Assembly (NCBI GenBank): GCA_038062675.1
Contig: JBBTWP010000003.1
Span: 129,378 to 193,377, forward strand
Direction: 5' to 3'
Length of the DNA: 64,000 nucleotides
Origin: Patescibacteria group bacterium
Lineage (GTDB): Bacteria > Patescibacteriota > Minisyncoccia > Phycocordibacterales > UBA1550
Shown: piece by piece, positions 1-64,000 of the stretch
Position numbering within the stretch: the first letter of the stretch is position 1
How the letters are laid out: each line of letters starts with the position of its first letter
Made by a program: the position numbers and the translations under genes
Notes under the pieces: generated by a model
What the model was told of the DNA's origin: nothing
The model's input: only the letters and a program-made list of their open reading frames with translations
Database searches by the model: none

Positions 1-435
1 TCCTATCGCACCCAAAAGTCCGTTTGCCGGCGTCGTCGCTCCAACACCGGCAAACGCAGGAGGGGATCCATATCGGGAGCCGATTGAATAACAGTCGCTC
101 GACACGCTCCTTTTTTTAGGGCGCCACGCCTTCTCCTGCGGAAGGCTCGCTAATCCTCGGCGCTTTTCGTGCAGATTACTGCACGAACCAAGCAAAGCGC
201 CTGCGGACCCTGAAAAAAGGAGGTGTCTCGCTCTAAGTGCATACAAACTAGTTTGGGATGAAGGTTTTTGGAGCCTTGCGCAGCCTGACGAGGCGAGCGG
301 AGCAATTCGCCAGCAGGCGAATATGCGTGCCACAAAAACCTTCATCTCAAATGAGTTCTGTTTTTAAACTTCAGTCGTACCCTTAAAACGACACAGCGAG
401 CAAAGAGTTCCGCAGTTTGGTCGCGCTTAACGGAC
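1..435. other. GC-rich non-coding leader region with several hairpins, including a 15-bp inverted repeat (256-270 / 333-347) enclosing about 60 nt. Candidate structured RNA or regulatory region.
   Basis: No convincing ORF (the 150..335 minus ORF has no supporting motifs). GC content is visibly above the local average. The arms gatgaaggtttttgg and ccaaaaaccttcatc are perfect reverse complements. Confidence 0.3.
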
Positions 436-461
436 TTGCGCGACACGATTCCGCAGAATCG
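419..461 (+). promoter_or_regulatory. Copy 1 of the conserved bipartite element: hairpin GGTCGCGC...GCGCGAC followed by palindrome CGATTCCGCAGAATCG (446-461). It sits upstream of a TATAAT (487-492) and the PrgI-like gene.
   Basis: The same architecture recurs at 33832-33876 and 44776-44820. A -10 TATAAT lies 25 nt downstream, followed by an ATG at 499. Confidence 0.55.
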
Positions 462-498
462 AGTTTTTTATTCTCTGCGCATGCGGTATAATAATTGT

Positions 499-927
499 AT
501 GCAGTTTCACATCCCTCAACATCTTGAGATCGAAGATAAAATTTTTGGTCCGCTTACCATAAAGCAAGCGATTTACAGTGCTGGTGGGGCAGGGGGAGCA
601 TTTCTCATTTACAAAATCGTTCCTTCTGTTTTTTTTGCAGCTCCACTCATAGTCCTACTCGGCGCACTGACATGGGCGCTCGCATTCTATCCGGAGGAAA
701 AGCTCGGTAAACCATTTATCGAAATCCTTGAATCCGCAGTAAAATATTTTTTTGGCGAAAAACTTTACACGTGGAAAAAAACAAAAAAAGATGTTGCTCT
801 CGGAGAAGAGCAGGAGTTCATTTCAGCAAAAGGCCCTTCTGTTCCCATGGTTTCAAAAGGGGGACTTGCCTCCAAGTCATTTGACCTCGATGTAATCAAA
901 ACGGGGGAGAAACAAGAAAAATTATAA
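499..927 (+). CDS. PrgI-family small membrane protein (T4SS component; VirB3 functional analogue). The start is probably at 499 rather than the track's 436.
   Basis: The KIFGPLTIKQ motif is typical of the PrgI family, and two hydrophobic helices follow. The track ORF 436..927 would begin inside the upstream palindromic element. TATAAT-N6-ATG at 487-501 suggests a leaderless start. Confidence 0.5.
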   Translation: MQFHIPQHLEIEDKIFGPLTIKQAIYSAGGAGGAFLIYKIVPSVFFAAPLIVLLGALTWALAFYPEEKLGKPFIEILESAVKYFFGEKLYTWKKTKKDVALGEEQEFISAKGPSVPMVSKGGLASKSFDLDVIKTGEKQEKL

Positions 928-934
928 TAATCAT

Positions 935-1588
935 ATGGCAGTCAAATCAACCGCAGCTCAAAATTTTGTTCCCATCAAAGAAATTCGTGATGGTGTGATT
1001 ATTTTGAAAGATGGTACCTTGCGCACAATCCTCATGGCATCATCAGTAAATATTGCACTCAAATCCGAAGACGAACAATCGGCAATTCTTATGCAATTTC
1101 AAAACTTTTTAAACTCCCTTGAATTTTCAACACAAATTTTTATCCAGTCGCGACGTCTCGATATTCATCCCTACCTCATGCTCCTCGAGGAACGCCTTCG
1201 TGAAGAAGTGAACGACCTTTTGAAAATTCAAATTCGTGAGTACATGAACTTCATAAAAACGGTTGCCAAATCAACCAACATTATGAACAAACTATTCTTA
1301 ATTGTGGTACCGTACGCTCCTCCAAAATCAGTTACGGCGTCGGATGAGAAGAAAGGTTTTTTTGGTTCAGTGACAAAGAAAACATCAAATCCAGTACTTT
1401 CAAAGGGAGCGATGGATGCATTTGAGGAAGCCCGCTCCCAGCTCGAGCAGCGCGCAGGCGTTATCAGCCAAGGACTTTCCCGAACAGGGGTTCGCGTAGT
1501 CGGCCTCGGCACAGAAGAACTTACCGAGCTCTACTACCGCCTCTTTAACCCAGGCGAAGCAGAGAAGCAAACGTCCAAACAACAATAA
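935..1588 (+). CDS. VirB4/TraC-family N-terminal domain, encoded as a separate ORF. Either a naturally split VirB4 or a frameshifted one.
   Basis: The pattern I recognise as the VirB4 N-terminal domain is present (FVPIKEIRDGVIILKDGTLRTILMASSVNIALKSEDEQ...). The ORF ends 12 nt before the ATG of the ATPase ORF. The two ORFs total about 825 aa, the size of a full VirB4. Confidence 0.5.
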   Translation: MAVKSTAAQNFVPIKEIRDGVIILKDGTLRTILMASSVNIALKSEDEQSAILMQFQNFLNSLEFSTQIFIQSRRLDIHPYLMLLEERLREEVNDLLKIQIREYMNFIKTVAKSTNIMNKLFLIVVPYAPPKSVTASDEKKGFFGSVTKKTSNPVLSKGAMDAFEEARSQLEQRAGVISQGLSRTGVRVVGLGTEELTELYYRLFNPGEAEKQTSKQQ

Positions 1589-1599
1589 TCACCATCACC

Positions 1600-3426
1600 A
1601 TGTTTGATTTTTTATCAAAAAAGAATACCGCACCTGAAACAAAGAACACAGTTCCTGTACTCCCGCAGGAGCTCTACAGCGACACAAGCCTGAGCCTCAC
1701 TGATGTCATAGCTCCTTCCGCAGTCAAAATAAACCCAAAAGATATCAACTTGGGGGAGAAGATCGTGCGCACCTTTTTTGTAACATCATACCCAAGCGTG
1801 GTGACCGACAATTGGCTCTCACCGCTCATCAATCTCGACAAAGTCTTTGATATTTCAATCTATATCCACCCTGTCGACACCGCGGGTATCATGAAGAAAT
1901 TTGAGCGCAAGGTTGCTGAAGTACAAAGTCAAATCAACATGCGCGAACAAAAAGGATTCGTTCGCGACCCCATGCTCGAAGCGGCACATCGCGACTTGGA
2001 AGACCTCCGCGACCGACTCCAACAAGCACAGGAAAAAATGTTTGATGTGGGACTTTACCTTTCACTCTACGCCGACACCGAAGAAGAGCTCATGGGCGTT
2101 GAAGCTGAAATCAAATCCATGCTCGAGTCGCGCTTGATCTACCTCCGCCCTGCACTCTTTCAGCAAGGGGAGGCGTTCTTAAGCGTTCTTCCGGTAAACG
2201 ATGACAAAATTGCTGTTACCCGAAAAATCAATTCCGAACCACTCTCAAGCTTCTTCCCGTTTGTGTCTTTCGACCTCACCTCAGACCACGGCATTCTCTA
2301 CGGTATCAACCGCCACAACTCATCCCTTGTTCTTTTTGACCGATTCTCGCTCGAAAACTACAATTCCATCACGTTTGCAAAGTCAGGTTCGGGTAAATCC
2401 TACGCCACTAAACTCGAAATTTTGCGCAGTCTTATGTTCGACGTGGATGTTATTGTTATCGATCCCGAACGCGAGTACGAATCCATGGCGGAAGCTGTTG
2501 GTGGGCGTTATTTCAATATTTCCCTCAACTCCGAACACCATATCAATCCTTTTGATTTACCTGTCCCAAGAGAAGGGGAGTCGCCAGCAGACGTACTTCG
2601 CTCCAATGTTATTGCCTTGGTGGGACTTTTTCGTCTCATGTTGGGTGGGCTCACCGCCGAAGAAGACGCGATTGTCGACCGTGCAATCTCAGAAACCTAC
2701 GCGCTCAAGGACATTACCCCTGATTCAGACTTCTCAACCCTTCAACCACCACTTCTTTCAGACTTTGAAATGATTCTTTCAGGAATGCAGGGAGCAGAAA
2801 GTATCGTTCAGAAACTTTCAAAATACACCCGCGGATCATGGTCCGGGTTCTTGAACCAACCCTCAAATGTGGACATTAACCGCAAATTCATTGTCTTTTC
2901 CGTGCGCGACATGGAGGACGACCTGAAGCCGGTCGCGATGTACATCGTGACGCATTTTATCTGGAATGCCATCCGTCGTACCCTCCGCAAACGCCTTTTG
3001 GTTGTGGATGAAGCGTGGTGGATGATGAAGTCTGACGACACCGCCGCATTCCTTTACGCGCTTGCAAAGCGTGGGCGTAAATATTATCTTGGTATCGCGA
3101 CCATCACTCAAGATGTGAATGACTTTTTGAAATCTCCCTACGGTTTGCCCATTATGACCAACTCGTCTATCCAAATTCTTCTCAAGCAATCACCAACATC
3201 TATTGAATCCATTCAAAAAGCCTTCAATCTCACCAATGAAGAAAAATTCCTCTTGCTTGAGTCGGGCGTAGGGGAGGGGATATTCTTTGCCGGCATGAAA
3301 CACGTCGCCATCAAAACGATTGCATCCTACACCGAAGACCAAATCATCACCTCTGACCCTTCTCAAATCCTTGCCATCAAAAAAGCAAAGCAAGAGCTCG
3401 CTTTGGCTGAGGAAGCCAGTCGGTAA
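1600..3426 (+). CDS. virB4: VirB4/TrbE/CagE-like T4SS ATPase (C-terminal ATPase part).
   Basis: Walker A FAKSGSGKSYATK is present. A DExx-like VVDEAWWMM box is present. Overall length and layout fit conjugative ATPases. Confidence 0.8.
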   Translation: MFDFLSKKNTAPETKNTVPVLPQELYSDTSLSLTDVIAPSAVKINPKDINLGEKIVRTFFVTSYPSVVTDNWLSPLINLDKVFDISIYIHPVDTAGIMKKFERKVAEVQSQINMREQKGFVRDPMLEAAHRDLEDLRDRLQQAQEKMFDVGLYLSLYADTEEELMGVEAEIKSMLESRLIYLRPALFQQGEAFLSVLPVNDDKIAVTRKINSEPLSSFFPFVSFDLTSDHGILYGINRHNSSLVLFDRFSLENYNSITFAKSGSGKSYATKLEILRSLMFDVDVIVIDPEREYESMAEAVGGRYFNISLNSEHHINPFDLPVPREGESPADVLRSNVIALVGLFRLMLGGLTAEEDAIVDRAISETYALKDITPDSDFSTLQPPLLSDFEMILSGMQGAESIVQKLSKYTRGSWSGFLNQPSNVDINRKFIVFSVRDMEDDLKPVAMYIVTHFIWNAIRRTLRKRLLVVDEAWWMMKSDDTAAFLYALAKRGRKYYLGIATITQDVNDFLKSPYGLPIMTNSSIQILLKQSPTSIESIQKAFNLTNEEKFLLLESGVGEGIFFAGMKHVAIKTIASYTEDQIITSDPSQILAIKKAKQELALAEEASR

Positions 3427-3504
3427 TTTCTTTTCTCTTTATGTTCCACAGGGTGTGGATATAACTGGATAGCATCTATTCTTATTTCGCGGTATACTAT
3501 TTTT

Positions 3505-4635
3505 ATGCATCGCATGCGTTTTTTCTCACAAGGCGTTATATTGGGGACACTCTTTGCGCTCCCTGTTTTTATATTTGCACAGACGACCACTGGAACATCT
3601 ACTGCAGAAAAAACTGCCCTTCAAGAACAACTTGACACTCTTGTTCAAAGTCGTATCAATCAACTTTCCAGTCCGGCACAAATTCGCATAAATGCCATCC
3701 GCGACTATCTCGAAATTACCACGAGCCCAAAATACCCAAAACCAAATGAGTTGGTGCGTATTACAATAGAAAGTTATCTTACCGACCTCAACAAAGCAAC
3801 GCTTGCTTGGTCAGTAAATGGCGACGTAGTCACACAGGGTATTGGGAAAAAAACTTTCTCCTTTAACAACGGTGCATCAGGAAAAACGACACGCGTCAGT
3901 GTTTTGATACGCACCAACGGGGGAGAAGTGGTTGTTAAGGAATTTTCCTTTAGCCCTATTGGTGTCACCATTCTTTGGGAAGCAGACACCTACACACCGC
4001 CATTCTATAAGGGCAAACCTCTTGCATCCGCACAATCAAGCATCCGCGCCGTCGCCATCCCTGACACCGGCAATGCAAAAAATATTTTAGGCGCGGGAAA
4101 TCTGGTATATGTATGGAAAAAGAACGGTAACAACGTTTCCGAAGCATCAGGCTATGCAAAAAATTCATTCACATTCACAGCACCAAAACCTTACGACGAA
4201 GCAAGTGTCGGGGTTCAGGTTTCTCCAATCGATAGCAATACTGTAAAATCGGAAACACGCGTAAATGTCCCGCTCTCCAATCCTTTTGTTATGTTTTACG
4301 AAAAACACCCCCTCGAAGGCGTGCGCTACGACCGCCCATTAGGAACAAAATTCGCTCTTTCAGGGAAAGAGGTCACCTTGCGCGCAGAACCTTATTTCTT
4401 TTCAAATGAATCCGGCAACAAATCAACCCTGTCCTACCAATGGTCACTCAATGGAAAAAAGACCAGCAATCAAGGACGCACCATTACCCTCAAGAACGAC
4501 AAGGGGGTAAAAGGGGACTCAACCATCAGTATTGCAATTCACGGAATCACACAAACATTCCAATCAGGAAGCAAATCAATCATGCTTCATTTTGGAGAGA
4601 ATACTGACAGTGATATTGAACGACCCATTTTTTAA
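3505..4635 (+). CDS. Secreted protein with a signal peptide, beta-rich, unknown function. Part of the T4SS-like operon.
   Basis: N-terminal signal peptide MHRMRFFSQGVILGTLFALPVFIFAQ. The gene is tightly packed with its neighbours. Confidence 0.5.
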   Translation: MHRMRFFSQGVILGTLFALPVFIFAQTTTGTSTAEKTALQEQLDTLVQSRINQLSSPAQIRINAIRDYLEITTSPKYPKPNELVRITIESYLTDLNKATLAWSVNGDVVTQGIGKKTFSFNNGASGKTTRVSVLIRTNGGEVVVKEFSFSPIGVTILWEADTYTPPFYKGKPLASAQSSIRAVAIPDTGNAKNILGAGNLVYVWKKNGNNVSEASGYAKNSFTFTAPKPYDEASVGVQVSPIDSNTVKSETRVNVPLSNPFVMFYEKHPLEGVRYDRPLGTKFALSGKEVTLRAEPYFFSNESGNKSTLSYQWSLNGKKTSNQGRTITLKNDKGVKGDSTISIAIHGITQTFQSGSKSIMLHFGENTDSDIERPIF

Positions 4636-4647
4636 CACACTATTTTT

Positions 4648-5556
4648 ATGAAATATCTTGCACCAATTCTCGCCGGCACAACTCTCGCACTTTTGGGAGG
4701 GGTGCTCTCTGTGGGTGCGGCGGAAACAATAGGGGAGTACACGCCCTTGGCGCCGCTTCCCGGAACGCTCATCGATGGGACAACGGCAACCAATCTCCCC
4801 ACCTATCTCGCCGGCATGATGAAACTTCTCATTGCCGTTGCGGGATCCCTTGCGTTCCTTATGATGGTCATCGGTGGCACGGAGTATGTTGCGGCAGGCA
4901 TCACTCCCGACGCAAAAGGTCACGCGAAAGAAAAAATCACCAACGCCATCATTGGACTCATCCTCACGCTCGTATCCTATCTCATTCTTCTCTCTATAAA
5001 CCCGCGACTGGTGGAATTTAACCTCGAACTACCGGCAATAGTGCCGAAATCGGAGGCAATTCTTGAAAACAACGTCTCAGGTAGTCCTGCCGGTCCGGGG
5101 GGTTTGGGTGATTCTGCAATACGATTGAGAATCATTAGTGGTGGGAATGACAAGATAACATTTAATCGCGACAATGTTGAGTGCGCAGAAATTGGCCAAA
5201 AAAATTGCACGACAGTATATGGCTTGGGTGAACAAGCAATCAAGGGGGTGATAAATCTCGCCGCCTACTGCACAGGGTGCAAAATAGTTATCACGGGAGG
5301 AACAGAGTACTGGAACCACAGCGAGGGGACAGCTCACAAACCAGGAGGAAACGTTCTAGATCTCTCAAAAAATGACACTGCGCTCAACACCCACATCACC
5401 AAAAATGGTCTTGCGACAAACCAAACAGGGTGTGCAAAGGGGAAACATTATGAAGTTACTGATCAGGCTACAGGAGACAAAATTGTTTATGTAGATGAAG
5501 AAACGGCAGGAACAAACAACGCCCCACATTGGCATGTATGCTTTAGTAGACAATAA
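4648..5556 (+). CDS. VirB2/TrbC-like pilin (signal peptide plus two TM helices) fused to a C-terminal Cys-rich, zinc DD-peptidase (M15/VanY, Hedgehog/DD-peptidase fold)-like domain.
   Basis: The N-terminus has the pilin layout: signal peptide, then the helices MMKLLIAVAGSLAFLMMVIGG and ITNAIIGLILTLVSYLILLSI. The C-terminus has ITGGTEYWNHSEGTAHKPGGNVLD and APHWHV. These resemble the SxHxxGxAxD and WH zinc-ligand motifs of M15 peptidases. Confidence 0.55.
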   Translation: MKYLAPILAGTTLALLGGVLSVGAAETIGEYTPLAPLPGTLIDGTTATNLPTYLAGMMKLLIAVAGSLAFLMMVIGGTEYVAAGITPDAKGHAKEKITNAIIGLILTLVSYLILLSINPRLVEFNLELPAIVPKSEAILENNVSGSPAGPGGLGDSAIRLRIISGGNDKITFNRDNVECAEIGQKNCTTVYGLGEQAIKGVINLAAYCTGCKIVITGGTEYWNHSEGTAHKPGGNVLDLSKNDTALNTHITKNGLATNQTGCAKGKHYEVTDQATGDKIVYVDEETAGTNNAPHWHVCFSRQ

Positions 5557-5563
5557 TTAATAT

Positions 5564-6862
5564 ATGGACCGTAAAAAAATTCTCATCATCGCCACCGTCA
5601 TCATCCTTGTCCTTGGGGGAGGAATTGGCGCGTATTACTATTTTTTAAAAAAACCCGTAACTCTCCCACCATCAGGCAACCCATTTCCGGGGGGAGGAAA
5701 CCTTGTTACCAAACCACCCCTCCCACCAGACAACAATCCTGACGATGGCGTCTTCCCCCCTTCAAATGCCAGCACGTCACGCCTCTACGAACTCCACAAA
5801 ACCCCCGTTGCTGGCGTCGGCTTTGCAGAACAAGTGAACGGCAAGAAGAAAACATTTTTTGCACGTTCGCTTGAGCGCGGGTTGGGCCACATATTTGAAA
5901 CAAACTTGGAGACATTGGTTGAATCTCGCATCTCGGGAGAAACATATCCGGGTATTACAGAGGCATTTTTCGGCAACAACGGAAAAAGTGTTATCATCCG
6001 TTCTCTCTCAGAACAAGAAGGGATTGCCATCAAAACTCGTTCGCTTGGACTTACTGCACCTACTATTTCTTTTGCACCAGCAAACAGCGACACAGGAGAA
6101 GCCAACATACCCCCACCAACAGAGACAAACCTTCCTGACTATATCCCACACCTAGGAGTAGCGGAAGACGGCGCCGACAAGATATTTTACATGGAAAACT
6201 CCTTTAGTAGCGCCCGTGGCTCAACTTCAAACTTCAAAGGCACGGCCATCTCGACTATTTTTAATTCATCATTCACTGAATGGTTGCCGCAACTACCCAA
6301 CCAAAAACTTGCGACCCTCACCACCAAGCCATCAAGCAATGTTCCGGGGCACCTTTACTTCATCGACACACAGAGCTCCGCACTCACCAAAATCCTTGGT
6401 GACGTAAAAGGGCTTACAACCACAACAAGTCGTGATGGAAAATTTGTACTCTACACAGAGGTCAAAGCAGGGGTTCCCAACCTTATTGCCTACGATGTTG
6501 CAAAAAAAGAATCTCGTCCACTTTCGCTCAACACACTTGCTGAAAAATGCGGATGGAGCACAAAAGATCCCGTCATCGCTTATTGCGCCATCCCTGAAAA
6601 CCCACCTCGTGGACAGTATCCTGATCAATGGTACCAAGGTGTAATTTCATTTTCTGACAGTATGTGGAAAATCAATGCAAAAACTGGCTTTGCAGAAAAA
6701 ATCTTCACCCCAGAAAAATACCGTGGTGGAATAATGGATATTATAAATCCTATTGTCTCTTCGGATGAAGCGTACTTAGTATTCATCAACAAGAAAACGA
6801 GCACCCCATGGCTCTTTATGCTCAATGAAAAGCCTCAAATCATCGTTCCCTCAACACAATAA
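5564..6862 (+). CDS. Membrane-anchored protein: N-terminal TM, proline-rich linker, beta-rich periplasmic domain. Unknown function; T4SS operon member.
   Basis: TM helix ILIIATVIILVLGGGIGAYYYFL followed by a Pro-rich stretch. No catalytic motifs recognised. Confidence 0.45.
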   Translation: MDRKKILIIATVIILVLGGGIGAYYYFLKKPVTLPPSGNPFPGGGNLVTKPPLPPDNNPDDGVFPPSNASTSRLYELHKTPVAGVGFAEQVNGKKKTFFARSLERGLGHIFETNLETLVESRISGETYPGITEAFFGNNGKSVIIRSLSEQEGIAIKTRSLGLTAPTISFAPANSDTGEANIPPPTETNLPDYIPHLGVAEDGADKIFYMENSFSSARGSTSNFKGTAISTIFNSSFTEWLPQLPNQKLATLTTKPSSNVPGHLYFIDTQSSALTKILGDVKGLTTTTSRDGKFVLYTEVKAGVPNLIAYDVAKKESRPLSLNTLAEKCGWSTKDPVIAYCAIPENPPRGQYPDQWYQGVISFSDSMWKINAKTGFAEKIFTPEKYRGGIMDIINPIVSSDEAYLVFINKKTSTPWLFMLNEKPQIIVPSTQ

Positions 6863-6955
6863 AAGAGTGGGATGAAGCATTGTGGATATGTGGTGCTTTA
6901 ACAAGCGGAAGGTGGCGCGGCAAAAAATTCATTTTAATTAACATCAGTAAACCTT

Positions 6956-8266
6956 ATGGTAAACCAAGAATTACTTACTTTCATCAAACAAGAGCTCGCG
7001 AGGGGAATAACCGAGAGCGACCTCAAAGCATCCCTCAGCACCGCAGGTTGGCCAGAAGCCGACATCTCTGAAGCATTTTCTCTTGCCACAGGAGGGACCT
7101 CAATGCCAGAACTGGGGCAACCAGCCATGCCTGTCTCCACAGTCCTTCTTGGCGCCCCAGCGCTTCTTGGTAAAGCATGGACGCTCTACAAACAGCGCTG
7201 GACGACCTTTTTGACCATCATGATTGCACCTGCTCTGCTATCGATTTTGGTTGAAGTAGGGTCTAGTTCAGTAAAAAACATGGGGGCCTCTTTAAATCCT
7301 TTCATTTTCTTTGGCGTTGCTCTTGTAATGTTGCTTGCTCTTGTAATAATCAACATCTGGTCAAGCGTTGCTCTCTTGCATGCCATCAAGGGAACTTCTG
7401 AGCACCTGAGCGTCACTGCCTCATACGGCAGAGGAGCGCGTCACATTCTTGCTTTTGTGTGGATTTCAATACTTACCACGCTCATTGTGATGGGTGGTTT
7501 TATGCTCCTCATTATCCCGGGAATTATTTTCGCTATTTGGTTCATGTTCGCAACAATGGTGGTTGTGGACGATAACACAAAAGGAATGAACGCGCTCCTC
7601 AAGAGCAGAGAGTACGTTCGTGGCAGGTGGTGGGGGACATGGTGGCGCATGTTTTTTGTGGGGTTAATTTTTATCCCTATTTTCATAGTACTGTTTATCC
7701 TCTCATACCTCCTGACGTTTAAATTTCTACTTCCGGTCGCCGGAGATATTCTCTCGACAATCTCGACCCTATTCCTGACACCCATCATGATGACCTATAT
7801 GTTTGTGCTCTATGAAAACCTCAAAGCAACCCGTGGCTCGTTTGCGTTCGCACCCACAACAGGAAAGAAAGCGCCTTTTATCATTTTGGCGATTTTAGTG
7901 CCCATTTTAATTATTGCATTTATAATCTTTTTAACTTATCTACAAGCAGACACTGCAAAAGACAAAGGGAGAGATCCTGCCATAAAATCAATTATTTCAA
8001 ACATCAAACCAGCTGCAGAGGTTTATTTCGACTCTCACAACAACTATGAAGGATTTTGCAAAAATAACCAACAAGTAAGGGAATCTATTGATACCATTGA
8101 TAAAATAGAAAAAATGGGCACAATATGCAATGCTAACATAACCCAGTATGCGATATCGGCACGCCTCTCGTCGGGAAAATACTTCTGTGTCGACAGCAGC
8201 CAAAACCCCGCAACCCTAACCTCCCGCGGCCTCAAACCCACGGAAACACAGTGCCCTACAGAATAG
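6956..8266 (+). CDS. Polytopic membrane protein (VirB6-like candidate) with a C-terminal type IV pilin-like globular domain.
   Basis: Multiple TM helices. The C-terminus (TAKDKGRDPAIKSIISNIKPAAEVYFDSHNNYEGFC...C) resembles the pilin head region (pattern RDAKR...LELYYxxNNxYxG..C). It is a paralogue of 25480..26262. Confidence 0.5.
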   Translation: MVNQELLTFIKQELARGITESDLKASLSTAGWPEADISEAFSLATGGTSMPELGQPAMPVSTVLLGAPALLGKAWTLYKQRWTTFLTIMIAPALLSILVEVGSSSVKNMGASLNPFIFFGVALVMLLALVIINIWSSVALLHAIKGTSEHLSVTASYGRGARHILAFVWISILTTLIVMGGFMLLIIPGIIFAIWFMFATMVVVDDNTKGMNALLKSREYVRGRWWGTWWRMFFVGLIFIPIFIVLFILSYLLTFKFLLPVAGDILSTISTLFLTPIMMTYMFVLYENLKATRGSFAFAPTTGKKAPFIILAILVPILIIAFIIFLTYLQADTAKDKGRDPAIKSIISNIKPAAEVYFDSHNNYEGFCKNNQQVRESIDTIDKIEKMGTICNANITQYAISARLSSGKYFCVDSSQNPATLTSRGLKPTETQCPTE

Positions 8267-8373
8267 CCAAAGCCGATTCGAACACCTAGCCAAAAACCCT
8301 CATTCGCGCTAGAATGCGGGGAGTGCTTGGCGCAAGCTTAACCAATTACCACATAACAACTTAGTATTTCTTC

Positions 8374-9105
8374 ATGATGGACTTTTTTTCAACCGTTTTT
8401 TACGAACCGCTCTATAATGCGTTGGTTTTTCTCATTTCTGTCGTTCCGGGCGCCAATGTAGGTTTCGCGATTATCCTTTTGACCCTCCTTGTCCGCACAA
8501 TATTGCTGCCCCTTTCCCACAAGTCGGTCGTTTCGCAGGCAAAAATGCGTGCGATTGCTCCCCATGTTGAAAAAGTGAAGGAAAAACACAAAGACAACAA
8601 ACAAGAACAAGCAAAAAAAATTATGGAGCTCTATAAAGAACACGGGGTCAACCCATTTTCAGGATGCCTCTTGCTCCTCATCCAACTCCCGATCATTTTT
8701 GCCCTCTATTTCGTATTCTTTAAGGGCTTACCAAATCTTGATGCTGATATTTTGTACTCATTTGTAAACCATCCGGGGACTATTAGTATGATGTTTTTGG
8801 GCATCTTGCTTTCAGGGAAGAGCATTTTGCTTGCAGCCATTGCGGCAATTAGCCAATATTACCAAATTAAGCTTTCTATTCCTGCCCTCGCAGCGCCAGA
8901 AGCAGGCGCAAAACCTTCATTCAAAGACGACTTCGCGCGTAGTTTCAACCTCCAAATGCGCTATATGCTTCCGCTTATCGTCTTTGGTGTCTCGTACACC
9001 ATCTCTGCGGCAATCGCGCTCTATTGGGCAACCAGCAACCTTTTCTCTATCGCTCACGAGCTTTATGTGAAGAGCAAGGCGGACAAGATAAAAGTTTTGT
9101 CGTAA
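8374..9105 (+). CDS. yidC: Membrane protein insertase YidC/Oxa1, short form.
   Basis: Conserved YidC core (LLPLSHKS..., EHGVNPFSGCLLLLIQLPIIFALYFVF). Located in the rpmH-rnpA-yidD neighbourhood. Confidence 0.85.
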   Translation: MMDFFSTVFYEPLYNALVFLISVVPGANVGFAIILLTLLVRTILLPLSHKSVVSQAKMRAIAPHVEKVKEKHKDNKQEQAKKIMELYKEHGVNPFSGCLLLLIQLPIIFALYFVFFKGLPNLDADILYSFVNHPGTISMMFLGILLSGKSILLAAIAAISQYYQIKLSIPALAAPEAGAKPSFKDDFARSFNLQMRYMLPLIVFGVSYTISAAIALYWATSNLFSIAHELYVKSKADKIKVLS

Positions 9106-9114
9106 CAATCCTCC

Positions 9115-9160
9115 TCAAGCCAAAAAACCTCAGGAAATTCCTGAGGTTTTTTGGCTTGAG
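9115..9160. terminator. Bidirectional intrinsic terminator between convergent yidC and yidD.
   Basis: Perfect long inverted repeat caagccaaaaaacctcagg / cctgaggttttttggcttg with A/T runs on both sides. Confidence 0.7.
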
Positions 9161-9163
9161 CAA

Positions 9164-9400
9164 CTACACCAATGGATCATCATGATTCTTCTGCCACGGA
9201 TGACACCGCAAAATGCGCCGTATGCCCAAAAATACCCCCTTCACGACACCATACTTCAACACCGCCTGCTTGGTATACTCTGAGCATGTTGGGTAGAATA
9301 CGCACGTTGTACCGCGTCTGAGGGTAAACATGCCGGTATCCGGCGAGAAAAGCTTTTGATAGCCGGTAATGACTGATGCGACTATGTTACGAAATATCAT
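9164..9400 (-). CDS. yidD: Membrane protein insertion efficiency factor YidD.
   Basis: VFYPTCSEY motif. Length about 78 aa. Overlaps the rnpA stop. Confidence 0.8.
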   Translation of the reverse strand: MIFRNIVASVITGYQKLFSPDTGMFTLRRGTTCVFYPTCSEYTKQAVLKYGVVKGVFLGIRRILRCHPWQKNHDDPLV

Positions 9401-9729
9401 GAGAGGAGTTTTGATTGTTGCAGCGCTTTTATTAATTCGGTACGTAAAACGGTGGGGGAGGAGGAGAGTGCCTCCTGTTTTGGATACACAACGACTGTTG
9501 CCGAACGCAAATTTTTTATTTGAGGCTCCAAAAGTGCGTATAAACGGCGGCGAAGAGTATTCCGTACAACAGCAGATTTTGAAATTTTCTTGGAGGTAAC
9601 AACAGCAATATGAACGCCTTCACTTTTTGTATACACCACCAAAGAAAAGAGGGGAGAGAAAACGCGAAAACCCCGCACATTTGAGGCGGGGAAGTCTTTT
9701 CGTGATATGCGGTTCTTTTTAGACAACAT
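9397..9729 (-). CDS. rnpA: RNase P protein component.
   Basis: MLSKKNRISRKDF...RNTLRRRL. Position downstream of rpmH. Confidence 0.85.
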   Translation of the reverse strand: MLSKKNRISRKDFPASNVRGFRVFSPLFSLVVYTKSEGVHIAVVTSKKISKSAVVRNTLRRRLYALLEPQIKNLRSATVVVYPKQEALSSSPTVLRTELIKALQQSKLLS

Positions 9730-9750
9730 GTGTGGTCAAAAAACACCAAT

Positions 9751-9792
9751 TAGACATTTGGACGATTTGGACGTCCAACGTCCAAATGTCTA
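9751..9792 (-). terminator. Hairpin between rpmH and rnpA (attenuator/terminator-like).
   Basis: Inverted repeat tagacatttggacg ... cgtccaaatgtcta with a nested ttggacgtccaa palindrome. This position is a known attenuation point in rpmH-rnpA operons. Confidence 0.45.
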
Positions 9793-9806
9793 AAACATTC
9801 GAGGTA

Positions 9807-9944
9807 TTATACGGTTGAAAGTCGCTTGCGGCCCTTTTGGCGACGGCGCTTAATCACATTCTTTCCGTTTTTTGATGCACTGCGGACAAGGAAACCATGG
9901 GTTCCTGCGCGTTTCTTCTTTTTTGGCTGGTATGTTTGCGACAT
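9807..9944 (-). CDS. rpmH: 50S ribosomal protein L34. Not in the ORF track because it is under 60 aa.
   Basis: Reverse-strand translation gives [45 protein letters not shown]. Confidence 0.8.
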
Positions 9945-10075
9945 AATAAGCCACTATACACTATGTTCCCAGAAAAATCCAGCTTTTTGGAAAATACTTA
10001 TCATTTCCAGCCAAGATGGGATTTTACCCAGTTTGCATTCCCTGCAACTTATTGGGTATAATGACAGTCCACACG

Positions 10076-10084
10076 TTATCCACA
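10076..10084 (+). promoter_or_regulatory. Consensus DnaA box TTATCCACA upstream of dnaA.
   Basis: Exact 9-mer match. Confidence 0.6.
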
Positions 10085-10169
10085 GTTTAGAAACACTCTC
10101 ATCCCCGTGTGTTGGTTTCGTATGAGCATTAGAAAGACTATAATACAAAGAACAGCCTCTTACCCCTTT

Positions 10170-11525
10170 ATGCTCGACAATACACAACTTTGGGATCACA
10201 CACTGCGCGAACTCGGGAACGAGCTGTCTCGGGCAAATTTTAGTACATGGTTTAAAAACACTGCGATCACCAAACAAGAAGATGGTATCGTCACTATTGG
10301 TGTTCCCAATGAGTTTGTAAAAGATTGGTTGCAAAACAAATTCCACAAAATGATTCTGAAATCATTGCGTGGGCTTTCTGAACATGTCCGTAATATTGAA
10401 TATGTAATTTGCAAGATTGAAGAAAAATCTGATAAAAAACAAACTGAAAAAACTCCATCAAACCCAACATCTGAGCTTCCTTTGGAAAACCTTTATATCG
10501 ACCGTGCGGATGGGCTTAACCCTCGTTATGCATTTGATAGCTTTGTGATCGGAGCGTTTAATGAACTTGCGTACGCCGCATCTCAAGCAATCTTAAAAAA
10601 AGTGGGAAAGAATGTATACAACCCTTTATTTATTTATGGCAATACCGGACTTGGAAAAACTCATCTCATTCAAGCTATCGGCAATCAAGTAAAAAAACTA
10701 CACCCTGATAAAAAAGTATTTTACACGACATCAGAAAAATTTTCAGTGGACTACATCAGTTCAGTAGGGCAGGGGTCGAAGACAATGAATACTTTTAAAG
10801 ATAAGTACCGAAAATACGATCTCTTAATTATGGATGACATCCAATTCCTTTCAAATAAAGAAAAAACTCAAGAGGAACTCTTTCATATCTTTAACGAACT
10901 TTATAATAACAACAAACAAATTGTTTTTTCTTCCGATCGTCATCCAAACTATATTCCTGCACTTGAAGAACGCCTTAAATCTCGTTTTAATGCTGGAATG
11001 ACTGTAGATGTGCAGGAGCCTGAATATGAATCACGGCTCGCTATTTTACGGGCAAAAGCCGACAGTAGTAAATTCTTCCCTCCAGATGAAATTATTGAAT
11101 ATCTTGCTTCATCAATCCAAGGAAATGTTCGTGAATTGGAAGGGCTTTTAAATGGTGTTATTTGCCAATCACAGCTTAAAAATAGGCATTTAACACTTAA
11201 TGAGATTAAACCCTTTATAAAGAACACGTCAAAACCAAAAAAACTTCTTTCTGTGAAAGAAATAGTGAAGGTGGTGTGCGGTTTTTACAATATTGAAGAA
11301 GATCATGTGTATGAAAAAACAAGAAGGAAAGAAGTAGTGAAACCACGCCAAGTTGCAATGTTTATTTTGCGCGAGGATTTCAATATCTCATATCCAACTA
11401 TTGGACAAAAATTAGGTGGTCGTGATCACACCACTGTTATGCATTCGTATGATAAAATTAAAGTAGATATGAAGAATGATTTATCGCTTATGCAGGAGGT
11501 TGATCAGATCCGCGCAATGTTTTAA
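10170..11525 (+). CDS. dnaA: Chromosomal replication initiator DnaA. The ORF is open from 10107; the likely start is MLDNTQLW at 10170.
   Basis: AAA+ Walker A GNTGLGKTHL is present. A C-terminal DnaA box-binding HTH is present. Confidence 0.9.
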   Translation: MLDNTQLWDHTLRELGNELSRANFSTWFKNTAITKQEDGIVTIGVPNEFVKDWLQNKFHKMILKSLRGLSEHVRNIEYVICKIEEKSDKKQTEKTPSNPTSELPLENLYIDRADGLNPRYAFDSFVIGAFNELAYAASQAILKKVGKNVYNPLFIYGNTGLGKTHLIQAIGNQVKKLHPDKKVFYTTSEKFSVDYISSVGQGSKTMNTFKDKYRKYDLLIMDDIQFLSNKEKTQEELFHIFNELYNNNKQIVFSSDRHPNYIPALEERLKSRFNAGMTVDVQEPEYESRLAILRAKADSSKFFPPDEIIEYLASSIQGNVRELEGLLNGVICQSQLKNRHLTLNEIKPFIKNTSKPKKLLSVKEIVKVVCGFYNIEEDHVYEKTRRKEVVKPRQVAMFILREDFNISYPTIGQKLGGRDHTTVMHSYDKIKVDMKNDLSLMQEVDQIRAMF

Positions 11526-11538
11526 AACGTGGATTACT

Positions 11539-11713
11539 TGTGGATAGAGTTGTTGTTATGTGTTGATAGGTATGTGGAAAAGTTTACCTGAAACATATTC
11601 AAAAAAATATTATCCACAAAGAGGTGAGTGTTGTTCCTATAATAACAAAAAGTATGAGAGGGGATTTTACTAAGCAATTAAAACGGTTTAATAGAGTTAT
11701 CCACTTATCCACA
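11539..11713. promoter_or_regulatory. dnaA-dnaN intergenic DnaA-box cluster. This is the putative oriC / DUE region.
   Basis: tgtggatag at 11539-47 (reverse orientation, 1 mismatch). ttatccaca at 11610-18. ttatccact at 11697-705. ttatccaca at 11705-13. The surrounding spacer is AT-rich. Confidence 0.65.
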
Positions 11714-11761
11714 CCTATAGTAATAATAATAAGAATTTAAAGTAATAATTAATACAATACT

Positions 11762-12862
11762 ATGAACCTCTCTTGTAATCGTGAATTTCTTCAAAAATGT
11801 ATTTCATCTGCTGATCGAGTAACAGGAAAACATTTAAGCCTTCCTATTTTAGGAACTGTTTTTATTGCAACTGATCATAAAAAAATAATTATTCGTGCAA
11901 CAAATCTTGAAGTAGGTGTTGAGTTTCAAATTCCTGCTACTATAAAAACAGAAGGAAGTGTTGCACTTCCAGGAAGTCTTTTAGCAAATATTCTTTCAAG
12001 TATTACTGATGAACAAGAAATAAATATCAGTGTTTCTGGAAGTGTTGGGAAAATAACCACAAAAACAAAAAATCTTACGATTAAAGGTTTTTTACCTGAT
12101 GATTTCCCAACTATTCCTTTAGTTAATGAAGGTGATAAATTTACCCTTCCAGCAGTAAAATTTATACAAGGTGTTAAGTCAGTGGTAGGGAGTGCGGCTA
12201 TTTCTGATATAAAACCTGAAATCTCAAGCATTTATATTCATCAAGTAGGAGATTTTTTGATTTTTGCCGCAACAGACTCATTTCGTCTTTCTGAAAAGAA
12301 AATAAAATACCAAGGGACCGCGTTAACACATGGAATTATTATACCTGTAAAAAATATCCTTGAAGTGGTAAGAATTCTTGAACAAAACCAAGAGGATATT
12401 TCATTCACCGCGACAAAAAATCAATTTTCTTGCGCAGGAAAGTCTGTTTACATAACTTCCCGTGTTGTACAAGGGGTGTATCCTGATTACGAGCAAATCC
12501 TCCCTAAAGGGCACACCACAGAAGTGGTTATGTTGAAACAAGATCTTTTAAACACTTTAAAATTATCTACACTTTTTTCCGATAAATTCAATAAAATAAC
12601 ATTTACTATAAACCCTCAGCAAAAAAAGTGTATTATTGCGACAAAAAACACAGAAATTGGGGAAATTGAGTCAAATCTTACCGCAACTCTTTCTGGGGAA
12701 CCCATTGAACTTTCATTGAATGGAAAACACCTTTTTGATTCACTGGGGTCAATCGAAAAAGATAGTGTGATTATTCAGTTCAATGGAGCAGACAAACCGG
12801 CAGTTATTCGCGGGCTTGGTGATCCATCATTCACCAACCTCACAATGCCCCTTACACAATAA
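11762..12862 (+). CDS. dnaN: DNA polymerase III beta sliding clamp.
   Basis: N-terminal MNLSCNREFLQKCISSADRVTGKHLSLPILGTVFI. Length 366 aa. Position after dnaA. Confidence 0.9.
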   Translation: MNLSCNREFLQKCISSADRVTGKHLSLPILGTVFIATDHKKIIIRATNLEVGVEFQIPATIKTEGSVALPGSLLANILSSITDEQEINISVSGSVGKITTKTKNLTIKGFLPDDFPTIPLVNEGDKFTLPAVKFIQGVKSVVGSAAISDIKPEISSIYIHQVGDFLIFAATDSFRLSEKKIKYQGTALTHGIIIPVKNILEVVRILEQNQEDISFTATKNQFSCAGKSVYITSRVVQGVYPDYEQILPKGHTTEVVMLKQDLLNTLKLSTLFSDKFNKITFTINPQQKKCIIATKNTEIGEIESNLTATLSGEPIELSLNGKHLFDSLGSIEKDSVIIQFNGADKPAVIRGLGDPSFTNLTMPLTQ

Positions 12863-13116
12863 TGCTCCCTCTCGGTAATCTTCTCGCACGATTTAAAAAT
12901 CTCACCAACACAGAAAGGGTGCGAAAAGAGCTTATTTGTGAAGTTTTGAAAGAATTTAAGATTCCTCTTTTGAACACCCAAATATTTTTTTCAAAAAATA
13001 CCGTTTTTATAAAAGCACCACCTATTATAAAAACAGAAGTAGCACTTAAAAAAGGGGATATCCTCAAAAAAATCACCACAAATACAGGGTTGCGTCATAT
13101 TCAAGATATTTTTTAA
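12862..13116 (+). CDS. Small protein overlapping the dnaN stop (TAATG). Possibly a DUF721/DciA-like or S4-like RNA-binding protein.
   Basis: 1-nt overlap coupling with dnaN. No diagnostic motif recognised. Confidence 0.35.
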   Translation: MLPLGNLLARFKNLTNTERVRKELICEVLKEFKIPLLNTQIFFSKNTVFIKAPPIIKTEVALKKGDILKKITTNTGLRHIQDIF

Positions 13117-13132
13117 AATAGTTATACACGCG

Positions 13133-13141
13133 TTATCCACA
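13133..13141 (+). promoter_or_regulatory. Consensus DnaA box downstream of the dnaN operon.
   Basis: ttatccaca exact. A near-copy ttatacaca lies at 13122-30. Confidence 0.4.
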
Positions 13142-13297
13142 TACCACCCCTTGACAAACCTAATCTTTCAGATTACAATCTGTAATTAGATATACTATAA
13201 AGGAAATTTTCTTATATGGATTACAGAGTACCTTGTCAATTAATGATGGCATTGTGCCATCTCAACTCAATGTTTCAAGTGTTTCAGGAGGTTTACT

Positions 13298-14899
13298 ATG
13301 AAGACGCTCTCAAAGCTAATCTTTCTTTCCGTGGTTCTGGTGTTTGGTGTGACTGGCTGTAATGATGGGGGAGGAGATTCTCCGCCCCCTGTAAAACAGG
13401 AGCCGATTCCGGTTCCTGTGCCAACACCTGAACCTGCACCATTTCCATTACCGGCGCCTGAAAAACTCACTATTACCAAAACTAGTCTAGCAAACCGAGT
13501 TTCTTCCACGCTAGGCTTTCAAGAAGTAGGCAGATTTTCAATCTCAGCTCTCGGGGAAAAGAATTTTTCTTCCGAAGGGGAAATGATGCTTACTTTTGGT
13601 GGCACACTTGCAGGGAGTGTTGGGTATGTGAGGATTATGGATATTTCAAGAATAGGTTATGTGGAAGAACGTATTTCTTCTGAACACACCGGAGCTCCTG
13701 TGGAGAACAAGAAAGCCACTGTGGTTTTCTCGACCCCAATTGTTGGTTCAAAAATCATGGCAACCTGGTTGGTTGACGAAAAGTACACCTCAGACTTTTC
13801 TGTGGAAGTAGCCCTTGTGGGAGTTGATCCAATACCTCATGGTTCTTTTGCGGATTTGACTGTTACCATAGAAACAAAAGACCATATACAGTTTGGGAAC
13901 AATGTCGTTGTGGCAGAGTTTCCATTTCGTCTTGCTGTTGCTCGTATTGAAACAGGTAAGTTGTTTTTTGCAAAAGATTCTGAGATTGTACGAGAGGATG
14001 TGGAAACGGGAGTTAATACTGTTTTAACATTCTCGCCGCAGGTTGCGGAACGCAACATGGTGCCTTCGCGTGACGGTAATAAGCTTGCTTTCATTGCGGA
14101 TCTTTTGGGCGTAAATGTTGTTAATGTGGGAATAATGGACAGTAATGGCGATGGGTGTTTTGTAGTAGATGCAGCTGGATGTAATCAGGCGTATCAGATT
14201 GTGCAGGCTCATATCTGTTATGCCACAGAACGTATCGCTTTGTTTCCAAACATCAATATGGTTGCTTGTCCCGGGACGAATTTTAGGGATAATAGTCTTA
14301 AACGCGCGAGAAACATATTTCTCACGCAAATCTCCCCAAATCTTGGAGCGCAACTTACCAATGATGTGTATGAGGACTTTGAGTCTGTTGTTTCTGCTGA
14401 TGGCAAGATGACCTACTTTCTTTCCTGTCGCCCGTTTGATAAGCCGGAAGCTCCTTTTGTTGAATACGTAGGAGGTTGTGGTATTTTTAAACGGGAAATT
14501 ATTGATTTGGATAAATTAGTTTTTGGTCCAATTCAATATGTGGTGGGAAGGGGGGATTGGAAGTTTGGCAGTGGAGGTGATTCACTTTCCGGTATTTCTC
14601 TGTCTCCTGATGACAAACAGTTAGTATTTTCTCGCGACATCGGAACAAGGAACTTTTTTGGGTCGATGGCAACGGTAAGTATTGTAAACACTGACGGAAC
14701 GGTACTTAAGGAGATTGGTGAAGGATTTCATCCGTACTGGGTCACTGATGGAAGGATTCTCTACAAAAAGAAATCTTCTCTTTTTGGCAGAGAAATTATC
14801 CTCAGTGATTCCGACGGAAGTAATCCGCGTGTTGTTTTGAAGTTGAAAGATGGAATTTCTGGTCAGGAATCGGCAACAAGTGTAACGTTTATCCCTTAA
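13298..14899 (+). CDS. Lipoprotein with a Pro-rich linker and a beta-propeller-like C-terminal domain.
   Basis: Signal peptide with lipobox VTGC. PEPAPFPLPAPE linker. RBS GGAGG upstream. Confidence 0.55.
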   Translation: MKTLSKLIFLSVVLVFGVTGCNDGGGDSPPPVKQEPIPVPVPTPEPAPFPLPAPEKLTITKTSLANRVSSTLGFQEVGRFSISALGEKNFSSEGEMMLTFGGTLAGSVGYVRIMDISRIGYVEERISSEHTGAPVENKKATVVFSTPIVGSKIMATWLVDEKYTSDFSVEVALVGVDPIPHGSFADLTVTIETKDHIQFGNNVVVAEFPFRLAVARIETGKLFFAKDSEIVREDVETGVNTVLTFSPQVAERNMVPSRDGNKLAFIADLLGVNVVNVGIMDSNGDGCFVVDAAGCNQAYQIVQAHICYATERIALFPNINMVACPGTNFRDNSLKRARNIFLTQISPNLGAQLTNDVYEDFESVVSADGKMTYFLSCRPFDKPEAPFVEYVGGCGIFKREIIDLDKLVFGPIQYVVGRGDWKFGSGGDSLSGISLSPDDKQLVFSRDIGTRNFFGSMATVSIVNTDGTVLKEIGEGFHPYWVTDGRILYKKKSSLFGREIILSDSDGSNPRVVLKLKDGISGQESATSVTFIP

Positions 14900-14920
14900 T
14901 TTTGTACATTTGGTTTATTT

Positions 14921-14957
14921 AAAGGGTCTTGCTTCACAGCGAGACCCTTTTTTTTTG
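14921..14957 (+). terminator. Intrinsic terminator.
   Basis: agggtcttgc-ttcaca-gcgagaccct hairpin followed by T9. Confidence 0.65.
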
Positions 14958-14970
14958 CCCACATTCCCAC

Positions 14971-14979
14971 TTATCCACA
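14971..14979 (+). promoter_or_regulatory. Isolated consensus DnaA box upstream of the Gly-rich protein gene.
   Basis: ttatccaca exact. Confidence 0.35.
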
Positions 14980-15054
14980 CCTCCACATAGTATTCACTTC
15001 CCCACACTGATATACTAAGGAAGTATTATCAAACCAACCATCATTTATTATATT

Positions 15055-16185
15055 ATGAAAAATATTGCTCAAAATCTTAAACTCATCGCCCTTGCTGTCA
15101 TCCTCTCGTTTGGTATTAGTTTTGCTTCAGCATGGGTTCTCCCTACTGCTGCACCACCCAATGGAAATGCGGATGCGCCGATTACGACGGGAGGAGGGCA
15201 GACAATTAAAGGGAATTTAACAATCGGTACTCCTCTAAACCCAGGAACTCTTACTATTGCTCCCGCGTCAAACCTCAAAATTCCCGGTGCAACAGTCGGA
15301 GAATTTCTTAAGGTCACCGGAGCTGATGGATCTGTGGGGACGGGGGTAGCTGGGGGCGGAGCCGCTGACAACCTTGGGAATCATACAGCAACGCAAAATT
15401 TAACCATGGGAGGGAATCAGATTACGGGTTCGAGCGGTATTACAGCGTCAGTTTTTAGCGACAAGGAAGACACAACATATTTTGCTAACCCAGCTTCTTC
15501 GTCGCGATTTAATGATGTTGTCGTGGTTGGTGCTGTTAATGCTGGGTCTGTTGTTGCCAACGGAGGAGCACTACTCCCCCACGGTAAACAACGTTTTGTT
15601 GGACCAGGAACATACACATTTGCGGTACCTGCGGGTGTGAACAAGGTATGGGTGACCATGGCGGGTGGTGGAGGAGGGGGGACATCAAGCCTTACTACAA
15701 ATGGAGGTCGTGGTGGTGGAGGAGGAGCCGCTGTTGTAGCGCAAGAAGTCACAGGGCTTACGCCTGGTAGTAATATTACTGTGACCGTTGGTTCTGGTGG
15801 CGTCGGTGGTTTGGGGGGCGTAAGTGGCTTTGCAATTTTCAATGTGGGAACCTCAGGGGGGGTATCGTCGTTTGGTGGTTATGTTATTACCCCTGGTGGA
15901 GGGGGGGGTGCTGGTAGTTTCATTCTTCATGCTCCACCTGGTGGTCCTGGGGGTGGGTTTGGTGGTAATGACCTTAGTGAAGGTCACCGTATGGGTGGTG
16001 TTGGAGGGGGTAGTATGTTTGGTACAGGCGGAATACGCACCGCTCTTGGTAGTTCTGCTATAATTCACCCTGCTGGCATTGCCACTGGCTTCGGTGCGGG
16101 TGGCGCCGGAGGTCCAGGTGCTACCGGTTCGACTTATTACGCCGGTGGAGCTGGTTCCCCCGGCTTTGTCTTGGTTGAGTGGTAA
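15055..16185 (+). CDS. Secreted glycine-rich repeat protein.
   Basis: Signal peptide. Long GGxGG/GxGxG low-complexity runs. Confidence 0.5.
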   Translation: MKNIAQNLKLIALAVILSFGISFASAWVLPTAAPPNGNADAPITTGGGQTIKGNLTIGTPLNPGTLTIAPASNLKIPGATVGEFLKVTGADGSVGTGVAGGGAADNLGNHTATQNLTMGGNQITGSSGITASVFSDKEDTTYFANPASSSRFNDVVVVGAVNAGSVVANGGALLPHGKQRFVGPGTYTFAVPAGVNKVWVTMAGGGGGGTSSLTTNGGRGGGGGAAVVAQEVTGLTPGSNITVTVGSGGVGGLGGVSGFAIFNVGTSGGVSSFGGYVITPGGGGGAGSFILHAPPGGPGGGFGGNDLSEGHRMGGVGGGSMFGTGGIRTALGSSAIIHPAGIATGFGAGGAGGPGATGSTYYAGGAGSPGFVLVEW

Positions 16186-16355
16186 GAATTTTTCTTTGGC
16201 CCCCGATTGGCCCCCGAGGTGAGACCTCGGTAAAAAGACCTCGGTAAAATAAATTTGTGGTGTAATTTAAACAAAATTCTTAAAAATCCCCAAGATTAGA
16301 AGTCTTGGGGATTTTTACTTAAAGGGGAAAGGAGGTCAGGTACCCTTTATTTTTG

Positions 16356-16450
16356 GGTGTAATTTAAAAATCTCTTGAGGTGAAATCTCGAGAGATTTTT
16401 GTTGTACGCCTTTTGAAGGGAAAGGGATCTTTTGGAAATGAAAGCGGGGG
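16356..16450 (+). repeat. 95-bp direct repeat, copy A. It contains the hairpin aaaatctcttgagg-tgaaat-ctcgagagatttt.
   Basis: About 96% identical to 17861..17955. A partial third copy of its 5' end (ttgtggtgtaatttaaa) lies at 16253-16269. Confidence 0.8.
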
Positions 16451-16544
16451 AGGTGAGGCAGCTTTTAGATTTGCTGCCAATTTATAGCCATGGTTTATAT
16501 AGCTATTTTCCACAAAAGAAAGATTTGCTATTTTTTTAGCAATT

Positions 16545-17690
16545 TTGTACAATAAGAAGATGCTCATATTTAAAAGGCTTATAGAACAAAACATTAAAAA
16601 CTCGCTTTTCAAAGGCAAGGCAATCCTAATCTTTGGACCACGGCAAGCAGGGAAAACAACGCTCGCTAAAAAGCTTCTTGGTGAATATGGTGCAGAGGAC
16701 GCTTATTTTAATTGTGAATTGACAGAAGTTCGTGCCGCTCTTCGAGTTGGCGCTCCAGAGAAACTAAAAAATCTCATTGGTGAGAAAAAAATTATTGTTC
16801 TTGATGAAGCTCAGACGGTGGAAAACATAGGTTCGATTCTCAAAACATTCATAGATACCTATCCGGAAGTTCAGATTATTGCGACGGGTTCGTCATCTTT
16901 TGACTTGGCGAATAAAATCAATGAGCCGCTTACCGGCAGATCTTTTGAATTCACGTTATACCCATTGTCTCTGGCTGAGCTAAAAAATAATTCTCTCAAT
17001 GTTAATCAGGAACAGTTGTATGAATATTTGTCAGTAGGGCTTTATCCAGGAATCATTGCTGAAAAAGATAAAAAGTTAAAAGAAAGCATTCTCAAAAATA
17101 TTACCACCAACTACCTCTATAAAGATATCTTCACTTTCGAGAGTATTAAAAGTCCTCAAGTATTTGAAGATCTCATTGCCATGCTCGCTTTTCAGATGGG
17201 TCAGCTTATTTCTGTAAACGAGCTTGCAAAATCGCTTGGAGTCAGTCGTTTTACCGTAGAAAAATATATAAAATTGCTTGAGCAAGCGTATGTTATAAAA
17301 AAAGTCAGAGCATTTTCTAAAAATAAACGAAATGAAATTAAAAAGAGTTTCAAACTCTACTTTATAGATATGGGTATACGAAATGCGGTTGTGCAAAACA
17401 TCTCACACGATATGACCACAAGGGCAGACAGGGGGTTTTTGCTCGAAAATCTATTTTTTATGGAATTACTAAAAAATAATATAAATGAATCTTTTCCCCC
17501 GCAAGTATATTTTTGGCGAAACACCAAAGGATACGAAGTTGACTTTGTTCTGGAGGACAAGGGAATAATACATGCGTATGAATGCAAATGGAACGAGCAA
17601 GAGCAAGTGGTTTTCTCTGTATTTAAAAAATCGTACCCGAATGCGGAGATTGATGTCGTTACGCCGAATAAATTAATTTCAAAAAACTAA
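16545..17690 (+). CDS. AAA+ ATPase of the COG1373 / DUF4143 family.
   Basis: Walker A GPRQAGKTTLAKKL. Overall family layout. Low-GC codon usage relative to neighbours. Confidence 0.75.
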   Translation: MYNKKMLIFKRLIEQNIKNSLFKGKAILIFGPRQAGKTTLAKKLLGEYGAEDAYFNCELTEVRAALRVGAPEKLKNLIGEKKIIVLDEAQTVENIGSILKTFIDTYPEVQIIATGSSSFDLANKINEPLTGRSFEFTLYPLSLAELKNNSLNVNQEQLYEYLSVGLYPGIIAEKDKKLKESILKNITTNYLYKDIFTFESIKSPQVFEDLIAMLAFQMGQLISVNELAKSLGVSRFTVEKYIKLLEQAYVIKKVRAFSKNKRNEIKKSFKLYFIDMGIRNAVVQNISHDMTTRADRGFLLENLFFMELLKNNINESFPPQVYFWRNTKGYEVDFVLEDKGIIHAYECKWNEQEQVVFSVFKKSYPNAEIDVVTPNKLISKN

Positions 17691-17860
17691 CCACAGCTTT
17701 CACAGCTCTCCGTGGCGACACCATGATAAAAGTTGAGTCGTTACTTTTTGATAGCATTCATATACACGATGTGTATGCAAAAACAAACAAAACAATCGGG
17801 CAGATTAGAAATGAATTAGGAAAAGGCTTCTCGAGGTCACACCTCGGAAAAAGAAGCTTG

Positions 17861-17955
17861 TGGTGTAATTTAAAAATCTCTTGAGGTGAAATCTCAAGAG
17901 ATTTTTGTTGTACGCCTTTTAAAGGGAAAGGGATCTTTTGGAAAAGAAAGCGGGG
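17861..17955 (+). repeat. 95-bp direct repeat, copy B.
   Basis: See copy A. Together the two copies bracket the AAA+ gene. Confidence 0.8.
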
Positions 17956-17968
17956 ATGGTGAAATAAG

Positions 17969-20515
17969 TTACTGAATTTTTAGCTTTGTACTCACTGTTG
18001 ATTTGTTGAACACGGAGTCGTAAGCAATAATCGTAATTTCATTTTCAGGATTGGAGACGTCAATGTTTTCAGGGATAAAGGAGATGGTGAAGGGGGGTTG
18101 GGTACTTTTGTCCACAAATACTCCGTTTACATAAAGCTCTACGCGGCTTAATGGATAGGGGCCTGTGCTTCCTACGGTTATGCTGATGCGGTCGGCTTTG
18201 GTGTGAGGCACAGCAAGGTCTGAGCCAGAGAGTGAAATGATAGGGGAGGATTCGGGGGTATGAACGTTGTCGTACTCTGTGGGAATGCCACTACGGTCGC
18301 CCTCAGGGAATGATTGTTTTGCAAACCATGCACGGACAGGTTCTTCCCATAAAACAAACTGAGCGTCATTTTGGGGGTTTGTGGGAGGTGCTCCTCGAGG
18401 ATCGTCTTTCTTGATCCATTTCAAAATAGTGTGTACTTCGGGAACAACGCGAATAACTTTTGTTTGTACTGGAGTGTTTGGTGTTGCCAGCTTGCCTGAT
18501 ATGGTGTCAACAACATATTTTTCTCCACCCTGCCAAATACCTTGAAGGGAAGCAGGAAGTGCGGTTAAATCCTCATTTTCTAGTGGGATGAATTTTTCGG
18601 GTGAAGTTTTCCTTAAAATATCATCCATAACTGCGCGCCAGACGAGGGTGACGGTGAAGCCAGCGGAATTGCCTTTTTTTATGGGCGTGGCGTCGTTATT
18701 ACCTGCCCACATACCGAGGACAATTTTGGGGGTGTAGCCAATAGTCCACACATCTTTGTAATTGTTGGTGGTACCCGTTTTTACGGCAACGTCTTTGCCG
18801 CCGAAGTAGAGAGCGGAATTTGCACCAAAGGTTGGTGTACGTGCTTTGTTGTCGGAAAGAATACTCGTGATTTGACGTGCCACTTCTGTGGGGAGTACTT
18901 CTTCTCTTGATTCTTGAAATTCCTCAATAATTTTACCCGCCTTGTCTTCAATGCGCAGGATTGCGGTGGTTTTATTTTTGACGCCGTCGTTTGCAAAAAC
19001 GCCGTAAGCGCCCGTCATATCAAGAAGAGAAACTTCGCCACCACCCAAGACGAGCGAAAGCCCAAAACGAGATTCGTCATTCAGGCTGGTAATACCCATG
19101 CGACGAGCAGTGGCGATAGTGTCTTTGAGTCCGGCGAGATAGAGTGTTTTAACCGAGGTGATATTGCGGGATTGCGCAAGAGAACTGCGCATGGAAATAG
19201 GTCCACGGTAACCCCCTTCATAATTTTCCGGAGTGTAACAATCTTCTTTTTTGGTGGCAGGAGTGAGAGGAACGCCGTGCCAATCACAGTCGGTGCTAAA
19301 GTTTGTTGGCACATCAAATAAAACTGTCTCAGGTGTGTAGCCTTTTTTGAACGCCGTTGCATAGGCAAATGGTTTAAACGTAGACCCCGGTTGGCGATAA
19401 GCGAGGGCAACATTAAAGTTTCCATCGTTTGTTGTTTCAAAATAGTCGCGGGAGCCGATCATTGCCAATACTTGCCCGTTTTTTGGGTCCATTGCTACGA
19501 GCGCCATATTTTTTGCTCCAAATTTTGTTTCCATGTTTGCTGCATGGTCGGACACAATTTCCTCTGCTTTTTTTTGAAGTTCGTAATCAAGCGTGGTGAT
19601 GACGCGGTACCCGTTTTCGTCAAGCGCCTGTTCACCATATTTTTCTGCCAGATATTCTTTAATCCACACTACAAAATGAGGTGCTTTTATGCCGCGCGGT
19701 TCTCGGGGAAGAAATTCAACTTTTTCTTTTTGGGCGGAAACGTAGGTGACTTCGTCAATAAAGCCAAGTTCACGCATTCGTTTAAGCACAAAATCTTTGC
19801 GAGCATCAAGATTTTTTCGATTGTTGCCGTAGGGGGAATAAAATGTGGGGGCCTTGGGAAGTGCGGCAATATATGCAGCTTGCGCAAGGGTGACATCGCG
19901 CGGTTCTTTGCCAAAAAAGACGCGACTTGCCTCCGCAACGCCATAAATGTTACCCCCATAGGGGATTTCATTGAGGTAGAGCTCGAGAATTTCTTCTTTG
20001 GTGAATGCCTGTTCGAGCTTGAACGAAAGAAGCAACTCTTTGAATTTACGAGTGAGGTTTTTGTCGGAAGTAAGCAGGGTATTTTTCACCACCTGCTGGG
20101 TGATAGTTGAGCCTCCTTGACTAAAGCCACCCTCGGAAATGTTTGCAATAATAGCGCGAAGAATGGATTTTGGCTCAACGCCATAATGGTGGTAGAAGTT
20201 TGCATCTTCGACGGCAATCGTAGCATTTTTGAGTTCGGGTGCAATAGCCTCAAAAGGGACCATGGTGCGCTTGATACCCTCATGTACATCATAAAGGAGT
20301 ATTTTCCCGGTGCGGTCGTAGATTTTTGTTGATTCTACGATTTTTCGGTCATTAAAATTTTCAAAATCAGGAAGCTGAACAAAAGAGACCATTAAAAGGA
20401 AAACACCCCCCATAGCAAAGAATGCGCTCCCTGAAAGAAAAAGCAACGATTTAAAGTGCTTACGAAACAAAAACCGTTTCGTTTTGCTGCGTTTTTTGGG
20501 GGTGGCGTGCACCAT
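17969..20515 (-). CDS. Class A penicillin-binding protein (transglycosylase plus transpeptidase) with a C-terminal extra beta domain.
   Basis: The GT51 motifs are present. The transpeptidase motifs SGSTFKP and KTGT are present. Confidence 0.9.
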   Translation of the reverse strand: MVHATPKKRSKTKRFLFRKHFKSLLFLSGSAFFAMGGVFLLMVSFVQLPDFENFNDRKIVESTKIYDRTGKILLYDVHEGIKRTMVPFEAIAPELKNATIAVEDANFYHHYGVEPKSILRAIIANISEGGFSQGGSTITQQVVKNTLLTSDKNLTRKFKELLLSFKLEQAFTKEEILELYLNEIPYGGNIYGVAEASRVFFGKEPRDVTLAQAAYIAALPKAPTFYSPYGNNRKNLDARKDFVLKRMRELGFIDEVTYVSAQKEKVEFLPREPRGIKAPHFVVWIKEYLAEKYGEQALDENGYRVITTLDYELQKKAEEIVSDHAANMETKFGAKNMALVAMDPKNGQVLAMIGSRDYFETTNDGNFNVALAYRQPGSTFKPFAYATAFKKGYTPETVLFDVPTNFSTDCDWHGVPLTPATKKEDCYTPENYEGGYRGPISMRSSLAQSRNITSVKTLYLAGLKDTIATARRMGITSLNDESRFGLSLVLGGGEVSLLDMTGAYGVFANDGVKNKTTAILRIEDKAGKIIEEFQESREEVLPTEVARQITSILSDNKARTPTFGANSALYFGGKDVAVKTGTTNNYKDVWTIGYTPKIVLGMWAGNNDATPIKKGNSAGFTVTLVWRAVMDDILRKTSPEKFIPLENEDLTALPASLQGIWQGGEKYVVDTISGKLATPNTPVQTKVIRVVPEVHTILKWIKKDDPRGAPPTNPQNDAQFVLWEEPVRAWFAKQSFPEGDRSGIPTEYDNVHTPESSPIISLSGSDLAVPHTKADRISITVGSTGPYPLSRVELYVNGVFVDKSTQPPFTISFIPENIDVSNPENEITIIAYDSVFNKSTVSTKLKIQ

Positions 20516-20829
20516 AGATGTGTACCATTATACCACGAGAGCGGGGTAGGGTGTATTGTTTTTTGTCCGTTTAATTACACGCTGTTTTTTTCGAGTTCTT
20601 CCTGAATTCGTTCTTCGAGATTTTTTGGGTCATCGCGATACCGGTCTTCTACAATTGTCGCGCCGTGATGAGCTTCTCGATATGCTTTTCCTGTGCCCAT
20701 AAGGAAGCGCTCGTGGAGTTCGTGCAAGATGATGAATTTACGTTCTTGTTTCGTAAGTTTACCACAGCGCGGTGTTGATGCCGAAGGCTCTATGTAAAAA
20801 GGTCAATAATGTGATACCATAAATATATT

Positions 20830-22026
20830 ATGGTTAATGACGAGAGAATACAGGAGCTTCTGACGCGCGGTGTTGCAGAAGTTATTTATGATGATGCCCT
20901 TCGCACAAAGCTCACTACAGGAAAGCCGCTTCGCATAAAATTTGGCGTAGATCCTACCAGTCCCAATATCCACTTGGGTCGCGCAACCGCACTCTTGAAA
21001 CTTCGCGATTTTCAAAACTTAGGACATCAAATTGTCTTCATTATCGGCGATTTTACGGGGGTTATTGGTGACACTTCCGACAAAGAAAGTGAGCGTCCGA
21101 TGCTTTCCCGTGAGACGGTGGAGCAAAACCTTACCACCTATTTCGAGCAGGCGGGAAAGATTCTTGATATGAGCAAAGTGGAAGAGCATCGCAATACTGA
21201 ATGGCTTGAAAAACTCCAATATCGTGAGATTTGCGACCATGCGGACACATTCTCACTCTCTGATTTTATAGCCCGCGACAATATTAAGAGAAGGCTCGAT
21301 GCAGGCAAGCGCATCTCACTTCGCGAGCTCCTCTACCCACTCATGCAAGGGTACGACAGTGTGGCGGTGCGTGCGGATGTAGAAATTGGTGGTACTGACC
21401 AGAAATTTAATATGCTTGCAGGGCGAAAACTACAAGAGCGCGCCGGTATGGTCCCGCAAAATATCATCACTCTCGAGATTCTCGAAGGTTTGGATGGGCG
21501 CAAAATGAGTTCCAGTTGGGGGAATACTATCAACCTTAACGATACGCCAGCTGACATGTTTGGCAAAGTGATGAGCCTGCAAGACCAGCTCATGATGGAC
21601 TATTTTAAGTTTGCGACTAGAATACCGATAGTACGCGTGGAGGAGATTCAAGCCGAACTCAATGCTGGCGCAAACCCCCGCGATATTAAAATGTTGTTGG
21701 GTGAAGAGATTGTAAAAATGTTTTACGGAGAAGACCGAGCAAAGCACGCACGAGCGCAGTTTGTCGCAACATTTCAAGATCGCGCACTTCCGGATGACAT
21801 CGAAGAGGTGACCGCCAAGGAGGGGGAGTCATTTGCGGATATTCTCGTGCGAAGCAAAACTGTTGCCTCAAAAACTGAATGGCGTCGATTGGTGGGCGAG
21901 GGAGCGGTGAAAGAGTTGGATGATGAGGGTGCAGAGACAAAAATAGAAGACCCTGCAATCCTTTTTTCAGCAGACATTACACTCAAAGTGGGCAAGCGAC
22001 GCTTCATAAAGATAAAAAAGGATTAA
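20830..22026 (+). CDS. tyrS: Tyrosyl-tRNA synthetase.
   Basis: HIGH-region NIHLG. The GDFTGVIGD and KMSSS motifs are present. A C-terminal S4-like region is present. Confidence 0.9.
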   Translation: MVNDERIQELLTRGVAEVIYDDALRTKLTTGKPLRIKFGVDPTSPNIHLGRATALLKLRDFQNLGHQIVFIIGDFTGVIGDTSDKESERPMLSRETVEQNLTTYFEQAGKILDMSKVEEHRNTEWLEKLQYREICDHADTFSLSDFIARDNIKRRLDAGKRISLRELLYPLMQGYDSVAVRADVEIGGTDQKFNMLAGRKLQERAGMVPQNIITLEILEGLDGRKMSSSWGNTINLNDTPADMFGKVMSLQDQLMMDYFKFATRIPIVRVEEIQAELNAGANPRDIKMLLGEEIVKMFYGEDRAKHARAQFVATFQDRALPDDIEEVTAKEGESFADILVRSKTVASKTEWRRLVGEGAVKELDDEGAETKIEDPAILFSADITLKVGKRRFIKIKKD

Positions 22027-22033
22027 TGTGCAA

Positions 22034-22065
22034 AAAAAGGCCGGAACATTGTTCCGGCCTTTTTG
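22034..22065. terminator. Bidirectional terminator.
   Basis: aaaaaggccggaac-att-gttccggccttttt. Confidence 0.75.
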
Positions 22066-22080
22066 ATATAAACCCCTCTA

Positions 22081-22215
22081 CTCATCAAGGGTACTTAGCC
22101 TGAATCCAAGGAGCTGTTCGTCGTCCGCAGGGTCGGTGACGAGCTCGTCGTCAAGCTCAAGGTCGGTGTCGGCGAGCTCTACTTCACTTGGCTCTGCAAT
22201 TTCGTCTTCACTCAT
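22081..22215 (-). CDS. Possible 44-aa highly acidic small protein downstream of ruvC.
   Basis: ORF MSEDEIAEPSEVELADTDLELDDELVTDPADDEQLLGFRLSTLDE. TATAAT 16 nt upstream. Ends at the bidirectional terminator. Confidence 0.3.
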
Positions 22216-22315
22216 GAATATTTTAAAATTATACATCTTAACAGCGCCTATTCGCTGAAGATTGCTATAGTTGTAGCAAAAAGTTTTTCATTCTGCAACA
22301 CTTTTTTCACAAAAC

Positions 22316-22324
22316 TGTGGATAA
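22316..22324 (-). promoter_or_regulatory. Consensus DnaA box (tgtggataa) between ruvC and the small acidic ORF.
   Basis: Exact reverse complement of ttatccaca. Confidence 0.35.
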
Positions 22325-22387
22325 GCTGTAGAGAAGATGAGGACAGAAAAACAAAGCTTGGTATATAAGGGTTATTTTAGAGTGTAC

Positions 22388-22858
22388 CTAGTGCCTTACA
22401 TACGCAAAATGAGTGAGTCCAATGGCAATAGCGTCCATTTCGTCGTCTTGGAACTTCTTTTCTGCACCAGTTATGAGTCTTCGCACCATACTCATAACCT
22501 GTTCCTTGGTCGCTTTGCCGTAGCCGGTGGTCGCGACTTTGATTTGAAGTGGTGTGTATTCAGCAATGGCGAGCCCTGAAAGGCGCGCTTGGTAGAGTAT
22601 TGCCCCGCGTACCTCCGCGACACGCATCGCCGTCTTTTGGTTATTGTCCATGAAGAGATTTTCGATGGCAAGCTCTTTGGGTTCATATTCGGCAATCACG
22701 CGTGCCACCTCGCGCCCCACGAGCTCGAGCCGTTCCACAAAGGGAAGTGTTTTTGATGTCTTAAAACATGTCGAAAACACCAACTCCTCTTTTTTGTATT
22801 TCTCCAAAACGGCAATCCCCAGCCGTTCATACCCCGGATCGATGGCAATGATGCGCAT
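22388..22858 (-). CDS. ruvC: Holliday junction resolvase RuvC.
   Basis: MRIIAIDPGYERLGIAVLE... RNase H-like fold motifs. Confidence 0.9.
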   Translation of the reverse strand: MRIIAIDPGYERLGIAVLEKYKKEELVFSTCFKTSKTLPFVERLELVGREVARVIAEYEPKELAIENLFMDNNQKTAMRVAEVRGAILYQARLSGLAIAEYTPLQIKVATTGYGKATKEQVMSMVRRLITGAEKKFQDDEMDAIAIGLTHFAYVRH

Positions 22859-22908
22859 AAAGACATAATAACACAGAGGTGCTGGGCGCTAGGGGTGAAT
22901 TCAATCAA

Positions 22909-23643
22909 TTACAGATTCCCATAGATTTCATCTGGCCTTCTTTTTGTCGCGGTCATTTTGAGGGTTTCGTGCAGGGCGTTGAATGTGGAAATAAATGCTA
23001 GTTCTTTGCTAATAGAGGCCTTTTTTGTTGCATGGTCAATGGTTACCAACATTTTTCCATCTGATATTATTTCAAGGGAAGTAATGAAGGAATTATTCGG
23101 GATACTGTGAAGGATTGTCGGTCTACCGAAGTGCGAGCCCAGTATTTTTTTTGGCAGGCTTTTTATTGTTCCAATCGCGTCATCCGTTATGATTGCGTCG
23201 ATGATAACTTGGCGCAGTTTTTGTCGGGTATGAGCTTGCCCAAAACTTTGTCCCTTGCCTATCATGTCGAGGATGGATTCAATCGCCTCCTTCCCTTGAA
23301 TGCCGATGATAGTATGGCTTCCACTTGCGTGCAAAGCCTGGTATGCATCAAGAATCGAAACAGAGTGATGAATCCTTTCTTGAAGAGAGCCGGTTGTTTC
23401 AAGGAGGGAAAGTGCCCATGTGTGAGATTTTGATGTGTTGTTGAGAATAACCAACCCGCGTTTTTTTAGTTTTTTGAGATTATAGAGGGCGGTGAGACGG
23501 TTAATGTCGAGCGCTTCGCAAAGATTTTTCAGAGCGATAGGCTTCTTTGATTGTTTGAGTGTTCGTAAGATAACCCCTTCCGTCTTATTCGGGAGGGCAA
23601 TTTTAGTAACCATTGCGGGTGATATGTTAAAATTTTTTGACAT
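22909..23643 (-). CDS. Winged-helix transcriptional regulator with an uncharacterised C-terminal domain. Co-oriented with ruvC.
   Basis: N-terminal wHTH (ILRTLKQSKKPIALKNLCEALDINRLTALYNLKKLKKRGLV). It is not YebC-like. Confidence 0.45.
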   Translation of the reverse strand: MSKNFNISPAMVTKIALPNKTEGVILRTLKQSKKPIALKNLCEALDINRLTALYNLKKLKKRGLVILNNTSKSHTWALSLLETTGSLQERIHHSVSILDAYQALHASGSHTIIGIQGKEAIESILDMIGKGQSFGQAHTRQKLRQVIIDAIITDDAIGTIKSLPKKILGSHFGRPTILHSIPNNSFITSLEIISDGKMLVTIDHATKKASISKELAFISTFNALHETLKMTATKRRPDEIYGNL

Positions 23644-23771
23644 GTATACGTAATATAGTATATATATTGCAAGGTTTTGTCAACCTACTGGAATTCTTTG
23701 AAAAATAGAACGCAGCTTGTATATGCTAGTAACTAGAGGTACCAAAGTCTTTCTTTTTAACAACATGAGGA

Positions 23772-23996
23772 TTGAACATGAAACTACTCGACATCACCCC
23801 TGCGAAATTTTCATGCGTACTCGGGATGTGCCCAGGAGTGTACGCATCTGATAACAGTTATGTTGTGGTTGGAAAACAAATTGACGCCAGCCGTCATTTG
23901 CCCGGTCGAGTTGCGCCACACGAACAGGCTGTGGAGATACCAAAGGAATTGCTTGAACAAGCGGTAGTTGATTATTTAAAAACAAGGCATAAGTGA
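23772..23996 (+). CDS. Small hypothetical protein (74 aa).
   Basis: RBS AGGA 7 nt upstream. Followed by a strong terminator at 24029-24060. Confidence 0.35.
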   Translation: MNMKLLDITPAKFSCVLGMCPGVYASDNSYVVVGKQIDASRHLPGRVAPHEQAVEIPKELLEQAVVDYLKTRHK

Positions 23997-24028
23997 TATT
24001 TGCGCTTAATGCACTGGACTGAGTTTTT

Positions 24029-24060
24029 GCCCCCGCACATTCGTGCGGGGTTTTGTTTTT
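24029..24060 (+). terminator. Intrinsic terminator.
   Basis: ccccgcac-attc-gtgcgggg followed by a T-run. Confidence 0.7.
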
Positions 24061-24123
24061 GAGTAGTTGCGTGGATGCAAAAACAGATTGTGCCTCTGTT
24101 AAATAGTTAAAGCAATTTTTGCT

Positions 24124-24215
24124 GTCGATCCTCGGGATATCCAAACCCAAATGCTCATACGCGCGCGCCGTGGCGATACGGCCACGCGGGGTGCGCTTTT
24201 TAGCGCCGTAGGGGG
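24124..24215 (-). pseudogene. Diverged duplicate of the ruvB 3' end (would encode ...RVYEHLGLDIPRIDS). Scar of an old insertion behind ruvB.
   Basis: DNA and encoded-peptide similarity to the true ruvB C-terminus at 26257-26340 (…[15 protein letters not shown]). Confidence 0.5.
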
Positions 24216-24318
24216 TTTAGTCGTAACTTAATACCAGCATTTTGGCTACAATATACTTTGTACGAATTCTTGACATGACATGTTTGCATTTCGTACATAT
24301 ATTATGTATACTTGAAGC

Positions 24319-24993
24319 ATGAGTATTAAGTACGCACCATTTATAAAAAGTCTTCGCACAAAAAAAGGGCTTTCACAGCTTGCGTTGGCGCAAAAGATAG
24401 GCATATCTCGCCCATTGTACATTGCAGTCGAGCAAGGGAAGCGAGAGCTTACACTGGGCGAATTTGATAAACTTTCGGGCGTGCTTGGAGTGTCGCTTGA
24501 GGAGCTTGAAGGTGGCGAGGTGCCCGATTACGAAAAGTACAAGCAAATGATTTTCATGTTTCTTCGTTTGAATAAAGAAATTACGAAAACAAAGCTGGCT
24601 AAACTCCTCTATTTTGCGGATTTTGGTTGGTTTTACTCTCATCTCAAAAGTATGAGTGGAATGCAGTATCGGAGAATTACTTATGGTCCTGTTGCGGATA
24701 CATATTTTCGACTTATCGACGAGATGTCCGAGGCGGGGGAGATATCTATCAAGCAAACAGAGGAGGGGGCTATGCTCATTTCCCAAACTCGAAGCGGATC
24801 AAAAGCGAACCTCTTGGGTGTAAGCATTGAAGAAAAGAAGCTTATAGAAAAGATTGATAAAAAATGGAAAGGCAAAAAAACAGCAGACATTGTAAAATTT
24901 ACCCACAATCAGTTTCCCTATCTTTACGCCCAAGATAATGAAATTGTGTCATACGGACTTTTTACTCAAGAAAATCCAGATGAAATCTACTAA
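24319..24993 (+). CDS. HTH-XRE domain fused to a Panacea (DUF4065, SocA/PanA-type) antitoxin domain.
   Basis: N-terminal KKGLSQLALAQKIGISRPLYIAVEQGKRELTL. C-terminal KLAKLLYFADFGWFYSHLKSMSGMQYRRITYGPVADTYF, as in Panacea-domain antitoxins. An imperfect palindrome tacata-tat-tatgta overlaps the -10 upstream. Confidence 0.7.
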   Translation: MSIKYAPFIKSLRTKKGLSQLALAQKIGISRPLYIAVEQGKRELTLGEFDKLSGVLGVSLEELEGGEVPDYEKYKQMIFMFLRLNKEITKTKLAKLLYFADFGWFYSHLKSMSGMQYRRITYGPVADTYFRLIDEMSEAGEISIKQTEEGAMLISQTRSGSKANLLGVSIEEKKLIEKIDKKWKGKKTADIVKFTHNQFPYLYAQDNEIVSYGLFTQENPDEIY

Positions 24994-25375
24994 CTACGAA
25001 GTAATATTCGAATCTTTTACAGAGAGGCACTTCATAAAATCCTTTGCTAAAAAATATAGAGGATCTTGGGACTTTACTTTTAAATATTTGTATCAAGAAT
25101 TCGAGCAGATAGAGCTATTGTTTTTGAAAAATACTGCTGAGACTATTTCAGATTCTGAAGATGTAAAAATTTGCAAAACTGAGTTTAAGATTGCGGGAAC
25201 ACAAGACTCAAGACATGGTTCAGGAAATAGATGTATTGTTGCAATTCATAAAAATATAAATAAAGTTCGTGTTTTACTCGTCTATCACAAAAACGATCTT
25301 GGCGGTGGCAATGAAACAGCAAACTGGAAAAGGGTCATAAAAGAAAATTACCCAGAGTACTTAAGCCTTTTATAA
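24980..25375 (+). CDS. RelE/ParE-superfamily-like toxin. 14-nt overlap with the antitoxin gene.
   Basis: C-terminal CIVAIHKNINKVRVLLVYHKND resembles the RelE beta-strand core. Coupled to the Panacea gene. Confidence 0.5.
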   Translation: MKSTNYEVIFESFTERHFIKSFAKKYRGSWDFTFKYLYQEFEQIELLFLKNTAETISDSEDVKICKTEFKIAGTQDSRHGSGNRCIVAIHKNINKVRVLLVYHKNDLGGGNETANWKRVIKENYPEYLSLL

Positions 25376-25384
25376 CAAACTCTT

Positions 25385-25440
25385 CTGCCGGTCCTCTAGA
25401 TAGTCAAATCCCAAGTGCTCATAGGCGCGCTTAAAGAGGC
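25385..25440 (-). repeat. Second duplicate of the ruvB 3' end (atagtcaaatcccaagtgctcataggcgcg).
   Basis: About 90% identical over roughly 35 nt to 26284-26318. Confidence 0.6.
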
Positions 25441-25479
25441 CGCACAATATGATTTTTTTTCGCATGGTATAATACGCAT

Positions 25480-26262
25480 ATGAATATCCAAATAAACAAA
25501 AAATTTTTTATTTTCGTTGTAATTTTAACCATCTTTTCTTTAATCGGGTTAACAATAGATAATTGGGTTTCGCAAAGCACCCCAGAACTCTTCATTGCCG
25601 GGGTGTCTGTCGCAGTTCTCTTTTTTCCAGCAATCCTCGCCATCCTAGTGTCATTTTTGTTGGGAACACTAGTAAAGGTAATCATAGTACTCAAAGATTT
25701 TATTACGAAGAAAGAACCAATTCAGCTTAAAAATATTTTCCCCCGCACCGTTTCTTTACCACTAGTTGTGCTCTTTGCGTTATTTTTTTACTGGTCACTA
25801 CTTTGTAATTCACTAAACACAGCTCGAGAAAAACCTCTTGCAAGCGCCATAATATCAATTCTGACAAGCGAGCGAGGAATGGCAGAGCTTTACTACGAGC
25901 AAAATAATGGTTCGTATGGGGGACAAAAGCCAGCTTCGCATGAAACATGTTCTGCTGAGAGCACAATGTTTGTAGATAAGAATAGCGGACTCAGGAACAT
26001 AGAAAGCAACCGTGCTTATATAAAAGATTCGATGGTTTGTGCCGTTGGGGGCAAGGGGCAGACATGGGCAGTTAGTGTTAAATTTAGAACAGACCTCGTA
26101 CAAAACAGCTGCATTCCTTTTTCTAAAGGAATAAAAGATTTTTTTATTACGCCAAAGGAATCTTTGTGGTGTGTAGACAGTAGTGGGAAAGCCGGTCCAT
26201 CCTTAGATGTTGAGACTCACAACGATGGTTCTGTGGGTTGTGCTACCCCGCCAGTGCTATAA
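25480..26262 (+). CDS. Membrane protein (about 4 TM) with a C-terminal type IV pilin-like domain. Paralogue of the C-terminal part of 6956..8266. Leaderless-type promoter TGGTATAAT-N6-ATG.
   Basis: [14 protein letters not shown]...C...C pilin-head pattern. Extended -10 at 25465-25473. Confidence 0.5.
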
Positions 26263-27276
26263 AAGTCTCCCTTGCTTATCCTCCGGATAGTCAAATCCCA
26301 AGTGCTCGTAGGCGCGGGGTGTGGCGACGCGGCCGCGTGGGGTGCGCTCGAGGAGGCCGAGCTGGAGGAGGTAGGGTTCGTTCACTTCTTCGATAGCAGC
26401 AGTTTCTTCGGAAAGTGCTGCTGCAATTGTGGTGAGGCCGACTGGGCCGCCGTTGAATTTATCAATAATCACTTCAAGTATTTTTCGGTCGAGGGCGGTG
26501 AGGCCAAGCTCGTCGATTTCAAGCAGGGCAAGGGCGTCCGCGACAAATTTTGCAGAGATGTCACCGCGTTCTACTTGGGCGAAATCACGCGCACGTTTTA
26601 AAAGATAGTTTGCGGTACGGGGCGTTGCACGACTGCGACGTGCGATTTCTTGCGCAGCCTCGGCGGGCAAGGGGATTCCCAAAATCTCTGCCGAGCGCGT
26701 TACAATTTTTTCAATTTCAGGTTGTGTATAAAATTCGAGACGGAATGTGCCGCCAGAGAAACGCGAGCGAAGTGGAGCAGAGAGCATGGCGACACGCGTC
26801 GTTGCGGCGATGAGGGTAAAGGGTGGAAGATCGAGCTGAATGGTGCGCGCCGACGGACCTTTGCCAATAATGATGTCGAGCACGCCGGACTCCATAGCAG
26901 GGTAGAGCACTTCCTCAATCATCTTATTTAAGCGGTGAATTTCGTCGATAAAGAGCACGTCGCCAGGAGCAAGGTTGGTGAGAACCGATGCCAAATCACC
27001 CACCTTTTCAATAGCAGGACCCGAGGTGCTCTTCACTTGACAGCCCATTTCATTTGCGATAAGATGCGCTAACGTTGTTTTACCAAGGCCAGGGGGTCCG
27101 TAAAACAGCACATGTTCGGGAGGGTGGGCGCGTTCCTTGGCAGCCTGAAGCAGTATTTTAAGGTTTTTCTTTATCGTTTCTTGACCAATATAGTCATCAA
27201 AACGCTTCGGCCGCAATGTTTGGTCGAGGAAAGAAAACTCTTGATTTAACTGCTTATTTTGTTGTTCGGGGTCCAT
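26257..27276 (-). CDS. ruvB: Holliday junction branch-migration helicase RuvB.
   Basis: [22 protein letters not shown] Walker A. Full-length AAA+ RuvB. Confidence 0.9.
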
Positions 27277-27290
27277 AAAAGGGATGAATG

Positions 27291-27690
27291 CTTGACAAAA
27301 TTTTTCCTGTATGCTAAGATAGTTTTACATATGGCTTGAGGCCATATTGTTCGTTTAAAAGATTCCCTACATAAGCCTCTTTCAGTTAAACCCTCCGGGG
27401 TTCACATGATTGCGATCGAGGACGTGCCGGTACTTCGCTTTATGCGACGCTCGCGGGCACCATCCTTAGATTGCTGTTTAACTCGATTTGTTTACATTTC
27501 GAGAGCTGCTGGGGGTTTATGTAAGGGATTTTTTTGTGCTCCTGTCTTGCTTGCCAACTTGCTAAAGCGCCCAAATATCGCGACACTTTCTTTCATAGTA
27601 GCTGTTTTGAGGGCAAAAAACAAATGGGGTGATAACTTGAACTTTATAAATAAAAAACGCTCCCCCACATTATTATGGAAGAGCGTTAAG
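27291..27690 (+). ncRNA. Candidate non-coding RNA. The TTGACA-17-TAAGAT promoter (27291-27319) drives about 350 nt with no credible ORF, ending at a hairpin/T-run (27656-27697).
   Basis: A 420-bp gene-free interval is large for this genome. Consensus promoter. No tmRNA, RNase P or SRP signature recognised by eye. Confidence 0.25.
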
Positions 27691-27698
27691 TTTATTTT

Positions 27699-28988
27699 TT
27701 AGAACTTTCTATTTTTAGGCTTAATACTTTGAATGCCCACGTATTGTTGTAGGACTTCAGGTATCAAGACCGTCCCATCAGCTTGTTGGTTGTTTTCCAA
27801 AATCGCCAACATAGTTCGGGTAACAGCAACTGCCGTTCCATTGAGCGTGTGTACCAAACTCAACTTCCCGGTAGTTTTATCCTTAAAACGAACATTTAAG
27901 CGTCGTGATTGAAAATCAGTACAGTTTGAGGCAGAAGTAACCTCTCCATACCCTCCATTGTCGCCAATGAATGGCATCCATGCTTCGATGTCGTATTTCC
28001 GGTAGGCTGGCGCTCCGAGATCACTTTTACACATAAGTAGCACACGATACGGGAGATTGAGGGATTGATAGAAATCTTCCTCGATCGCCAACATTTCCTC
28101 GTGAGCCTCTGCACTTTTAGTTGGGTGAACAAATTGATAGAGTTCAACTTTGCTAAACTGGTGAACTCGATACAGACCCTTGCTCTCTCTTCCAGCACTA
28201 CCTGCTTCAGTCCTAAAGCAATGACTCACTCCGGCAATTTTTATCGGAAGGTGCTCTTCTGGGACTACTGAGTTTGCCATATATCCACCGATGGCAATCT
28301 CCGAAGTTCCTATAAGACTAAGGTCTCCCTCCGATAGAGAATATATCTGACTTGCCGGACCTCTAGGTGTGAATCCTGAGGCGGAGATGATGTCATCTCG
28401 TACTATTTCAGGTGTGGTCATCAACGTAAAGCCGTGTCTGTTTGCGATTTCCATTGCGTAGCGAATAAGCCCCATTTCAAGAAGAACAGCTTCGTTCTTA
28501 AGGAAATAAAACTTTGAACCAGTGATTTTCGCAGCTGCTTCAAAGTCCATGATGTCTAATTTTTTACCAAGCTCGACATGATCGAGAGGTTTAAAATTAA
28601 ACTTCGGTGGAGTACCAAAGAACTTTACTGGTATGTTGCCACCTTCGTCAGACCCTTGTGGTACATCAAAGGCACTAAGATTTGGAATTCTAAGAGCCTC
28701 ATGATGGTATTCCTTTTCAAGTATAGAGACCTCATCCTTAAGAGTTTTTATTGTTTCCCTCAAAATGGTAGATTCTTCCTTGAGTTGGTCTCGGGTTGGG
28801 TCATCTGCTTTTTCAAACTGCTTCGCAACTTGATTCACTCTTTGCTGGGATGTCTCAAGAGACATTTTTTTAATCTTCAGTTGCTCATATAGACCAACTA
28901 CTTTGTCTACGTTAGCATCAGCACAGCGTTCTTGTGTGTTTCTGCGAACCAGGTCAAGATTGTTTAGGATAAATCGTATATCTAACAT
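27699..28988 (-). CDS. serS: Seryl-tRNA synthetase.
   Basis: N-terminal coiled-coil arm. The class II motifs are present. Confidence 0.9.
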   Translation of the reverse strand: MLDIRFILNNLDLVRRNTQERCADANVDKVVGLYEQLKIKKMSLETSQQRVNQVAKQFEKADDPTRDQLKEESTILRETIKTLKDEVSILEKEYHHEALRIPNLSAFDVPQGSDEGGNIPVKFFGTPPKFNFKPLDHVELGKKLDIMDFEAAAKITGSKFYFLKNEAVLLEMGLIRYAMEIANRHGFTLMTTPEIVRDDIISASGFTPRGPASQIYSLSEGDLSLIGTSEIAIGGYMANSVVPEEHLPIKIAGVSHCFRTEAGSAGRESKGLYRVHQFSKVELYQFVHPTKSAEAHEEMLAIEEDFYQSLNLPYRVLLMCKSDLGAPAYRKYDIEAWMPFIGDNGGYGEVTSASNCTDFQSRRLNVRFKDKTTGKLSLVHTLNGTAVAVTRTMLAILENNQQADGTVLIPEVLQQYVGIQSIKPKNRKF

Positions 28989-29150
28989 AACACGCCTCCA
29001 TTAAAAAGACTTGATTTTAACAACGAACTGTATTTACTATGCCTACGACATCCTAATACTAATTTTATAGATAGTCAAGGAAGCACATTGACAAATAATG
29101 AAAATACAGTATTATTCACATAGGTGGAATAAAGAACCTTGAAACTCTAA

Positions 29151-30347
29151 TTGGAGGCTAAAATGAATAAAACTGTCCTAGGAAACCCGCTTGAGGCCGT
29201 AATTGAGTTTATGGCTTGGAAGGGGTGGTCGTCTTACTCTTGTGAGTCTTGCGGAAAAACCTTTTTCGTTAAAACATCAGTCATTCTGAATAACACAAAT
29301 TGTACGCGCGGTAAATGTTCTTTCGTGGCGGATTCATTTGTGGATCTTCCAAAGAAAAAGAAAAAGGTTTCACCTGTTGATGCAGTTGCAATAATGGAGA
29401 AACATTTTACTTCGCTTGGCTTTATGTTGGTTCCACCAAGGAACATTGCAAATTCTGATGGCCGTACCGATCTTGTTATTGCTGGTGTTCAAATGTTTGA
29501 CGACATTATTCATCAGAACAAAGAAGTCCGTGAAGAAAAGATGTTCGTTGCACAACCATCCGTCCGCATGCAATTTCAGGCACAGGTGCAATCTCAAGAG
29601 GGGATATCAACATCCTTCGTGAACGTGTGCACTGAAAAGATGGGTTCAGGATTTGATACTCACCTTGAGGCTGTTGATCATTGGTGCGGAGTTCTCTCTA
29701 GGCTTGGTTTGCATATGAATGACCTAGTCATCGTCATGCGTACCTCGCAAAAAGATTGGGGGACGGGACCGTTTATTGCTTCGGAACTCTTCTTTGTATA
29801 TGGAGGGCTCGAATTAGGAGATGCAGCATATCTTCTAATCCCACAGTCCTCACGGGACCCACTACCGATTAGTGATATCGGTTTTGGTCTAGAGAGAATC
29901 GTATGGGCAATGAATAAAACCGAGTCATATTTCGATGTGATTACCCCATGGACTTTTGGTGGCTCAAAGGAAATGTTTGATTCATGTCGTACACTCGCAT
30001 TACTTGTTATCTCTGGGGTAAAAGCAAGCAATAAAGGTCCAGGGCTTCAGTTTAGACGTTTCGCAAAAGCCCTCAGTGAGAAGTATTACGGAGAAGATAT
30101 TTTTCAAATCATTCTGCACTACTTCGGCTACTGGGAATGTTTCATTAAGCCCTCAGTAAGTAGAGTCGAAGCGCTCCAGACGGTGCGGTTAGAAGTTGAA
30201 AGGTTTATCAATCTGAGAATAGGGCAGATGATGAAGCTCCCGCCTCCTCGCGAGGAAACAACAGAGGCATATTTTAACCGCTTGGTGTATACTCATAGTG
30301 TAGATATTTACGAGCTACGCAAGGCGATAAAAACATGCAAAATATGA
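29151..30347 (+). CDS. Alanyl-tRNA synthetase catalytic-domain paralog: N-terminal CxxC Zn-ribbon, AlaRS aminoacylation core, start of the tRNA-recognition domain. It lacks the editing and C-Ala domains.
   Basis: LVPPRNIANSDGRTDLVIAGVQMFDDII aligns with the AlaRS segment around FTNAGMNQFKDVF. DIGFGLERIVWAMNKTESYFDVIT aligns with the AlaRS GMGLERI…NYDIDLF motif. LQFRRFAKAL aligns with YVLRRIIRRA. Confidence 0.55.
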   Translation: MEAKMNKTVLGNPLEAVIEFMAWKGWSSYSCESCGKTFFVKTSVILNNTNCTRGKCSFVADSFVDLPKKKKKVSPVDAVAIMEKHFTSLGFMLVPPRNIANSDGRTDLVIAGVQMFDDIIHQNKEVREEKMFVAQPSVRMQFQAQVQSQEGISTSFVNVCTEKMGSGFDTHLEAVDHWCGVLSRLGLHMNDLVIVMRTSQKDWGTGPFIASELFFVYGGLELGDAAYLLIPQSSRDPLPISDIGFGLERIVWAMNKTESYFDVITPWTFGGSKEMFDSCRTLALLVISGVKASNKGPGLQFRRFAKALSEKYYGEDIFQIILHYFGYWECFIKPSVSRVEALQTVRLEVERFINLRIGQMMKLPPPREETTEAYFNRLVYTHSVDIYELRKAIKTCKI

Positions 30348-31033
30348 ATAAGGATAACAAAATATATTTGTCGGGAGGTGGTAATGAACATCAATCATCC
30401 ACCCTCGACAAATTTTTTTTTGACTCGATCCCACAAGGAGGTAATTTTTTATACATTCCCGTAGCGTTACGCGGGCACAAGTTGTTCCCAACTGCTAATT
30501 TGTGGATGAATGGGATTTTAGAGATGCACAAAAGGACTGATATTCAATTTGAAACATTAGATGATCTTTTAAGTAAAAATATTGATGATCTAGAAAAATT
30601 TGATGCTATATATATAGGTGGTGGGAATACATGGAGTCTCTTGAAGGAGTTTGAGGAATCTGGTTTCTCAAAGACTCTAGTCCAGTACCACAACTCTGGT
30701 CACTCCGTGTATGGAGGTAGTGCTGGGGCAATTATTTTAGGCGCAAAAATAAATACACATGACGACAAAAATGAAGTAAGTTGGATAGATAATAATGGTC
30801 TAAATTTGTTGAATAATTATTCAATTGCTTGCCACTTTAAAAATGAGGACGAGGAAAGGTTTAAAAATTGGGCAACAGAGAATAATCTACCAATAATTTG
30901 CCTTTTTGAGGAAACAGGATTAATTATTGGTGATGCAAAAATAGAATGTGTTGGTACTAAACCTTTTTTTCTTTATACTCCTCAGGGAGAGAAGTTGATG
31001 AAGGAACCAGGAGAAACACTCTCTTTGTTATAA
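30335..31033 (+). CDS. Peptidase S51 family (peptidase E / cyanophycinase-like). Overlaps the AlaRS-like gene by 13 nt.
   Basis: GGGN...IGGGNTW and the GGSAGAIILG nucleophile elbow. Confidence 0.7.
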   Translation: MQNMNKDNKIYLSGGGNEHQSSTLDKFFFDSIPQGGNFLYIPVALRGHKLFPTANLWMNGILEMHKRTDIQFETLDDLLSKNIDDLEKFDAIYIGGGNTWSLLKEFEESGFSKTLVQYHNSGHSVYGGSAGAIILGAKINTHDDKNEVSWIDNNGLNLLNNYSIACHFKNEDEERFKNWATENNLPIICLFEETGLIIGDAKIECVGTKPFFLYTPQGEKLMKEPGETLSLL

Positions 31034-31077
31034 AAAAAGTGCCACACGCTTTAGGCGTGGGCACTTTTGTCTGCATT

Positions 31078-32337
31078 TTAGTATAGATTAATTTCTCCTT
31101 TCACAATTTTTTGGGTCGTTTCATTTGCGTTCGCGAGGCAACGCTCAACAATCCCTTCTATAAATTGTCTTTGTGTGGGTGAAATACTCCCACCATAGAC
31201 ATCGACATAGACAGACCATGGATCTGAAATACTGCGGCCCATTTGTGATGTTAGGTATACGCAGGTTTCAAGTCCCAGCAAACTAAAAATTTCACTGGAA
31301 ATGAGCGATCCGATTGCTGTATAAATCTTGCCTACATGATAGACAGGATTTTTACCACAGCAAGCTTCTATGCTCATGTGCCTCGTAAAGGGGATAATTC
31401 CATTGTAACGATTCCCTCTACCAACAACTCCCTCGTCGCCACTCTCGATCGCACTACCGGTTAACGTGAGGTAGTAGTCTGACTTGGATGGGTTGTCTCG
31501 TGTGTTAAGCGAAACAGACACCTCGTAGTTCTTGTACTGATTAAGCACTAACTCTTTAATTAATTGTTCAAGGAGAGCAAGCTTTTGTGCGTAAAATTCC
31601 TTGTCAGGGGTATGTAGGGCAATGAAAGGAACGCACGCAGTAATACCCACCTTCTTTTGTATGCGCCTAGCCATAACTTTGATGTCTGACCCCACAAAGG
31701 GATAAAGTTTTTTGAATTCTTTGCTATTGAGAGTGTTTTCCGCAAGGATAACGATCTTTTCGGTGACACTTAGTGGGCTGTAGGAAACAGTCGTAGAAGT
31801 ATCATTCGAACGTAAGCTATTGTCGTGGAAAACAGCAAACTCTTTTTGCGGGACCTCAAAGAAAAATTGACGCTCGTTCAGTGTAGACCCGTCTGCCTCA
31901 TAGACAACCCCTGGACCAGGTGCAAAGTGCGTATTATTCACAATCATGAGCCACTTATCCAGATCGAGAAGAGGTAATACCTCCCCGAAATGTTTGCGAA
32001 CGACATCGGTTACTATTTCAAGATAGGGGATTGTTTCGTTCTGGTATGTTCTGGTGAATCGGCAATTCAGATAAAGCCGTATTGGCATTTGCATTTCACC
32101 GCCACCAAATTTTACCTTTGCCGAACCGCCCGAGAGCGCAATCTTGTCTACCATGTGACGGAGGATAATACCGTAATGATCTAAACAGTACTGCGAATAC
32201 GCCTGAGAGACTTTCTCCGCGATGGTGTCACAAAGTGTGTCTGGGTGACCGATACCTTTTCTTTCAACTACTTCATAGTCAGTATCGTCGATACAGGGTT
32301 TACCCGAAGCGCTTATAAACAGGTTATTTTTATCCAT
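31078..32337 (-). CDS. Archaeal-type S-adenosylmethionine synthetase (MAT, PF01941-like). Start at MDKNNLF with a GGAGGT RBS.
   Basis: VERKGIGHPDTLCDTIAE matches the archaeal MAT signature VERKGIGHPDS(I/L)AD. Confidence 0.65.
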   Translation of the reverse strand: MDKNNLFISASGKPCIDDTDYEVVERKGIGHPDTLCDTIAEKVSQAYSQYCLDHYGIILRHMVDKIALSGGSAKVKFGGGEMQMPIRLYLNCRFTRTYQNETIPYLEIVTDVVRKHFGEVLPLLDLDKWLMIVNNTHFAPGPGVVYEADGSTLNERQFFFEVPQKEFAVFHDNSLRSNDTSTTVSYSPLSVTEKIVILAENTLNSKEFKKLYPFVGSDIKVMARRIQKKVGITACVPFIALHTPDKEFYAQKLALLEQLIKELVLNQYKNYEVSVSLNTRDNPSKSDYYLTLTGSAIESGDEGVVGRGNRYNGIIPFTRHMSIEACCGKNPVYHVGKIYTAIGSLISSEIFSLLGLETCVYLTSQMGRSISDPWSVYVDVYGGSISPTQRQFIEGIVERCLANANETTQKIVKGEINLY

Positions 32338-32553
32338 GTTACCAACCTCCAAATGGGTTAAAAAATTGTGAATGTACTGGTAGCCAACTGCTTGCACTCT
32401 ATAATTTTTTTAAAGAGTTGTCAATTTTTTTTGGGCGTGCAATCGTTGGTAATGATTTACACAGCTCTATCCAATTTTAGATTCCTGCTGAGTAAAATTT
32501 ATTTGTGAGTTTGCCACTCACAGAACTACACTAGTGGTGGTTTCTGGTATACT

Positions 32554-33516
32554 ATGAAGTATATGAGATTCGGTAATTTCGAAGGGATGAACCAAAAGCC
32601 TCTCGGGGAGGGGGATGAGAAAAAAGTTTTCATTAACCCCGAAGACGAGGGGAGGGTTATTGCTGTCACTAAAAAAGAGGCAGGAAAAGACACTCCGCGC
32701 CAACTCAAAGGCAGATACTATCTCACCAAAATAGCGCACATGCTTTTGCCCCAGCATGTGCCGGATATTTATCAAGCGGGAGAGTCTCAGAGTGGCGTGC
32801 AAACCGTTGATGCAGAGCGCATTGCACATACACAAGGACACGCACTTTTACAAGAAGCGCGTCAATTGGGAGAAGGGGAGGAGTCTGCACATCAGCAAAT
32901 TATCAAAGAAATGGATGGTGCGATGACAAAAGTGGATATGGAGCTTGAGCGCATTGGGCTTAGTTTTAATATTGACGCAAATGTTGGGAACTACACAAAA
33001 GACGAAGCAGGAAATGTATATTATCTCGAAACGTTCAAACCTTGGCAGGTGGATGTTGCAAACCCGAAAGAGCTCGAAGTGCTTTTTGATGAAGAAGAAA
33101 TGAGGATTGCTATTGATGGGATGGCTGACCAAGAGGCAAAGGCGGAATGCATGAATCATTTGGAAAGACTTCTTGCGCTCCTTGAAGAAGAGCGACAGGA
33201 GCTACGAGAACAACCGGAAGCGATTTCAATAGAGTGCGGTCCGCATGTTCAAGAACTTGAAGCGACACTCGAACCGTTTCTTAAAGAAGATGTTCTTGCT
33301 GTTTTGCATACCATCCAAACGGAAGACGATGCTATAAAGAGCAAGGAGCGAGCGGATGCTAAAAAAGTTCTTCTCGTCGCATTTAATAAGCTGAAATTCT
33401 TGCAGAACGAAACAAATATCACCACAGAAGAATATGCGCGACTACAGGCGAAATACAAAACTCTCGATCGTGCGATAGGGGTGGGGAACCGCGGGGTGAT
33501 TGACCATACGAGGTAA
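32554..33516 (+). CDS. Uncharacterised acidic protein, possibly with an atypical kinase-like fold.
   Basis: Weak resemblance only (GEGDEKKVF...AVTKK; FNIDANVGN). Not diagnostic. Confidence 0.35.
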   Translation: MKYMRFGNFEGMNQKPLGEGDEKKVFINPEDEGRVIAVTKKEAGKDTPRQLKGRYYLTKIAHMLLPQHVPDIYQAGESQSGVQTVDAERIAHTQGHALLQEARQLGEGEESAHQQIIKEMDGAMTKVDMELERIGLSFNIDANVGNYTKDEAGNVYYLETFKPWQVDVANPKELEVLFDEEEMRIAIDGMADQEAKAECMNHLERLLALLEEERQELREQPEAISIECGPHVQELEATLEPFLKEDVLAVLHTIQTEDDAIKSKERADAKKVLLVAFNKLKFLQNETNITTEEYARLQAKYKTLDRAIGVGNRGVIDHTR

Positions 33517-33831
33517 ATTCAACTTTTTGGGCAATTTGGAGTATACGAGTATAAGTAGTGTCATCGCGACCATAGAGGAAATAATTAGAAAAAAATAGAC
33601 CCAATATCGTTAAAATTGTTCTTTTTTCTGATATTTTAACGAAAATGATTGACTTAATCGTTAAAATTAGTGAGGTGGCGCCAGCGAACCGGTTTTTCTT
33701 GGTAATTTGGTTGGCATGAGTATTGTACAGGTATAATACGAGTATAAGTATACTTGTTGTGGGGTGCATGAAATTTAGCTTGTAAAAATCATATTTGAAA
33801 TAAGGCAAAAATGAAATAAAACGCGGGGGAG

Positions 33832-33876
33832 GGGTCGCGCTCAAGGGATCTTTTGCGACCCGATTCCACAGAATCG
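33832..33876 (+). promoter_or_regulatory. Copy 2 of the conserved bipartite element: hairpin GGGTCGC…GCGACCC followed by palindrome CGATTCCACAGAATCG.
   Basis: See 419-461. Lies about 10 nt upstream of TAAAAAT and an ATG at 33904. Confidence 0.55.
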
Positions 33877-33903
33877 AAAATTCCTTTAAAAATAAGCAGA
33901 AAA

Positions 33904-34299
33904 ATGCTAGAGTTTGGGGATAATATGGGAATTTTTGATATATTAAGCAGTGCGGCAAAGATAGCTAAGGAATCTGGTAAACTAGAATTACAAGGGGAGA
34001 TTTTGGGTGTTTATGAAAAACTTTTGGAGCAACAAAAGAAAATTTCGGATTTAGAAACTGAGAATCGAGAACTGAAACAACAACTTAAGACAAAAGAAGC
34101 TCTTGTTTTTGAAGGTAATGTTTATTGGATAAATGACAATGACAATGACAAAAAGAATGGACCTTTCTGTAAAATTTGTTATGAAAAAGAGAATAAGATG
34201 ATCACTTTAGATATTGGAAGCTTTGGTTTTGGTTCATCGAGAAATCTAGATTATTATCAATATCATTGCTTGGTATGTAAAAATTATTTTAAGAAATAA
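33904..34299 (+). CDS. Small coiled-coil protein with a C-terminal 2xCxxC Zn-ribbon. First gene of the R-M operon. The track ORF starts at 33853, inside the element.
   Basis: CKICYEK…CLVCKNYF. Abuts the mod start codon. Confidence 0.45.
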   Translation: MLEFGDNMGIFDILSSAAKIAKESGKLELQGEILGVYEKLLEQQKKISDLETENRELKQQLKTKEALVFEGNVYWINDNDNDKKNGPFCKICYEKENKMITLDIGSFGFGSSRNLDYYQYHCLVCKNYFKK

Positions 34300-34300
34300 A

Positions 34301-36400
34301 ATGAAACTCACCGACAACGAAAAACGAGATGTGATGAAGTATTTGGAGGCGGGGAAACCGCTTCCGGAGAAGTATCGGTTCTTGCTGTTTGGAGATGCGC
34401 AGGAGGTGGAGCTACTTTGGAATGGGAAGACGAATGAGGTGACGAATGTAGTGTTGCCGTTTCAGACTATTGAGCAGATAGATGAGCCGAGGAGCAATGA
34501 GAAGTTTGGTAATCAAGCCTCACTTTTTGATATGTCGGGTAGGCAGATAACTGGCTGGACTAATAAATTGATTTGGGGCGACAACAAGCTCATTCTCTCG
34601 TCGCTCAAAAATGGTCCGATGCGAAAAGAGATAGAAGCGCAGGGCGGTTTGAAATTGATTTACATCGACCCGCCGTTTGATGTGGGCGCGGATTTTTCTA
34701 TGGATATTACGATCGGTGAAGGCGAGGATGGTGAAAGTTTTACTAAAAAACCGTCGGTGATAGAAGAAATCGCCTACCGTGATACTTGGGGCAAGGGCGC
34801 GGACAGCTTCATTGCGATGATTTATGAGCGTTTGAAATTGATGCATGATTTGCTTGCGGAGGATGGGAGTATTTATGTGCATTGTGATTGGCGGGTAAAT
34901 AGTCACATGAGACTGGTTCTTGATGAGGTTTTCGGGAGGGATAACTTTATTAGTGAAATAATTTGGTATTACCAGAATGGCGGAGGGCGTTCGAAGTCTT
35001 CATTAAGCAGACAGCATCAAACCGTACTCTGTTATAAAAAAGGAGATAATTACCTATATAATTCTGTAGATATGGCAGTTCCATACAAGGAGACAAGTAT
35101 GTATTCTAAATATGGAATCACTAGTGAGGCAGACAAGAAGTATAGTGCATCTGAGGGTGGAAAAAATATGGATGATGTTTGGGTTATAGATTTAATTAAT
35201 CCATCTGCAAAGGAAAGGACTGGATACCCTACACAAAAACCCGAGAACTTTATTGAAAATATCATTAAGGCATCTTCAAACGAAGGCGACCTCGTTGCTG
35301 ATTTCTTCTGTGGTTCGGGCACCACGCTTGCTGTTGCGGAAAAACTTGGCAGAAAATGGATTGGTTCTGATTTGGGGAAATTTGGTATACATACATCGCG
35401 CAAGCGATTGATTGGTGTACAGCGTGAACTCAAAAAGGCGGGCAAGGATTTTCGCGCATTTGAGATTTTGAATGTGGGCAGGTACGAGCGCGAGAACTTC
35501 CTTGCGGTCAATGACGACCTGCGCGCGGAGGAAAAAGCAAAGCAGGCAGAGCGAAAAGAAAAAGAGTTTGTGAAGCTCATCATTTCGGCGTATAAAGCGG
35601 AACCAATCTCGTCTTTTGAGACGATGATAGCAAAGAAGCGCGACAGATTGGTCGCGATCGGACCTATCAATGCGCCTGTTTCAGGGAAATTCATCGAGCG
35701 TATCATCAAGGAATGCGGAGAGAACAACATTACCAAAGTGGATGTCCTCGGTTTTGATTGGGAGATGGGCTTTGACCGCCATGAGTTTGGCAATAGCGGT
35801 ATCGATATTGCGCTCAAGGTCATTCCTAAAGAAGTGTTTGATAAACGCGCGGTGGAAAGAGGACAGGTGAAGTTTTATGATGTGGCGTTTATTGAGGCGA
35901 AGCCAATTATTGCAGGCAGGGGGAATATCAAGGAGCTTTCCATTGAGCTTGCCGACTTTTCTGTTTTTTACAATCAAGATGACTCGGGTGAGATAGCAGA
36001 GGCGCTTCGCCCTGGGAGCTCCAAGGTGGTGGTAGAAAACGGGCAGGTGATAAAGCTCAGCAAAGATAAAGTGACGGAGGCGGTGACGCGAGAGATTTTG
36101 ACGAAAAAATGGAGTGACTGGATAGACTACTGGGCGGTGGATTATGATTTTGCGGACAGAAAAGAGATAATCAAAGTCGTAGAAGATGGCGAGGAAAAAG
36201 AGGTGTGGACAGGCGACTACATTTTCGACAACGAGTGGCAGAGTTTTCGTACAAAAAGAGCCTTTCGAAGTGGTAAATATCAAGATATCGAGCTCGTCTC
36301 TGCGCCAAAGGAGATGCAAAAAGGGACTTACAAAGTGGCGGTAAAGGTCGTGGACATTTTCGGGAATGATACAACGAGGGTGGTGGAGGTTAAGATATAA
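34301..36400 (+). CDS. mod: Beta-class N6-adenine/N4-cytosine DNA methyltransferase with the layout of a Type III R-M Mod subunit.
   Basis: Motif IV IYIDPPF precedes motif I FFCGSGTT (beta-class order). Res partner downstream. Confidence 0.8.
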   Translation: MKLTDNEKRDVMKYLEAGKPLPEKYRFLLFGDAQEVELLWNGKTNEVTNVVLPFQTIEQIDEPRSNEKFGNQASLFDMSGRQITGWTNKLIWGDNKLILSSLKNGPMRKEIEAQGGLKLIYIDPPFDVGADFSMDITIGEGEDGESFTKKPSVIEEIAYRDTWGKGADSFIAMIYERLKLMHDLLAEDGSIYVHCDWRVNSHMRLVLDEVFGRDNFISEIIWYYQNGGGRSKSSLSRQHQTVLCYKKGDNYLYNSVDMAVPYKETSMYSKYGITSEADKKYSASEGGKNMDDVWVIDLINPSAKERTGYPTQKPENFIENIIKASSNEGDLVADFFCGSGTTLAVAEKLGRKWIGSDLGKFGIHTSRKRLIGVQRELKKAGKDFRAFEILNVGRYERENFLAVNDDLRAEEKAKQAERKEKEFVKLIISAYKAEPISSFETMIAKKRDRLVAIGPINAPVSGKFIERIIKECGENNITKVDVLGFDWEMGFDRHEFGNSGIDIALKVIPKEVFDKRAVERGQVKFYDVAFIEAKPIIAGRGNIKELSIELADFSVFYNQDDSGEIAEALRPGSSKVVVENGQVIKLSKDKVTEAVTREILTKKWSDWIDYWAVDYDFADRKEIIKVVEDGEEKEVWTGDYIFDNEWQSFRTKRAFRSGKYQDIELVSAPKEMQKGTYKVAVKVVDIFGNDTTRVVEVKI

Positions 36401-36402
36401 AA

Positions 36403-38019
36403 ATGAAAACTTCAATCGAACAATTAGATAGTTGGCTACAAAATCAAGAGGGTTTGAATCTTGAGTTTAAAAAAGCAGAAAATAGTTTTAGCAATACTGA
36501 GCTTTTTAATTACTGCAGTGCGTTGTCTAATATGGGCGGTGGAAAGTTAATTTTCGGCATTGAGCCCAAAGAACACAAAGTTGTAGGGACTAACCTGTAT
36601 TGTGGTACTTTCAATATTATCCCGAATCAGATTTTTCAAAAGCTCGGTGTCCGTGTTGACATAGAAGAAATAGAGCACCCTGATGGCAGAGTTTTAATTT
36701 TTCACATACTGGATCATTACATCGGGAAGCCAATAAAATCAAATGGAACCTACTGGATGCGGTCAGGGGAATCGCTTACGCCTATGGACGAACAAACTCT
36801 TAGGAATAAACTTAATCAACATGAGCAAGATTTTTCGGCTTCAGTTGCCACTGGAGTCACTTTTTCTGATTTAGACAACGAGGCAATTTCTGTTTTGCGA
36901 AATATTCTCATAAAAAATAACAAGAAGACACTCACTGACCTAAGTGATACGAAATTGCTTACGGCCCTTGAGCTGACGACAGAGAAGGGTGTGACTTTTG
37001 CAGGGCTTATTTTACTCTGTAAGAAAGAAAAGATTGATGAATTGCTTCCTTGCTCAGAAATTATTTTTGAATGGCGACAGGAGGAAAAAATCAGTCATGA
37101 TTTTCGCAAAGAATGGAGGGAATCATTTTTGAAAATATACGATGACATATGGAAAACAATTAGCGATAGGAATAGTCGCATTCCAATTCAAGAAGGGTTA
37201 ATACAAAGCGAGATCCTTGCGTTCAATGAAAAAGCCATAAGAGAGGCACTTTTAAATGCAGTCACCCATAGAGACTATTCTGTCCAATCGCAATCCGTGT
37301 TCATTAAAGCAGATTCTAAAAATTTAATAGTGATTAGTCCGGGCGGGTTTCTTCCTGGCATAACACCAGACAATGTAATAGATAAACAAGCATGGAGAAA
37401 TCGCAGACTTGCGGAAGTCTTTCAAAAATTAGGGCTTGTTGAACGGGCAGGTCAGGGGATGAACCAAATTTTTGAAACCACTATTCGTGAAGGGAAAGGA
37501 CTCCCTGATTTGTCAAAATCAGATGACTTCCAAGTTGTGTTAGATATGCCAGCGAGAGTAAAAGATAAAGACTTCATCTTGTTTTTGGAAAAAATTTCTC
37601 ACGAAAGACAGACAATTTTTTCTTTTGAAGAAATATACGAACTAGAATTATTGAGAGAGAATAAGGTTGTTAATAATCTAAAAAATAAGAATAAGTTTTT
37701 AGAATTAGGTATTATTGAGAAAATTAACAAAACTAGTGGTACAAAATATATTTTATCTCACAAATATTATAGGTATGAAAATAAGCCAGGTGTTTATACG
37801 AGAATAAAAGGGTTAACGAGAGAACATAAGAAAGAATTGATTTTGAAACATATAGAAAGAGAAGGTAGTGGAAAGAAAAAAGATTTTAGGGATGCATTCC
37901 CAGACTTGAAAGTAAGTGATATTTCTAATTTTCTTCAAGAATTAAAAGACGAAGGAAAGATTCAACGAAAAGGTTCAGATAGGGCAGGATATTGGGTGCT
38001 TGGAGATAGTCCGAATTAG
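36403..38019 (+). CDS. AlbA_2 (Schlafen-like) N-terminal domain plus HATPase_c_4 C-terminal domain protein (the so-called RecG-like putative transcriptional regulator), located between mod and res.
   Basis: LEFKKAENSF…NMGGGKLIFGIEP (AlbA_2). ALLNAVTHRDYS…NRRLAEVF…ERAGQGMNQI (HATPase_c_4). Confidence 0.65.
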   Translation: MKTSIEQLDSWLQNQEGLNLEFKKAENSFSNTELFNYCSALSNMGGGKLIFGIEPKEHKVVGTNLYCGTFNIIPNQIFQKLGVRVDIEEIEHPDGRVLIFHILDHYIGKPIKSNGTYWMRSGESLTPMDEQTLRNKLNQHEQDFSASVATGVTFSDLDNEAISVLRNILIKNNKKTLTDLSDTKLLTALELTTEKGVTFAGLILLCKKEKIDELLPCSEIIFEWRQEEKISHDFRKEWRESFLKIYDDIWKTISDRNSRIPIQEGLIQSEILAFNEKAIREALLNAVTHRDYSVQSQSVFIKADSKNLIVISPGGFLPGITPDNVIDKQAWRNRRLAEVFQKLGLVERAGQGMNQIFETTIREGKGLPDLSKSDDFQVVLDMPARVKDKDFILFLEKISHERQTIFSFEEIYELELLRENKVVNNLKNKNKFLELGIIEKINKTSGTKYILSHKYYRYENKPGVYTRIKGLTREHKKELILKHIEREGSGKKKDFRDAFPDLKVSDISNFLQELKDEGKIQRKGSDRAGYWVLGDSPN

Positions 38020-38102
38020 TAGATTCCGAATGTATTTAGTAGAAAAAATGACAAAAAATGACAAAAAATAAGGGTGTGAATAAGTAGTAAATCAAATAGT
38101 TT

Positions 38103-40805
38103 ATGGCCCTACACAAAAATTTCCCAAAAGACCCATACGCGATTTTAGACCCCGAGATTAGGTGGTTTCCTGCTGACGAGGATTTGCGCGAGAAGGGTTT
38201 TGATAAGCTTATTCCACCGCTTGTGGCTGATTTGCGCAAGAAAGTGAAGGAGTGGCGGGATATGCAGTACGAGGGCGCAAGCGACACATCGAAAGCGCTC
38301 CTGAACTGGTGGTTTAAAGAAGAGCATGTTATATACAATGCAGATGGATCGTCGTTTAACTTTCGTTACTATTTTGCACAAAGGGAAGCACTGGAGACGG
38401 CGGTGTGGCTCTATGAGGTGGCGAAAGTGAAGGATAAGCATGATCTCATCCGCTACAATTCTACCGGCGTTCTGAGTGCGCAGATGTTCCCCGAGGAGTG
38501 GCTTCGCTTGGTGATTAAAATGGCGACAGGTGCCGGCAAGACAAAGGTGATGAGCCTTGTGGTTGCGTGGGCGTATTTTCATAAAAAATACGAGGCAGAT
38601 TCGAATCTCGCAAAGAATTTTCTTTTGATAACGCCGAATGTTATTGTTTTTGAAAGAATTAAAAATGATTTTGAAGGTTTGAAGATATTTTTTAGCGACC
38701 CTGTTTTACCTGACAATGGTTATCAAGGGCAAAACTGGCAGGATGATTTTCAGGTCACGCTTCACTTACAGGATGACTTGCGAAATGTTTCTGACACAGG
38801 TAACATATTTTTGACGAACATTCACAGAGTATTTGAGAGTGATGTTCGTGTTGCAAGTCCTGACGACGAAGACACAACAGAGTATTACCTTGGGAATAAA
38901 CCTGTAGCAAAAACGAATGATTCAACGGTTGATTTGGGGATGATTGTGCGTGATATTGATGAGCTCATTATTATTAATGACGAGGCACATCATGTAAGAC
39001 CAAAGACGGCTTGGTATAAATCAATCGAGGATATACATAACAAATTGAAAGCAAAGGGCTCAAAGCTCTCTCTCCATATAGACGTGACCGCTACCCCAAA
39101 AGATGACGATGGTTCTATGTTTGTTCAAGTTGTATCAGACTATCCTTTGGTAGAAGCAATTCATCAAAATATAGTAAAAATACCGGTGATGCCCGACGAG
39201 GCGAGCCGTGCAAAACTGAAAGAAAATCAAAGTATAAAATTTAGTGAAAAATACAGGGACTACATCAATCTTGGCGTAGAAGAATGGCGTAAAACCTATG
39301 AAGAATTAAAGCAGATGAATAAAAAATCGATTCTTTTTATTATGACCGACGACACAAAGAATTGTGATGAAGTGTCAGAATACATTCAGGCAAGTTTCGT
39401 GGACTTAAAAGGTGCGGTTCTGACCATTCATACTAACAAGAGCGGGGATATTTCCGAAAGCGTGACGGGGAAGAATAAAGAAGAGCTGGATAAACTGAGG
39501 AAGCAGGCGAACGAAATAGACAGCATGGAAAGTCCGTTCAAAGTGATTATTTCTGTGATGATGCTCAAGGAGGGTTGGGATGTTAAGAATGTTACGACTA
39601 TTGTCGGGCTGAAGCCTTTTACTGCTGAAAATAAAATTTTACCAGAGCAAGCATTAGGAAGAGGTTTAAGGAGGATGTTTTTTGGAAAAGATGCTGAAGA
39701 AAAAGTAAGTGTTATTGGAACACAGGCTTTTATGGATTTCGTGGCGTCGATTAAGAGCGAGGGGGTTGTTCTTGAGAAAAGGGCAATGGGGGAGGGGACA
39801 AAGCCGATCGCACCAATGGTTATTGAGGTAGACAAAGAAAACCCAAAGAAAGATATCGAGAGGTTGGATATTGAGGTTCCTGTGATGTCCCCGAGAATTC
39901 AAAGAGAGTACAAAAACTTAGGAGTACTCGATGTTGCCACTTTTGGAAATGTGAAAGTTCTGGTAAAAACTTTTTCTGAGGAAGAAAAAAGGCAGATCGT
40001 GTTTAAGGAAGTTATCAGTGAAAAAATAAGTCATACGGTTGATTTGACTGGAGAAATTTCCTCTGACTACCAAAGAGTGGTCGGCTTCTTTGCTCAAGCG
40101 ATAATGAGAGAGCTAAGAATGTTTAGTGGTTACGATATTTTGTTTGGCAAGGTTAAGGAATTTATCGAAAAACAGATGTTTGAACAGATGGTAGATATAT
40201 CAGACCTCAATATCTTGGCAAATTTGTCCGAGGTGGAATATGCAAGACTCATTAAGGATTCTTTCAAAAAGGCTATCAATGATCTCACTATAGAGGACAG
40301 TGGTGATACGGAGATTAAAAATTATATTAAAATTAGCGATGCACGCCCATTTGTGGTGAATGATAAATCGTATTTGATATCAAAAAAATCTGTTTTCAAT
40401 AGAATTGTTGGTGACAGTAACTTTGAATTGGAATTTGCTGATTTCCTCGAGGGTTGCGAGGATGTAATTTCGTACGCGAAAAACTTTCAGAACAAAGAAG
40501 CAAGTGCTCTACGGGTTGAGTATAAAAACTCTGAGGGAATGATAGCTAATTATTACCCAGATTTTTTTGTTAAGAAAGATGACAAGACGGTATATATTGT
40601 TGAAACAAAAGGGAGAGAGGAAGCTGACGACAAATTGAAGTTTGAAAGGTTGCAAAAATGGTGTGTGGATGTGAACAACAGACAAACCAAAGTAGTATAT
40701 AAAGCTCTCTACCTAAAACAGGAGGAATGGAACAAGGATAAACTTAGGAATTTTGATGAGGTTGTGAGGGTATTTGGTTCGACCAGTCACAAGAATGGTC
40801 AATAG
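38103..40805 (+). CDS. res: Type III restriction enzyme Res subunit (SF2 helicase plus C-terminal PD-(D/E)xK nuclease).
   Basis: Walker A MATGAGKTKV. DEAH box INDEAHHV. C-terminal YYPDFFVKKDDKTVYIVETKGRE. Confidence 0.8.
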   Translation: MALHKNFPKDPYAILDPEIRWFPADEDLREKGFDKLIPPLVADLRKKVKEWRDMQYEGASDTSKALLNWWFKEEHVIYNADGSSFNFRYYFAQREALETAVWLYEVAKVKDKHDLIRYNSTGVLSAQMFPEEWLRLVIKMATGAGKTKVMSLVVAWAYFHKKYEADSNLAKNFLLITPNVIVFERIKNDFEGLKIFFSDPVLPDNGYQGQNWQDDFQVTLHLQDDLRNVSDTGNIFLTNIHRVFESDVRVASPDDEDTTEYYLGNKPVAKTNDSTVDLGMIVRDIDELIIINDEAHHVRPKTAWYKSIEDIHNKLKAKGSKLSLHIDVTATPKDDDGSMFVQVVSDYPLVEAIHQNIVKIPVMPDEASRAKLKENQSIKFSEKYRDYINLGVEEWRKTYEELKQMNKKSILFIMTDDTKNCDEVSEYIQASFVDLKGAVLTIHTNKSGDISESVTGKNKEELDKLRKQANEIDSMESPFKVIISVMMLKEGWDVKNVTTIVGLKPFTAENKILPEQALGRGLRRMFFGKDAEEKVSVIGTQAFMDFVASIKSEGVVLEKRAMGEGTKPIAPMVIEVDKENPKKDIERLDIEVPVMSPRIQREYKNLGVLDVATFGNVKVLVKTFSEEEKRQIVFKEVISEKISHTVDLTGEISSDYQRVVGFFAQAIMRELRMFSGYDILFGKVKEFIEKQMFEQMVDISDLNILANLSEVEYARLIKDSFKKAINDLTIEDSGDTEIKNYIKISDARPFVVNDKSYLISKKSVFNRIVGDSNFELEFADFLEGCEDVISYAKNFQNKEASALRVEYKNSEGMIANYYPDFFVKKDDKTVYIVETKGREEADDKLKFERLQKWCVDVNNRQTKVVYKALYLKQEEWNKDKLRNFDEVVRVFGSTSHKNGQ

Positions 40806-40816
40806 TCTTTGCGTGA

Positions 40817-41152
40817 CTATTTCTTCGCGAGTATTTCTCTTGACACTGCACCTTGACCTGGTCCCACGACACTGTTTTCCTCGAGAGTGTCCACGAGGCG
40901 GGCTGCGCGGGCGTAACCGATTTTTAGCTTTCGTTGCAGGAATGAAACCGAAGCTTTTTGCGAAGCAATAACAATTTTCTTTGCCTCTGCATATAGTGTT
41001 TCGTCGTCCATGGTGTTTTCTTGCGAAGCACCGTCAAGTTTCGACATAATCTCAGTGTATTGAGCGTTTGTGCGAGTGTTGAGTAACTCAATTTTTTTAG
41101 ATAGCTCAACAACTTCCTTTTCGAGAGTCTTAATTTTTTCTTGGTTAGGCAT
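40817..41152 (-). CDS. Stand-alone FtsK gamma (KOPS-binding winged-helix) domain protein with an N-terminal coiled coil. Immediately downstream of pilB.
   Basis: LYAEAKKIVIASQKASVSFLQRKLKIGYARAARLVDTLEENSVVGP closely matches the FtsK gamma domain (…[31 protein letters not shown]). Confidence 0.65.
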   Translation of the reverse strand: MPNQEKIKTLEKEVVELSKKIELLNTRTNAQYTEIMSKLDGASQENTMDDETLYAEAKKIVIASQKASVSFLQRKLKIGYARAARLVDTLEENSVVGPGQGAVSREILAKK

Positions 41153-41168
41153 ATTATAGTTTTAAATT

Positions 41169-42854
41169 TTATCCCTCCTTTTCCAAATCCACGACGCGCT
41201 CAACTTCATCAAACGAGGTCGAACCGGCGAGGATTTTCTCGATACCGTCTTCACGCATCGTGAGGAGACCTTGTTTTTCGGCGATGGCGCGGATTTCGCG
41301 CTCGCTCGGAATGCCGTCGAGAAGTGCTTCGATTTCGGCATTCATAATCACGGCTTCAAAAATACCCACACGCCCTTTGTAGCCAGTGTTGTTGCAAATG
41401 GGGCACCCAACAGCGCGCCAGACTTTTTCTGTTTGCACGACGGTGCCTGTTTTTGCGGTGATTCTCGCAGAGAGATCGGCAATAATCTTTTTCTCGCGCT
41501 CGTTAGGGACATCTTCTTTTTTGCAGGCGACACAAAGCTTGCGCGCAAGACGTTGTGCAAGGGCGACGGTAAGCGCCGACCCGATAATCTTTGGTGTAAC
41601 ACCAATATCAATCAAGCGGGGGATGGCGCCGGCGGCGGTGTTGGTGTGGAGTGTGGAAAACACCATGTGTCCCGTGAGTGCGGCATTGATGGCTATTTTT
41701 GCCGTTTCGCCATCGCGGATTTCGCCGACCATGATCACGTCGGGGTCTTGGCGGAGGGCAGCGCGGAGACCATCTAAAAAGGTGTAGCCCTTTTCTGCTT
41801 CGATTTGTGTTTGGGAGACGCCCTTCAAGTGATATTCAATTGGATCCTCAATCGTCATCATCTTTATTTCCGGCGAGTAAATTTTCTTCATGAACGAATA
41901 CAGCGTCGTTGTTTTTCCTGAGCCAGTAGGGCCGGTATTCAAAATCATGCCGTGTGGTTTTGCGATTTCCTTTTCCATGACGGCAAGTAAGCGCGGGCTC
42001 ATCCCCAAGTCTTCCAGTGTGACGTTCAAAGATTGCGGATTCAAAAGGCGCATAACCACGCCTTCTCCATAGGCACTCGGAATGACCGACACGCGGATTT
42101 CGATTTCTAGATCGGAAACTTTAATACTGAAACGCCCATCTTGGCTTTCGGAGCCGAGGTTGAGTTTCATGCCAGCGATGAGTTTCAGGCGCGAGCTGAA
42201 CAGGCGGTATATCGTATGAGGGAGTGTCGCCACTTCGTGGAGGACGCCATCGATACGATAGCGGATACGAATGATGTCCGCTTCGGGTTCAATGTGAATG
42301 TCTGAGGCGTGAATGCCGATAGCGCCCGCAAGAATAACGGTAAAAATTTTTGAAATGTAGCGCGCATCTTTTGAGTCAACCGTGGTCTTGAGAACCTCTT
42401 CTACGTTGGCAAGTGTTTTAAAACGCGCCACCAAAATCTCGATTCCTTCGCCAGAAATGTCGAGCACTCCCGCTTCTGACTTTGTGGCACCGGAAATTTC
42501 TTTGTATCGCTCCCATGCTTTTTCTAGACTGACATGCGAGGCGAGATAGGGCTCGATTTGGTATCCGCGCTCTACAAGCCCTGCCAGCACTTCTTTGGTG
42601 TGCTCGCCAGTGGGGGAGAAGAGTGCCACTTTAAGTTTTTTATTTGAAAGTTCAAATGGTCCGACAAGGGCAGCACGCGCGTCAGCCTCTTTTATGATGC
42701 CGACCGCACTGATGTCGATGGGGATGCCGTTTAGGTCGATGTACGGAATCTTGTATTTGCTCGACATTGCTTGAAGGAAATCCTCCTCTTCTTTCTTGCG
42801 AAGGTCGTTCAGTTTCTCGTCGCCGGCAATGTCTTTGAAATTAAGCATAATCAA
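41169..42854 (-). CDS. pilB: Type IV pilus assembly ATPase PilB / GspE family.
   Basis: Walker A LNTGPTGSGKTTTL. The Asp box, His box and CxxC tetracysteine motif are present. Confidence 0.9.
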   Translation of the reverse strand: MIMLNFKDIAGDEKLNDLRKKEEEDFLQAMSSKYKIPYIDLNGIPIDISAVGIIKEADARAALVGPFELSNKKLKVALFSPTGEHTKEVLAGLVERGYQIEPYLASHVSLEKAWERYKEISGATKSEAGVLDISGEGIEILVARFKTLANVEEVLKTTVDSKDARYISKIFTVILAGAIGIHASDIHIEPEADIIRIRYRIDGVLHEVATLPHTIYRLFSSRLKLIAGMKLNLGSESQDGRFSIKVSDLEIEIRVSVIPSAYGEGVVMRLLNPQSLNVTLEDLGMSPRLLAVMEKEIAKPHGMILNTGPTGSGKTTTLYSFMKKIYSPEIKMMTIEDPIEYHLKGVSQTQIEAEKGYTFLDGLRAALRQDPDVIMVGEIRDGETAKIAINAALTGHMVFSTLHTNTAAGAIPRLIDIGVTPKIIGSALTVALAQRLARKLCVACKKEDVPNEREKKIIADLSARITAKTGTVVQTEKVWRAVGCPICNNTGYKGRVGIFEAVIMNAEIEALLDGIPSEREIRAIAEKQGLLTMREDGIEKILAGSTSFDEVERVVDLEKEG

Positions 42855-42975
42855 TGAAATAAGTTTCTTTTATTGTAAGGGTTTTTGGCTTTTATTACCA
42901 CTTGACAAAATCTGTTAATTTGATATAATATAAATAGAGTTCATTTTACACACAATAACCTTAAGGAGTCGGGCA

Positions 42976-43374
42976 ATGAATACGAAGCAAACTCTAGTAA
43001 TCCTTGCAATTTCTGTTGTCATGTTGGCAACAGGGTGTGCAACCAGCCAGAAAGCTCCCGATACGAAAGAACAATACGTGTGTCGGGTAAATTGCAAAGA
43101 ACAAAAGCAACAGCCGGTTCAAAAGTACTTTAGTATCGAAGAACGGATGGCGGCAGAACAAGGCGTTCTCGATCGGCAGGCGGAGGCAACCAAACGCCTC
43201 AAGTTGCACCATTACTGCAAAGCATACGCAAATGGGCAACATAGTATCTATGTTGCATGCGTAGAGAGGAGTGTCGGCAGGGGGTATTTTCAAGCCCAAG
43301 GATTTCCTTGGCAAGAAAATCGCCCGCGAAACAGGTGTCCTGAACTTTTTGATAGCCGAGGTCCTTGTTGGTGA
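42976..43374 (+). CDS. Small lipoprotein.
   Basis: Lipobox LATGC. RBS AAGGAG. Confidence 0.5.
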   Translation: MNTKQTLVILAISVVMLATGCATSQKAPDTKEQYVCRVNCKEQKQQPVQKYFSIEERMAAEQGVLDRQAEATKRLKLHHYCKAYANGQHSIYVACVERSVGRGYFQAQGFPWQENRPRNRCPELFDSRGPCW

Positions 43375-43398
43375 CGAGGGGGTTGCGAGGCAACCCAC

Positions 43399-43466
43399 AA
43401 TGACGGTCTTCCTTAGGGACGACCGTCATTTTTTATATAAAAAAAGGGGTTCCCCACGGAACCCCT
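43399..43466. terminator. Pair of back-to-back intrinsic terminators, one for each convergent gene.
   Basis: aatgacggtc…gaccgtcattttt serves the + strand. aaaaaaaggggttcc-ccac-ggaacccc serves the - strand. Confidence 0.7.
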
Positions 43467-43486
43467 CAAACAACTCCCAAGACAAA

Positions 43487-44677
43487 CTAATACAGCGTAT
43501 TCAAATCCTCAACATACCAATTTCCCCATTGATACGTATCAGGATCAAAAAATATACTCATACGCGCAAGTGGATTTTGCGTGTCGATTGCATGCCACAT
43601 TGTCACCGTACGTTCATTGGTAAGAGTAAACTCCATACTGTGAAGATCATATCCCGAGCTCCACCCCGGATATGTTTCGGGACCATAGTACGTCTCGGTT
43701 TTCACTGAAACAAAACGCGGATCCTTGCTTGCCACCCGAATCATATCTGCCTTCGCGCGGTCAGCCTGATTGTCTGCAGTGTTGAGAGGACGAAGGATAT
43801 TCAAGGTAACACCATTCAGTAATGGCATCAACGCATACGTGTTGGTGTTGAAAAAGAAAAGCTGATTTACAGGAGAATATCCCCAACCACTTACTCCGTA
43901 GTATTGCCAAATCTGACCTTGTATCCACCCCAAATCAATTGCAAACTGAAGAGATACGCGGACTCCTTGATATTCCACATACGCTGTAGACGAAGGCGCG
44001 TTTCCTGACATTTGAAATACTATCCATTGCCACGCATTTCCCGGATATGTCACCACATCAGTTCGGTCGGCGACAAACAAGGAAGGAGAGGGGTATTTGA
44101 GTGCCGTAGTAACAGCAAGAGGTGCACGAACATAGCCAGCTCCGCCCGCAGTAATATCGGTATTCATTTCCCAATGCAAGTGAGCATTAGTAGAGTTTCC
44201 TGTCCTGCCAATCGTTGCAACAAGTTGACCTTTTATTACAGTGCCATCCTTCACAATTCCCTTCGCTATGCTATTCAGATGAAAGTAGATACTTTTTATC
44301 TGTTTAGCATCGGGAAGGTTGTAAACAATATGCAACGATATTCCTCCATCCCCAGTGTTTGTAGGATTTATAAATGACACAACCCCGTCAGCAACAGCAT
44401 AGAGAGGATCACCAAGATCGCTATCGCCGCCGCATACACCATTCCAATCTTCGCCAGGGTGATATGAAGTAGGTTTATCCTTAAAACCACCGTAATTAAA
44501 GTGAGTCTGGTCTTTTTTATAACCAATGTCTGGTACACCATCTCCCCCAACACAGTCCCCCCAGCTTTTATCTGCTTGAAACGGCAACTGAAATCCCGCC
44601 GTATTCACCGTTGCTGCATTTGCAGTGGCACATATCACCAACAAACACACTCCCAGAACCACATTTCTTACGTCCAT
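43487..44677 (-). CDS. Secreted M23 (LytM-type) metallopeptidase with a C-terminal accessory domain.
   Basis: Signal peptide. HxxxD-like YHPGEDWNG and the TNAHLHWE motifs of M23. Confidence 0.7.
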   Translation of the reverse strand: MDVRNVVLGVCLLVICATANAATVNTAGFQLPFQADKSWGDCVGGDGVPDIGYKKDQTHFNYGGFKDKPTSYHPGEDWNGVCGGDSDLGDPLYAVADGVVSFINPTNTGDGGISLHIVYNLPDAKQIKSIYFHLNSIAKGIVKDGTVIKGQLVATIGRTGNSTNAHLHWEMNTDITAGGAGYVRAPLAVTTALKYPSPSLFVADRTDVVTYPGNAWQWIVFQMSGNAPSSTAYVEYQGVRVSLQFAIDLGWIQGQIWQYYGVSGWGYSPVNQLFFFNTNTYALMPLLNGVTLNILRPLNTADNQADRAKADMIRVASKDPRFVSVKTETYYGPETYPGWSSGYDLHSMEFTLTNERTVTMWHAIDTQNPLARMSIFFDPDTYQWGNWYVEDLNTLY

Positions 44678-44775
44678 TAGTCATACCTCTTTTGAGTTTA
44701 AAAGAACATATCAGTTGTTTCCAACTGCCCGAGGGGAGTATAGCACAAGTATGTTTTTTTTTGCAAGAAAAATTT

Positions 44776-44820
44776 CGATTCTGCAGAATCGTGTCGCAAA
44801 AGATCCTTTGGGCACGACCC
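44776..44820 (-). promoter_or_regulatory. Copy 3 of the conserved bipartite element, same orientation relative to its gene. The palindrome CGATTCTGCAGAATCG is perfect here. It lies immediately upstream of TTGCAA-18-TATACT.
   Basis: See 419-461. A PstI-site-centred 16-bp perfect palindrome. Confidence 0.55.
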
Positions 44821-44825
44821 CCCCC

Positions 44826-45506
44826 TTATTGCTTCAAAGATTTAAACGAGAGGAGGATTTTTTCCAACACTGGCAAGTTCTTCCGGAGCTCTGGAAATCC
44901 CTGAAAATATTTTGAGAAATAAATCTCAAAAGTTACATTGCCTCCATCAAGAATATGGATTTCAATTTCATTCCAATCTCCTTTATCATTTTTGCTGTCA
45001 AGGATGACTCCCTGCAAATTGCTTAGTTGAATCATTTTTTTTACTTGAAGATGCCCATTTTCTAAAAGAATTGCTTTACGTTTCACAAAAGGTTCTGAGA
45101 AAACAGAGAGGTTAAACCACATGTCAGTATCAACCCCCCCCCTTAATTGTGATTTGGGCAAAGTGTACACACCTCCAAGGGACCCGCTACGACCAGCAAA
45201 TCTCATTTCGCTCCAATCGCTCGGATATGTCAATTCAAACCCAAATGGGTAATAGTTATTTTTGAATTGATACACTTGCATACCGTCTGAGCCAATTGTG
45301 TTCACAGAAGTTATTTTTTCCGAAACATCAGATGGTGGAAATTTAGATGGCACTGAAGGTGTGTGCGGAGGAAGATTCGATGTCCCCACATCCGTTTTCG
45401 GAACCAAAACAGGTGCCTTTTTTGTGTAGTTGCTCACACCAAAAAGCACGCCGATGAGAGTGACCGCAACCGCAAAAAGAATCACTTTGTATTTTGTATT
45501 TATCAT
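44826..45506 (-). CDS. Membrane-anchored hypothetical protein.
   Basis: N-terminal TM KVILFAVAVTLIGVLFGV. No recognisable domain. Confidence 0.4.
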   Translation of the reverse strand: MINTKYKVILFAVAVTLIGVLFGVSNYTKKAPVLVPKTDVGTSNLPPHTPSVPSKFPPSDVSEKITSVNTIGSDGMQVYQFKNNYYPFGFELTYPSDWSEMRFAGRSGSLGGVYTLPKSQLRGGVDTDMWFNLSVFSEPFVKRKAILLENGHLQVKKMIQLSNLQGVILDSKNDKGDWNEIEIHILDGGNVTFEIYFSKYFQGFPELRKNLPVLEKILLSFKSLKQ

Positions 45507-45612
45507 AATACTTACATCGTAGCACAAATAAGGGTTTTTGAAGGAATTGTGTTGTTCTCGCCTCTCACCTTTTTAAAACCAACAGTAGAACGCGGATTAT
45601 TAGGGGGGGTAT

Positions 45613-45641
45613 TGACATTTTATATAAAAGTAGTATAATGG
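45613..45641 (+). promoter_or_regulatory. Consensus sigma70-type promoter TTGACA-17-TATAAT for the 45648 gene.
   Basis: ttgacattttatataaaagtagtataat. Confidence 0.55.
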
Positions 45642-45647
45642 AAACTT

Positions 45648-46418
45648 ATGAAAAAAATGATAACCAGTATGAAGTTTTGGGGGGTATCGGCAACGCTTGC
45701 AGTTGTTATTTTCCCTATGGTTTCGTGGGCGGCAATTGTGGTTTCGCCAGCTTCCGCAGGCAGTATTTCCGAGACGGGAGCGTCCCTTACTGCGCACATT
45801 GATAATCCGTGGAAGACCACCACGGTGTGGTTTGAGTGGGGGGAAACTCCTGAGCTTGGCTCTGTCGCCGGCATGTCTTCAATATGGCATCAAGGTTTCT
45901 CTTCGGGGTATCTTTCGGGATTGAAACCCGGAACTAAATATTATTATCGTGCGGTTGCCACCGAGGGCGGTGAACGCAAAGAGTCCTCTGTGGCGTCATT
46001 TACGACACCTGCAGAGCCTGTGCCTGTTGTGAAAGTTGCGCCGACTCCCGCACCTGCTCCCAAGGCGGAGCCCGTGGCTGAAAAAGTGGTTGCTCAAAAA
46101 CCAGCACCAAAATCAACAAAAGATATAACCACAAAAACAGTTGCCAAGGCGGAAACCAGCACATCTTCTATTGTATGGAGAGATAACAGTAGCATGGCGT
46201 CAGTATTTGGTATTGGAGAGGGAATTTTCCCTGATACTCTTGTGGGGTGGGTTGCGCTCATCATCACACTCATGGCAATCGTGCTCATTGTCCGCATGAT
46301 TTTTGATTCAGTTGAAAAGCGTGGGCATGTGAATGCGCGTGAAGATAAAGAGGGGAAAGAAGGAGAGGTGGAGAAGCATCCACACGCACTCGAGGTTCCT
46401 CGCCCACCAAAGGCGTAA
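45648..46418 (+). CDS. Secreted protein with one Fn3-like WFEWG…YYYRAVA domain and a C-terminal TM anchor.
   Basis: Signal peptide. The domain is homologous to the repeats in 47733..50795. IFPDTLVGW-TM motif. Confidence 0.5.
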   Translation: MKKMITSMKFWGVSATLAVVIFPMVSWAAIVVSPASAGSISETGASLTAHIDNPWKTTTVWFEWGETPELGSVAGMSSIWHQGFSSGYLSGLKPGTKYYYRAVATEGGERKESSVASFTTPAEPVPVVKVAPTPAPAPKAEPVAEKVVAQKPAPKSTKDITTKTVAKAETSTSSIVWRDNSSMASVFGIGEGIFPDTLVGWVALIITLMAIVLIVRMIFDSVEKRGHVNAREDKEGKEGEVEKHPHALEVPRPPKA

Positions 46419-46628
46419 AAGCCTTTAAATATACGACAGATTTATGCAAGAAAGTCAGCCTCGAAAGGGTTGACTTTTTCGTATAGTGTGATACAATAGA
46501 TAAAGACAAGAAATTCACCTTGAAATATAAGGAGGAGGAGAATGCTCCCTTCAGACATTAATGAAGACGGCACACTAAAAACCAAAGTTCAACAAAGTTA
46601 TACTCTTGATGAATCTAATGGAGGTTTT

Positions 46629-47588
46629 ATGAAAAAGTATGGTTGGTGGATGTTGCTCGTTTTGCTGGTTGCCGGTGGGTTAGTATATTGGCTATGGCCT
46701 GTTACTGAGGAAGCGCCAAAGTCGGGGACAATTAACCGTCCTGCGGACATTCTGCTGTCGGATGAGATTGAGCGTCTTAAAAGTGAGAACGCTGCGCTCA
46801 AACAGCAACAGGAACAGGAAGCAAAGCCCAAGGAACTTACCTCTGAAGAAATCGCGGCGAAAAAGAGAAAGGCACAAGAGCAACGGGATCGTCGCAAAGC
46901 TGAACAAGCCAAGCGAGAAGTTGCCGAGCTCAACAGAAAGGAGAAGGCAGATCAAGCACGGCGAGAGCTTTTGGCAGCAGAAGAACGAGCGAAGAAAGCC
47001 TGCGGTGTTCTGGGGTATACCCCAAGAGCCGGAGGAAAATTTTCTTGCAATCAGCCGCCAGTAGAAAAAGTTGTCACGCCGGTTTCACCAAAACAAAGTG
47101 TTGCCTGCGGAGATCGATTGGTGTGGACTGAGGTTGCACAGAATGACTGGAAATGTCTTCCTGTTGTTTTGCAACCAGCGCCAGTTGCCTTTGTGGCGCC
47201 GACTCCTCCACAAGTAGCACCTCCCGTCGATGATTGTCGCGGAAAAAAGGTGCAACCTGACGGAAGTGTTTGGTGTTTAGAGGAGGTTCCTGTTCAAAAG
47301 AAAGAACATCCCGGCTTGCTTGCAGGTGCGGGAAGTGCTCTTTTGGGGGGAGTAATTGGTTATGTTATTGACCCAAGTGGTGGGGGTGTCCGTGGAGCAC
47401 TCGCAGGAGGGCTCTGCGGTTGGGGATTCAATCGAGACGGAGACTCCGGAAGTGCCGTCAGTTGCGGTGTCGTCGGCGGTGTCCTTGGTGGTCTTGTTAA
47501 CAAGGGTGATGGTGGCGGAGGTTCTTCGGGCGCGGGGCAGCCAGTAGAGTCTCCTGTTCCTAGTGGTCCCGTGGAATCTCCTATATAG
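46629..47588 (+). CDS. Membrane protein with a Lys/Glu-rich coiled coil and a C-terminal glycine-zipper region.
   Basis: RBS GGAGG. TM WWMLLVLLVAGGLVYWLW. GxxxG-rich tail. Confidence 0.45.
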   Translation: MKKYGWWMLLVLLVAGGLVYWLWPVTEEAPKSGTINRPADILLSDEIERLKSENAALKQQQEQEAKPKELTSEEIAAKKRKAQEQRDRRKAEQAKREVAELNRKEKADQARRELLAAEERAKKACGVLGYTPRAGGKFSCNQPPVEKVVTPVSPKQSVACGDRLVWTEVAQNDWKCLPVVLQPAPVAFVAPTPPQVAPPVDDCRGKKVQPDGSVWCLEEVPVQKKEHPGLLAGAGSALLGGVIGYVIDPSGGGVRGALAGGLCGWGFNRDGDSGSAVSCGVVGGVLGGLVNKGDGGGGSSGAGQPVESPVPSGPVESPI

Positions 47589-47732
47589 CTCTTTGAAGTT
47601 TAACTTTTGGATGTGTGTCATAGCAATATGGCCCACATCCGCATTTTCAAGTTTTTGACCTATTTTTTGGTCGAGGGTTTGAAAATGCGCGTAATATCGT
47701 GTATTGTGCGCACAAGAGTAAAACGTAATTAT

Positions 47733-50700
47733 ATGAATACCATTATGAAAAAAATACAAACAATCCTTTTAGCTTTCGCACTTTTGGTAGTGCCGACGGC
47801 TTCTTTTGCGGCGGCGCTTAATAATGACGCGCAAGATTTTAAGACATTGCGCGCGGTTAATATTACAAAAAATCCCGGATGTGTCGCTTGTCGTTCGACC
47901 GCGATAACCGCAAATCCGGGGGATGTTCTTGCGTTTTCAATTTACTATCACAATACTGGTCCTGACACAGCAAACAATGTGCGCGTGTGGTTGACTCCAC
48001 AAATAAGTCCATCAGGAACAACTCATTCGTTTGTTGCCAAAGTAAGCGCTGATAATGCTTCGGCGGTGAACGGTACTACTGTTGTCACTCTTTCAGGGAA
48101 TCAAACAATAGATTTTCTTCAGGGTTCAGTAATCTGGTGGCCAAACCAATCAGTAACGACTTCAACTGCGTTTCCTTCTGGACAAACAGGAGCGGAGATT
48201 TTTACGAGTGAGGGCTTGAATCTTGGCTCTATTGCTTCGGGATGGGGGACGCAAGGGGCGGTGAATATGCGTTTTCAGGTTGCTAACACAGGAACGGGTG
48301 GAGGCACACAACTTTCTGTCCCAGTTGTTGCCACTCATGTCGCAACGAATGTTTTGACAGGTTCCGCGACACTCAACGGATATGTTGACCCAAAAGGCAC
48401 AACCGACACGGTGCGCTGGTTTGAATGGGGCGCTGCAACGTCGCTCAATAATACGACATATCAAGTAAGTCAGGGTGGGAGCGCTTCAGATTTTTCTGCG
48501 AGCATCTCCGGTCTTACACAAAATAGTGTTTATTCCTACCGTGCTGTTGCACGCAATGCGCAAGGGACAGTATATGGCAGTGTGATGACGCTTACCACTA
48601 CACGCGTGAGTGAGCCAGTGTACGCACCTCTCGTGTCCACACGTTCTGCCTCAGGTGTTCTCTATGAGACTGCAACACTCAACGGTTTTGTTGATCCAAA
48701 AGGTTCAGCCGATACGGTGCGTTGGTTTGAGTGGGGAAGTTCATCTTCTCTCAATAATTCAACCGCTCGTGTAAATCACGGAAGCTCAGCTTCGAATTTT
48801 TCTGCAAACATTTCTGGACTTACTCAAAACACTACCTACTACTACCGTGCAGTTGCGCAAAATGCGCAGGGGACGGTCAACGGAACTACGATGAGTTTTA
48901 CGACAGAATACTTCAACATACCAGATTACCCCTCAGAAATTCTTGTTTCTACGCGTTCAGCGTCGAATGTTTCCCATACCTCTGCAACACTCAATGGCTA
49001 TGTTGATCCAAGTGACTCGACCGATACTGTGCGCTGGTTTGAATGGGGCAGTTCATCATCCATGAACAACACTACCTACCAAGTAAATCAGGGTAGTAGT
49101 GCTTCGAATTTTTCTGCAAACATTTCTGGACTTACTCAAAACACTACCTACTACTACCGTGCAGTTGCGCGAAATGCACAGGGGACGGTGTATGGCAGCG
49201 TGCTTTCGTTTACGACGAGCTACTCTGGAGGCGGAGGTTACTCAATCCCTCTTGTGTACACACGAACAGCTACAAACATCACCTATGACTTTGCTATCTT
49301 GAATGGACATGTTGACCCAAAAGGCACGACCGACACAATGCGCTGGTTTGAGTGGGGGAGTTCTTCGTACATGAACAACACTACTTCGCGTACCTATCAG
49401 AGCAATAATGCATCAGATTTTTCCGCAAGTATTTCAGGATTGGCACAAAACACCACCTACTACTATCGTGCTGTTGCACAAAATTCTCAAGGAACCGTTT
49501 ATGGGGATATGATGAGTTTTTCAACGAACTACACAGGCGGTGGCAATCAAACAACGTTTGTTCCAGTAGTTTCTACACGTAATGCCGAAGTTTCAGGCGA
49601 CTTTGCTGTCTTGAATGGATATGTCGACCCCAATGGCTCAAATGACACAACTCGCTGGTTCGAGTGGGGTGGTTCACAATCACTGGGAAGCCAGACGAGT
49701 CGTCTTGCTCAAGGAAATGTTGCATCGAATTTCAGCGCAACGCTTTCAAGCCTTGTTCCTAACACCACTTATTATTATCGTGCGATGGCGCGCAATTCAC
49801 AGGGTACGGTGTATGGCAGTGTGCTTTCGTTTACGACAAATAGTTACGGCGGCGGATATACCGGAGCACAAATTGCACCAACCGTGTCAACAACACTTGC
49901 AACTGAGATTGCGGCAAACAGTGCACGCTTGAATTCCCTCGTGTTTTCAACAGGGAACTATCCATCAAACGCGTGGTTTGAATGGGGTACTAACACGGCG
50001 CTTGGCAACAAAACGCAAACCGTGAATGTTGGCTCGCTTCCTTCGGTGCGTCATACCGACGTGATTACCGGACTTGTGCCAAGTGTGACGTACTACTATC
50101 GTGCCGTTGCAGAAAATCCCTATGGAAAGAGTTACGGTTCAATTTATAGTTTTGTGGTGAACCAAACTATTAACACTCCTCCTCAAACACCAACAACAGT
50201 GGTGATAACTCAACCTGCGCGACCAACACCTGTTCGTCCGCAAGTTGTGGTCGTAAGTCCGGGTGCGGGAACAGAGTCATTGGTTGAATTGCTACTTGAT
50301 GGTGGCGCCGATACGATTTCTTCAAACGAAGAGCGAACCTATCGCATCTCGTGGAAAAACACCAGCAAGCAGACATTGAAACGCGTTGTCTTGCGCGCCA
50401 TTATCCCTGCTCAAATGAATTTCAAGAGCGCAAGTACTGGCTCTTTCTCGAGCGAGGGAAACATTGTTACTGTCGATGCAGGGACGTTGACTCCGGGTGC
50501 GATTGGCGAAGCGACGTTTGTCGCGACCACAGAGCGTGGACTTGAGTCAGGAACACTTTTGGTAACAACTGTTAATCTTGTATATACCGATGCGAAGGGT
50601 GGACAGGGAGATGCAGTTGCGTATGTAACCCATCGTGTGGAAGCACGAGACGGTGGACAGGGCGCAAGCCCGTTTGGTGCCGGGTCATTCCTTCCGACAA

Positions 50701-50795
50701 CACTCTTTGAGTGGATGATTCTCGTAATCCTTATGCTCCTCCTTGTGCTTCTCGGCAACCATCTTTACGGACGATTTTCAGGACCAAAACACTAA
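47733..50795 (+). CDS. Large surface protein: signal peptide, DUF11-like N-terminal domain, six tandem Fn3-like repeats (WFEWG…ISGLTQNTTYYYRAVA…QGTVYG), second DUF11-like domain, C-terminal TM anchor.
   Basis: Repeats are readable in the translation. The track ORF starts at 47607, but a signal peptide follows the M at 47733/47744. Confidence 0.6.
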   Translation: MNTIMKKIQTILLAFALLVVPTASFAAALNNDAQDFKTLRAVNITKNPGCVACRSTAITANPGDVLAFSIYYHNTGPDTANNVRVWLTPQISPSGTTHSFVAKVSADNASAVNGTTVVTLSGNQTIDFLQGSVIWWPNQSVTTSTAFPSGQTGAEIFTSEGLNLGSIASGWGTQGAVNMRFQVANTGTGGGTQLSVPVVATHVATNVLTGSATLNGYVDPKGTTDTVRWFEWGAATSLNNTTYQVSQGGSASDFSASISGLTQNSVYSYRAVARNAQGTVYGSVMTLTTTRVSEPVYAPLVSTRSASGVLYETATLNGFVDPKGSADTVRWFEWGSSSSLNNSTARVNHGSSASNFSANISGLTQNTTYYYRAVAQNAQGTVNGTTMSFTTEYFNIPDYPSEILVSTRSASNVSHTSATLNGYVDPSDSTDTVRWFEWGSSSSMNNTTYQVNQGSSASNFSANISGLTQNTTYYYRAVARNAQGTVYGSVLSFTTSYSGGGGYSIPLVYTRTATNITYDFAILNGHVDPKGTTDTMRWFEWGSSSYMNNTTSRTYQSNNASDFSASISGLAQNTTYYYRAVAQNSQGTVYGDMMSFSTNYTGGGNQTTFVPVVSTRNAEVSGDFAVLNGYVDPNGSNDTTRWFEWGGSQSLGSQTSRLAQGNVASNFSATLSSLVPNTTYYYRAMARNSQGTVYGSVLSFTTNSYGGGYTGAQIAPTVSTTLATEIAANSARLNSLVFSTGNYPSNAWFEWGTNTALGNKTQTVNVGSLPSVRHTDVITGLVPSVTYYYRAVAENPYGKSYGSIYSFVVNQTINTPPQTPTTVVITQPARPTPVRPQVVVVSPGAGTESLVELLLDGGADTISSNEERTYRISWKNTSKQTLKRVVLRAIIPAQMNFKSASTGSFSSEGNIVTVDAGTLTPGAIGEATFVATTERGLESGTLLVTTVNLVYTDAKGGQGDAVAYVTHRVEARDGGQGASPFGAGSFLPTTLFEWMILVILMLLLVLLGNHLYGRFSGPKH
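48300..50160 (+). repeat. About 310-bp period intragenic tandem DNA repeats (6 copies) encoding the Fn3-like domains.
   Basis: Near-identical 30-40-nt stretches recur, e.g. caaaacactacctactactaccgtgcagttgcgc at 48829 and again at 49138. Confidence 0.7.
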
Positions 50796-50804
50796 CAAAT
50801 GGAC

Positions 50805-50840
50805 TAAAAAACCGCCTCATATATGAGGCGGTTTTTTTTG
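50805..50840 (+). terminator. Intrinsic terminator.
   Basis: aaccgcctcat-atatgaggcggtttttttt. Confidence 0.75.
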
Positions 50841-50955
50841 GTGTAGGTTATGTATTTATTGTAACGTGTCCAAGCCGCTGAACCATTACGCATGACTTGC
50901 AAATATTTTTATATTATGATATAATTGAGTTAGAAATTCACAAGGAGGTCCGAAA

Positions 50956-51093
50956 ATGAAAATGTACATTCAGGCGTCCACGTCTATGGACCATTACATC
51001 ATAAAGACTGTTGTGATAAGTCTTTTTGTTCTGACAATGTTTATGGGTTTGTTAGCTCTTTCCGTTGCATTTGGATTTGGAGGGTTCGAATGA
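50956..51093 (+). CDS. Possible 45-aa hydrophobic micro-protein.
   Basis: Strong RBS AAGGAGG 7 nt upstream. Single TM. Followed by a hairpin/T-run terminator. Confidence 0.35.
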   Translation: MKMYIQASTSMDHYIIKTVVISLFVLTMFMGLLALSVAFGFGGFE

Positions 51094-51264
51094 GGGCCAC
51101 TATATATTGTAAACCGCTCGGTAGTCTCTGGGCGGTTTTTTTGTAATTCGCCTTTATGTTTTTGTTGACAAAACACTTGTTTTTTGGTATCATTTAAAAT
51201 AGTTTAGAGTGAGAATTGTTAAAATGTCCTTTGATTTATAAACCAACTAGCAGGGAGACGTGCT

Positions 51265-51816
51265 ATGAAAAAGATGAATATGTCCTTGGTTGCAATGATG
51301 GTATTTTTCTTTTCGCAGATGCTTTTTGCGGAAAGTTCAGAATATGTTGTTGTTGGCAAGATACTGTATCAAAAAGTTTCCCCTACTCAACAAGGCGCCA
51401 CCACTCTTCGGTTAGAAGTTTTGAGTGGTGTTCAGAAAATCTTTGATGAAAACAAGAGCATCCTTCTTGTGCAGGGTGAGGGAGGGCAAGGCTTTATCGT
51501 AGACAAGGCAACCAAGAAGATTCAAGAAGTTGGTGAAAATGTAGCACGAGGCTCAATTTCTCCGCTCAAGCAAAGTGTCTTGATACAAACAAAAAGCGGA
51601 GAGATTTGTTTGATAGGCATCGACACGGGGCTGATTGCAAACGTTGGGACAGGGAACTTCTCTGGATTTTCACCCGATGGAACAAAAATTATCTATTCGA
51701 AAAGAAAGAGTGTGGCGTCTCCTAATCAAAAAGACTCTCAGGAGGTCGTAATATACGATATTGCGGAAGAAAGAGAATCTACCATGTCTGTGAAAAATGC
51801 AGCTTCCCCATTTTAG
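51265..51816 (+). CDS. Secreted beta-propeller-like protein.
   Basis: Signal peptide. RBS. Terminator at 51838-51870. Confidence 0.45.
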   Translation: MKKMNMSLVAMMVFFFSQMLFAESSEYVVVGKILYQKVSPTQQGATTLRLEVLSGVQKIFDENKSILLVQGEGGQGFIVDKATKKIQEVGENVARGSISPLKQSVLIQTKSGEICLIGIDTGLIANVGTGNFSGFSPDGTKIIYSKRKSVASPNQKDSQEVVIYDIAEERESTMSVKNAASPF

Positions 51817-51919
51817 TGAATAAAATTTGTTATTCGTGCGCCCCAGATTGTTCTGTGGGCGCTTTTTTTATAAAAATGATAAGTTTCCGCCATGGGCGCG
51901 AAGGTGGTAAGATGAAGCT

Positions 51920-52414
51920 ATGTTTGGAAAAACCCACGAAATCCCCAAGGTTCCCAAGAGGGAAATAAAGAGCTTGGAAGAATTACACATCTTTGCGGAG
52001 GAGTTTTTGCATAAACTTGTCGCGCTACCCGTAAAAAACTCAGCAACTTTCGTTGCGCTTTCAGGTGAGCTTGGTTCTGGTAAGACAGCATTTACTAAAG
52101 AAGTCGCAAATCTTCTTGGCATTACTGAAACCATTACAAGCCCGACGTTCATCTTAGAGAAAATATATCCAATCCCTGTGGGGTCGCTTGTGGAGGGGCG
52201 ATTTACTACATTGATACATATCGATGCGTATCGCCTTGAGAAACCCGAAGAGATCAAAGCTCTTGACCTCGACGCTCTGGTCGCAAACACGAAAAATCTC
52301 ATATTTTTTGAATGGCCTGAACGCGCCGGCACACTGCTCCCTGTTGATGGAATCAAACTCTCTTTTGAATATGTGAACGAATCTGTGCGCTCAGTTAGTG
52401 GTGTGGATTTGTAA
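51920..52414 (+). CDS. tsaE: tRNA t6A37 biosynthesis ATPase TsaE.
   Basis: LSGELGSGKTAFTK…SPTF…HIDAYRL. Confidence 0.75.
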   Translation: MFGKTHEIPKVPKREIKSLEELHIFAEEFLHKLVALPVKNSATFVALSGELGSGKTAFTKEVANLLGITETITSPTFILEKIYPIPVGSLVEGRFTTLIHIDAYRLEKPEEIKALDLDALVANTKNLIFFEWPERAGTLLPVDGIKLSFEYVNESVRSVSGVDL

Positions 52415-52416
52415 TC

Positions 52417-54798
52417 ATGGCTAAAAAAGAATTACGGAAAACACTGGTACTTCTCGACGCACATGCGATCCTTCATCGTGCTTATCATGCGCTTCCAGAT
52501 TTTGTCTCGAGCGCAGGAGAACCGACGGGAGCGCTCTATGGCTTGGTGACGATGCTCATGAAGATTGTAAAAGACTTGAAGCCCGACTATATTGCCGCAT
52601 GTTTCGATCTTCCGCAGCCGACGTTTCGCCACGAAGCGTACGATGCGTATAAGGCGGGACGTGCAAAAACTGATGGTGATTTAGTACACCAGCTCAAGCG
52701 GGCGCGCGATGTTTTTTCAGCGTTTAACATTCCTTCGTACGAACTCACTGGATTTGAAGCCGACGATCTGCTTGCGACCATTGTGGAGCACATGAAAGAC
52801 CGAGATGATGTGCGTGTCATTATTGCATCGGGCGATATGGATACACTTCAACTCGTGGATGATGACCGTGTCCTTGCGTATACATTGAAAAAAGGAATTA
52901 ATGATACGGTGCTTTACGACGAACAGGCGGTGGTCGCGCGCTTTGGTTTTGTTCCAAAACTTTTACCGGACTATAAAGGCTTGCGTGGTGATCCCTCAGA
53001 CAACATTATAGGTATCAAAGGTATTGGTGAAAAAACGGCGACGACACTCATTACCACATTTGGAACGATTGAGGAGATGTACAAAAAATTAAAGAAAGAT
53101 CGCAATGCGTTTCTAGAGGCAAAACTCACGGAGCGTATCGTAAAACTTCTTGAGGAGGGAGAGGAAGAAGCGCTTTTTTCCAAAACACTTGCGACGGTGC
53201 GCCGTGATGCGCCGATTGAATTTCGGTTACCAACGAAGATGTGGCGCGAAAGTTTTGAGTCGGTGCGTGCCGAAGTCTTGCTCACTGAGCTCGATTTTCG
53301 CTCGCTTCGTGATAGGGTGCGGGAGTTTTCGGGGAACAGCTCGAGTGCTTTAGAAACCGAAAACACTCCAGAGCCCGAAGTTATGGAAATAGTAACCTCT
53401 GAAAACTCCGGAGATTTTAAGCGTGCACAGATTGCTCTTTGGCTTATCAACTCCGATCTCACTACGCCATCACTCGAAGATATTTTCCAGCACACTGATA
53501 AGAAAAATCTTGCACCCGCGCTCGAGGCTCTTGAGGCAGAGGTGGTGAAGCAGGGACTTGAGAAGGTGTATCAGGATATCGAAATTCCTCTCATTTCACT
53601 TATTGAAGCGGCGCAAGCCTACGGTATTTTGATAGATGTAAAACACCTCGAAAAACTTTCGCACGAATATCATAAAACTCTCGACGAAATTACGGCGCGG
53701 ATTTACGCGCACGCGGGAGGGGAGTTTAATATGAATTCACCAAAACAACTCGGTGAAATCCTCTTTGACAAACTTGGACTTGCAACGAAGGGTCTTAAAA
53801 AAACCGAGGGTGGTGCGCGCTCGACTCGTGAATCTGAGCTCGTGAAGCTACGCACGGTGCATCCGATTATTGAAGATATTTTATTGTATCGCGAACTTCA
53901 AAAATTGCTCTCAACCTATATCGACAATCTTCCAAACTTGATTGGTGAAGATGGTCGACTGCACACGACCTTGAATCAGGCGGGGACTACAACAGGGCGC
54001 ATGTCGTCATCAAACCCTAACCTGCAAAATATTCCTGTGCGCGGTGAGATGGGGGTCGCCATCAGAAGTGCGTTTGTGGCACCCAAGGGAAAGGTATTGC
54101 TTGCGTTCGATTATTCGCAGATTGAAATGCGTGTCCTCGCTGCACTTTCACAAGATGAAAACTTGCTCGAGATTTTCAAGACGGGCGCGGATGTGCACAC
54201 GTCGGTTGCTGCTCGCGTGTTTAGGGTTTCCGAAAAAGATGTGACAGCAGAAATGCGTCGTCGTGCGAAAGTTATTAACTTTGGGATTGTGTATGGCATG
54301 GGGGTGAATGCCCTCAAGGATAATCTGGGCTCGACGCGTGTGGAAGCTCAAGAATTTTACGATAATTATTTTGTTACGTTTCCCAAAATTGCCGCATATT
54401 TTGAGGATGTGAAAGCACGCGCAAAAAAAGATGGATTTACAACAACGTACTTTGGTCGTCGGCGATTTTTTGCGGGACTCAAATCATCGCTTCCTTTTTT
54501 GCGTGCGAGTGCTGAACGGATGGCGATGAACGCACCGCTTCAGGGAACAGCAGCGGATATTATTAAGATTGCGATGCAAAAAGCAGAAGTGGGGCTCGCG
54601 TCAAAAAACTTATCGGACAAAGCACACCTGCTTCTCCAGATTCATGACGAACTTTTGTACGAGGTCGACGAGAATGCAGTGCCAGGTGTGCGCACGGTGG
54701 TGGAAGAGGCGATGGAACATGCGGTAGAGTTTCCTGTGCCCATTACAGTAAGCGTGAAAAGGGGACACAGTTGGGGGGCAATGGAAGATATAAAATAG
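52417..54798 (+). CDS. polA: DNA polymerase I (5' nuclease plus polymerase; short form).
   Basis: 5'-nuclease N-terminus. Pol motifs RRRAKVINFGIVYG and LLQIHDELL. Confidence 0.9.
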   Translation: MAKKELRKTLVLLDAHAILHRAYHALPDFVSSAGEPTGALYGLVTMLMKIVKDLKPDYIAACFDLPQPTFRHEAYDAYKAGRAKTDGDLVHQLKRARDVFSAFNIPSYELTGFEADDLLATIVEHMKDRDDVRVIIASGDMDTLQLVDDDRVLAYTLKKGINDTVLYDEQAVVARFGFVPKLLPDYKGLRGDPSDNIIGIKGIGEKTATTLITTFGTIEEMYKKLKKDRNAFLEAKLTERIVKLLEEGEEEALFSKTLATVRRDAPIEFRLPTKMWRESFESVRAEVLLTELDFRSLRDRVREFSGNSSSALETENTPEPEVMEIVTSENSGDFKRAQIALWLINSDLTTPSLEDIFQHTDKKNLAPALEALEAEVVKQGLEKVYQDIEIPLISLIEAAQAYGILIDVKHLEKLSHEYHKTLDEITARIYAHAGGEFNMNSPKQLGEILFDKLGLATKGLKKTEGGARSTRESELVKLRTVHPIIEDILLYRELQKLLSTYIDNLPNLIGEDGRLHTTLNQAGTTTGRMSSSNPNLQNIPVRGEMGVAIRSAFVAPKGKVLLAFDYSQIEMRVLAALSQDENLLEIFKTGADVHTSVAARVFRVSEKDVTAEMRRRAKVINFGIVYGMGVNALKDNLGSTRVEAQEFYDNYFVTFPKIAAYFEDVKARAKKDGFTTTYFGRRRFFAGLKSSLPFLRASAERMAMNAPLQGTAADIIKIAMQKAEVGLASKNLSDKAHLLLQIHDELLYEVDENAVPGVRTVVEEAMEHAVEFPVPITVSVKRGHSWGAMEDIK

Positions 54799-54799
54799 T

Positions 54800-55510
54800 A
54801 TGCTGTACCTTATTCATGGTAGCGATAGAGCAAAAGGGCGCACACAGTTTCAGGCACTCAAAAAGAAATTCTTAGCAGAAGGGTGTGAGGTGCGCGTTGT
54901 GGCAGAGGGGGAGGCAACCGATGGGTTCTTGGATACGGGGGCGGTATCTCGCGGTCTTTTTGGTGAGACGACATTATTTACCTTTGACGGTGTTCTCGAG
55001 AAAAAAGGAGAACAAGAAATATTTACTGCGCATGCAAAAGACCTTGCGCAGTCATCTAATCATTTTTTAATATTTGAACCGACGTTCGAAAAGGAATCGA
55101 TGGGCGTACTTTCAAAACATGCGACCGAAATATTTGAGTATGTAGGAAAGAAAGTTGATACACGCCCCGCGTTCAATATTTTTTCATTGGGTGATGCGCT
55201 CGGCGTACGTAAAAAGAAAGATTTGTGGGTTTTGTATCAACAGGCGATTGCGGCGGGACTTGCGCCAGAAGAACTTTGCGGGACGCTCTTTTGGCAGGTA
55301 AAAAATATGGCGCTCGTGAAGGGGGCAAAGTCGGGAGATGACTGCGGACTTAAACCTTTTGTTGCGCAAAAAGCGCGAGGCTTTGCAAAGAATTACACAC
55401 CGACAGAAATCGTGAATCTTGCGCGTGCGCTCGCAGGGATTTTTCATGAAGACCACCGTGGGGGAGAGCCGATGGGTATTGGGCTCGAAAAATTTATACT
55501 GAGTTTGTAG
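54800..55510 (+). CDS. holA: DNA polymerase III delta subunit-like (HolA), short.
   Basis: NIFSLGDALGVRKKKDLWVLYQQAIAAGLAPE resembles the delta C-terminal region. Confidence 0.5.
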   Translation: MLYLIHGSDRAKGRTQFQALKKKFLAEGCEVRVVAEGEATDGFLDTGAVSRGLFGETTLFTFDGVLEKKGEQEIFTAHAKDLAQSSNHFLIFEPTFEKESMGVLSKHATEIFEYVGKKVDTRPAFNIFSLGDALGVRKKKDLWVLYQQAIAAGLAPEELCGTLFWQVKNMALVKGAKSGDDCGLKPFVAQKARGFAKNYTPTEIVNLARALAGIFHEDHRGGEPMGIGLEKFILSL

Positions 55511-55542
55511 GCGGGGGTCACTTGCAAAAAATTATCGACAAC

Positions 55543-55572
55543 AAAAAAAGCCCAAAATGAGGGGCTTTTTTT
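55543..55572 (+). terminator. Intrinsic terminator.
   Basis: aaaagccc-aaaatga-ggggcttttttt. Confidence 0.6.
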
Positions 55573-55766
55573 CTGCGTGTTCACGAAAGAACTTATTTTA
55601 TTTTTCTCTGCGAGAAACGAAGGTGCAATTGATGATAGTGAGTGGGGAAGTCAGAGGTGATCAGACTCTAAAATCTTACTCGTCATCGGCTACCTGTTTT
55701 CATTATACTCCACACATAGAGATTCGCAAGAGAAATGGTGTGGATAACTGGAAGTGCATATCGTCT

Positions 55767-56334
55767 GGCTCGTGTTTTTTGATTACAAAAAAGCACTGCG
55801 CCTTGCACACACGTTAAGAAAACCTCCCGCAGGGGAGGTTTTCTTAACGTGTGGTCACGGATAATTTTCTCGTCGTCACTCGAAAATTTCCGCGACCCCG
55901 CCTCACTACCTCGTTTTGTGGTCAGGAATAATTTTGTTTTCGTCACGTGTGGTCACGAATCACTAAGCATTTTTTCGTTTCACTCAAAACTGCAAAGTGT
56001 TCGCGAAGCTTTGCACTTGATCTTCTAACTCGCTTCACTCGTAAGAAGATCTACGCCCGGCTCGTGGTTTTTGATTACAAAAACATCACTGCGCCTTGCA
56101 CAAACTAAAAATCTGCCACAGGGCAGATTTTCTTAACGTTTGTGCACCCAGTAGGGGACGGTCACGAGTTACTAAGTCGCTTCGCTCCTAAGTACTCGCG
56201 ACCCCGGCTCGCACGTCGCAGGGCGACATGGCTCCGCCTTTCGATCCCCAGAGCAAGCCAAGCAGTTGGCTTGCTCTGGGTGCACCAAATAAAAAAACAC
56301 GGAAAGAATCCGTGTTTTTTTATTTGGTGCACCC
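55767..56334. repeat. Degenerate roughly 290-bp tandem repeat zone next to tRNA-Lys. Each unit carries a hairpin with compensatory changes (gttaagaaaacctccc/gggaggttttcttaac vs aaaatctgcc/ggcagatttt). A direct copy of the tRNA 3' end lies at 56142-56158. A 12-bp-stem hairpin lies at 56250-56277. A 57-bp perfect palindrome (56278-56334) embeds the tRNA acceptor 3' end.
   Basis: Direct reading. The left and right 25-nt arms of the palindrome are exact reverse complements. Confidence 0.7.
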
Positions 56335-56400
56335 AGTAGGGATCGAACCTACGACCGTTTGCTTAAAAGGCAACTGCTCTACCAGCTGAGCTATGGGTGC
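56325..56400 (-). tRNA. tRNA-Lys (anticodon UUU).
   Basis: Cloverleaf GCACCCA…TGGGTGC acceptor. T-loop TTCGATC. Anticodon loop CTTTTAA. CCA encoded. Confidence 0.85.
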
Positions 56401-56554
56401 ATATATTTAATTTTCAAACTTTTTACGTTACTTGTTACTCCTCGCTGTTATCTATCAAAACAGCTATGGGTGCATGCTGTGTGCTTGGGTAACGACAAAA
56501 TACTACCACAAAACAAGACTTTTGCAATTCAAACTAGAATGTAGACGTTTTGAC

Positions 56555-56965
56555 CTAGAGGGGGAGGTCAACGGCGAATGCTCCGGGTCCAACAAAAACC
56601 ATAACAAAAGAAACGACGGCAAGAATAATATAAAAGTCGAGCGTGTTCAAAGGGAGCGCTTCCGGACGTTTTATTTTTATTCCTGCCGCGAGCGTCATGA
56701 GGGTTCCCGTCACAAGAGCAGCGACTTGAGTGAATGCGCCCACAATAAGAAGAACGCCCGCAAGGAACTCCGCTCCTGTCACGAGACCAAAAAATACTAT
56801 TGCAGGACGCATGCCAAGTTTTTCAAAAAAAGCCACTCGTGCAGGACGATTACCAAAGAATTTCGCATACGCAAAACCAACAAAAATAAGACCAAGCACC
56901 ACGCGAAGCACGGAGATTGCGAGGAAGTCATAATTGAGAAGGGTTGGAAACATGCTTACCATCAT
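56555..56965 (-). CDS. DoxX-family membrane protein.
   Basis: Four hydrophobic helices. DoxX-like sequence. Confidence 0.7.
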   Translation of the reverse strand: MMVSMFPTLLNYDFLAISVLRVVLGLIFVGFAYAKFFGNRPARVAFFEKLGMRPAIVFFGLVTGAEFLAGVLLIVGAFTQVAALVTGTLMTLAAGIKIKRPEALPLNTLDFYIILAVVSFVMVFVGPGAFAVDLPL

Positions 56966-56992
56966 GGCGAAAGTATACCAAAAATATCTACA

Positions 56993-57493
56993 ATGCGCTA
57001 TTATTCCTTAATGCAGACAGAAACTCAAATCGCAGTTCTTGTTTTAGAAAATATACGCAGTGCTCAAAACGTGGGGGCGATTTTTCGTACAGCAGACGCA
57101 ATTGGTGTGCAAAAAATATATCTTACCGGCTACACACCAGCACCTATTGATAAATTTGGGCGACCGCAAAAGGAGATTGCAAAGACAGCGCTCGGAGCGG
57201 AAAAAACCATTCCATGGGAAAGTGCTCCCGATACTGCGTCGCTTGTAGCACGTCTTCGGCAGGATGGATTTTTTATTGCGGCAGTGGAAAAAGTGTCCGG
57301 TGCGATGGATTACAAAACATTGGAAGCTCCAGGCAGGGTTGCATTCATATTTGGAAATGAGGTTGACGGCGTGTTGCTCTCGACGCTCGGTGCCACCGAT
57401 GCGGTAGTAGCTATCCCTATGCGGGGGATGAAGGAGTCACTCAACGTAGCGACAACAGCGGGGATTGTTTTGTTTCGAGTGTTGGATAAGTAG
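56993..57493 (+). CDS. SpoU/TrmH-family RNA 2'-O-methyltransferase. The track ORF extends from 56432, but the upstream part is antisense to doxX and is rejected.
   Basis: LENIRSAQNVGAIFRTADAIG and FIFGNEVDG motifs. Confidence 0.7.
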   Translation: MRYYSLMQTETQIAVLVLENIRSAQNVGAIFRTADAIGVQKIYLTGYTPAPIDKFGRPQKEIAKTALGAEKTIPWESAPDTASLVARLRQDGFFIAAVEKVSGAMDYKTLEAPGRVAFIFGNEVDGVLLSTLGATDAVVAIPMRGMKESLNVATTAGIVLFRVLDK

Positions 57494-57499
57494 AGGATA

Positions 57500-58084
57500 T
57501 TATTTCCCGAGCTTCTTGAGGGCTTCTTTGATGCGAGCAGCCGGGCCAATAATGGTGGCAGGGATAAGATGGAGAGCGTCACGCGCTTCTTTTGTGGAGT
57601 AGCCGAGCGCCATAAGCCCTTCGATGGCATCGTGTTCTTCTCGAAGCACACCAGTCCCGACATCACCTTCATGTCCACCGAGTTTTTCTTGGAGTTCAAT
57701 AATTATTTTCTGAGCACTCTTTGCGCCAATGCCAGAGACTTTGGTAAGGGCGGCTGCGTCACCGCGAGAGATGGCTTGCTTCAAGTGGTCGACAGGGGCA
57801 ATGTTGAGAATGCCAAGCGCAGACTTGGGGCCGATACCTGAAACACTGATGAGCATTTCAAAAAATTCAAGTTCCGCTTCTTCGCGAAACCCATAGAGGT
57901 CGAGCACGTCTTCACGCACGACGAGGTGAGTCCAGAGGTCGACTTTTGAGCCGGTGTTTCCGCGAATGGTGCGCAAGGTGTCGAGCGCAACACGGACTTT
58001 GTAGCCTACGCCGCCTACGTCGACAACAATGAAGCGGTCGCTTGCAAACATGAGGGTTCCAGAGAGGTGAGCAATCATACGCAT
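57500..58084 (-). CDS. ruvA: Holliday junction DNA helicase subunit RuvA.
   Basis: MIAHLSGTL…VVDVGGVGYKV. HhH motifs. Confidence 0.85.
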   Translation of the reverse strand: MRMIAHLSGTLMFASDRFIVVDVGGVGYKVRVALDTLRTIRGNTGSKVDLWTHLVVREDVLDLYGFREEAELEFFEMLISVSGIGPKSALGILNIAPVDHLKQAISRGDAAALTKVSGIGAKSAQKIIIELQEKLGGHEGDVGTGVLREEHDAIEGLMALGYSTKEARDALHLIPATIIGPAARIKEALKKLGK

Positions 58085-58173
58085 ATAGTACAGGGTTTCC
58101 AACTATTTTGCACTGGGGGTTTGTGGCGCAAAAAAGTTGCAAAATTTGAAAAATGATATATAGTATGTGAATT

Positions 58174-58437
58174 ATGCCAATTACGACATCAGCAAAACGC
58201 AATATTCGTGGGTCAGCCCGCAAGCACGTCTATAACGAACGCCGCAAAAAGGCGATGAAGGACGTGACGAAGGAGGTTCGTGGGCTAGCAGTAGCAAAGG
58301 ATAAAAAGGCTGCACAGGAGCTTCTTTCGAAGGCTTACAAAGCTATCGACAAGGCGGCAAAGACCAACCTTATCAAGAAAAACGCTGCATCTCGCAAAAA
58401 GTCCCGTCTCGCTCAACTTATTAAGAAGATTAAGTAG
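58174..58437 (+). CDS. rpsT: 30S ribosomal protein S20.
   Basis: MPITTSAKRNIRGSARKH…. Confidence 0.85.
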   Translation: MPITTSAKRNIRGSARKHVYNERRKKAMKDVTKEVRGLAVAKDKKAAQELLSKAYKAIDKAAKTNLIKKNAASRKKSRLAQLIKKIK

Positions 58438-58458
58438 ATAGCTATTTTTAAAAGGTTC

Positions 58459-58490
58459 AAAAAACACCATGGCTCGCCATGGTGTTTTTT
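58459..58490 (+). terminator. Intrinsic terminator.
   Basis: aacaccatgg-ctcg-ccatggtgtttttt. Confidence 0.75.
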
Positions 58491-58505
58491 GGTATAATAG
58501 CGATT

Positions 58506-58820
58506 ATGAACACGATTGTACCAAAGGATGCAGAGAAGATTATTAGAGAGGGTGATGTGGTGGTGCTTGACGTGCGTTCGTCTGAGGAGTATGCCGAAGG
58601 GCACCTTGCTGGTGCGCGCAACATGAACATCAATGATGCTGGGTTTGCTGATAATGTGCGTGCGCTTGATCGTGATAAAAAGTACGTCGTCTATTGTTTG
58701 GCGGGTGGTCGTGGTGGTCGTGCGGTGTCGCTCATGAATGAGCTTGGTTTTAAAGATGCAAAAAATCTTGTAGGGGGGATTACGGTATGGAAGTCTGAGG
58801 GGTTGCCAGTGGAGAAATAA
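58506..58820 (+). CDS. Rhodanese-domain sulfurtransferase.
   Basis: VLDVRSSEEYAEGHLAGA…CLAGGRGGRA. Active-site Cys loop. Confidence 0.75.
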   Translation: MNTIVPKDAEKIIREGDVVVLDVRSSEEYAEGHLAGARNMNINDAGFADNVRALDRDKKYVVYCLAGGRGGRAVSLMNELGFKDAKNLVGGITVWKSEGLPVEK

Positions 58821-58852
58821 AAGCAGTTGGTTTGCTCTTGAGCACAAATACA

Positions 58853-58882
58853 AAAAAACACCCGTTGAGGGGTGTTTTTTTG
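58853..58882. terminator. Bidirectional terminator hairpin, copy 1 of an identical 30-nt element.
   Basis: aaaaaacacccgttgaggggtgtttttt. The identical sequence is at 60669-60698. Confidence 0.7.
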
Positions 58883-58905
58883 TATGTCATGCTAACACCA
58901 AAGAA

Positions 58906-60648
58906 TTAGAGTTTCTGCTTTTCCCACAATTCAAAAAAACGCCCTTTCTTTTGGTGGAGGTCAGCGAAGTTTCCAGACTCTATAATTTTTCCGCCTTCGA
59001 TAACGATAATTTTATCCATTTCTTTTACCGTAGTCAGGCGGTGGGCAATAACAACAGCGGTAACACTTTGGAAAAATTTGTGGAGAGAGTCTTTTATTTT
59101 TTCTTCCGACTCAACATCAAGGTGTGACGTTGCTTCATCCATGAGGAGGATTTGAGGGTTTTTGAATATTGCACGTGCAACGCCAACACGTTGTTTTTCT
59201 CCTCCCGAAAGCTTTACTCCTTTTTCTCCCACAATAGATTTAACCCCTTGTGGAAGTTTGTTCATAAAGTCGCGCACATGCGCAACATTAATGGCGCTGG
59301 CCAAGAGTTCAGCATTCTCGGATTGCTCAGTATTGGTGATAGTTATATTTTCACGGAGCGTGGTGTCAAAGAGCTCGATATCTTGAAGAACGACTGCTAC
59401 ATGATTGAAGTAATCTTTTTTGCTAATGTTTTTTAAGGGAACATCGTCGAAATAAATGTGGCCTGTATATGACTCATGTTCTTTGAGAAGAAGTTTAAAG
59501 AGGGTAGATTTTCCTGCGCCAGACAGTCCAACAATACCAATTTTTTCCCCGCGCCTGATTTCAAGAGAAACATCATCCAAAATCAGTTTGTCGTGATATG
59601 AAAACGAAACATTTTTTATCGAGATTGTTTGCCAGTTGCTAGGGAACGCAACTTTACCATCTTCGCTGTCAATGGTGATTGGAGTCTGAAAAATGCTCTG
59701 CATGCGCGAGAAGGAGTTTTTTGCAACAGCGAAATCTTCTGAAACGTCGGCGAGTTCACCCATCGACTGCACTACGCTTCCGAAATACCCAGCAAAGAGA
59801 ACAAGGAAACCAAGCTCATACACACCCTCAGTGATTCCGTACACAATAAAAATCATAACTGATATGCGAAAAATTTGTGCGTAGAAATTTCTTGCAGAGT
59901 TTCCGCCTTGGTACCAAAATATTCTTTTTTTGATGGTTTCAAAAAGGTCTGCGCCACTTACGGAGAGTTTGCTTAAGATTTGTTGCGCCATCGACATGAT
60001 TTTAACGCTCCGTATATTGCTAATGGACTCAAAGAGTATTCCACTCCGTCGCTCCTCCTTCTCGCTCAAGAGGGAAGCGACAGCGATGACTTTTTTCCGC
60101 GAAAAGCGAGACATGGTGTAGTAAGTAAGGAGGAATACGGTGGTCGTTGCGCCTATAACGAAATCAAATTTAGTAATAATAAATATTACCCCAATGAGGT
60201 TGATGGTGATTTCAATAAAATTGTTGATCCAGATTCTCAGCATCCTGTCCAAGCTTGAAGAGCCACGTTCAATACGCTTGAATTTACTGCCCGCACTTTC
60301 TTGCTCGTGCCACGACATGTCCAAGAGTATGAGGTGCTCTATCGATTTTTGTTGGGCCCTCAAAGCGGCCTTTTCCGAGATTCGATACATGAGCGTTTTC
60401 CCGATATAGATGCCAGCATAGCGGAGTACGATAGCAAGAATGGTGAGTGAGAATGCAATGTAAAGTGGAGTTAGCGGTTTTTCCGGCTTGTAATTGCTGA
60501 AGAAATTTACAATGACGGCGAACGCGTAGGGTGGGTAGAGCCATGCAATATCGCTGAGTGCTCGGCATGTGGTAGCAAGCCAAAATCTCCACTTATCCGC
60601 TTTGACATAGAGCCATACATCAGCAATTAAATCTCGAGTTGTGTACAT
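58906..60648 (-). CDS. ABC exporter, fused permease-ATPase (MsbA/MdlB-like).
   Basis: Six-TM N-terminus. Walker A GLSGAGKST. Signature LSGGEKQRVGVARA. Confidence 0.85.
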   Translation of the reverse strand: MYTTRDLIADVWLYVKADKWRFWLATTCRALSDIAWLYPPYAFAVIVNFFSNYKPEKPLTPLYIAFSLTILAIVLRYAGIYIGKTLMYRISEKAALRAQQKSIEHLILLDMSWHEQESAGSKFKRIERGSSSLDRMLRIWINNFIEITINLIGVIFIITKFDFVIGATTTVFLLTYYTMSRFSRKKVIAVASLLSEKEERRSGILFESISNIRSVKIMSMAQQILSKLSVSGADLFETIKKRIFWYQGGNSARNFYAQIFRISVMIFIVYGITEGVYELGFLVLFAGYFGSVVQSMGELADVSEDFAVAKNSFSRMQSIFQTPITIDSEDGKVAFPSNWQTISIKNVSFSYHDKLILDDVSLEIRRGEKIGIVGLSGAGKSTLFKLLLKEHESYTGHIYFDDVPLKNISKKDYFNHVAVVLQDIELFDTTLRENITITNTEQSENAELLASAINVAHVRDFMNKLPQGVKSIVGEKGVKLSGGEKQRVGVARAIFKNPQILLMDEATSHLDVESEEKIKDSLHKFFQSVTAVVIAHRLTTVKEMDKIIVIEGGKIIESGNFADLHQKKGRFFELWEKQKL

Positions 60649-60668
60649 GAATTTTTAGTATAGCATAC

Positions 60669-60698
60669 GCAAAAAACACCCGTTGAGGGGTGTTTTTT
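60669..60698. terminator. Copy 2 of the identical 30-nt hairpin. Terminator of the tRNA-Arg transcript.
   Basis: Identical core to 58853-58882, in the same orientation. Confidence 0.65.
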
Positions 60699-60702
60699 GC
60701 GT

Positions 60703-60777
60703 TGGTGCTCCTGGCAGGAATCGAACCTGCATTTCTCCCTTCGCAGGGGAGTGTCCTATCCATTGAACGACAAGAGC
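60703..60777 (-). tRNA. tRNA-Arg with anticodon GCG (75 nt, CCA encoded).
   Basis: Acceptor GCTCTTG/CAGGAGC. T-loop TTCGATT. Anticodon loop CTGCGAA. Confidence 0.7.
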
Positions 60778-60859
60778 GTTTTTAGGTGCTTTTTAAAGCT
60801 TCCACACTCTACCACAAAATTTTAGAAAATCAAAAGTTTTTCTAGTCAGCGCAAAGAGC

Positions 60860-61342
60860 TTAAAATCCCAGCATGCGCATAAGGCGATGGGCTACGGGTT
60901 CAACTTGAGGTTGTTCTTCGAGCATGTGCGCAAGGGTGGCACGAATGTCTTCCATGGGGGCATCATTGCCGAGCGGGATAATGATTTGTGGTGCAAGGGG
61001 TTTTTTTGAGGTGAGAAGAATGATGCGGGTAACGGCACCTGTTTTTTTGTCGGTTGATTCGTCAACCCAGAAAGACAGAAGTGTGTCCCACGGATAGAGT
61101 GTTCCGTTGGTACGAATGCCTTGTGCGGAAAGTTCACATTCAACGAAACTCATGGGGCGCTTTGCGCTGACGAGTAGTGTTCCCACGCCGAGAATAACAA
61201 TAATAGAGAGGAGTGCGTTGCCGAGGATGAAAAAGGCGATGGCGAGCGAAATGGTGATGATTCCCGCCGCCCAATACCAATCCGCGGAATGTTCACGATA
61301 TCCATGCTCGGGGGCTTTCCATAAAATACGATCATCGTTCAT
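60860..61342 (-). CDS. Two-TM membrane hypothetical protein.
   Basis: Hydrophobic helices only. Confidence 0.4.
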   Translation of the reverse strand: MNDDRILWKAPEHGYREHSADWYWAAGIITISLAIAFFILGNALLSIIVILGVGTLLVSAKRPMSFVECELSAQGIRTNGTLYPWDTLLSFWVDESTDKKTGAVTRIILLTSKKPLAPQIIIPLGNDAPMEDIRATLAHMLEEQPQVEPVAHRLMRMLGF

Positions 61343-61414
61343 GACTATAGTGTAGCAAGAGAATGGAGTTCCGTACAATTTTTACATGTTCATCAATTGT
61401 AGTCTGTTCATAAA

Positions 61415-62140
61415 GTGCGCTACAATACTCGCATGGGAGACATGACAATACTTATTGCGTTTGGTGCGGGCCTCGTCTCGTTTCTTGCGCCGTGCGTATT
61501 GCCACTGGTTCCGGGGTTCCTTGCTTATTTGGGGGGAGTTGCTGTGGAAAAAAAATCACAAGGTAAGGAAGTGCATCATGCAACATTTCGGGCGAGTATT
61601 TTTTTTGTACTTGGTTTTGTTTCAGTGTTTGCGGTCTTGGGACTCATACTTCATGGAGTGCTTGCACCGCTTGGTGTTGCCACGCAAGCCATACTCGCTC
61701 GCGTGGGCGGGGTCATCGTGATTTTTTTTGGGCTGTATCTCATGGGGCTTATTAAGTTGGGGTTTTTAGAGCGAGCGAGACCTGTGGTGGTGCATAAAAA
61801 GTTTTCTTCGCGTTCGATTACGTCGTTTGTGTTTGGTGTGGCGTTTGCCCTTGGGTGGACACCCTGCGTGGGTGTGGCACTTGGCGCCATTTTTGGTTTG
61901 GCGGTCTTGGCTCCCGCACAAGCATTTGTCCTTTTGCTTGCCTATGCGCTCGGCCTCGGGGTGCCATTTTTGATCATGGGATTTTTTGCAGACAAAATTG
62001 CGCGGCACCTCAATCGCAGTTTCGTGTGGGTGCAATATTTGAACATTCTTTTTGGAGGAGTGTTGGTGTGGTTTGGTGTCCTTGCGTTTACGCAAAACCT
62101 AGCGTCATGTCGTGAGGTGTTGTGGAGTTTTCCTTTTTAA
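61415..62140 (+). CDS. ccdA: Cytochrome c-type biogenesis / thiol-disulfide transporter CcdA (DsbD core).
   Basis: FLAPCVLPLVPGFLAYL and the second conserved Cys TPCVG. Confidence 0.75.
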   Translation: MRYNTRMGDMTILIAFGAGLVSFLAPCVLPLVPGFLAYLGGVAVEKKSQGKEVHHATFRASIFFVLGFVSVFAVLGLILHGVLAPLGVATQAILARVGGVIVIFFGLYLMGLIKLGFLERARPVVVHKKFSSRSITSFVFGVAFALGWTPCVGVALGAIFGLAVLAPAQAFVLLLAYALGLGVPFLIMGFFADKIARHLNRSFVWVQYLNILFGGVLVWFGVLAFTQNLASCREVLWSFPF

Positions 62141-62144
62141 TGCT

Positions 62145-63404
62145 ATGAAATTAATTTTCGCAATAGTAATACTCCTTGCTTCGAGCGCCCTTATTATTTT
62201 TTCCGGTGCGTCGGTAAAAGTTTTGGAATCGCAGAGCTTGAATCAAGAATTGAATCCTCAAAAAATGATTGCAGGTGCATTTTTTACCAAGAGCATTACA
62301 GCGCCATACCTCCAGCACAAATTTAATGTTGCAAGTACAACGGGGCAAAAGATAAGGGTACTCTTGGTTCCGGGGCACGAGCCACATTTTGGTGGGACGG
62401 AATACAAAGATTTGAAAGAGCGCGATTTGGTAGTTGACCTCACTCAGGAGCTTGCAAAATATTTGAGCGCTGACGATACTTTTGAAGTTATTGTAACGCG
62501 TGGGAAAAATTCATGGAACCCGCAGTTTGAAAAATATTTTGTGGAAGGAAAGAAAGCCATTGAGGATTTTGCAGTAGCCCAGAGGGATGAAATGAATCGA
62601 CTAATAAAAGAAGGAAAGATTTCGAAGGTTCCTGATGTGGTTCCCCACAATGACGCTCCCGGAGATGTTGCACTACGACTCTATGGTATCAACAAGTGGG
62701 CAAATGAATATGGCGTAGATGTTGTGATCCATGTTCACCTCAATGATTATCCAAGAAAACGCGTCACGCGTGCTGGTGAGTACACAGGATTCTCTATTTA
62801 TGTTCCCGAGAAGCAGTATTCGAATGCAGAAACGAGCGTTGAAGTGTCGACAAAGATTTTTAATCGATTGGCAAAATTGTTCCCTGTGAGCGATATGCCA
62901 AAAGAGGATATGGGAATCGTCGAAGATCAAGAGCTTATCGCCATCGGCAGTTTTAATACGGTAAATGCGGCAAGTATGCTCATTGAATATGGGTATGTAT
63001 ATGAATCTCAGTTTGCCAATCCAAAGATTGCGCAGGCAGTGCTCAAAGAAATGGCACTGCAGACGTACCTCGGGCTACACGATTTTTTTAATGAAGCAGG
63101 GAGTCCTACGGTGGGTGTTCATGATACGACATTATTGCCGTTTGAGTGGAAGACGGCGATTAAAAAAAATCAGAACCCAAGTCAAGATGTCTTGTCTCTT
63201 CAGGCGGCGCTCATGAAGCGCGGATCATATCCGCCAGCAGGAAGTTCAAAGAATGATTGCCCGCTCAGTGGAACATTTGGACCATGTACGCGAACGGCCC
63301 TCGCTGTGTTTCAGAAGGAATTTGATACACAAGGAGAACGAGGAGTTGTCGGAAAGGAGACGCGAGATTGGTTGAATAGTTTATATGGCGAAGTGGGGAG
63401 GTGA
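62145..63404 (+). CDS. Cell-wall hydrolase/amidase-like protein with a C-terminal PG_binding_1 domain.
   Basis: N-terminal TM. LLVPGHEPHFGG. C-terminal LSLQAALMKRGSYP…GTFGPCTRTALAVFQ peptidoglycan-binding repeat. Confidence 0.5.
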   Translation: MKLIFAIVILLASSALIIFSGASVKVLESQSLNQELNPQKMIAGAFFTKSITAPYLQHKFNVASTTGQKIRVLLVPGHEPHFGGTEYKDLKERDLVVDLTQELAKYLSADDTFEVIVTRGKNSWNPQFEKYFVEGKKAIEDFAVAQRDEMNRLIKEGKISKVPDVVPHNDAPGDVALRLYGINKWANEYGVDVVIHVHLNDYPRKRVTRAGEYTGFSIYVPEKQYSNAETSVEVSTKIFNRLAKLFPVSDMPKEDMGIVEDQELIAIGSFNTVNAASMLIEYGYVYESQFANPKIAQAVLKEMALQTYLGLHDFFNEAGSPTVGVHDTTLLPFEWKTAIKKNQNPSQDVLSLQAALMKRGSYPPAGSSKNDCPLSGTFGPCTRTALAVFQKEFDTQGERGVVGKETRDWLNSLYGEVGR

Positions 63405-63432
63405 TTGTTCTTTATGAAAAACACAGGAATGC

Positions 63433-63466
63433 AAAAGGGGCGCGCCGTACCGCGCGCCCCTTTTTC
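63433..63466. terminator. Bidirectional GC-rich terminator.
   Basis: aaaaggggcgcgc-cgtacc-gcgcgccccttttt. Confidence 0.8.
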
Positions 63467-63483
63467 ATTACAGTGTTTTAAGG

Positions 63484-63933
63484 TTATTTTAAGGTCACCG
63501 ATCCTCGAAACTCAGGCTTCAAGTGGTCGTGGTAGCGCCACTGTCCTGCGGTTGTAAATGTGTATTCATACACAGATCCTTTTGGTTCTCCTTCGAACTC
63601 ATCAAACCCGGGAAGTTCTTTGTGCGTAGGATGCATTGCTGATGCTACCCACATGTCGGTGTTTGAGTTGTTTACGAAACGTACTTTTGATCCTGCCGTC
63701 ACCTCAAGCGTTGCTGGGTTGAATCCAGCGTCGCTGTAGGTGACGGTGTACTCAGCTACTTGCATAGCAGGCACCATAGCGTCTTCTGTGGTCCCTCCTT
63801 TTGGAGCACTGTTTAAAAAGAAAAATAAACCAATGAGGACAATGAATCCGGCAATAATATAATAAACTTTTTTACTTTTTGGTGATTCCATTGGTGGCTG
63901 CATTGATGACTGTGTCGTTTGCGTTGGTTCCAT
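63484..63933 (-). CDS. Membrane-anchored cupredoxin-like domain protein.
   Basis: TM, then beta-sandwich-like domain with His/Met candidate ligands (MHPTHKELPG…YHDH). Confidence 0.45.
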   Translation of the reverse strand: MEPTQTTQSSMQPPMESPKSKKVYYIIAGFIVLIGLFFFLNSAPKGGTTEDAMVPAMQVAEYTVTYSDAGFNPATLEVTAGSKVRFVNNSNTDMWVASAMHPTHKELPGFDEFEGEPKGSVYEYTFTTAGQWRYHDHLKPEFRGSVTLK

Positions 63934-64000
63934 GATAATGAATTAAGACTAAATGATTAATGAAAGCACTTTTTAAGTATACCATTTCGGTACAGAAAAC

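What the first reader, a model, noticed from the sequence alone, without database searches (positions are those of the whole stretch)
45648..50795. Fn3-like repeat surface proteins with near-identical intragenic DNA repeats and a shared C-terminal motif
The roughly 1020-aa protein carries six tandem approximately 103-aa repeats. Some are 90% or more identical at the DNA level, which suggests recent expansion, recombination or phase-variation potential. A neighbouring 256-aa protein carries one copy of the same domain. Both end with (F)(L/P)P(D/T)TL..W immediately before a TM helix and a basic tail. That is reminiscent of a sorting or anchoring signal but is not a canonical LPxTG.
Basis: seen in the sequence. 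Interest (0 to 1): 0.5.

Follow-up and report, generated by a model that had tools for sequence, protein, structure and literature searches.

The report
Parcubacterial surface-protein pair with conserved membrane-anchor tail
Two neighbouring genes of an uncultured groundwater Parcubacterium encode stalk-like cell-surface proteins built from fibronectin-type repeats, and both end in a conserved, uncatalogued 45-residue membrane-anchor module that over a thousand related protein families share and that is probably a permanent anchor rather than a sortase signal.

Summary
The genes are real: a 256-aa protein (45648-46418) and a 1020-aa protein (47733-50795). Each has a Sec signal peptide and Fn3 domains of the PhoD_N/Pur_ac_phosph_N type. 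The large one carries six tandem units flanked by DUF11/CLIPPER-like Ig domains.

The claim of 90% or more DNA identity fails for whole units. The best pair, R2/R3, is 74% identical, and Tandem Repeats Finder reports nothing. R2 and R3 do share one exact 70-nt tract, probably a gene-conversion patch, which also breaks independent assemblies.

The shared tail is real. Consensus: LGA[SN]xFGxGxF-[LF]-P-x-[TSN]-[LIF]-x-[GE]-W, then 14 hydrophobic residues (227 of 240 tails), then a polar residue and x-L-Y. A tail profile finds 1328 clusters (50% identity), always at the C-terminus. Named carriers are Parcubacteria (two records titled Saccharibacteria). No Pfam or NCBIfam sorting-domain model matches it.

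Evidence against a sortase signal:
- The residue after the T is never G/A/N/D.
- T is replaced by S or N in about 28% of tails.
- AlphaFold2 places P-x-T as the N-cap of the membrane helix.
- The helix and the cytoplasmic residues are conserved.
- Cytoplasmic tails are often long.
- No sortase gene or LPXTG-type protein occurs in about 410 kb examined.

Best reading: a conserved, syntenic pair of membrane-anchored stalk proteins. A new sorting signal is not excluded.

The parts
45648..46418 (+). Small tail-bearing surface protein (256 aa). Layout: signal peptide aa 1-28, one Fn3 domain aa 30-120, a Pro/Ala/Lys-rich disordered linker aa 121-183, the tail module aa 184-225, and a 41-aa cytoplasmic tail.
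   Evidence: ORF. AlphaFold2 with alignment A2 (beta-sandwich pLDDT 80-93; residues 126-197 disordered; helix from L198). Foldseek hits to Fn3 domains. Identical protein P0121 in NCBI. Orthologue alignment.
46197..46322 (+). Tail module of the small protein: ASVFGIGEGIFPDTLVGW, then 14 hydrophobic residues, then RMIFDSVEKR. The core motif IFPDTLVGW is at 46224-46250.
   Evidence: Coordinates. P195, T197, L198, G200, W201, S221 and E223 are invariant across 8 orthologues that share 32-84% identity. Syntenic small proteins in other genomes carry [FL]P[STN]TLIGW...MIYExxEKRKK.
46542..47588 (+). Intervening gene (348 aa). It has an N-terminal membrane helix, a Lys/Glu-rich coiled-coil region, Cys-containing segments and a Gly-rich C-terminus. 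It has no tail module. Its function is unknown and it is poorly conserved in syntenic loci.
   Evidence: ORF. Only sub-threshold, low-complexity-type Pfam and NCBIfam hits. Only a weak tblastn match, in L006.
47733..50795 (+). Large tail-bearing surface protein (1020 aa). Layout: signal peptide aa 1-27, an N-terminal DUF11-like region, six Fn3 units, a Pro/Thr linker, a C-terminal DUF11/CLIPPER-like Ig domain, and the tail module.
   Evidence: ORF. It equals P0001, which NCBI names 'fibronectin type III domain-containing protein [Patescibacteria group bacterium]'. Pfam and NCBIfam domains.
47814..48320 (+). N-terminal region after the signal peptide, weakly DUF11/DUF7619-like. It is a possible tip domain.
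   Evidence: TIGR01451 B_ant_repeat scores 29.1 bits against a cut-off of 24. DUF7619 gives 4.6e-5, below its cut-off.
48324..50171 (+). Six tandem Fn3 units, R1-R6 (each about 97 aa plus a short linker; period 306-321 nt).
   Evidence: Pur_ac_phosph_N at 6.4e-26 with 5 matched stretches. Protein identity is 54-76% among R1-R5 and 37-40% between R6 and the others.
48789..48858 (+). Copy 1 (in R2) of the exact 70-nt tract. It encodes ASNFSANISGLTQNTTYYYRAVA.
   Evidence: Logan contigs L002 and L003 end at 48818, exactly 30 nt (k-1 for k=31) into the tract.
49101..49170 (+). Copy 2 (in R3) of the exact 70-nt tract.
   Evidence: The 100-N scaffold gap of L001 falls between window positions 49155 and 49156, inside this copy.
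50160..50267 (+). Pro/Thr-rich linker between R6 and the C-terminal Ig domain.
   Evidence: Read from the sequence.
50268..50651 (+). C-terminal DUF11/CLIPPER-like beta-sandwich.
   Evidence: Pfam DUF11 scores 27.5 bits against a cut-off of 24.6. The AlphaFold2 model has pLDDT above 90 for residues 6-124. Foldseek matches the BcpA pilin, CLIPPER 9IFR (TM-score 0.71 normalised by the target length) and TRAP subunits.
50661..50792 (+). Tail module of the large protein: GASPFGAGSFLPTTLFEW, then MILVILMLLLVLLG, then NHLYGRFSGPKH. The core motif FLPTTLFEW is at 50688-50714 and the 14 hydrophobic residues are at 50715-50756.
   Evidence: The tail is conserved in 85 of 120 listed homologues. The AlphaFold2 helix starts at L, directly after P-T-T, and runs through NHLYGRF.
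50812..50839 (+). Intrinsic-terminator-like hairpin (CCGCCTCA-TATA-TGAGGCGG followed by T8) just after the large gene.
   Evidence: Read directly from the sequence. It was not tested with the scan tool.

Best explanation
The region encodes a conserved, syntenic pair of cell-surface proteins of a Yonathbacteria-like Parcubacterium (Patescibacteria/CPR).

Export and layout (inferred from sequence and models). Both proteins are exported through Sec by an N-terminal signal peptide. Both remain tethered to the cytoplasmic membrane as type I (bitopic) proteins. The ectodomain reaches out through the wall. In the large protein it is a roughly 1000-residue stalk of one DUF11-like region, six Fn3 units and one DUF11/CLIPPER-like Ig domain, the same design as fibrillar adhesins. 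In the small protein it is one Fn3 domain on a long Pro/Ala/Lys-rich linker.

The shared motif. It is the exposed end of a 45-residue, lineage-specific anchor module: a Gly-rich flexible collar (GAS-FG-G-F), a P-x-T/S helix N-cap at the outer membrane interface, an interfacial Trp, a hydrophobic run of fixed length (14 residues after W), and a conserved cytoplasmic polar-x-L-Y. I infer that the module stays in the mature protein and docks in a sequence-specific way in the membrane, either with itself, with the partner protein of the pair, or with another membrane component.

The repeat array. It changes on evolutionary time by gain and loss of whole in-frame units and by gene conversion, which alters stalk length and not expression.

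What is shown and what is inferred. Shown here: domain content, conservation, modularity, synteny, predicted topology, and the absence of known sorting-domain matches. Inferred: surface location, permanence of the anchor, and an adhesive or host-contact role.
For: Domains:
- Pfam Pur_ac_phosph_N 6e-26, PhoD_N 3e-12, fn3 9e-8, and DUF11 at 27.5 bits above its cut-off.
- Fn3 fold. CLIPPER/CnaA-like fold followed by a helix.
- DUF11/CLIPPER is a stalk domain of fibrillar adhesins (PMC12617251).

Tail conservation:
- 85 of 120 listed homologues carry the tail.
- 8 small-protein orthologues have P, T, L, G and W invariant.
- The tail profile finds 1328 clusters at E<=1e-3 and 108 at E<=1e-10, always at the C-terminus.

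Modularity:
- Of 113 representatives, 83 have a DUF11-like domain directly upstream of the tail. The other 30 have Fn3 or TIG followed by a low-complexity linker.

Evidence for a retained anchor:
- AlphaFold2 starts the helix right after P-x-T in both proteins.
- W is followed by exactly 14 hydrophobic residues in 227 of 240 tails.
- The cytoplasmic tail has a median of 15 aa. 47% are longer than 15 aa and 10% longer than 30 aa.
- Cytoplasmic residues are conserved: GNHLYGRF in large proteins and MI[FY][DE]SxE[KR]R in small ones, across different genomes.

Pair and synteny:
- A small tail protein lies 1-2 kb upstream of the large one in 14 of 21 related loci, next to TsaE-PolA in the loci where gene calls were read (L005-L007), with a PilB-like ATPase on the other side.

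Repeat dynamics:
- Orthologues carry 1-6 units and wider homologues up to 12.
- R5 and R6 have orthologous counterparts (92% and 71%), whereas R1-R3 are closest to each other.
- The 70-nt exact tract.
Against: - No experiment or proteomic datum shows that the C-terminus is retained.
- The tripartite layout (motif, membrane helix, charged tail), its C-terminal position and its attachment to several different upstream contexts are also what a dedicated sorting signal looks like.
- The strong conservation of P-x-T/S and of the Gly-rich collar exceeds what a simple membrane anchor needs.
- Only about 64 kb of this genome and about 350 kb of related loci could be examined, so a processing enzyme elsewhere in the genome cannot be excluded.
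- The adhesive function is inferred from architecture only. No ligand-binding tip domain was identified.
Confidence: 0.58

Rival explanations
1. The tail is a genuine C-terminal protein-sorting signal (an 'FLPxTL-CTERM'), specific to Parcubacteria. After Sec export, a dedicated membrane-associated transpeptidase or protease recognises F-Φ-P-x-T/S at the start of the helix and removes the helix and cytoplasmic tail. It then attaches the protein covalently to peptidoglycan, a lipid or an S-layer component, as sortase, exosortase, archaeosortase and rhombosortase do.
For: - Tripartite architecture at the C-terminus.
- An invariant Pro and a strongly conserved T/S two residues later (T 70%, S 22%).
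- The module is joined to at least three different upstream contexts: DUF11, an Fn3 linker and a TIG linker.
- At least two carriers per genome, lying side by side.
- 1328 clusters carry it.
- The motif sits at the membrane interface, as in PEP-CTERM, PGF-CTERM and GlyGly-CTERM signals (from my own knowledge of those families).
- Sortases occur in more than half of CPR genomes, patchily outside Microgenomates (PMC6744442).
- A wall-spanning Pro-rich linker precedes the tail in the small protein.
Against: - The residue after T/S is never G, A, N or D. It is L 79%, I 12%, F 5%, V 3%. This fits no known sortase class (motif list in PMC12617251).
- No LPXTG, IPTL-CTERM, PEP-CTERM or other CTERM model matches 41 tails, even at E<=10. 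The best hits are noise: JDVT-CTERM 0.74 and MYXO-CTERM 2.6.
- The membrane helix and cytoplasmic residues are conserved, and the cytoplasmic tails are long (up to 83 aa; the small protein has 41 aa with invariant S and E). This is unexpected for a discarded peptide.
- Some homologues replace P-x-T with FPMMLLGW or LFGNWLF yet keep the rest of the tail.
- No sortase-like ORF and no canonical sortase-type tail occur in the 64-kb window plus about 350 kb of related loci.
Confidence: 0.27
2. The repeat array is a contingency locus. Near-identical intragenic repeats recombine frequently, so that strains or cells switch copy number or expression (phase or antigenic variation).
For: - One exact 70-nt tract is shared by R2 and R3, long enough for homologous recombination.
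- Independent assemblies break at it.
- Copy number differs among orthologues.
- R1-R3 appear homogenised within the lineage.
Against: - Units are only 50-74% identical at the DNA level, and TRF finds no array.
- All periods are multiples of 3, so unequal exchange would change length and not switch the gene off.
- The four other assemblies are identical to the window wherever they overlap the array. No copy-number variant was seen.
- The only indel (TTT to TT at 48030 in L001) lies outside the repeats and comes from a coverage-5 scaffold.
Confidence: 0.07
3. The pair is an accessory of the type IV pilus or type II secretion-like machinery. The conserved membrane helix docks these proteins onto that apparatus, given the conserved neighbourhood with a PilB-like ATPase.
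For: A T2SSE/MshEN ATPase (41169-42854, minus strand) lies a few kb upstream in the window and in L005, L006 and L007.
Against: - The ATPase is transcribed divergently, and unrelated genes lie between it and the pair (an M23 peptidase and hypothetical proteins).
- The same block also keeps TsaE, PolA and RuvABC. The pattern therefore looks like general conservation of gene order among close relatives rather than a functional operon.
- There are no pilin-like N-termini in either protein.
Confidence: 0.06

Closest known systems
[quoted passage not shown]
   Same: Signal peptide, a long stalk of tandem Ig/Fn3-type domains that includes DUF11/CLIPPER-like domains, a C-terminal attachment element, and variable repeat number among relatives.
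   Different: The anchor is not LPXTG and no sortase was found. By eye, the C-terminal DUF11 domain here lacks the Lys and Asp positions of the isopeptide triad. No recognisable adhesive tip domain is present. The host lineage is CPR, with an unknown envelope.
LPXTG sorting signal and sortase
   Same: A Pro-x-Thr core, followed by a hydrophobic helix and charged residues at the C-terminus of secreted multi-domain surface proteins. A Pro-rich wall-spanning linker lies upstream in the small protein.
   Different: P1' is always L, I, F or V and never G, A, N or D. Thr is Ser or Asn in about 28% of tails. The motif abuts the helix as its N-cap. The helix and cytoplasmic tail are conserved and often long. 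The NCBIfam models do not match. No sortase was found in the sequence available.
IPTL-CTERM sorting domain (TIGR04174; predicted, for example, on the Methylomirabilis S-layer protein, PMC8671808)
   Same: From my memory of the model, the signature is IPTLxxWG, then a helix, then basic residues. That is a Pro-Thr-Leu core with a Trp a few residues later at the start of the helix, which is the closest look-alike among catalogued CTERM domains.
   Different: The spacing differs by one residue (P-x-T-L-x-x-W here). The NCBIfam library gave no hit for 41 tails at E<=10. The taxonomic range is different. The cognate enzyme of IPTL-CTERM is itself unknown, as far as I know.
PEP-CTERM/exosortase, PGF-CTERM/archaeosortase A and GlyGly-CTERM/rhombosortase
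   Same: A short signature placed exactly at the outer end of a C-terminal membrane helix. The module is portable and lineage-restricted, and several proteins per genome carry it.
   Different: There is no HMM match. No exosortase, archaeosortase or rhomboid gene was seen nearby. Cytoplasmic tails are longer and conserved. The number of carriers per genome looks small (two in 64 kb).
Eukaryotic TRAP subunits and integrin calf domains (fold matches only)
   Same: An Ig-like beta-sandwich followed by a short linker and a single membrane helix. These are the top Foldseek matches to the C-terminal model. They illustrate the 'permanent bitopic anchor' architecture.
   Different: There is no sequence relationship. 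The resemblance is of architecture only.

Membership tests
Fn3-like domain of the PhoD_N / Pur_ac_phosph_N type | Match to the Pfam models above their curated cut-offs | tested here: met
   Large protein: PF16656 scores 91.2 bits (cut-off 30), PF16655 scores 47.4 (cut-off 30) and PF00041 scores 32.7 (cut-off 25). The small protein alone is below cut-off (23.3 bits).
Fn3-like domain of the PhoD_N / Pur_ac_phosph_N type | Fn3 beta-sandwich fold | tested here: met
   The AlphaFold2 model of the small protein has pLDDT 80-93 for aa 30-120. Foldseek finds 50 PDB hits at E<=1e-3, mostly FnIII domains.
DUF11 / CLIPPER (PF01345) | Match to the Pfam or TIGR01451 model above cut-off | tested here: met
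   PF01345 scores 27.5 bits against 24.6 at aa 858-944. TIGR01451 scores 29.1 against 24.
DUF11 / CLIPPER (PF01345) | CnaA-like Ig fold | tested here: met
   The AlphaFold2 model has pLDDT above 90. Foldseek matches 9IFR CLIPPER at E 1.8e-5 with a TM-score of 0.71 normalised by the target length, and the BcpA pilin at 5e-6.
DUF11 / CLIPPER (PF01345) | Lys-Asp-Asn intramolecular isopeptide triad | tested here: inconclusive
   By eye, the first strand (LVELLLDGG) has no Lys. The 'v.v.D.lP' position reads VLRAIIP, with no Asp. A more distant subfamily keeps K...IKDRIP. No structural or Isopeptor test was run.
LPXTG / sortase sorting signal | Pentapeptide of a known sortase class (LP.T[GAND], NP.TG, LA.TG, NPQTN, IP.TG, LP.GA) in the last 50 residues | tested here: not met
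   The sequences are LPTTL and FPDTL. Across 240 tails the residue after T/S is L, I, F or V in 100%. No canonical tail occurs among about 5000 stop-to-stop reading frames of 40 residues or more from the window and related loci.
LPXTG / sortase sorting signal | Match to the curated LPXTG anchor HMM | tested here: not met
   No NCBIfam or Pfam hit for the tails at E<=10.
LPXTG / sortase sorting signal | A sortase (PF04203, TLxTC active site) encoded in the genome | not testable with these tools
   None was found in the 64-kb window or in about 350 kb of related loci. The rest of the genome could not be fetched.
IPTL-CTERM and other catalogued CTERM sorting domains (PEP-, PGF-, GlyGly-, MYXO-, JDVT-, PGAP-CTERM) | Match to the NCBIfam/TIGRFAM model | tested here: not met
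   41 tails were scanned. The best hits were JDVT-CTERM at E 0.74 (1 tail), MYXO-CTERM at 2.6 (2 tails) and PGAP-CTERM at 6.4 (1 tail). IPTL-CTERM and PEP-CTERM gave no hits.
C-terminal sorting signals in general | The signal sits at the extreme C-terminus, with only a short basic cluster after the helix | tested here: inconclusive
   The module is always C-terminal. However, the cytoplasmic part has a median of 15 aa, 27% are longer than 20 aa and the maximum is 83 aa. Mean net charge of the first 10 residues is only +1.5.
C-terminal sorting signals in general | A cognate processing enzyme co-distributed with the signal | not testable with these tools
   This needs whole-genome phylogenetic profiling. 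Only flanks of up to 10 kb on each side could be read.
Phase-variable (contingency) repeat locus | Near-identical tandem repeats that allow frequent slippage or recombination, with copy-number polymorphism within populations | tested here: not met
   Unit DNA identity is 50-74%. TRF finds nothing. There is one 70-nt exact tract only. No variant copy number occurs among 5 assemblies.

The most novel reading that the evidence does not exclude
The 45-residue tail (GAS-FG-G-F-Φ-P-x-T/S-Φ-Φ-G/E-W, then 14 hydrophobic residues, then polar-x-L-Y) is a previously uncatalogued protein-sorting signal specific to Parcubacteria. An as-yet unidentified enzyme would process it. If so, this would be the first lineage-specific surface-anchoring system of CPR bacteria and a handle on how these episymbionts build their host-contact surface.
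Probability: 0.25. Interest if true: 0.65.

Novelty: new variant of a known kind. Interest (0 to 1): 0.4.

Why it matters
CPR/Patescibacteria are thought to live attached to other cells, yet how they display and anchor surface proteins is largely unknown. This work defines a compact, highly conserved C-terminal module that marks a large set of Parcubacterial surface proteins (1328 clusters at 50% identity) and that no curated library recognises.

- If it is a permanent anchor, it gives a simple sequence tag for cataloguing the surface proteome of these organisms. It also points to a conserved small-plus-large protein pair as a core envelope feature.
- If it is a processed sorting signal, it implies an undiscovered sorting enzyme.

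The repeat array itself is ordinary: diverged Fn3 units with occasional gene conversion. Its 70-nt exact tract is a practical warning that short-read assemblies may mis-count units here.

Tried and rejected
- Tandem Repeats Finder on 44-52 kb found nothing, because the units are too diverged.
- NCBIfam and Pfam scans of the two tails and of 41 tails for any catalogued sorting domain gave only noise.
It was repeated with the narrow GNHLYGRF subfamily (A4), which reaches only orthologues of the large protein.
- The search for homologous proteins with the tail profile returned only 3 hits. The word index was presumably swamped by Leu-rich candidates, so this search was wasted.
- The listing of cluster members on 10 diverse tail carriers gave almost no taxonomy, with one Nomurabacteria name.
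- The sortase hunt used the TLxTC-like motif over all ORFs of the window and 21 loci, plus Pfam on the four least implausible ORFs and on most window ORFs of 100 aa or more. Nothing was found.
- Single-linkage clustering of passenger regions to count independent families was uninformative, because shared Fn3/DUF11 domains link nearly everything. It was replaced by asking what lies directly upstream of the tail.
- I considered that the 1-nt deletion in L001 (TTT to TT at 48030) might be a phase-variation site. I rejected this because it is a 3-nt run in a coverage-5 scaffold.
- I considered that the window might simply be the L001 scaffold with its N-gap removed. This cannot be settled. The Logan contig ends show independently that the 70-nt tract has two left contexts.

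Full report
WHAT IS THERE

The flagged interval holds three plus-strand genes.
- A 256-aa ORF lies at 45648-46418.
- A 348-aa ORF lies at 46542-47588.
- A long ORF ends at 50795. Its biologically sensible start is the ATG at 47733 (1020 aa; an alternative ATG sits at 47745).

Exact copies of the small and large proteins are already in NCBI as 'MAG: fibronectin type III domain-containing protein [Patescibacteria group bacterium]' on a 198-kb contig. The same DNA occurs in Hainich aquifer (well H41) assemblies. Named relatives are Candidatus Yonathbacteria, Nomurabacteria, Paceibacterota, Minisyncoccia and 'Parcubacteria group'. The window also carries dnaA/dnaN, a class A PBP, YidC, a Gram-positive-type T4SS and a PilB-like ATPase. 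It is therefore chromosomal DNA of a Parcubacterium that makes peptidoglycan.

CHECKING THE OBSERVATION

Six tandem units are present: R1-R6 at 48324-50171, with spacing of 306-321 nt. Each carries the WFEWG and YYYRAVA signatures. Pfam identifies them as Fn3-like domains of the phosphatase N-terminal type (Pur_ac_phosph_N 6.4e-26, PhoD_N 2.8e-12, fn3 9e-8).

The small protein carries one such domain. AlphaFold2 models aa 30-120 as a confident beta-sandwich, and Foldseek returns FnIII domains.

The statement that some units are 90% or more identical in DNA is wrong for whole units.
- The best pair (R2/R3) is 74% identical, or 80% over 249 nt.
- Other pairs are 50-70% identical.
- Tandem Repeats Finder finds no array.

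There is, however, one exact 70-nt tract shared by R2 and R3 (48789-48858 = 49101-49170). It has identical codons for 23 residues, in units that otherwise differ at one position in four. That is the signature of a gene-conversion patch.

The tract is real and not an artefact of one assembler. Logan contigs L002 and L003, from runs ERR3858120 and ERR3858121, stop at 48818. That is exactly k-1 = 30 nt into the tract, where a k=31 graph must branch. An ENA scaffold has its 100-N gap inside the second copy. As a consequence, the number of units cannot be regarded as proven by short reads.

ARCHITECTURE OF THE LARGE PROTEIN

- Signal peptide, aa 1-27.
- An N-terminal region with weak DUF11/DUF7619 signals.
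- Six Fn3 units.
- A Pro/Thr linker.
- A DUF11 domain (27.5 bits against a cut-off of 24.6).
- The tail.

An AlphaFold2 model of the last 175 residues, built with 22 aligned homologues, has mean pLDDT 87. It shows a beta-sandwich, a 20-residue flexible segment and one long helix. Its closest solved folds include the BcpA pilin, the CLIPPER domain 9IFR and, as whole-chain look-alikes, the bitopic TRAP subunits. DUF11 was recently renamed CLIPPER and described as a stalk domain of fibrillar adhesins (PMC12617251). The overall design is therefore that of a fibrillar, stalk-like surface protein.

THE TAIL

Among the 120 best homologues of the large protein, 85 end in the same module. Eight orthologues of the small protein (32-84% identical) keep P, T, L, G and W invariant.

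A 50-position profile of 41 tails was searched against 1.84 billion cluster representatives. It found 1328 proteins at E<=1e-3 and 108 at E<=1e-10. The match was always at the C-terminus.

The consensus is LGA[SN]xFGxGxF-[LFV]-P-x-[T/S/N]-[L/I/F/V]-Φ-[G/E]-W, then 14 hydrophobic residues, then a polar residue, x, [LIV], Y. Over 240 tails:
- the residue two after Pro is T 70%, S 22%, N 6%;
- the next residue is L 79%, I 12%, F 5%, V 3%;
- W is followed by exactly 14 hydrophobic residues in 227 cases.

The module is portable. Of 113 representatives with enough upstream sequence, 83 have a DUF11-like domain directly in front of the tail. The other 30 have an Fn3 or TIG domain followed by a Ser/Thr/Asn/Pro-rich linker. 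The window's small protein belongs to the second type. No Pfam or NCBIfam model matches any of 41 tails beyond noise, including LPXTG, IPTL-CTERM, PEP-CTERM, MYXO-CTERM and the rest.

ANCHOR OR SORTING SIGNAL?

Several observations argue that the module is retained as a membrane anchor.
1. In both AlphaFold2 models the helix begins at the residue right after P-x-T. The motif therefore reads as a helix N-cap at the outer membrane interface, followed by an interfacial Trp.
2. The hydrophobic run has a fixed length, and the first cytoplasmic residues are conserved. Large proteins carry GNHLYGRF. Small proteins carry MI[FY][DE]SxE[KR]R(KK), seen again in unrelated genomes that were not used to build the profile. 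A peptide that is cut off and discarded would not be expected to keep these.
3. Cytoplasmic tails are longer than in classical signals: median 15 aa, 27% longer than 20, up to 83, and 41 in the small protein here.
4. The position after T/S is always a bulky hydrophobic residue. No described sortase class accepts that (motif list in PMC12617251). T itself is replaced in about 28% of tails.
5. Some homologues have lost P-x-T (FPMMLLGW, LFGNWLF) while keeping a similar helix.
6. No sortase-like ORF and no canonical LPXTG-type tail occur in the 64-kb window or in about 350 kb of related loci.

Other observations point the other way.
- The tripartite layout, the portability, the lineage restriction and the very strong conservation of Pro and of the Gly-rich collar are exactly what a dedicated sorting signal looks like.
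- Sortases do occur in many CPR genomes (PMC6744442).
- Most of this genome could not be inspected.

I therefore put about 0.58 on a permanent, sequence-specific membrane anchor and about 0.27 on a new processed sorting signal.

A CONSERVED PAIR

In 14 of the 21 related loci, a small tail-bearing protein of 240-280 aa lies 1-2 kb upstream of the large one. In the three loci whose gene calls were read (L005-L007), the block sits between a divergently transcribed PilB-like ATPase and TsaE-PolA. These loci come from Yonathbacteria, Nomurabacteria, Paceibacterota and other H41 bins. The 348-aa gene between the pair in this window is not conserved. The pairing suggests that the two proteins work together, possibly through their related helices. 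That is inference only.

REPEAT DYNAMICS

Orthologues carry 1-6 units and wider homologues up to 12. R5 and R6 have clear counterparts in the closest homologue (92% and 71% identity). R1-R3 are more similar to each other (69-76%) than to any unit elsewhere (60-67%).

The membrane-distal part of the array has therefore been duplicated or homogenised in this lineage, and the 70-nt tract is the freshest trace of that. All periods are multiples of three, and no copy-number variant was seen among five assemblies. This is slow stalk-length evolution, not phase variation.

COMPARISON WITH KNOWN SYSTEMS AND NOVELTY

The proteins are ordinary members of the Fn3/DUF11 surface-protein world and are already annotated as such. 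The tail works like the C-terminal anchors of Gram-positive adhesins. It looks most like IPTL-CTERM among catalogued sorting domains, though that comparison rests on my memory of the motif. It fails the membership tests for every catalogued family that could be run.

I class it as a new variant of a known kind: an uncatalogued, Parcubacteria-restricted C-terminal anchoring module. Interest is moderate at 0.4. It would rise if a cognate enzyme were found.

LIMITS

- There are no experimental data.
- The taxonomy of most tail carriers is unknown, because they come from unlabelled metagenome proteins.
- The two window tails were part of the profile. Independent support comes from proteins not in the profile.
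- The unit count depends on a short-read assembly across an exact repeat.

Noticed in passing
window 48789-48858 and 49101-49170; L001 6389-6488; ends of L002 and L003: The exact 70-nt tract coincides with every assembly break. Logan contigs end 30 nt into copy 1, and an ENA scaffold has its 100-N gap inside copy 2. In the window the two scaffold pieces abut with no gap and no overlap, so the unit count (6) could be under-called.
   Followed up: partly
window 48030 (L001 about 5264): The ENA scaffold L001 lacks one T (TTT to TT). This frameshifts the large gene there and splits its gene call into 119-aa and 474-aa pieces. It is a coverage-5 scaffold, so this is probably an error and not a switch.
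   Followed up: partly
window 42774-42831 (L001 8-65): Nine mismatches between L001 and the window cluster in the first 65 nt of the scaffold, at the 5' end of the PilB-like ATPase gene (minus strand). Elsewhere identity is 100%. This is either contig-end noise or a strain variant.
   Followed up: no
window 10107-12862: dnaA-like (472 aa) and dnaN-like (366 aa) ORFs, inferred from position and length but not scanned. They sit where G+C drops to 0.35-0.38 and where cumulative GC skew turns from falling to rising (minimum near 10 kb). This is probably the replication origin.
   Followed up: no
window 436-8266: A Gram-positive-type conjugation/T4SS-like cluster: a PrgI-family protein (436-927), a TraG/VirB4-like P-loop ATPase (1600-3426), a T4SS pilin domain protein (4648-5556) and several secreted or membrane hypothetical proteins.
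   Followed up: partly
window 33853-40805: A type III restriction-modification-like block: an N6_N4 methylase (34301-36400) and a ResIII helicase/nuclease (38103-40805). A Schlafen AlbA_2 plus HATPase_c_4 gene (36403-38019) is inserted between them. The region has low G+C (0.38-0.42) and unusually strong GC skew (0.23-0.28), which suggests an acquired defence island.
   Followed up: no
window 24319-25375: An HTH_3 plus SocA/Panacea antitoxin-domain protein (24319-24993) overlaps a 145-aa ORF without Pfam hits (24938-25375). This is a candidate toxin-antitoxin pair.
   Followed up: no
window 31078-32397 (minus strand): An S-adenosylmethionine synthetase of the PF01941 type (E 4.6e-102). That is the family usually associated with archaea, not the bacterial MetK.
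   Followed up: no
window 46542-47588: The gene between the two tail proteins encodes a 348-aa protein with an N-terminal membrane helix, a Lys/Glu-rich coiled coil, paired Cys motifs and a Gly-rich hydrophobic C-terminus. It has no family assignment and is barely conserved in syntenic loci.
   Followed up: partly
homologues P0005, P0007, P0046, P0056, P0057, P0076, P0084, P0108, P0113: More distant large homologues (for example from Wolfebacteria) end in a different conserved tail, (L/F)(F/L)GNW(L/I)F or LFGxWWFSLLLLL, followed by a helix and then FF(K/R)K...VDVL(R/K). This may be a second, related anchor class that lacks the P-x-T.
   Followed up: no
L012 and L025: Two GTDB genome records that carry this Parcubacteria-type tail protein are titled 'uncultured Candidatus Saccharibacteria bacterium'. 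This is probably automatic mislabelling of the MAGs.
   Followed up: no

Follow-up and report, generated by a model that had tools for sequence, protein, structure and literature searches.

Conserved hairpin-rich units that copy the tRNA tail lie 3′ of tRNA-Lys and certain other tRNA genes in many Patescibacteria

CPR/Patescibacteria have tiny genomes with little spare DNA. tRNA-like elements that serve in processing or as mimics are known from plant mitochondrial t-elements, the mascRNA of MALAT1 and bacterial YrlA, and recombination sites made of folded single strands are represented by integron attC and the attP(+) of CTX-phage. A direct repeat of a tRNA 3′ segment is said to be the textbook sign of integration at a tRNA gene. 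Att-derived tRNA fragments bound inserts of 9-121 kb (van der Gulik et al. 2023, PMC9897764). In the literature searched, we found no description of the units presented here; the closest paper is the one on these att-derived fragments.

We analyzed a 64-kb stretch of DNA (the window) from a Parcubacteria-type genome, in which a tRNA-Lys gene is followed by a non-coding stretch of 815 nt. The best explanation for this stretch is a tandem array of three tRNA-tail modules, one intact and two decayed. A module is a conserved, gene-less and hairpin-rich unit located just 3′ of certain tRNA genes in many Patescibacteria; it copies the last ~20 nt of the tRNA gene (the tail) in direct and in inverted orientation (the anti-tail). 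With integrase att fragments the modules share a direct tRNA 3′ repeat downstream of an intact tRNA, the start of that repeat in the T loop and tandem accumulation at the same tRNA. However, the module inserts measure 126-230 nt instead of 9-121 kb and are devoid of integrase or cargo, they possess the inverted tail copy as well as conserved, covarying inner hairpins, their layout is conserved in distant relatives, and a phage or plasmid counterpart was not found.

The modules resemble t-elements, mascRNA and YrlA in an acceptor-like stem stacked on a T-like stem, a D-arm-like hairpin and a placement beside or inside what would be a longer transcript, a likeness suggesting by analogy that a module would use tRNA-processing enzymes. 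In contrast to these RNAs, the modules exactly copy the stems of the adjoining tRNA, have a large inner domain in place of the T loop and a stacked helix of 16 bp, and match no Rfam model for tRNA, YrlA or any other RNA. The arrangement of a GC-rich hairpin between an A tract and a T tract is that of bidirectional intrinsic terminators; in the window it sits between tRNA-Lys and the converging holA side (predicted terminator T1) and is repeated at T2 and T3. Unlike in such terminators, the T1 stem reaches 12 nt into the tRNA and in full modules extends through the T stem and T loop, whereas the tail/anti-tail hairpin lacks any U tract in the loci L057, L066 and L105. Structure conserved beyond sequence, strand bias, tandem arrays at one chromosomal site and an inverted repeat that rebuilds a copy of the target are features shared with attC and attP(+), from which the modules differ by lacking an integron integrase, Xer context, R/L box consensus and ORF cassettes and by having a tRNA gene as their site.

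The non-coding stretch behind tRNA-Lys

The array is surrounded by the core genes polA, holA-like, doxX, spoU (SpoU methylase) and ruvA, and among the matches listed the closest species genome was that of Parcubacteria GW2011_GWA1_47_8. A Pfam search with the small ORFs of the array, including those in the 168 nt between the tail repeats, yielded no match. The features are compiled in Table 1.

Table 1 Features of the tRNA-Lys locus, with positions in the window
Feature	Position	Strand	Remarks
holA-like gene	54800-55510	+	flanks the array on the side opposite tRNA-Lys
Module 1	about 55767-55950	minus	oldest, without tail copy
Module 1 core	55767-55803	minus	GGCTCG, H4, CTGCGCCTTG
Predicted terminator T3	55801-55860		palindromic; within module 1
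Module 1 H3	55853-55897	minus	
Module 2	about 55951-56158	minus	older, partly decayed; short anti-tail, T2, core
Module 2, third GGTCACG-type hairpin	55951-56007	minus	
Module 2 hairpin	56019-56051	minus	
Module 2 core	56056-64	minus	CCCGGCTCG; with H4 at 56065-56085, then TCACTGCGCCTTG
Predicted terminator T2	56108-56131		AAAATCTGCC ACAG GGCAGATTTT; flanked by short anti-tail CACAAAC and partner GTTTGTG
Module 3	56142-56324	minus	complete, includes T1
Distal tail copy 'a'	56142-56158	minus	tRNA positions ~59-73 plus trailer; predicted to pair with the anti-tail, closing module 3
Module 3 inner domain	56160-56239	minus	hairpins H3 and H4, two junctions
Module 3 H3	56160-56203	minus	GGTCACG...CGCGACC
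Module 3 junction	56204-56211	minus	CCGGCTCG
Module 3 H4	56212-56230	minus	
Module 3 junction	56231-56239	minus	GCTCCGCCT
Module 3 5′ half	56236-56289	minus	Y, AG, 22-nt hairpin P1a, X; covariance model R1 55.2 bits, E=2.8e-12
Module 3 X, P1a, Y	X 56240-56249; P1a 56250-56276; Y 56277-56288	+ (coordinates)	X reads TTCGATCCCC
Neighboring hairpin	56247-56261 and 56266-56280		perfect 15-bp stem; shares CTGGG with the palindrome
Perfect palindrome	56276-56303 and 56309-56336	both	61 nt (28+5+28); inverted repeat 100% complementary
Predicted terminator T1, core	56290-56322	both	A7, ACACGGA, loop AAGAA, TCCGTGT, T7; by inspection
tRNA-Lys(UUU)	56325-56400	minus	CCA encoded; ARAGORN; Rfam tRNA model 70.4 bits
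14-nt tRNA 5′-end copy	56462-56475	minus	AGCTATGGGTGCAT; counterpart at 56389-56402; begins 61 nt ahead of the tRNA
Putative tRNA-Lys promoter	56527-56522 and 56505-56500	minus	TTGCAA, spacer 16 nt, TG-extended TAGTAT; inferred by reading the sequence

Three elements make up the palindrome: the end of the tRNA gene (12 nt of tail with the encoded CCA, 56325-56336, in the right arm), T1 and, at 56276-56288, the portion of the anti-tail that corresponds to the acceptor. The loop has 5 nt. A perfect inverted repeat of 28 nt is far beyond chance expectation in 64 kb. It is kept in the relatives L001 and L048, in which one acceptor position differs (T in the window, C in L001, G in L048) and is altered in both arms. 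From its sequence, T1 reads as a predicted canonical two-way intrinsic terminator hairpin; it was absent from the output of the terminator scan because the stem continues through the T tract. A layout of trailer and terminator of the T2 type lies directly behind the tRNA in L077, L117, L107, L035, L010 and L108, and in many relatives the tRNA is immediately succeeded by trailer, terminator and core in the order of module 2.

A preliminary description of this stretch had given the palindrome a length of 57 bp and the adjacent hairpin a stem of 12 bp. The palindrome is perfect, as had been stated, and contains the acceptor 3′ end of the tRNA, but both lengths had to be corrected (Table 1). The direct copy of the tRNA 3′ end reported there as 17 nt exists, with 15/15 nt exact (GTGCACCCAGTAGGG at 56142-56156, identical to 56327-56341) and 17 nt only if one mismatch is accepted; the two are separated by 185 nt from start to start and by 168 nt between the copies, compared with the 165 bp noted. 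At ≤2 mismatches, these are the only two matches of GTGCACCCAGTAGGG in the window. We also recovered the two degenerate units of ~290 nt, beginning near 55771 and 56063, which are about 75-80% identical over the first ~160 nt (nhmmer, E=3e-14); Tandem Repeats Finder made no call on the array because the units are too diverged. The compensating substitutions described for their hairpins were borne out in the two hairpin pairs compared, CCTCCC/GGGAGG versus TCTGCC/GGCAGA and, in the GGTCACG...CGCGACC frame, GGATAATTTTC/GAAAATTTCC versus GAGTTACTAAG/CTAAGTACTC.

In module 3, Y is a copy of the acceptor 5′ strand, X corresponds to a T-stem 5′ copy plus AUCGAA (tRNA sense), and the two junctions pair as a 3-bp covarying helix. 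Within the window, GGTCACG...CGCGACC and CACTGCGCCTTGCACA occur only at the tRNA-Lys locus. Module 2 gave nhmmer matches in L059, L117, L066, L107 and L054, with 90% identity over 75 nt in L059, and is also common to L001. Module 1 and L077 have an identical stretch of 29 nt (55917-55945 in the window). We regard the single DnaA box found at 55739-55747 as separate from the array.

Module anatomy and recurrence

Read in the tRNA sense, the elements follow each other as tail, loop or terminator, acceptor 5′-strand copy, AG, P1a, CG, T-stem copy, inner domain and tail copy; therefore, the anti-tail represents tRNA positions 54-73 in reverse complement, with a break where acceptor and T stem meet. 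The first part of a module is either a short loop or a predicted two-way intrinsic terminator; in L057, L059, L066, L080 and L105, no terminator intervenes between the tRNA and its module. The anti-tail, which also covers a few trailer bases, forms the second part and is split exactly at the acceptor/T-stem junction by the constant 22-nt hairpin P1a, flanked by AG and CG; the T-stem 5′-strand copy continues into AAUCGAA, which is complementary to the T loop. The third part is the inner domain with covarying hairpins and conserved purine-rich junctions, and the fourth is the direct tail copy, from about position 57 to the discriminator (73) plus a few trailer bases. The anti-tail hence has two possible partners, the real tRNA tail, giving the palindrome, or the tail copy, giving a closed module.

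Modules of the window type contain the hairpins H3 and H4 and the conserved junctions AGGCGGAGC and CGAGCCGG. In a second type, P3 and P4 covary, and it is further characterized by GUACUG and by a hairpin whose loop reads UGUAA; its 11 occurrences in 773 kb are all in tRNA sense behind a tRNA. GAA, AGGCGGAGC, CGAGCCGG, GUACUG and UGUAA are conserved unpaired junction sequences.

We searched genomes with the holA-like protein (at least 3 syntenic loci) and metagenomes with the tRNA-Lys body (at least 120 loci), and all frequencies given here are from this sample. The covariance model R1, built from 23 anti-tail regions, had a single significant match in the 64-kb window, the 5′ half of module 3, and 31 matches in ~709 kb of related loci. 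Thirty of these 31 were found downstream of a same-strand tRNA, first modules at a distance of 11-39 nt and second modules at 153-277 nt. A dispersed repeat of the REP/MITE kind was considered and rejected on this distribution. The tRNAs carrying modules are tRNA-Lys(UUU), tRNA-Arg(GCG) and tRNA-Leu(UAG), and the module recurs in at least about 30 metagenomic loci, forming a widespread family that is not visible from a single sequence.

The anti-tails follow their own tRNA. In 34 modules, the mean mismatch was 1.6 to the own tRNA versus 2.85 to others; for 18/34 no other locus's tRNA fitted as well, and in 11/34 the anti-tail was an exact 8-mer complement of its tRNA. Modules behind tRNA-Leu carry ACTTGAA plus the Leu acceptor, those behind tRNA-Lys have AATCGAA at the same place. 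Direct repeats of the tail (≤2 mismatches in 16) were present in 18/101 of the tRNA-Lys loci listed, a few of which are tandem tRNA genes.

The two-unit layout of the window is shared by L001, in which HolA is 60% identical, and is therefore old. In L048 (HolA 65% identical) the proximal anti-tail/terminator unit is found, and L059 has the distal unit in common with the window but carries a different proximal module. The tRNA and its modules occur in both orientations between holA and doxX, with the modules always on the 3′ side of the tRNA. The locus is dynamic: copy number varies from 0 to 3, module type differs between lineages, and L072, about 88% identical to L077, has an inverted tRNA and is free of modules, which are thus dispensable.

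Structure, covariation and strand

Compensatory changes were observed at 8/9 pairs of P1a across 23 sequences. In the alignment of the window-type inner domain, which consists of six sequences, 98.1% of cells were paired, compared with 77% after shuffling and 33-41% in slid controls; 17/28 pairs had changed on both sides, and 0/500 shuffles reached the observed values. The minus-strand segment 56140-56291 folded into the predicted architecture with the closing helix (−85.2 kcal/mol, z=−7.1), consisting of acceptor-like and T-like helices that are closed by the ends of the RNA, plus a side hairpin. The closing acceptor/T helix measures 16 bp, versus 12 bp in a tRNA.

Folding of the window module on the + strand gave −71.3 kcal/mol (z=−5.4), and 12/12 modules folded better by 8-35 kcal/mol in the tRNA sense. 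There were 67 G.U pairs in the tRNA sense versus 30 on the opposite strand, and one G.U in H3 is invariant in 6/6 sequences when read in the tRNA sense; P1a showed no strand bias. Thermodynamics and G.U counts, on which the strand argument is based, thus point to the tRNA sense, although the A.C mismatch conserved at this place on the + strand may have a function of its own. The T-loop motif is absent in the tRNA sense, with the inner domain occupying its place, which makes it a matter of speculation whether RNase P or RNase Z would recognize a module.

In a scan against Rfam 15 only the true tRNAs passed the threshold, all others being far below it and representing hairpin-like noise (e.g., miRNA precursor models), and ARAGORN detected no tRNA or tmRNA in the modules. 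We discarded a hidden tRNA, tmRNA or permuted tmRNA on the + strand (TTCGATCCCC...TGGGTGCACCA), for which neither program reported anything and which would lack G3.U70, as well as RNase P RNA, SRP RNA, 6S RNA, YrlA and the known self-cleaving ribozymes (no Rfam match) and a hammerhead core, which did not fit when mapped by hand. A replication origin or parS at the array was likewise dismissed, since it is at 10-15 kb that DnaA boxes cluster and the GC skew reaches its minimum.

Possible modes of action, alternatives and the leader of tRNA-Lys

Given the observed anatomy, recurrence, tRNA association, covariation and strand asymmetry, we assign a probability of roughly 0.5 to a model in which the modules are a tRNA-linked structured RNA that is closed by a tRNA-like acceptor/T helix and amplified by tail-copy recombination, while the proximal palindrome doubles as a two-way terminator. 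Pairing of the anti-tail with the real tRNA tail would form the 61-nt palindrome, an extended-stem terminator that may keep the tRNA apart from transcription converging on it. With the tail copy as partner, the anti-tail would instead yield the 16-bp acceptor/T-like helix with a D-arm-like side hairpin, a tRNA-shaped scaffold for the inner domain. As to transcription, processing and any cellular function of this domain, we infer that a module may act as an RNA made in the direction of the tRNA, co-transcribed with it or reached by read-through, and that its tRNA-like ends might allow excision by tRNA-processing enzymes. Arrays could lengthen or shorten when tail copies recombine unequally, and concerted evolution would keep tail and anti-tail identical to the adjoining tRNA. 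The preliminary description had named an unusual termination or processing structure as its second option. This came closer, in that the center of the palindrome is a predicted two-way terminator and the logic of tail and anti-tail points to tRNA mimicry at the RNA level.

The main weakness of reading the modules as RNA is that most inner domains lie past a predicted terminator. In the window and most 'type 1' loci they are located beyond a canonical predicted terminator in the tRNA sense; tRNA-sense transcription there hence needs read-through, and a promoter for inner domains in this position was not found.

In many CPR genomes, specific tRNA genes are joined at their 3′ end to 150-800 nt of structured, conserved non-coding sequence. 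Provided that they are RNAs, the modules would constitute an undescribed class of tRNA-linked ncRNAs with built-in tRNA mimicry and might be relevant to the maturation of tRNAs, to termination or to the turnover of RNA in organisms with a poorly known RNA metabolism; if they are DNA-level cassettes, they would represent a new minimal way to exploit tRNA genes as landing sites. In the annotation of CPR genomes, tail copies can be mistaken for att sites of prophages or islands or for tRNA pseudogenes.

A DNA-level origin is rather unlikely but accounts for a number of observations. It posits a miniature, non-autonomous mobile cassette inserted into the T loop or 3′ end of the tRNA by a recombinase in trans, which possibly acts on folded single strands as for integron attC and CTX-phage, with duplication of the ~20 nt tail upon insertion. 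Such a folded-DNA substrate would also predict covariation, and the tail direct repeats begin inside the T loop, like T-loop-type integrase sites. One and the same site can be 'empty' or 'filled', and the window and L059 share the distal unit and differ in the proximal modules; the same module types are found at Lys, Arg and Leu tRNAs, and the range from 0 to 3 copies, with none in L072, is as such a cassette would leave it. However, no recombinase gene was found nearby in any locus examined, where core genes bound the arrays, and the better-folding strand in the window is not the lagging-strand template. Movement between tRNAs would furthermore import foreign tails, whereas the tails always match the local tRNA; the two-unit layout is old, and no module copies were found away from tRNAs in the window, nor in 30/31 cases in the other loci.

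A variant that combines mobility with an RNA stage appears decidedly unlikely. The modules would then be selfish or accessory ORF-less cassettes on tRNA 3′ ends that spread among Lys, Arg and Leu tRNA genes and are excised as tRNA-shaped RNA by the processing enzymes of the host, and their anti-tail would be re-templated from the host tRNA, e.g., by tRNA-tail-primed copying or structure-specific recombination in the T loop.

Alternatively, the opposite strand would encode sRNAs, one per module, that are transcribed in the direction of the tRNA and stop at the two-way terminator they share with it; such an sRNA would contain a genuine T-loop sequence, UUCGAUY, and finish like a tRNA at its 3′ end (...UGGGUGCACCA). 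The + strand fold is significant in its own right (z=−5.4), each core directly precedes a canonical predicted terminator in the + sense, the anti-tail there reads T loop, T-stem 3′ strand, acceptor 3′ strand and ACCA, and the TTC of the T loop is invariant though unnecessary for pairing with the tail copy. Nevertheless, we consider such genes quite improbable, as all 12 modules fold worse on this strand, the invariant G.U turns into an A.C mismatch, the loops become pyrimidine-rich, the 22-nt hairpin between T stem and acceptor 3′ strand is without a tRNA counterpart and no conserved + strand promoter was found.

It is very improbable that the array is a neutral by-product, with snap-back or template-switch repair that lengthened terminator palindromes into the tRNA, decaying partial tandem tRNA duplications and no function beyond termination. 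Palindrome correction would give perfect arms such as those observed, tRNA genes in tandem as well as partial 5′ copies spaced by a tRNA length do exist, and distal copies decay. Against this explanation stand the conserved unpaired junctions (GAA, AGGCGGAGC, CGAGCCGG, GUACUG, UGUAA), the constant geometry with the 22-nt hairpin exactly at the acceptor/T junction, the many compensatory changes between lineages with a HolA identity of only about 30% and the retention of a spacer of 815 nt in a compact genome.

Scars of repeated integration and excision, as the preliminary description had proposed, with the tail copies as attR-type fragments of phages or genomic islands lost again after integration at tRNA-Lys, are hardly credible and largely refuted: the direct repeat of the tRNA 3′ segment has the textbook signature and tail direct repeats are recurrent among the metagenomic loci, but only 126-230 nt without an integrase, ORF or Pfam match lie between the repeats, the same ordered sub-elements with compensatory changes occur in dozens of lineages, an inverted tail copy is not a product of integrase recombination, and there is no IMG/VR, phage or plasmid match. 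The att-like sequences suggested as a search were confined in the window to the two copies of GTGCACCCAGTAGGG, and the 18-mer GTGCACCCAGTAGGGRWC had 0 matches in IMG/VR; module motifs gave none or chance matches only in IMG/VR, and blastn of the module against phages and plasmids none. The same description had held that an architecture identical in all relatives would speak against a scar; what we found is a layout conserved in kind, also in distant relatives, with variation in copy number and module type and no module in L072.

Upstream of tRNA-Lys, the promoter that we propose from reading the sequence scored below the threshold of the promoter scan, but the pattern TTGMAA-N16-TAnTAT is conserved in L059, L072 and L077. 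Downstream of it, within the ~90-nt leader, lies the 14-nt copy of the tRNA 5′ end, which the preliminary description had placed correctly but for 1 nt (62 bp upstream of the tRNA). It comprises the acceptor 5′ strand and the start of the D arm and is followed by a decayed D-arm-like stretch; most simply, it is the decayed first third of a tRNA, the remnant of a tandem tRNA duplicate. Among the matches listed, 5′ copies were present in 15/103 tRNA-Lys loci, with leader-sized ones at about 66-150 nt and several at the tRNA-length period of ~73-80 nt.

Orientation of tRNA-Lys and the predicted replication origin

The tRNA-Lys(UUU) gene and its modules, the hairpin-rich units lacking open reading frames on its 3′ side, are located between holA and doxX in an orientation that differs by lineage. 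Both orientations were found among the related loci compared with the window (L numbers), one in L005, L041, L047, L049/L091, L056, L070, L099, L003, L010 and L117, and the other in the window, L001, L048, L057, L077 and L105. Between L072 and L077, which are 86-90% identical, the tRNA is inverted, and the module has been lost in L072. Copies of a GGATAATTTTC-type hairpin lie in inverted arrangement on either side of the tRNA in three loci (L002, L041 and L053), where they might bring about inversions of this kind.

A replication origin is probably located at ~10000-15000 of the window, where the GC content drops to 35%, perfect and near-perfect DnaA boxes cluster (10076, 11539-11713, 13133 and 14971) and the cumulative GC skew reaches its minimum (near 10 kb). 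With the origin in this region, transcription of tRNA-Lys would run head-on to replication.

Leader and additional tRNA-like sequences

The predicted promoter of tRNA-Lys, whose -10 element is TG-extended in most cases, is positioned ~95-110 nt upstream of the gene. The transcript would carry a long 5′ leader, and the copied tRNA 5′ end lies within it in decayed form. Tandem units of ~75 nt upstream of tRNA-Lys were observed in L005 and L025; each opens with the tRNA's initial 12-16 nt, and the same AATAT motif lies ahead of every unit. Four tRNA genes stand in tandem in L102, with 76-nt spacing. In L079, a second tRNA-Lys(UUU)-like sequence follows ~200 nt downstream of tRNA-Lys, with a ~70-nt insert containing GTCCCGAC-type repeats right after the anticodon loop; ARAGORN made no call for this interrupted sequence.

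Only one match to R1, the covariance model of the anti-tail region (the complement of the tRNA 3′ part), lacks a same-strand upstream tRNA within the locus sequences examined. Its anti-tail, in L025, is complementary to TTCGAATCCCTC...CCCTCCGCA and would fit another tRNA-like 3′ end beyond the end of the locus; that this belongs to a tmRNA is only a guess.

Positions of the features (window coordinates unless a locus is named)
Feature	Position	Strand	Remark
R1 match	L025 13304-13358	minus	no same-strand tRNA upstream within the locus sequence
Perfect DnaA box TTATCCACA	55739-55747		in minus-strand feature group 55545-55747
Sigma70-like promoter TTGCGA-16-TATAAT	55729-55702	minus	adjoins DnaA box
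Two-way terminator	55545-55572	both	promoter 55729-55702 directed toward it
Predicted tRNA-Lys promoter TTGMAA-N16-TAnTAT	56500-56527	minus	conserved in L059, L072, L077

A candidate small RNA beside holA

The promoter adjoining the DnaA box points at the two-way terminator. The arrangement suggests a minus-strand small RNA of ~130-150 nt, convergent with the end of holA and possibly regulated by DnaA. The candidate had no match in Rfam. The 13-mer GGTGTGGATAACT that encloses the box is also present in L001, and CTGTGGATAACTTTTT is common to L077 and L072.
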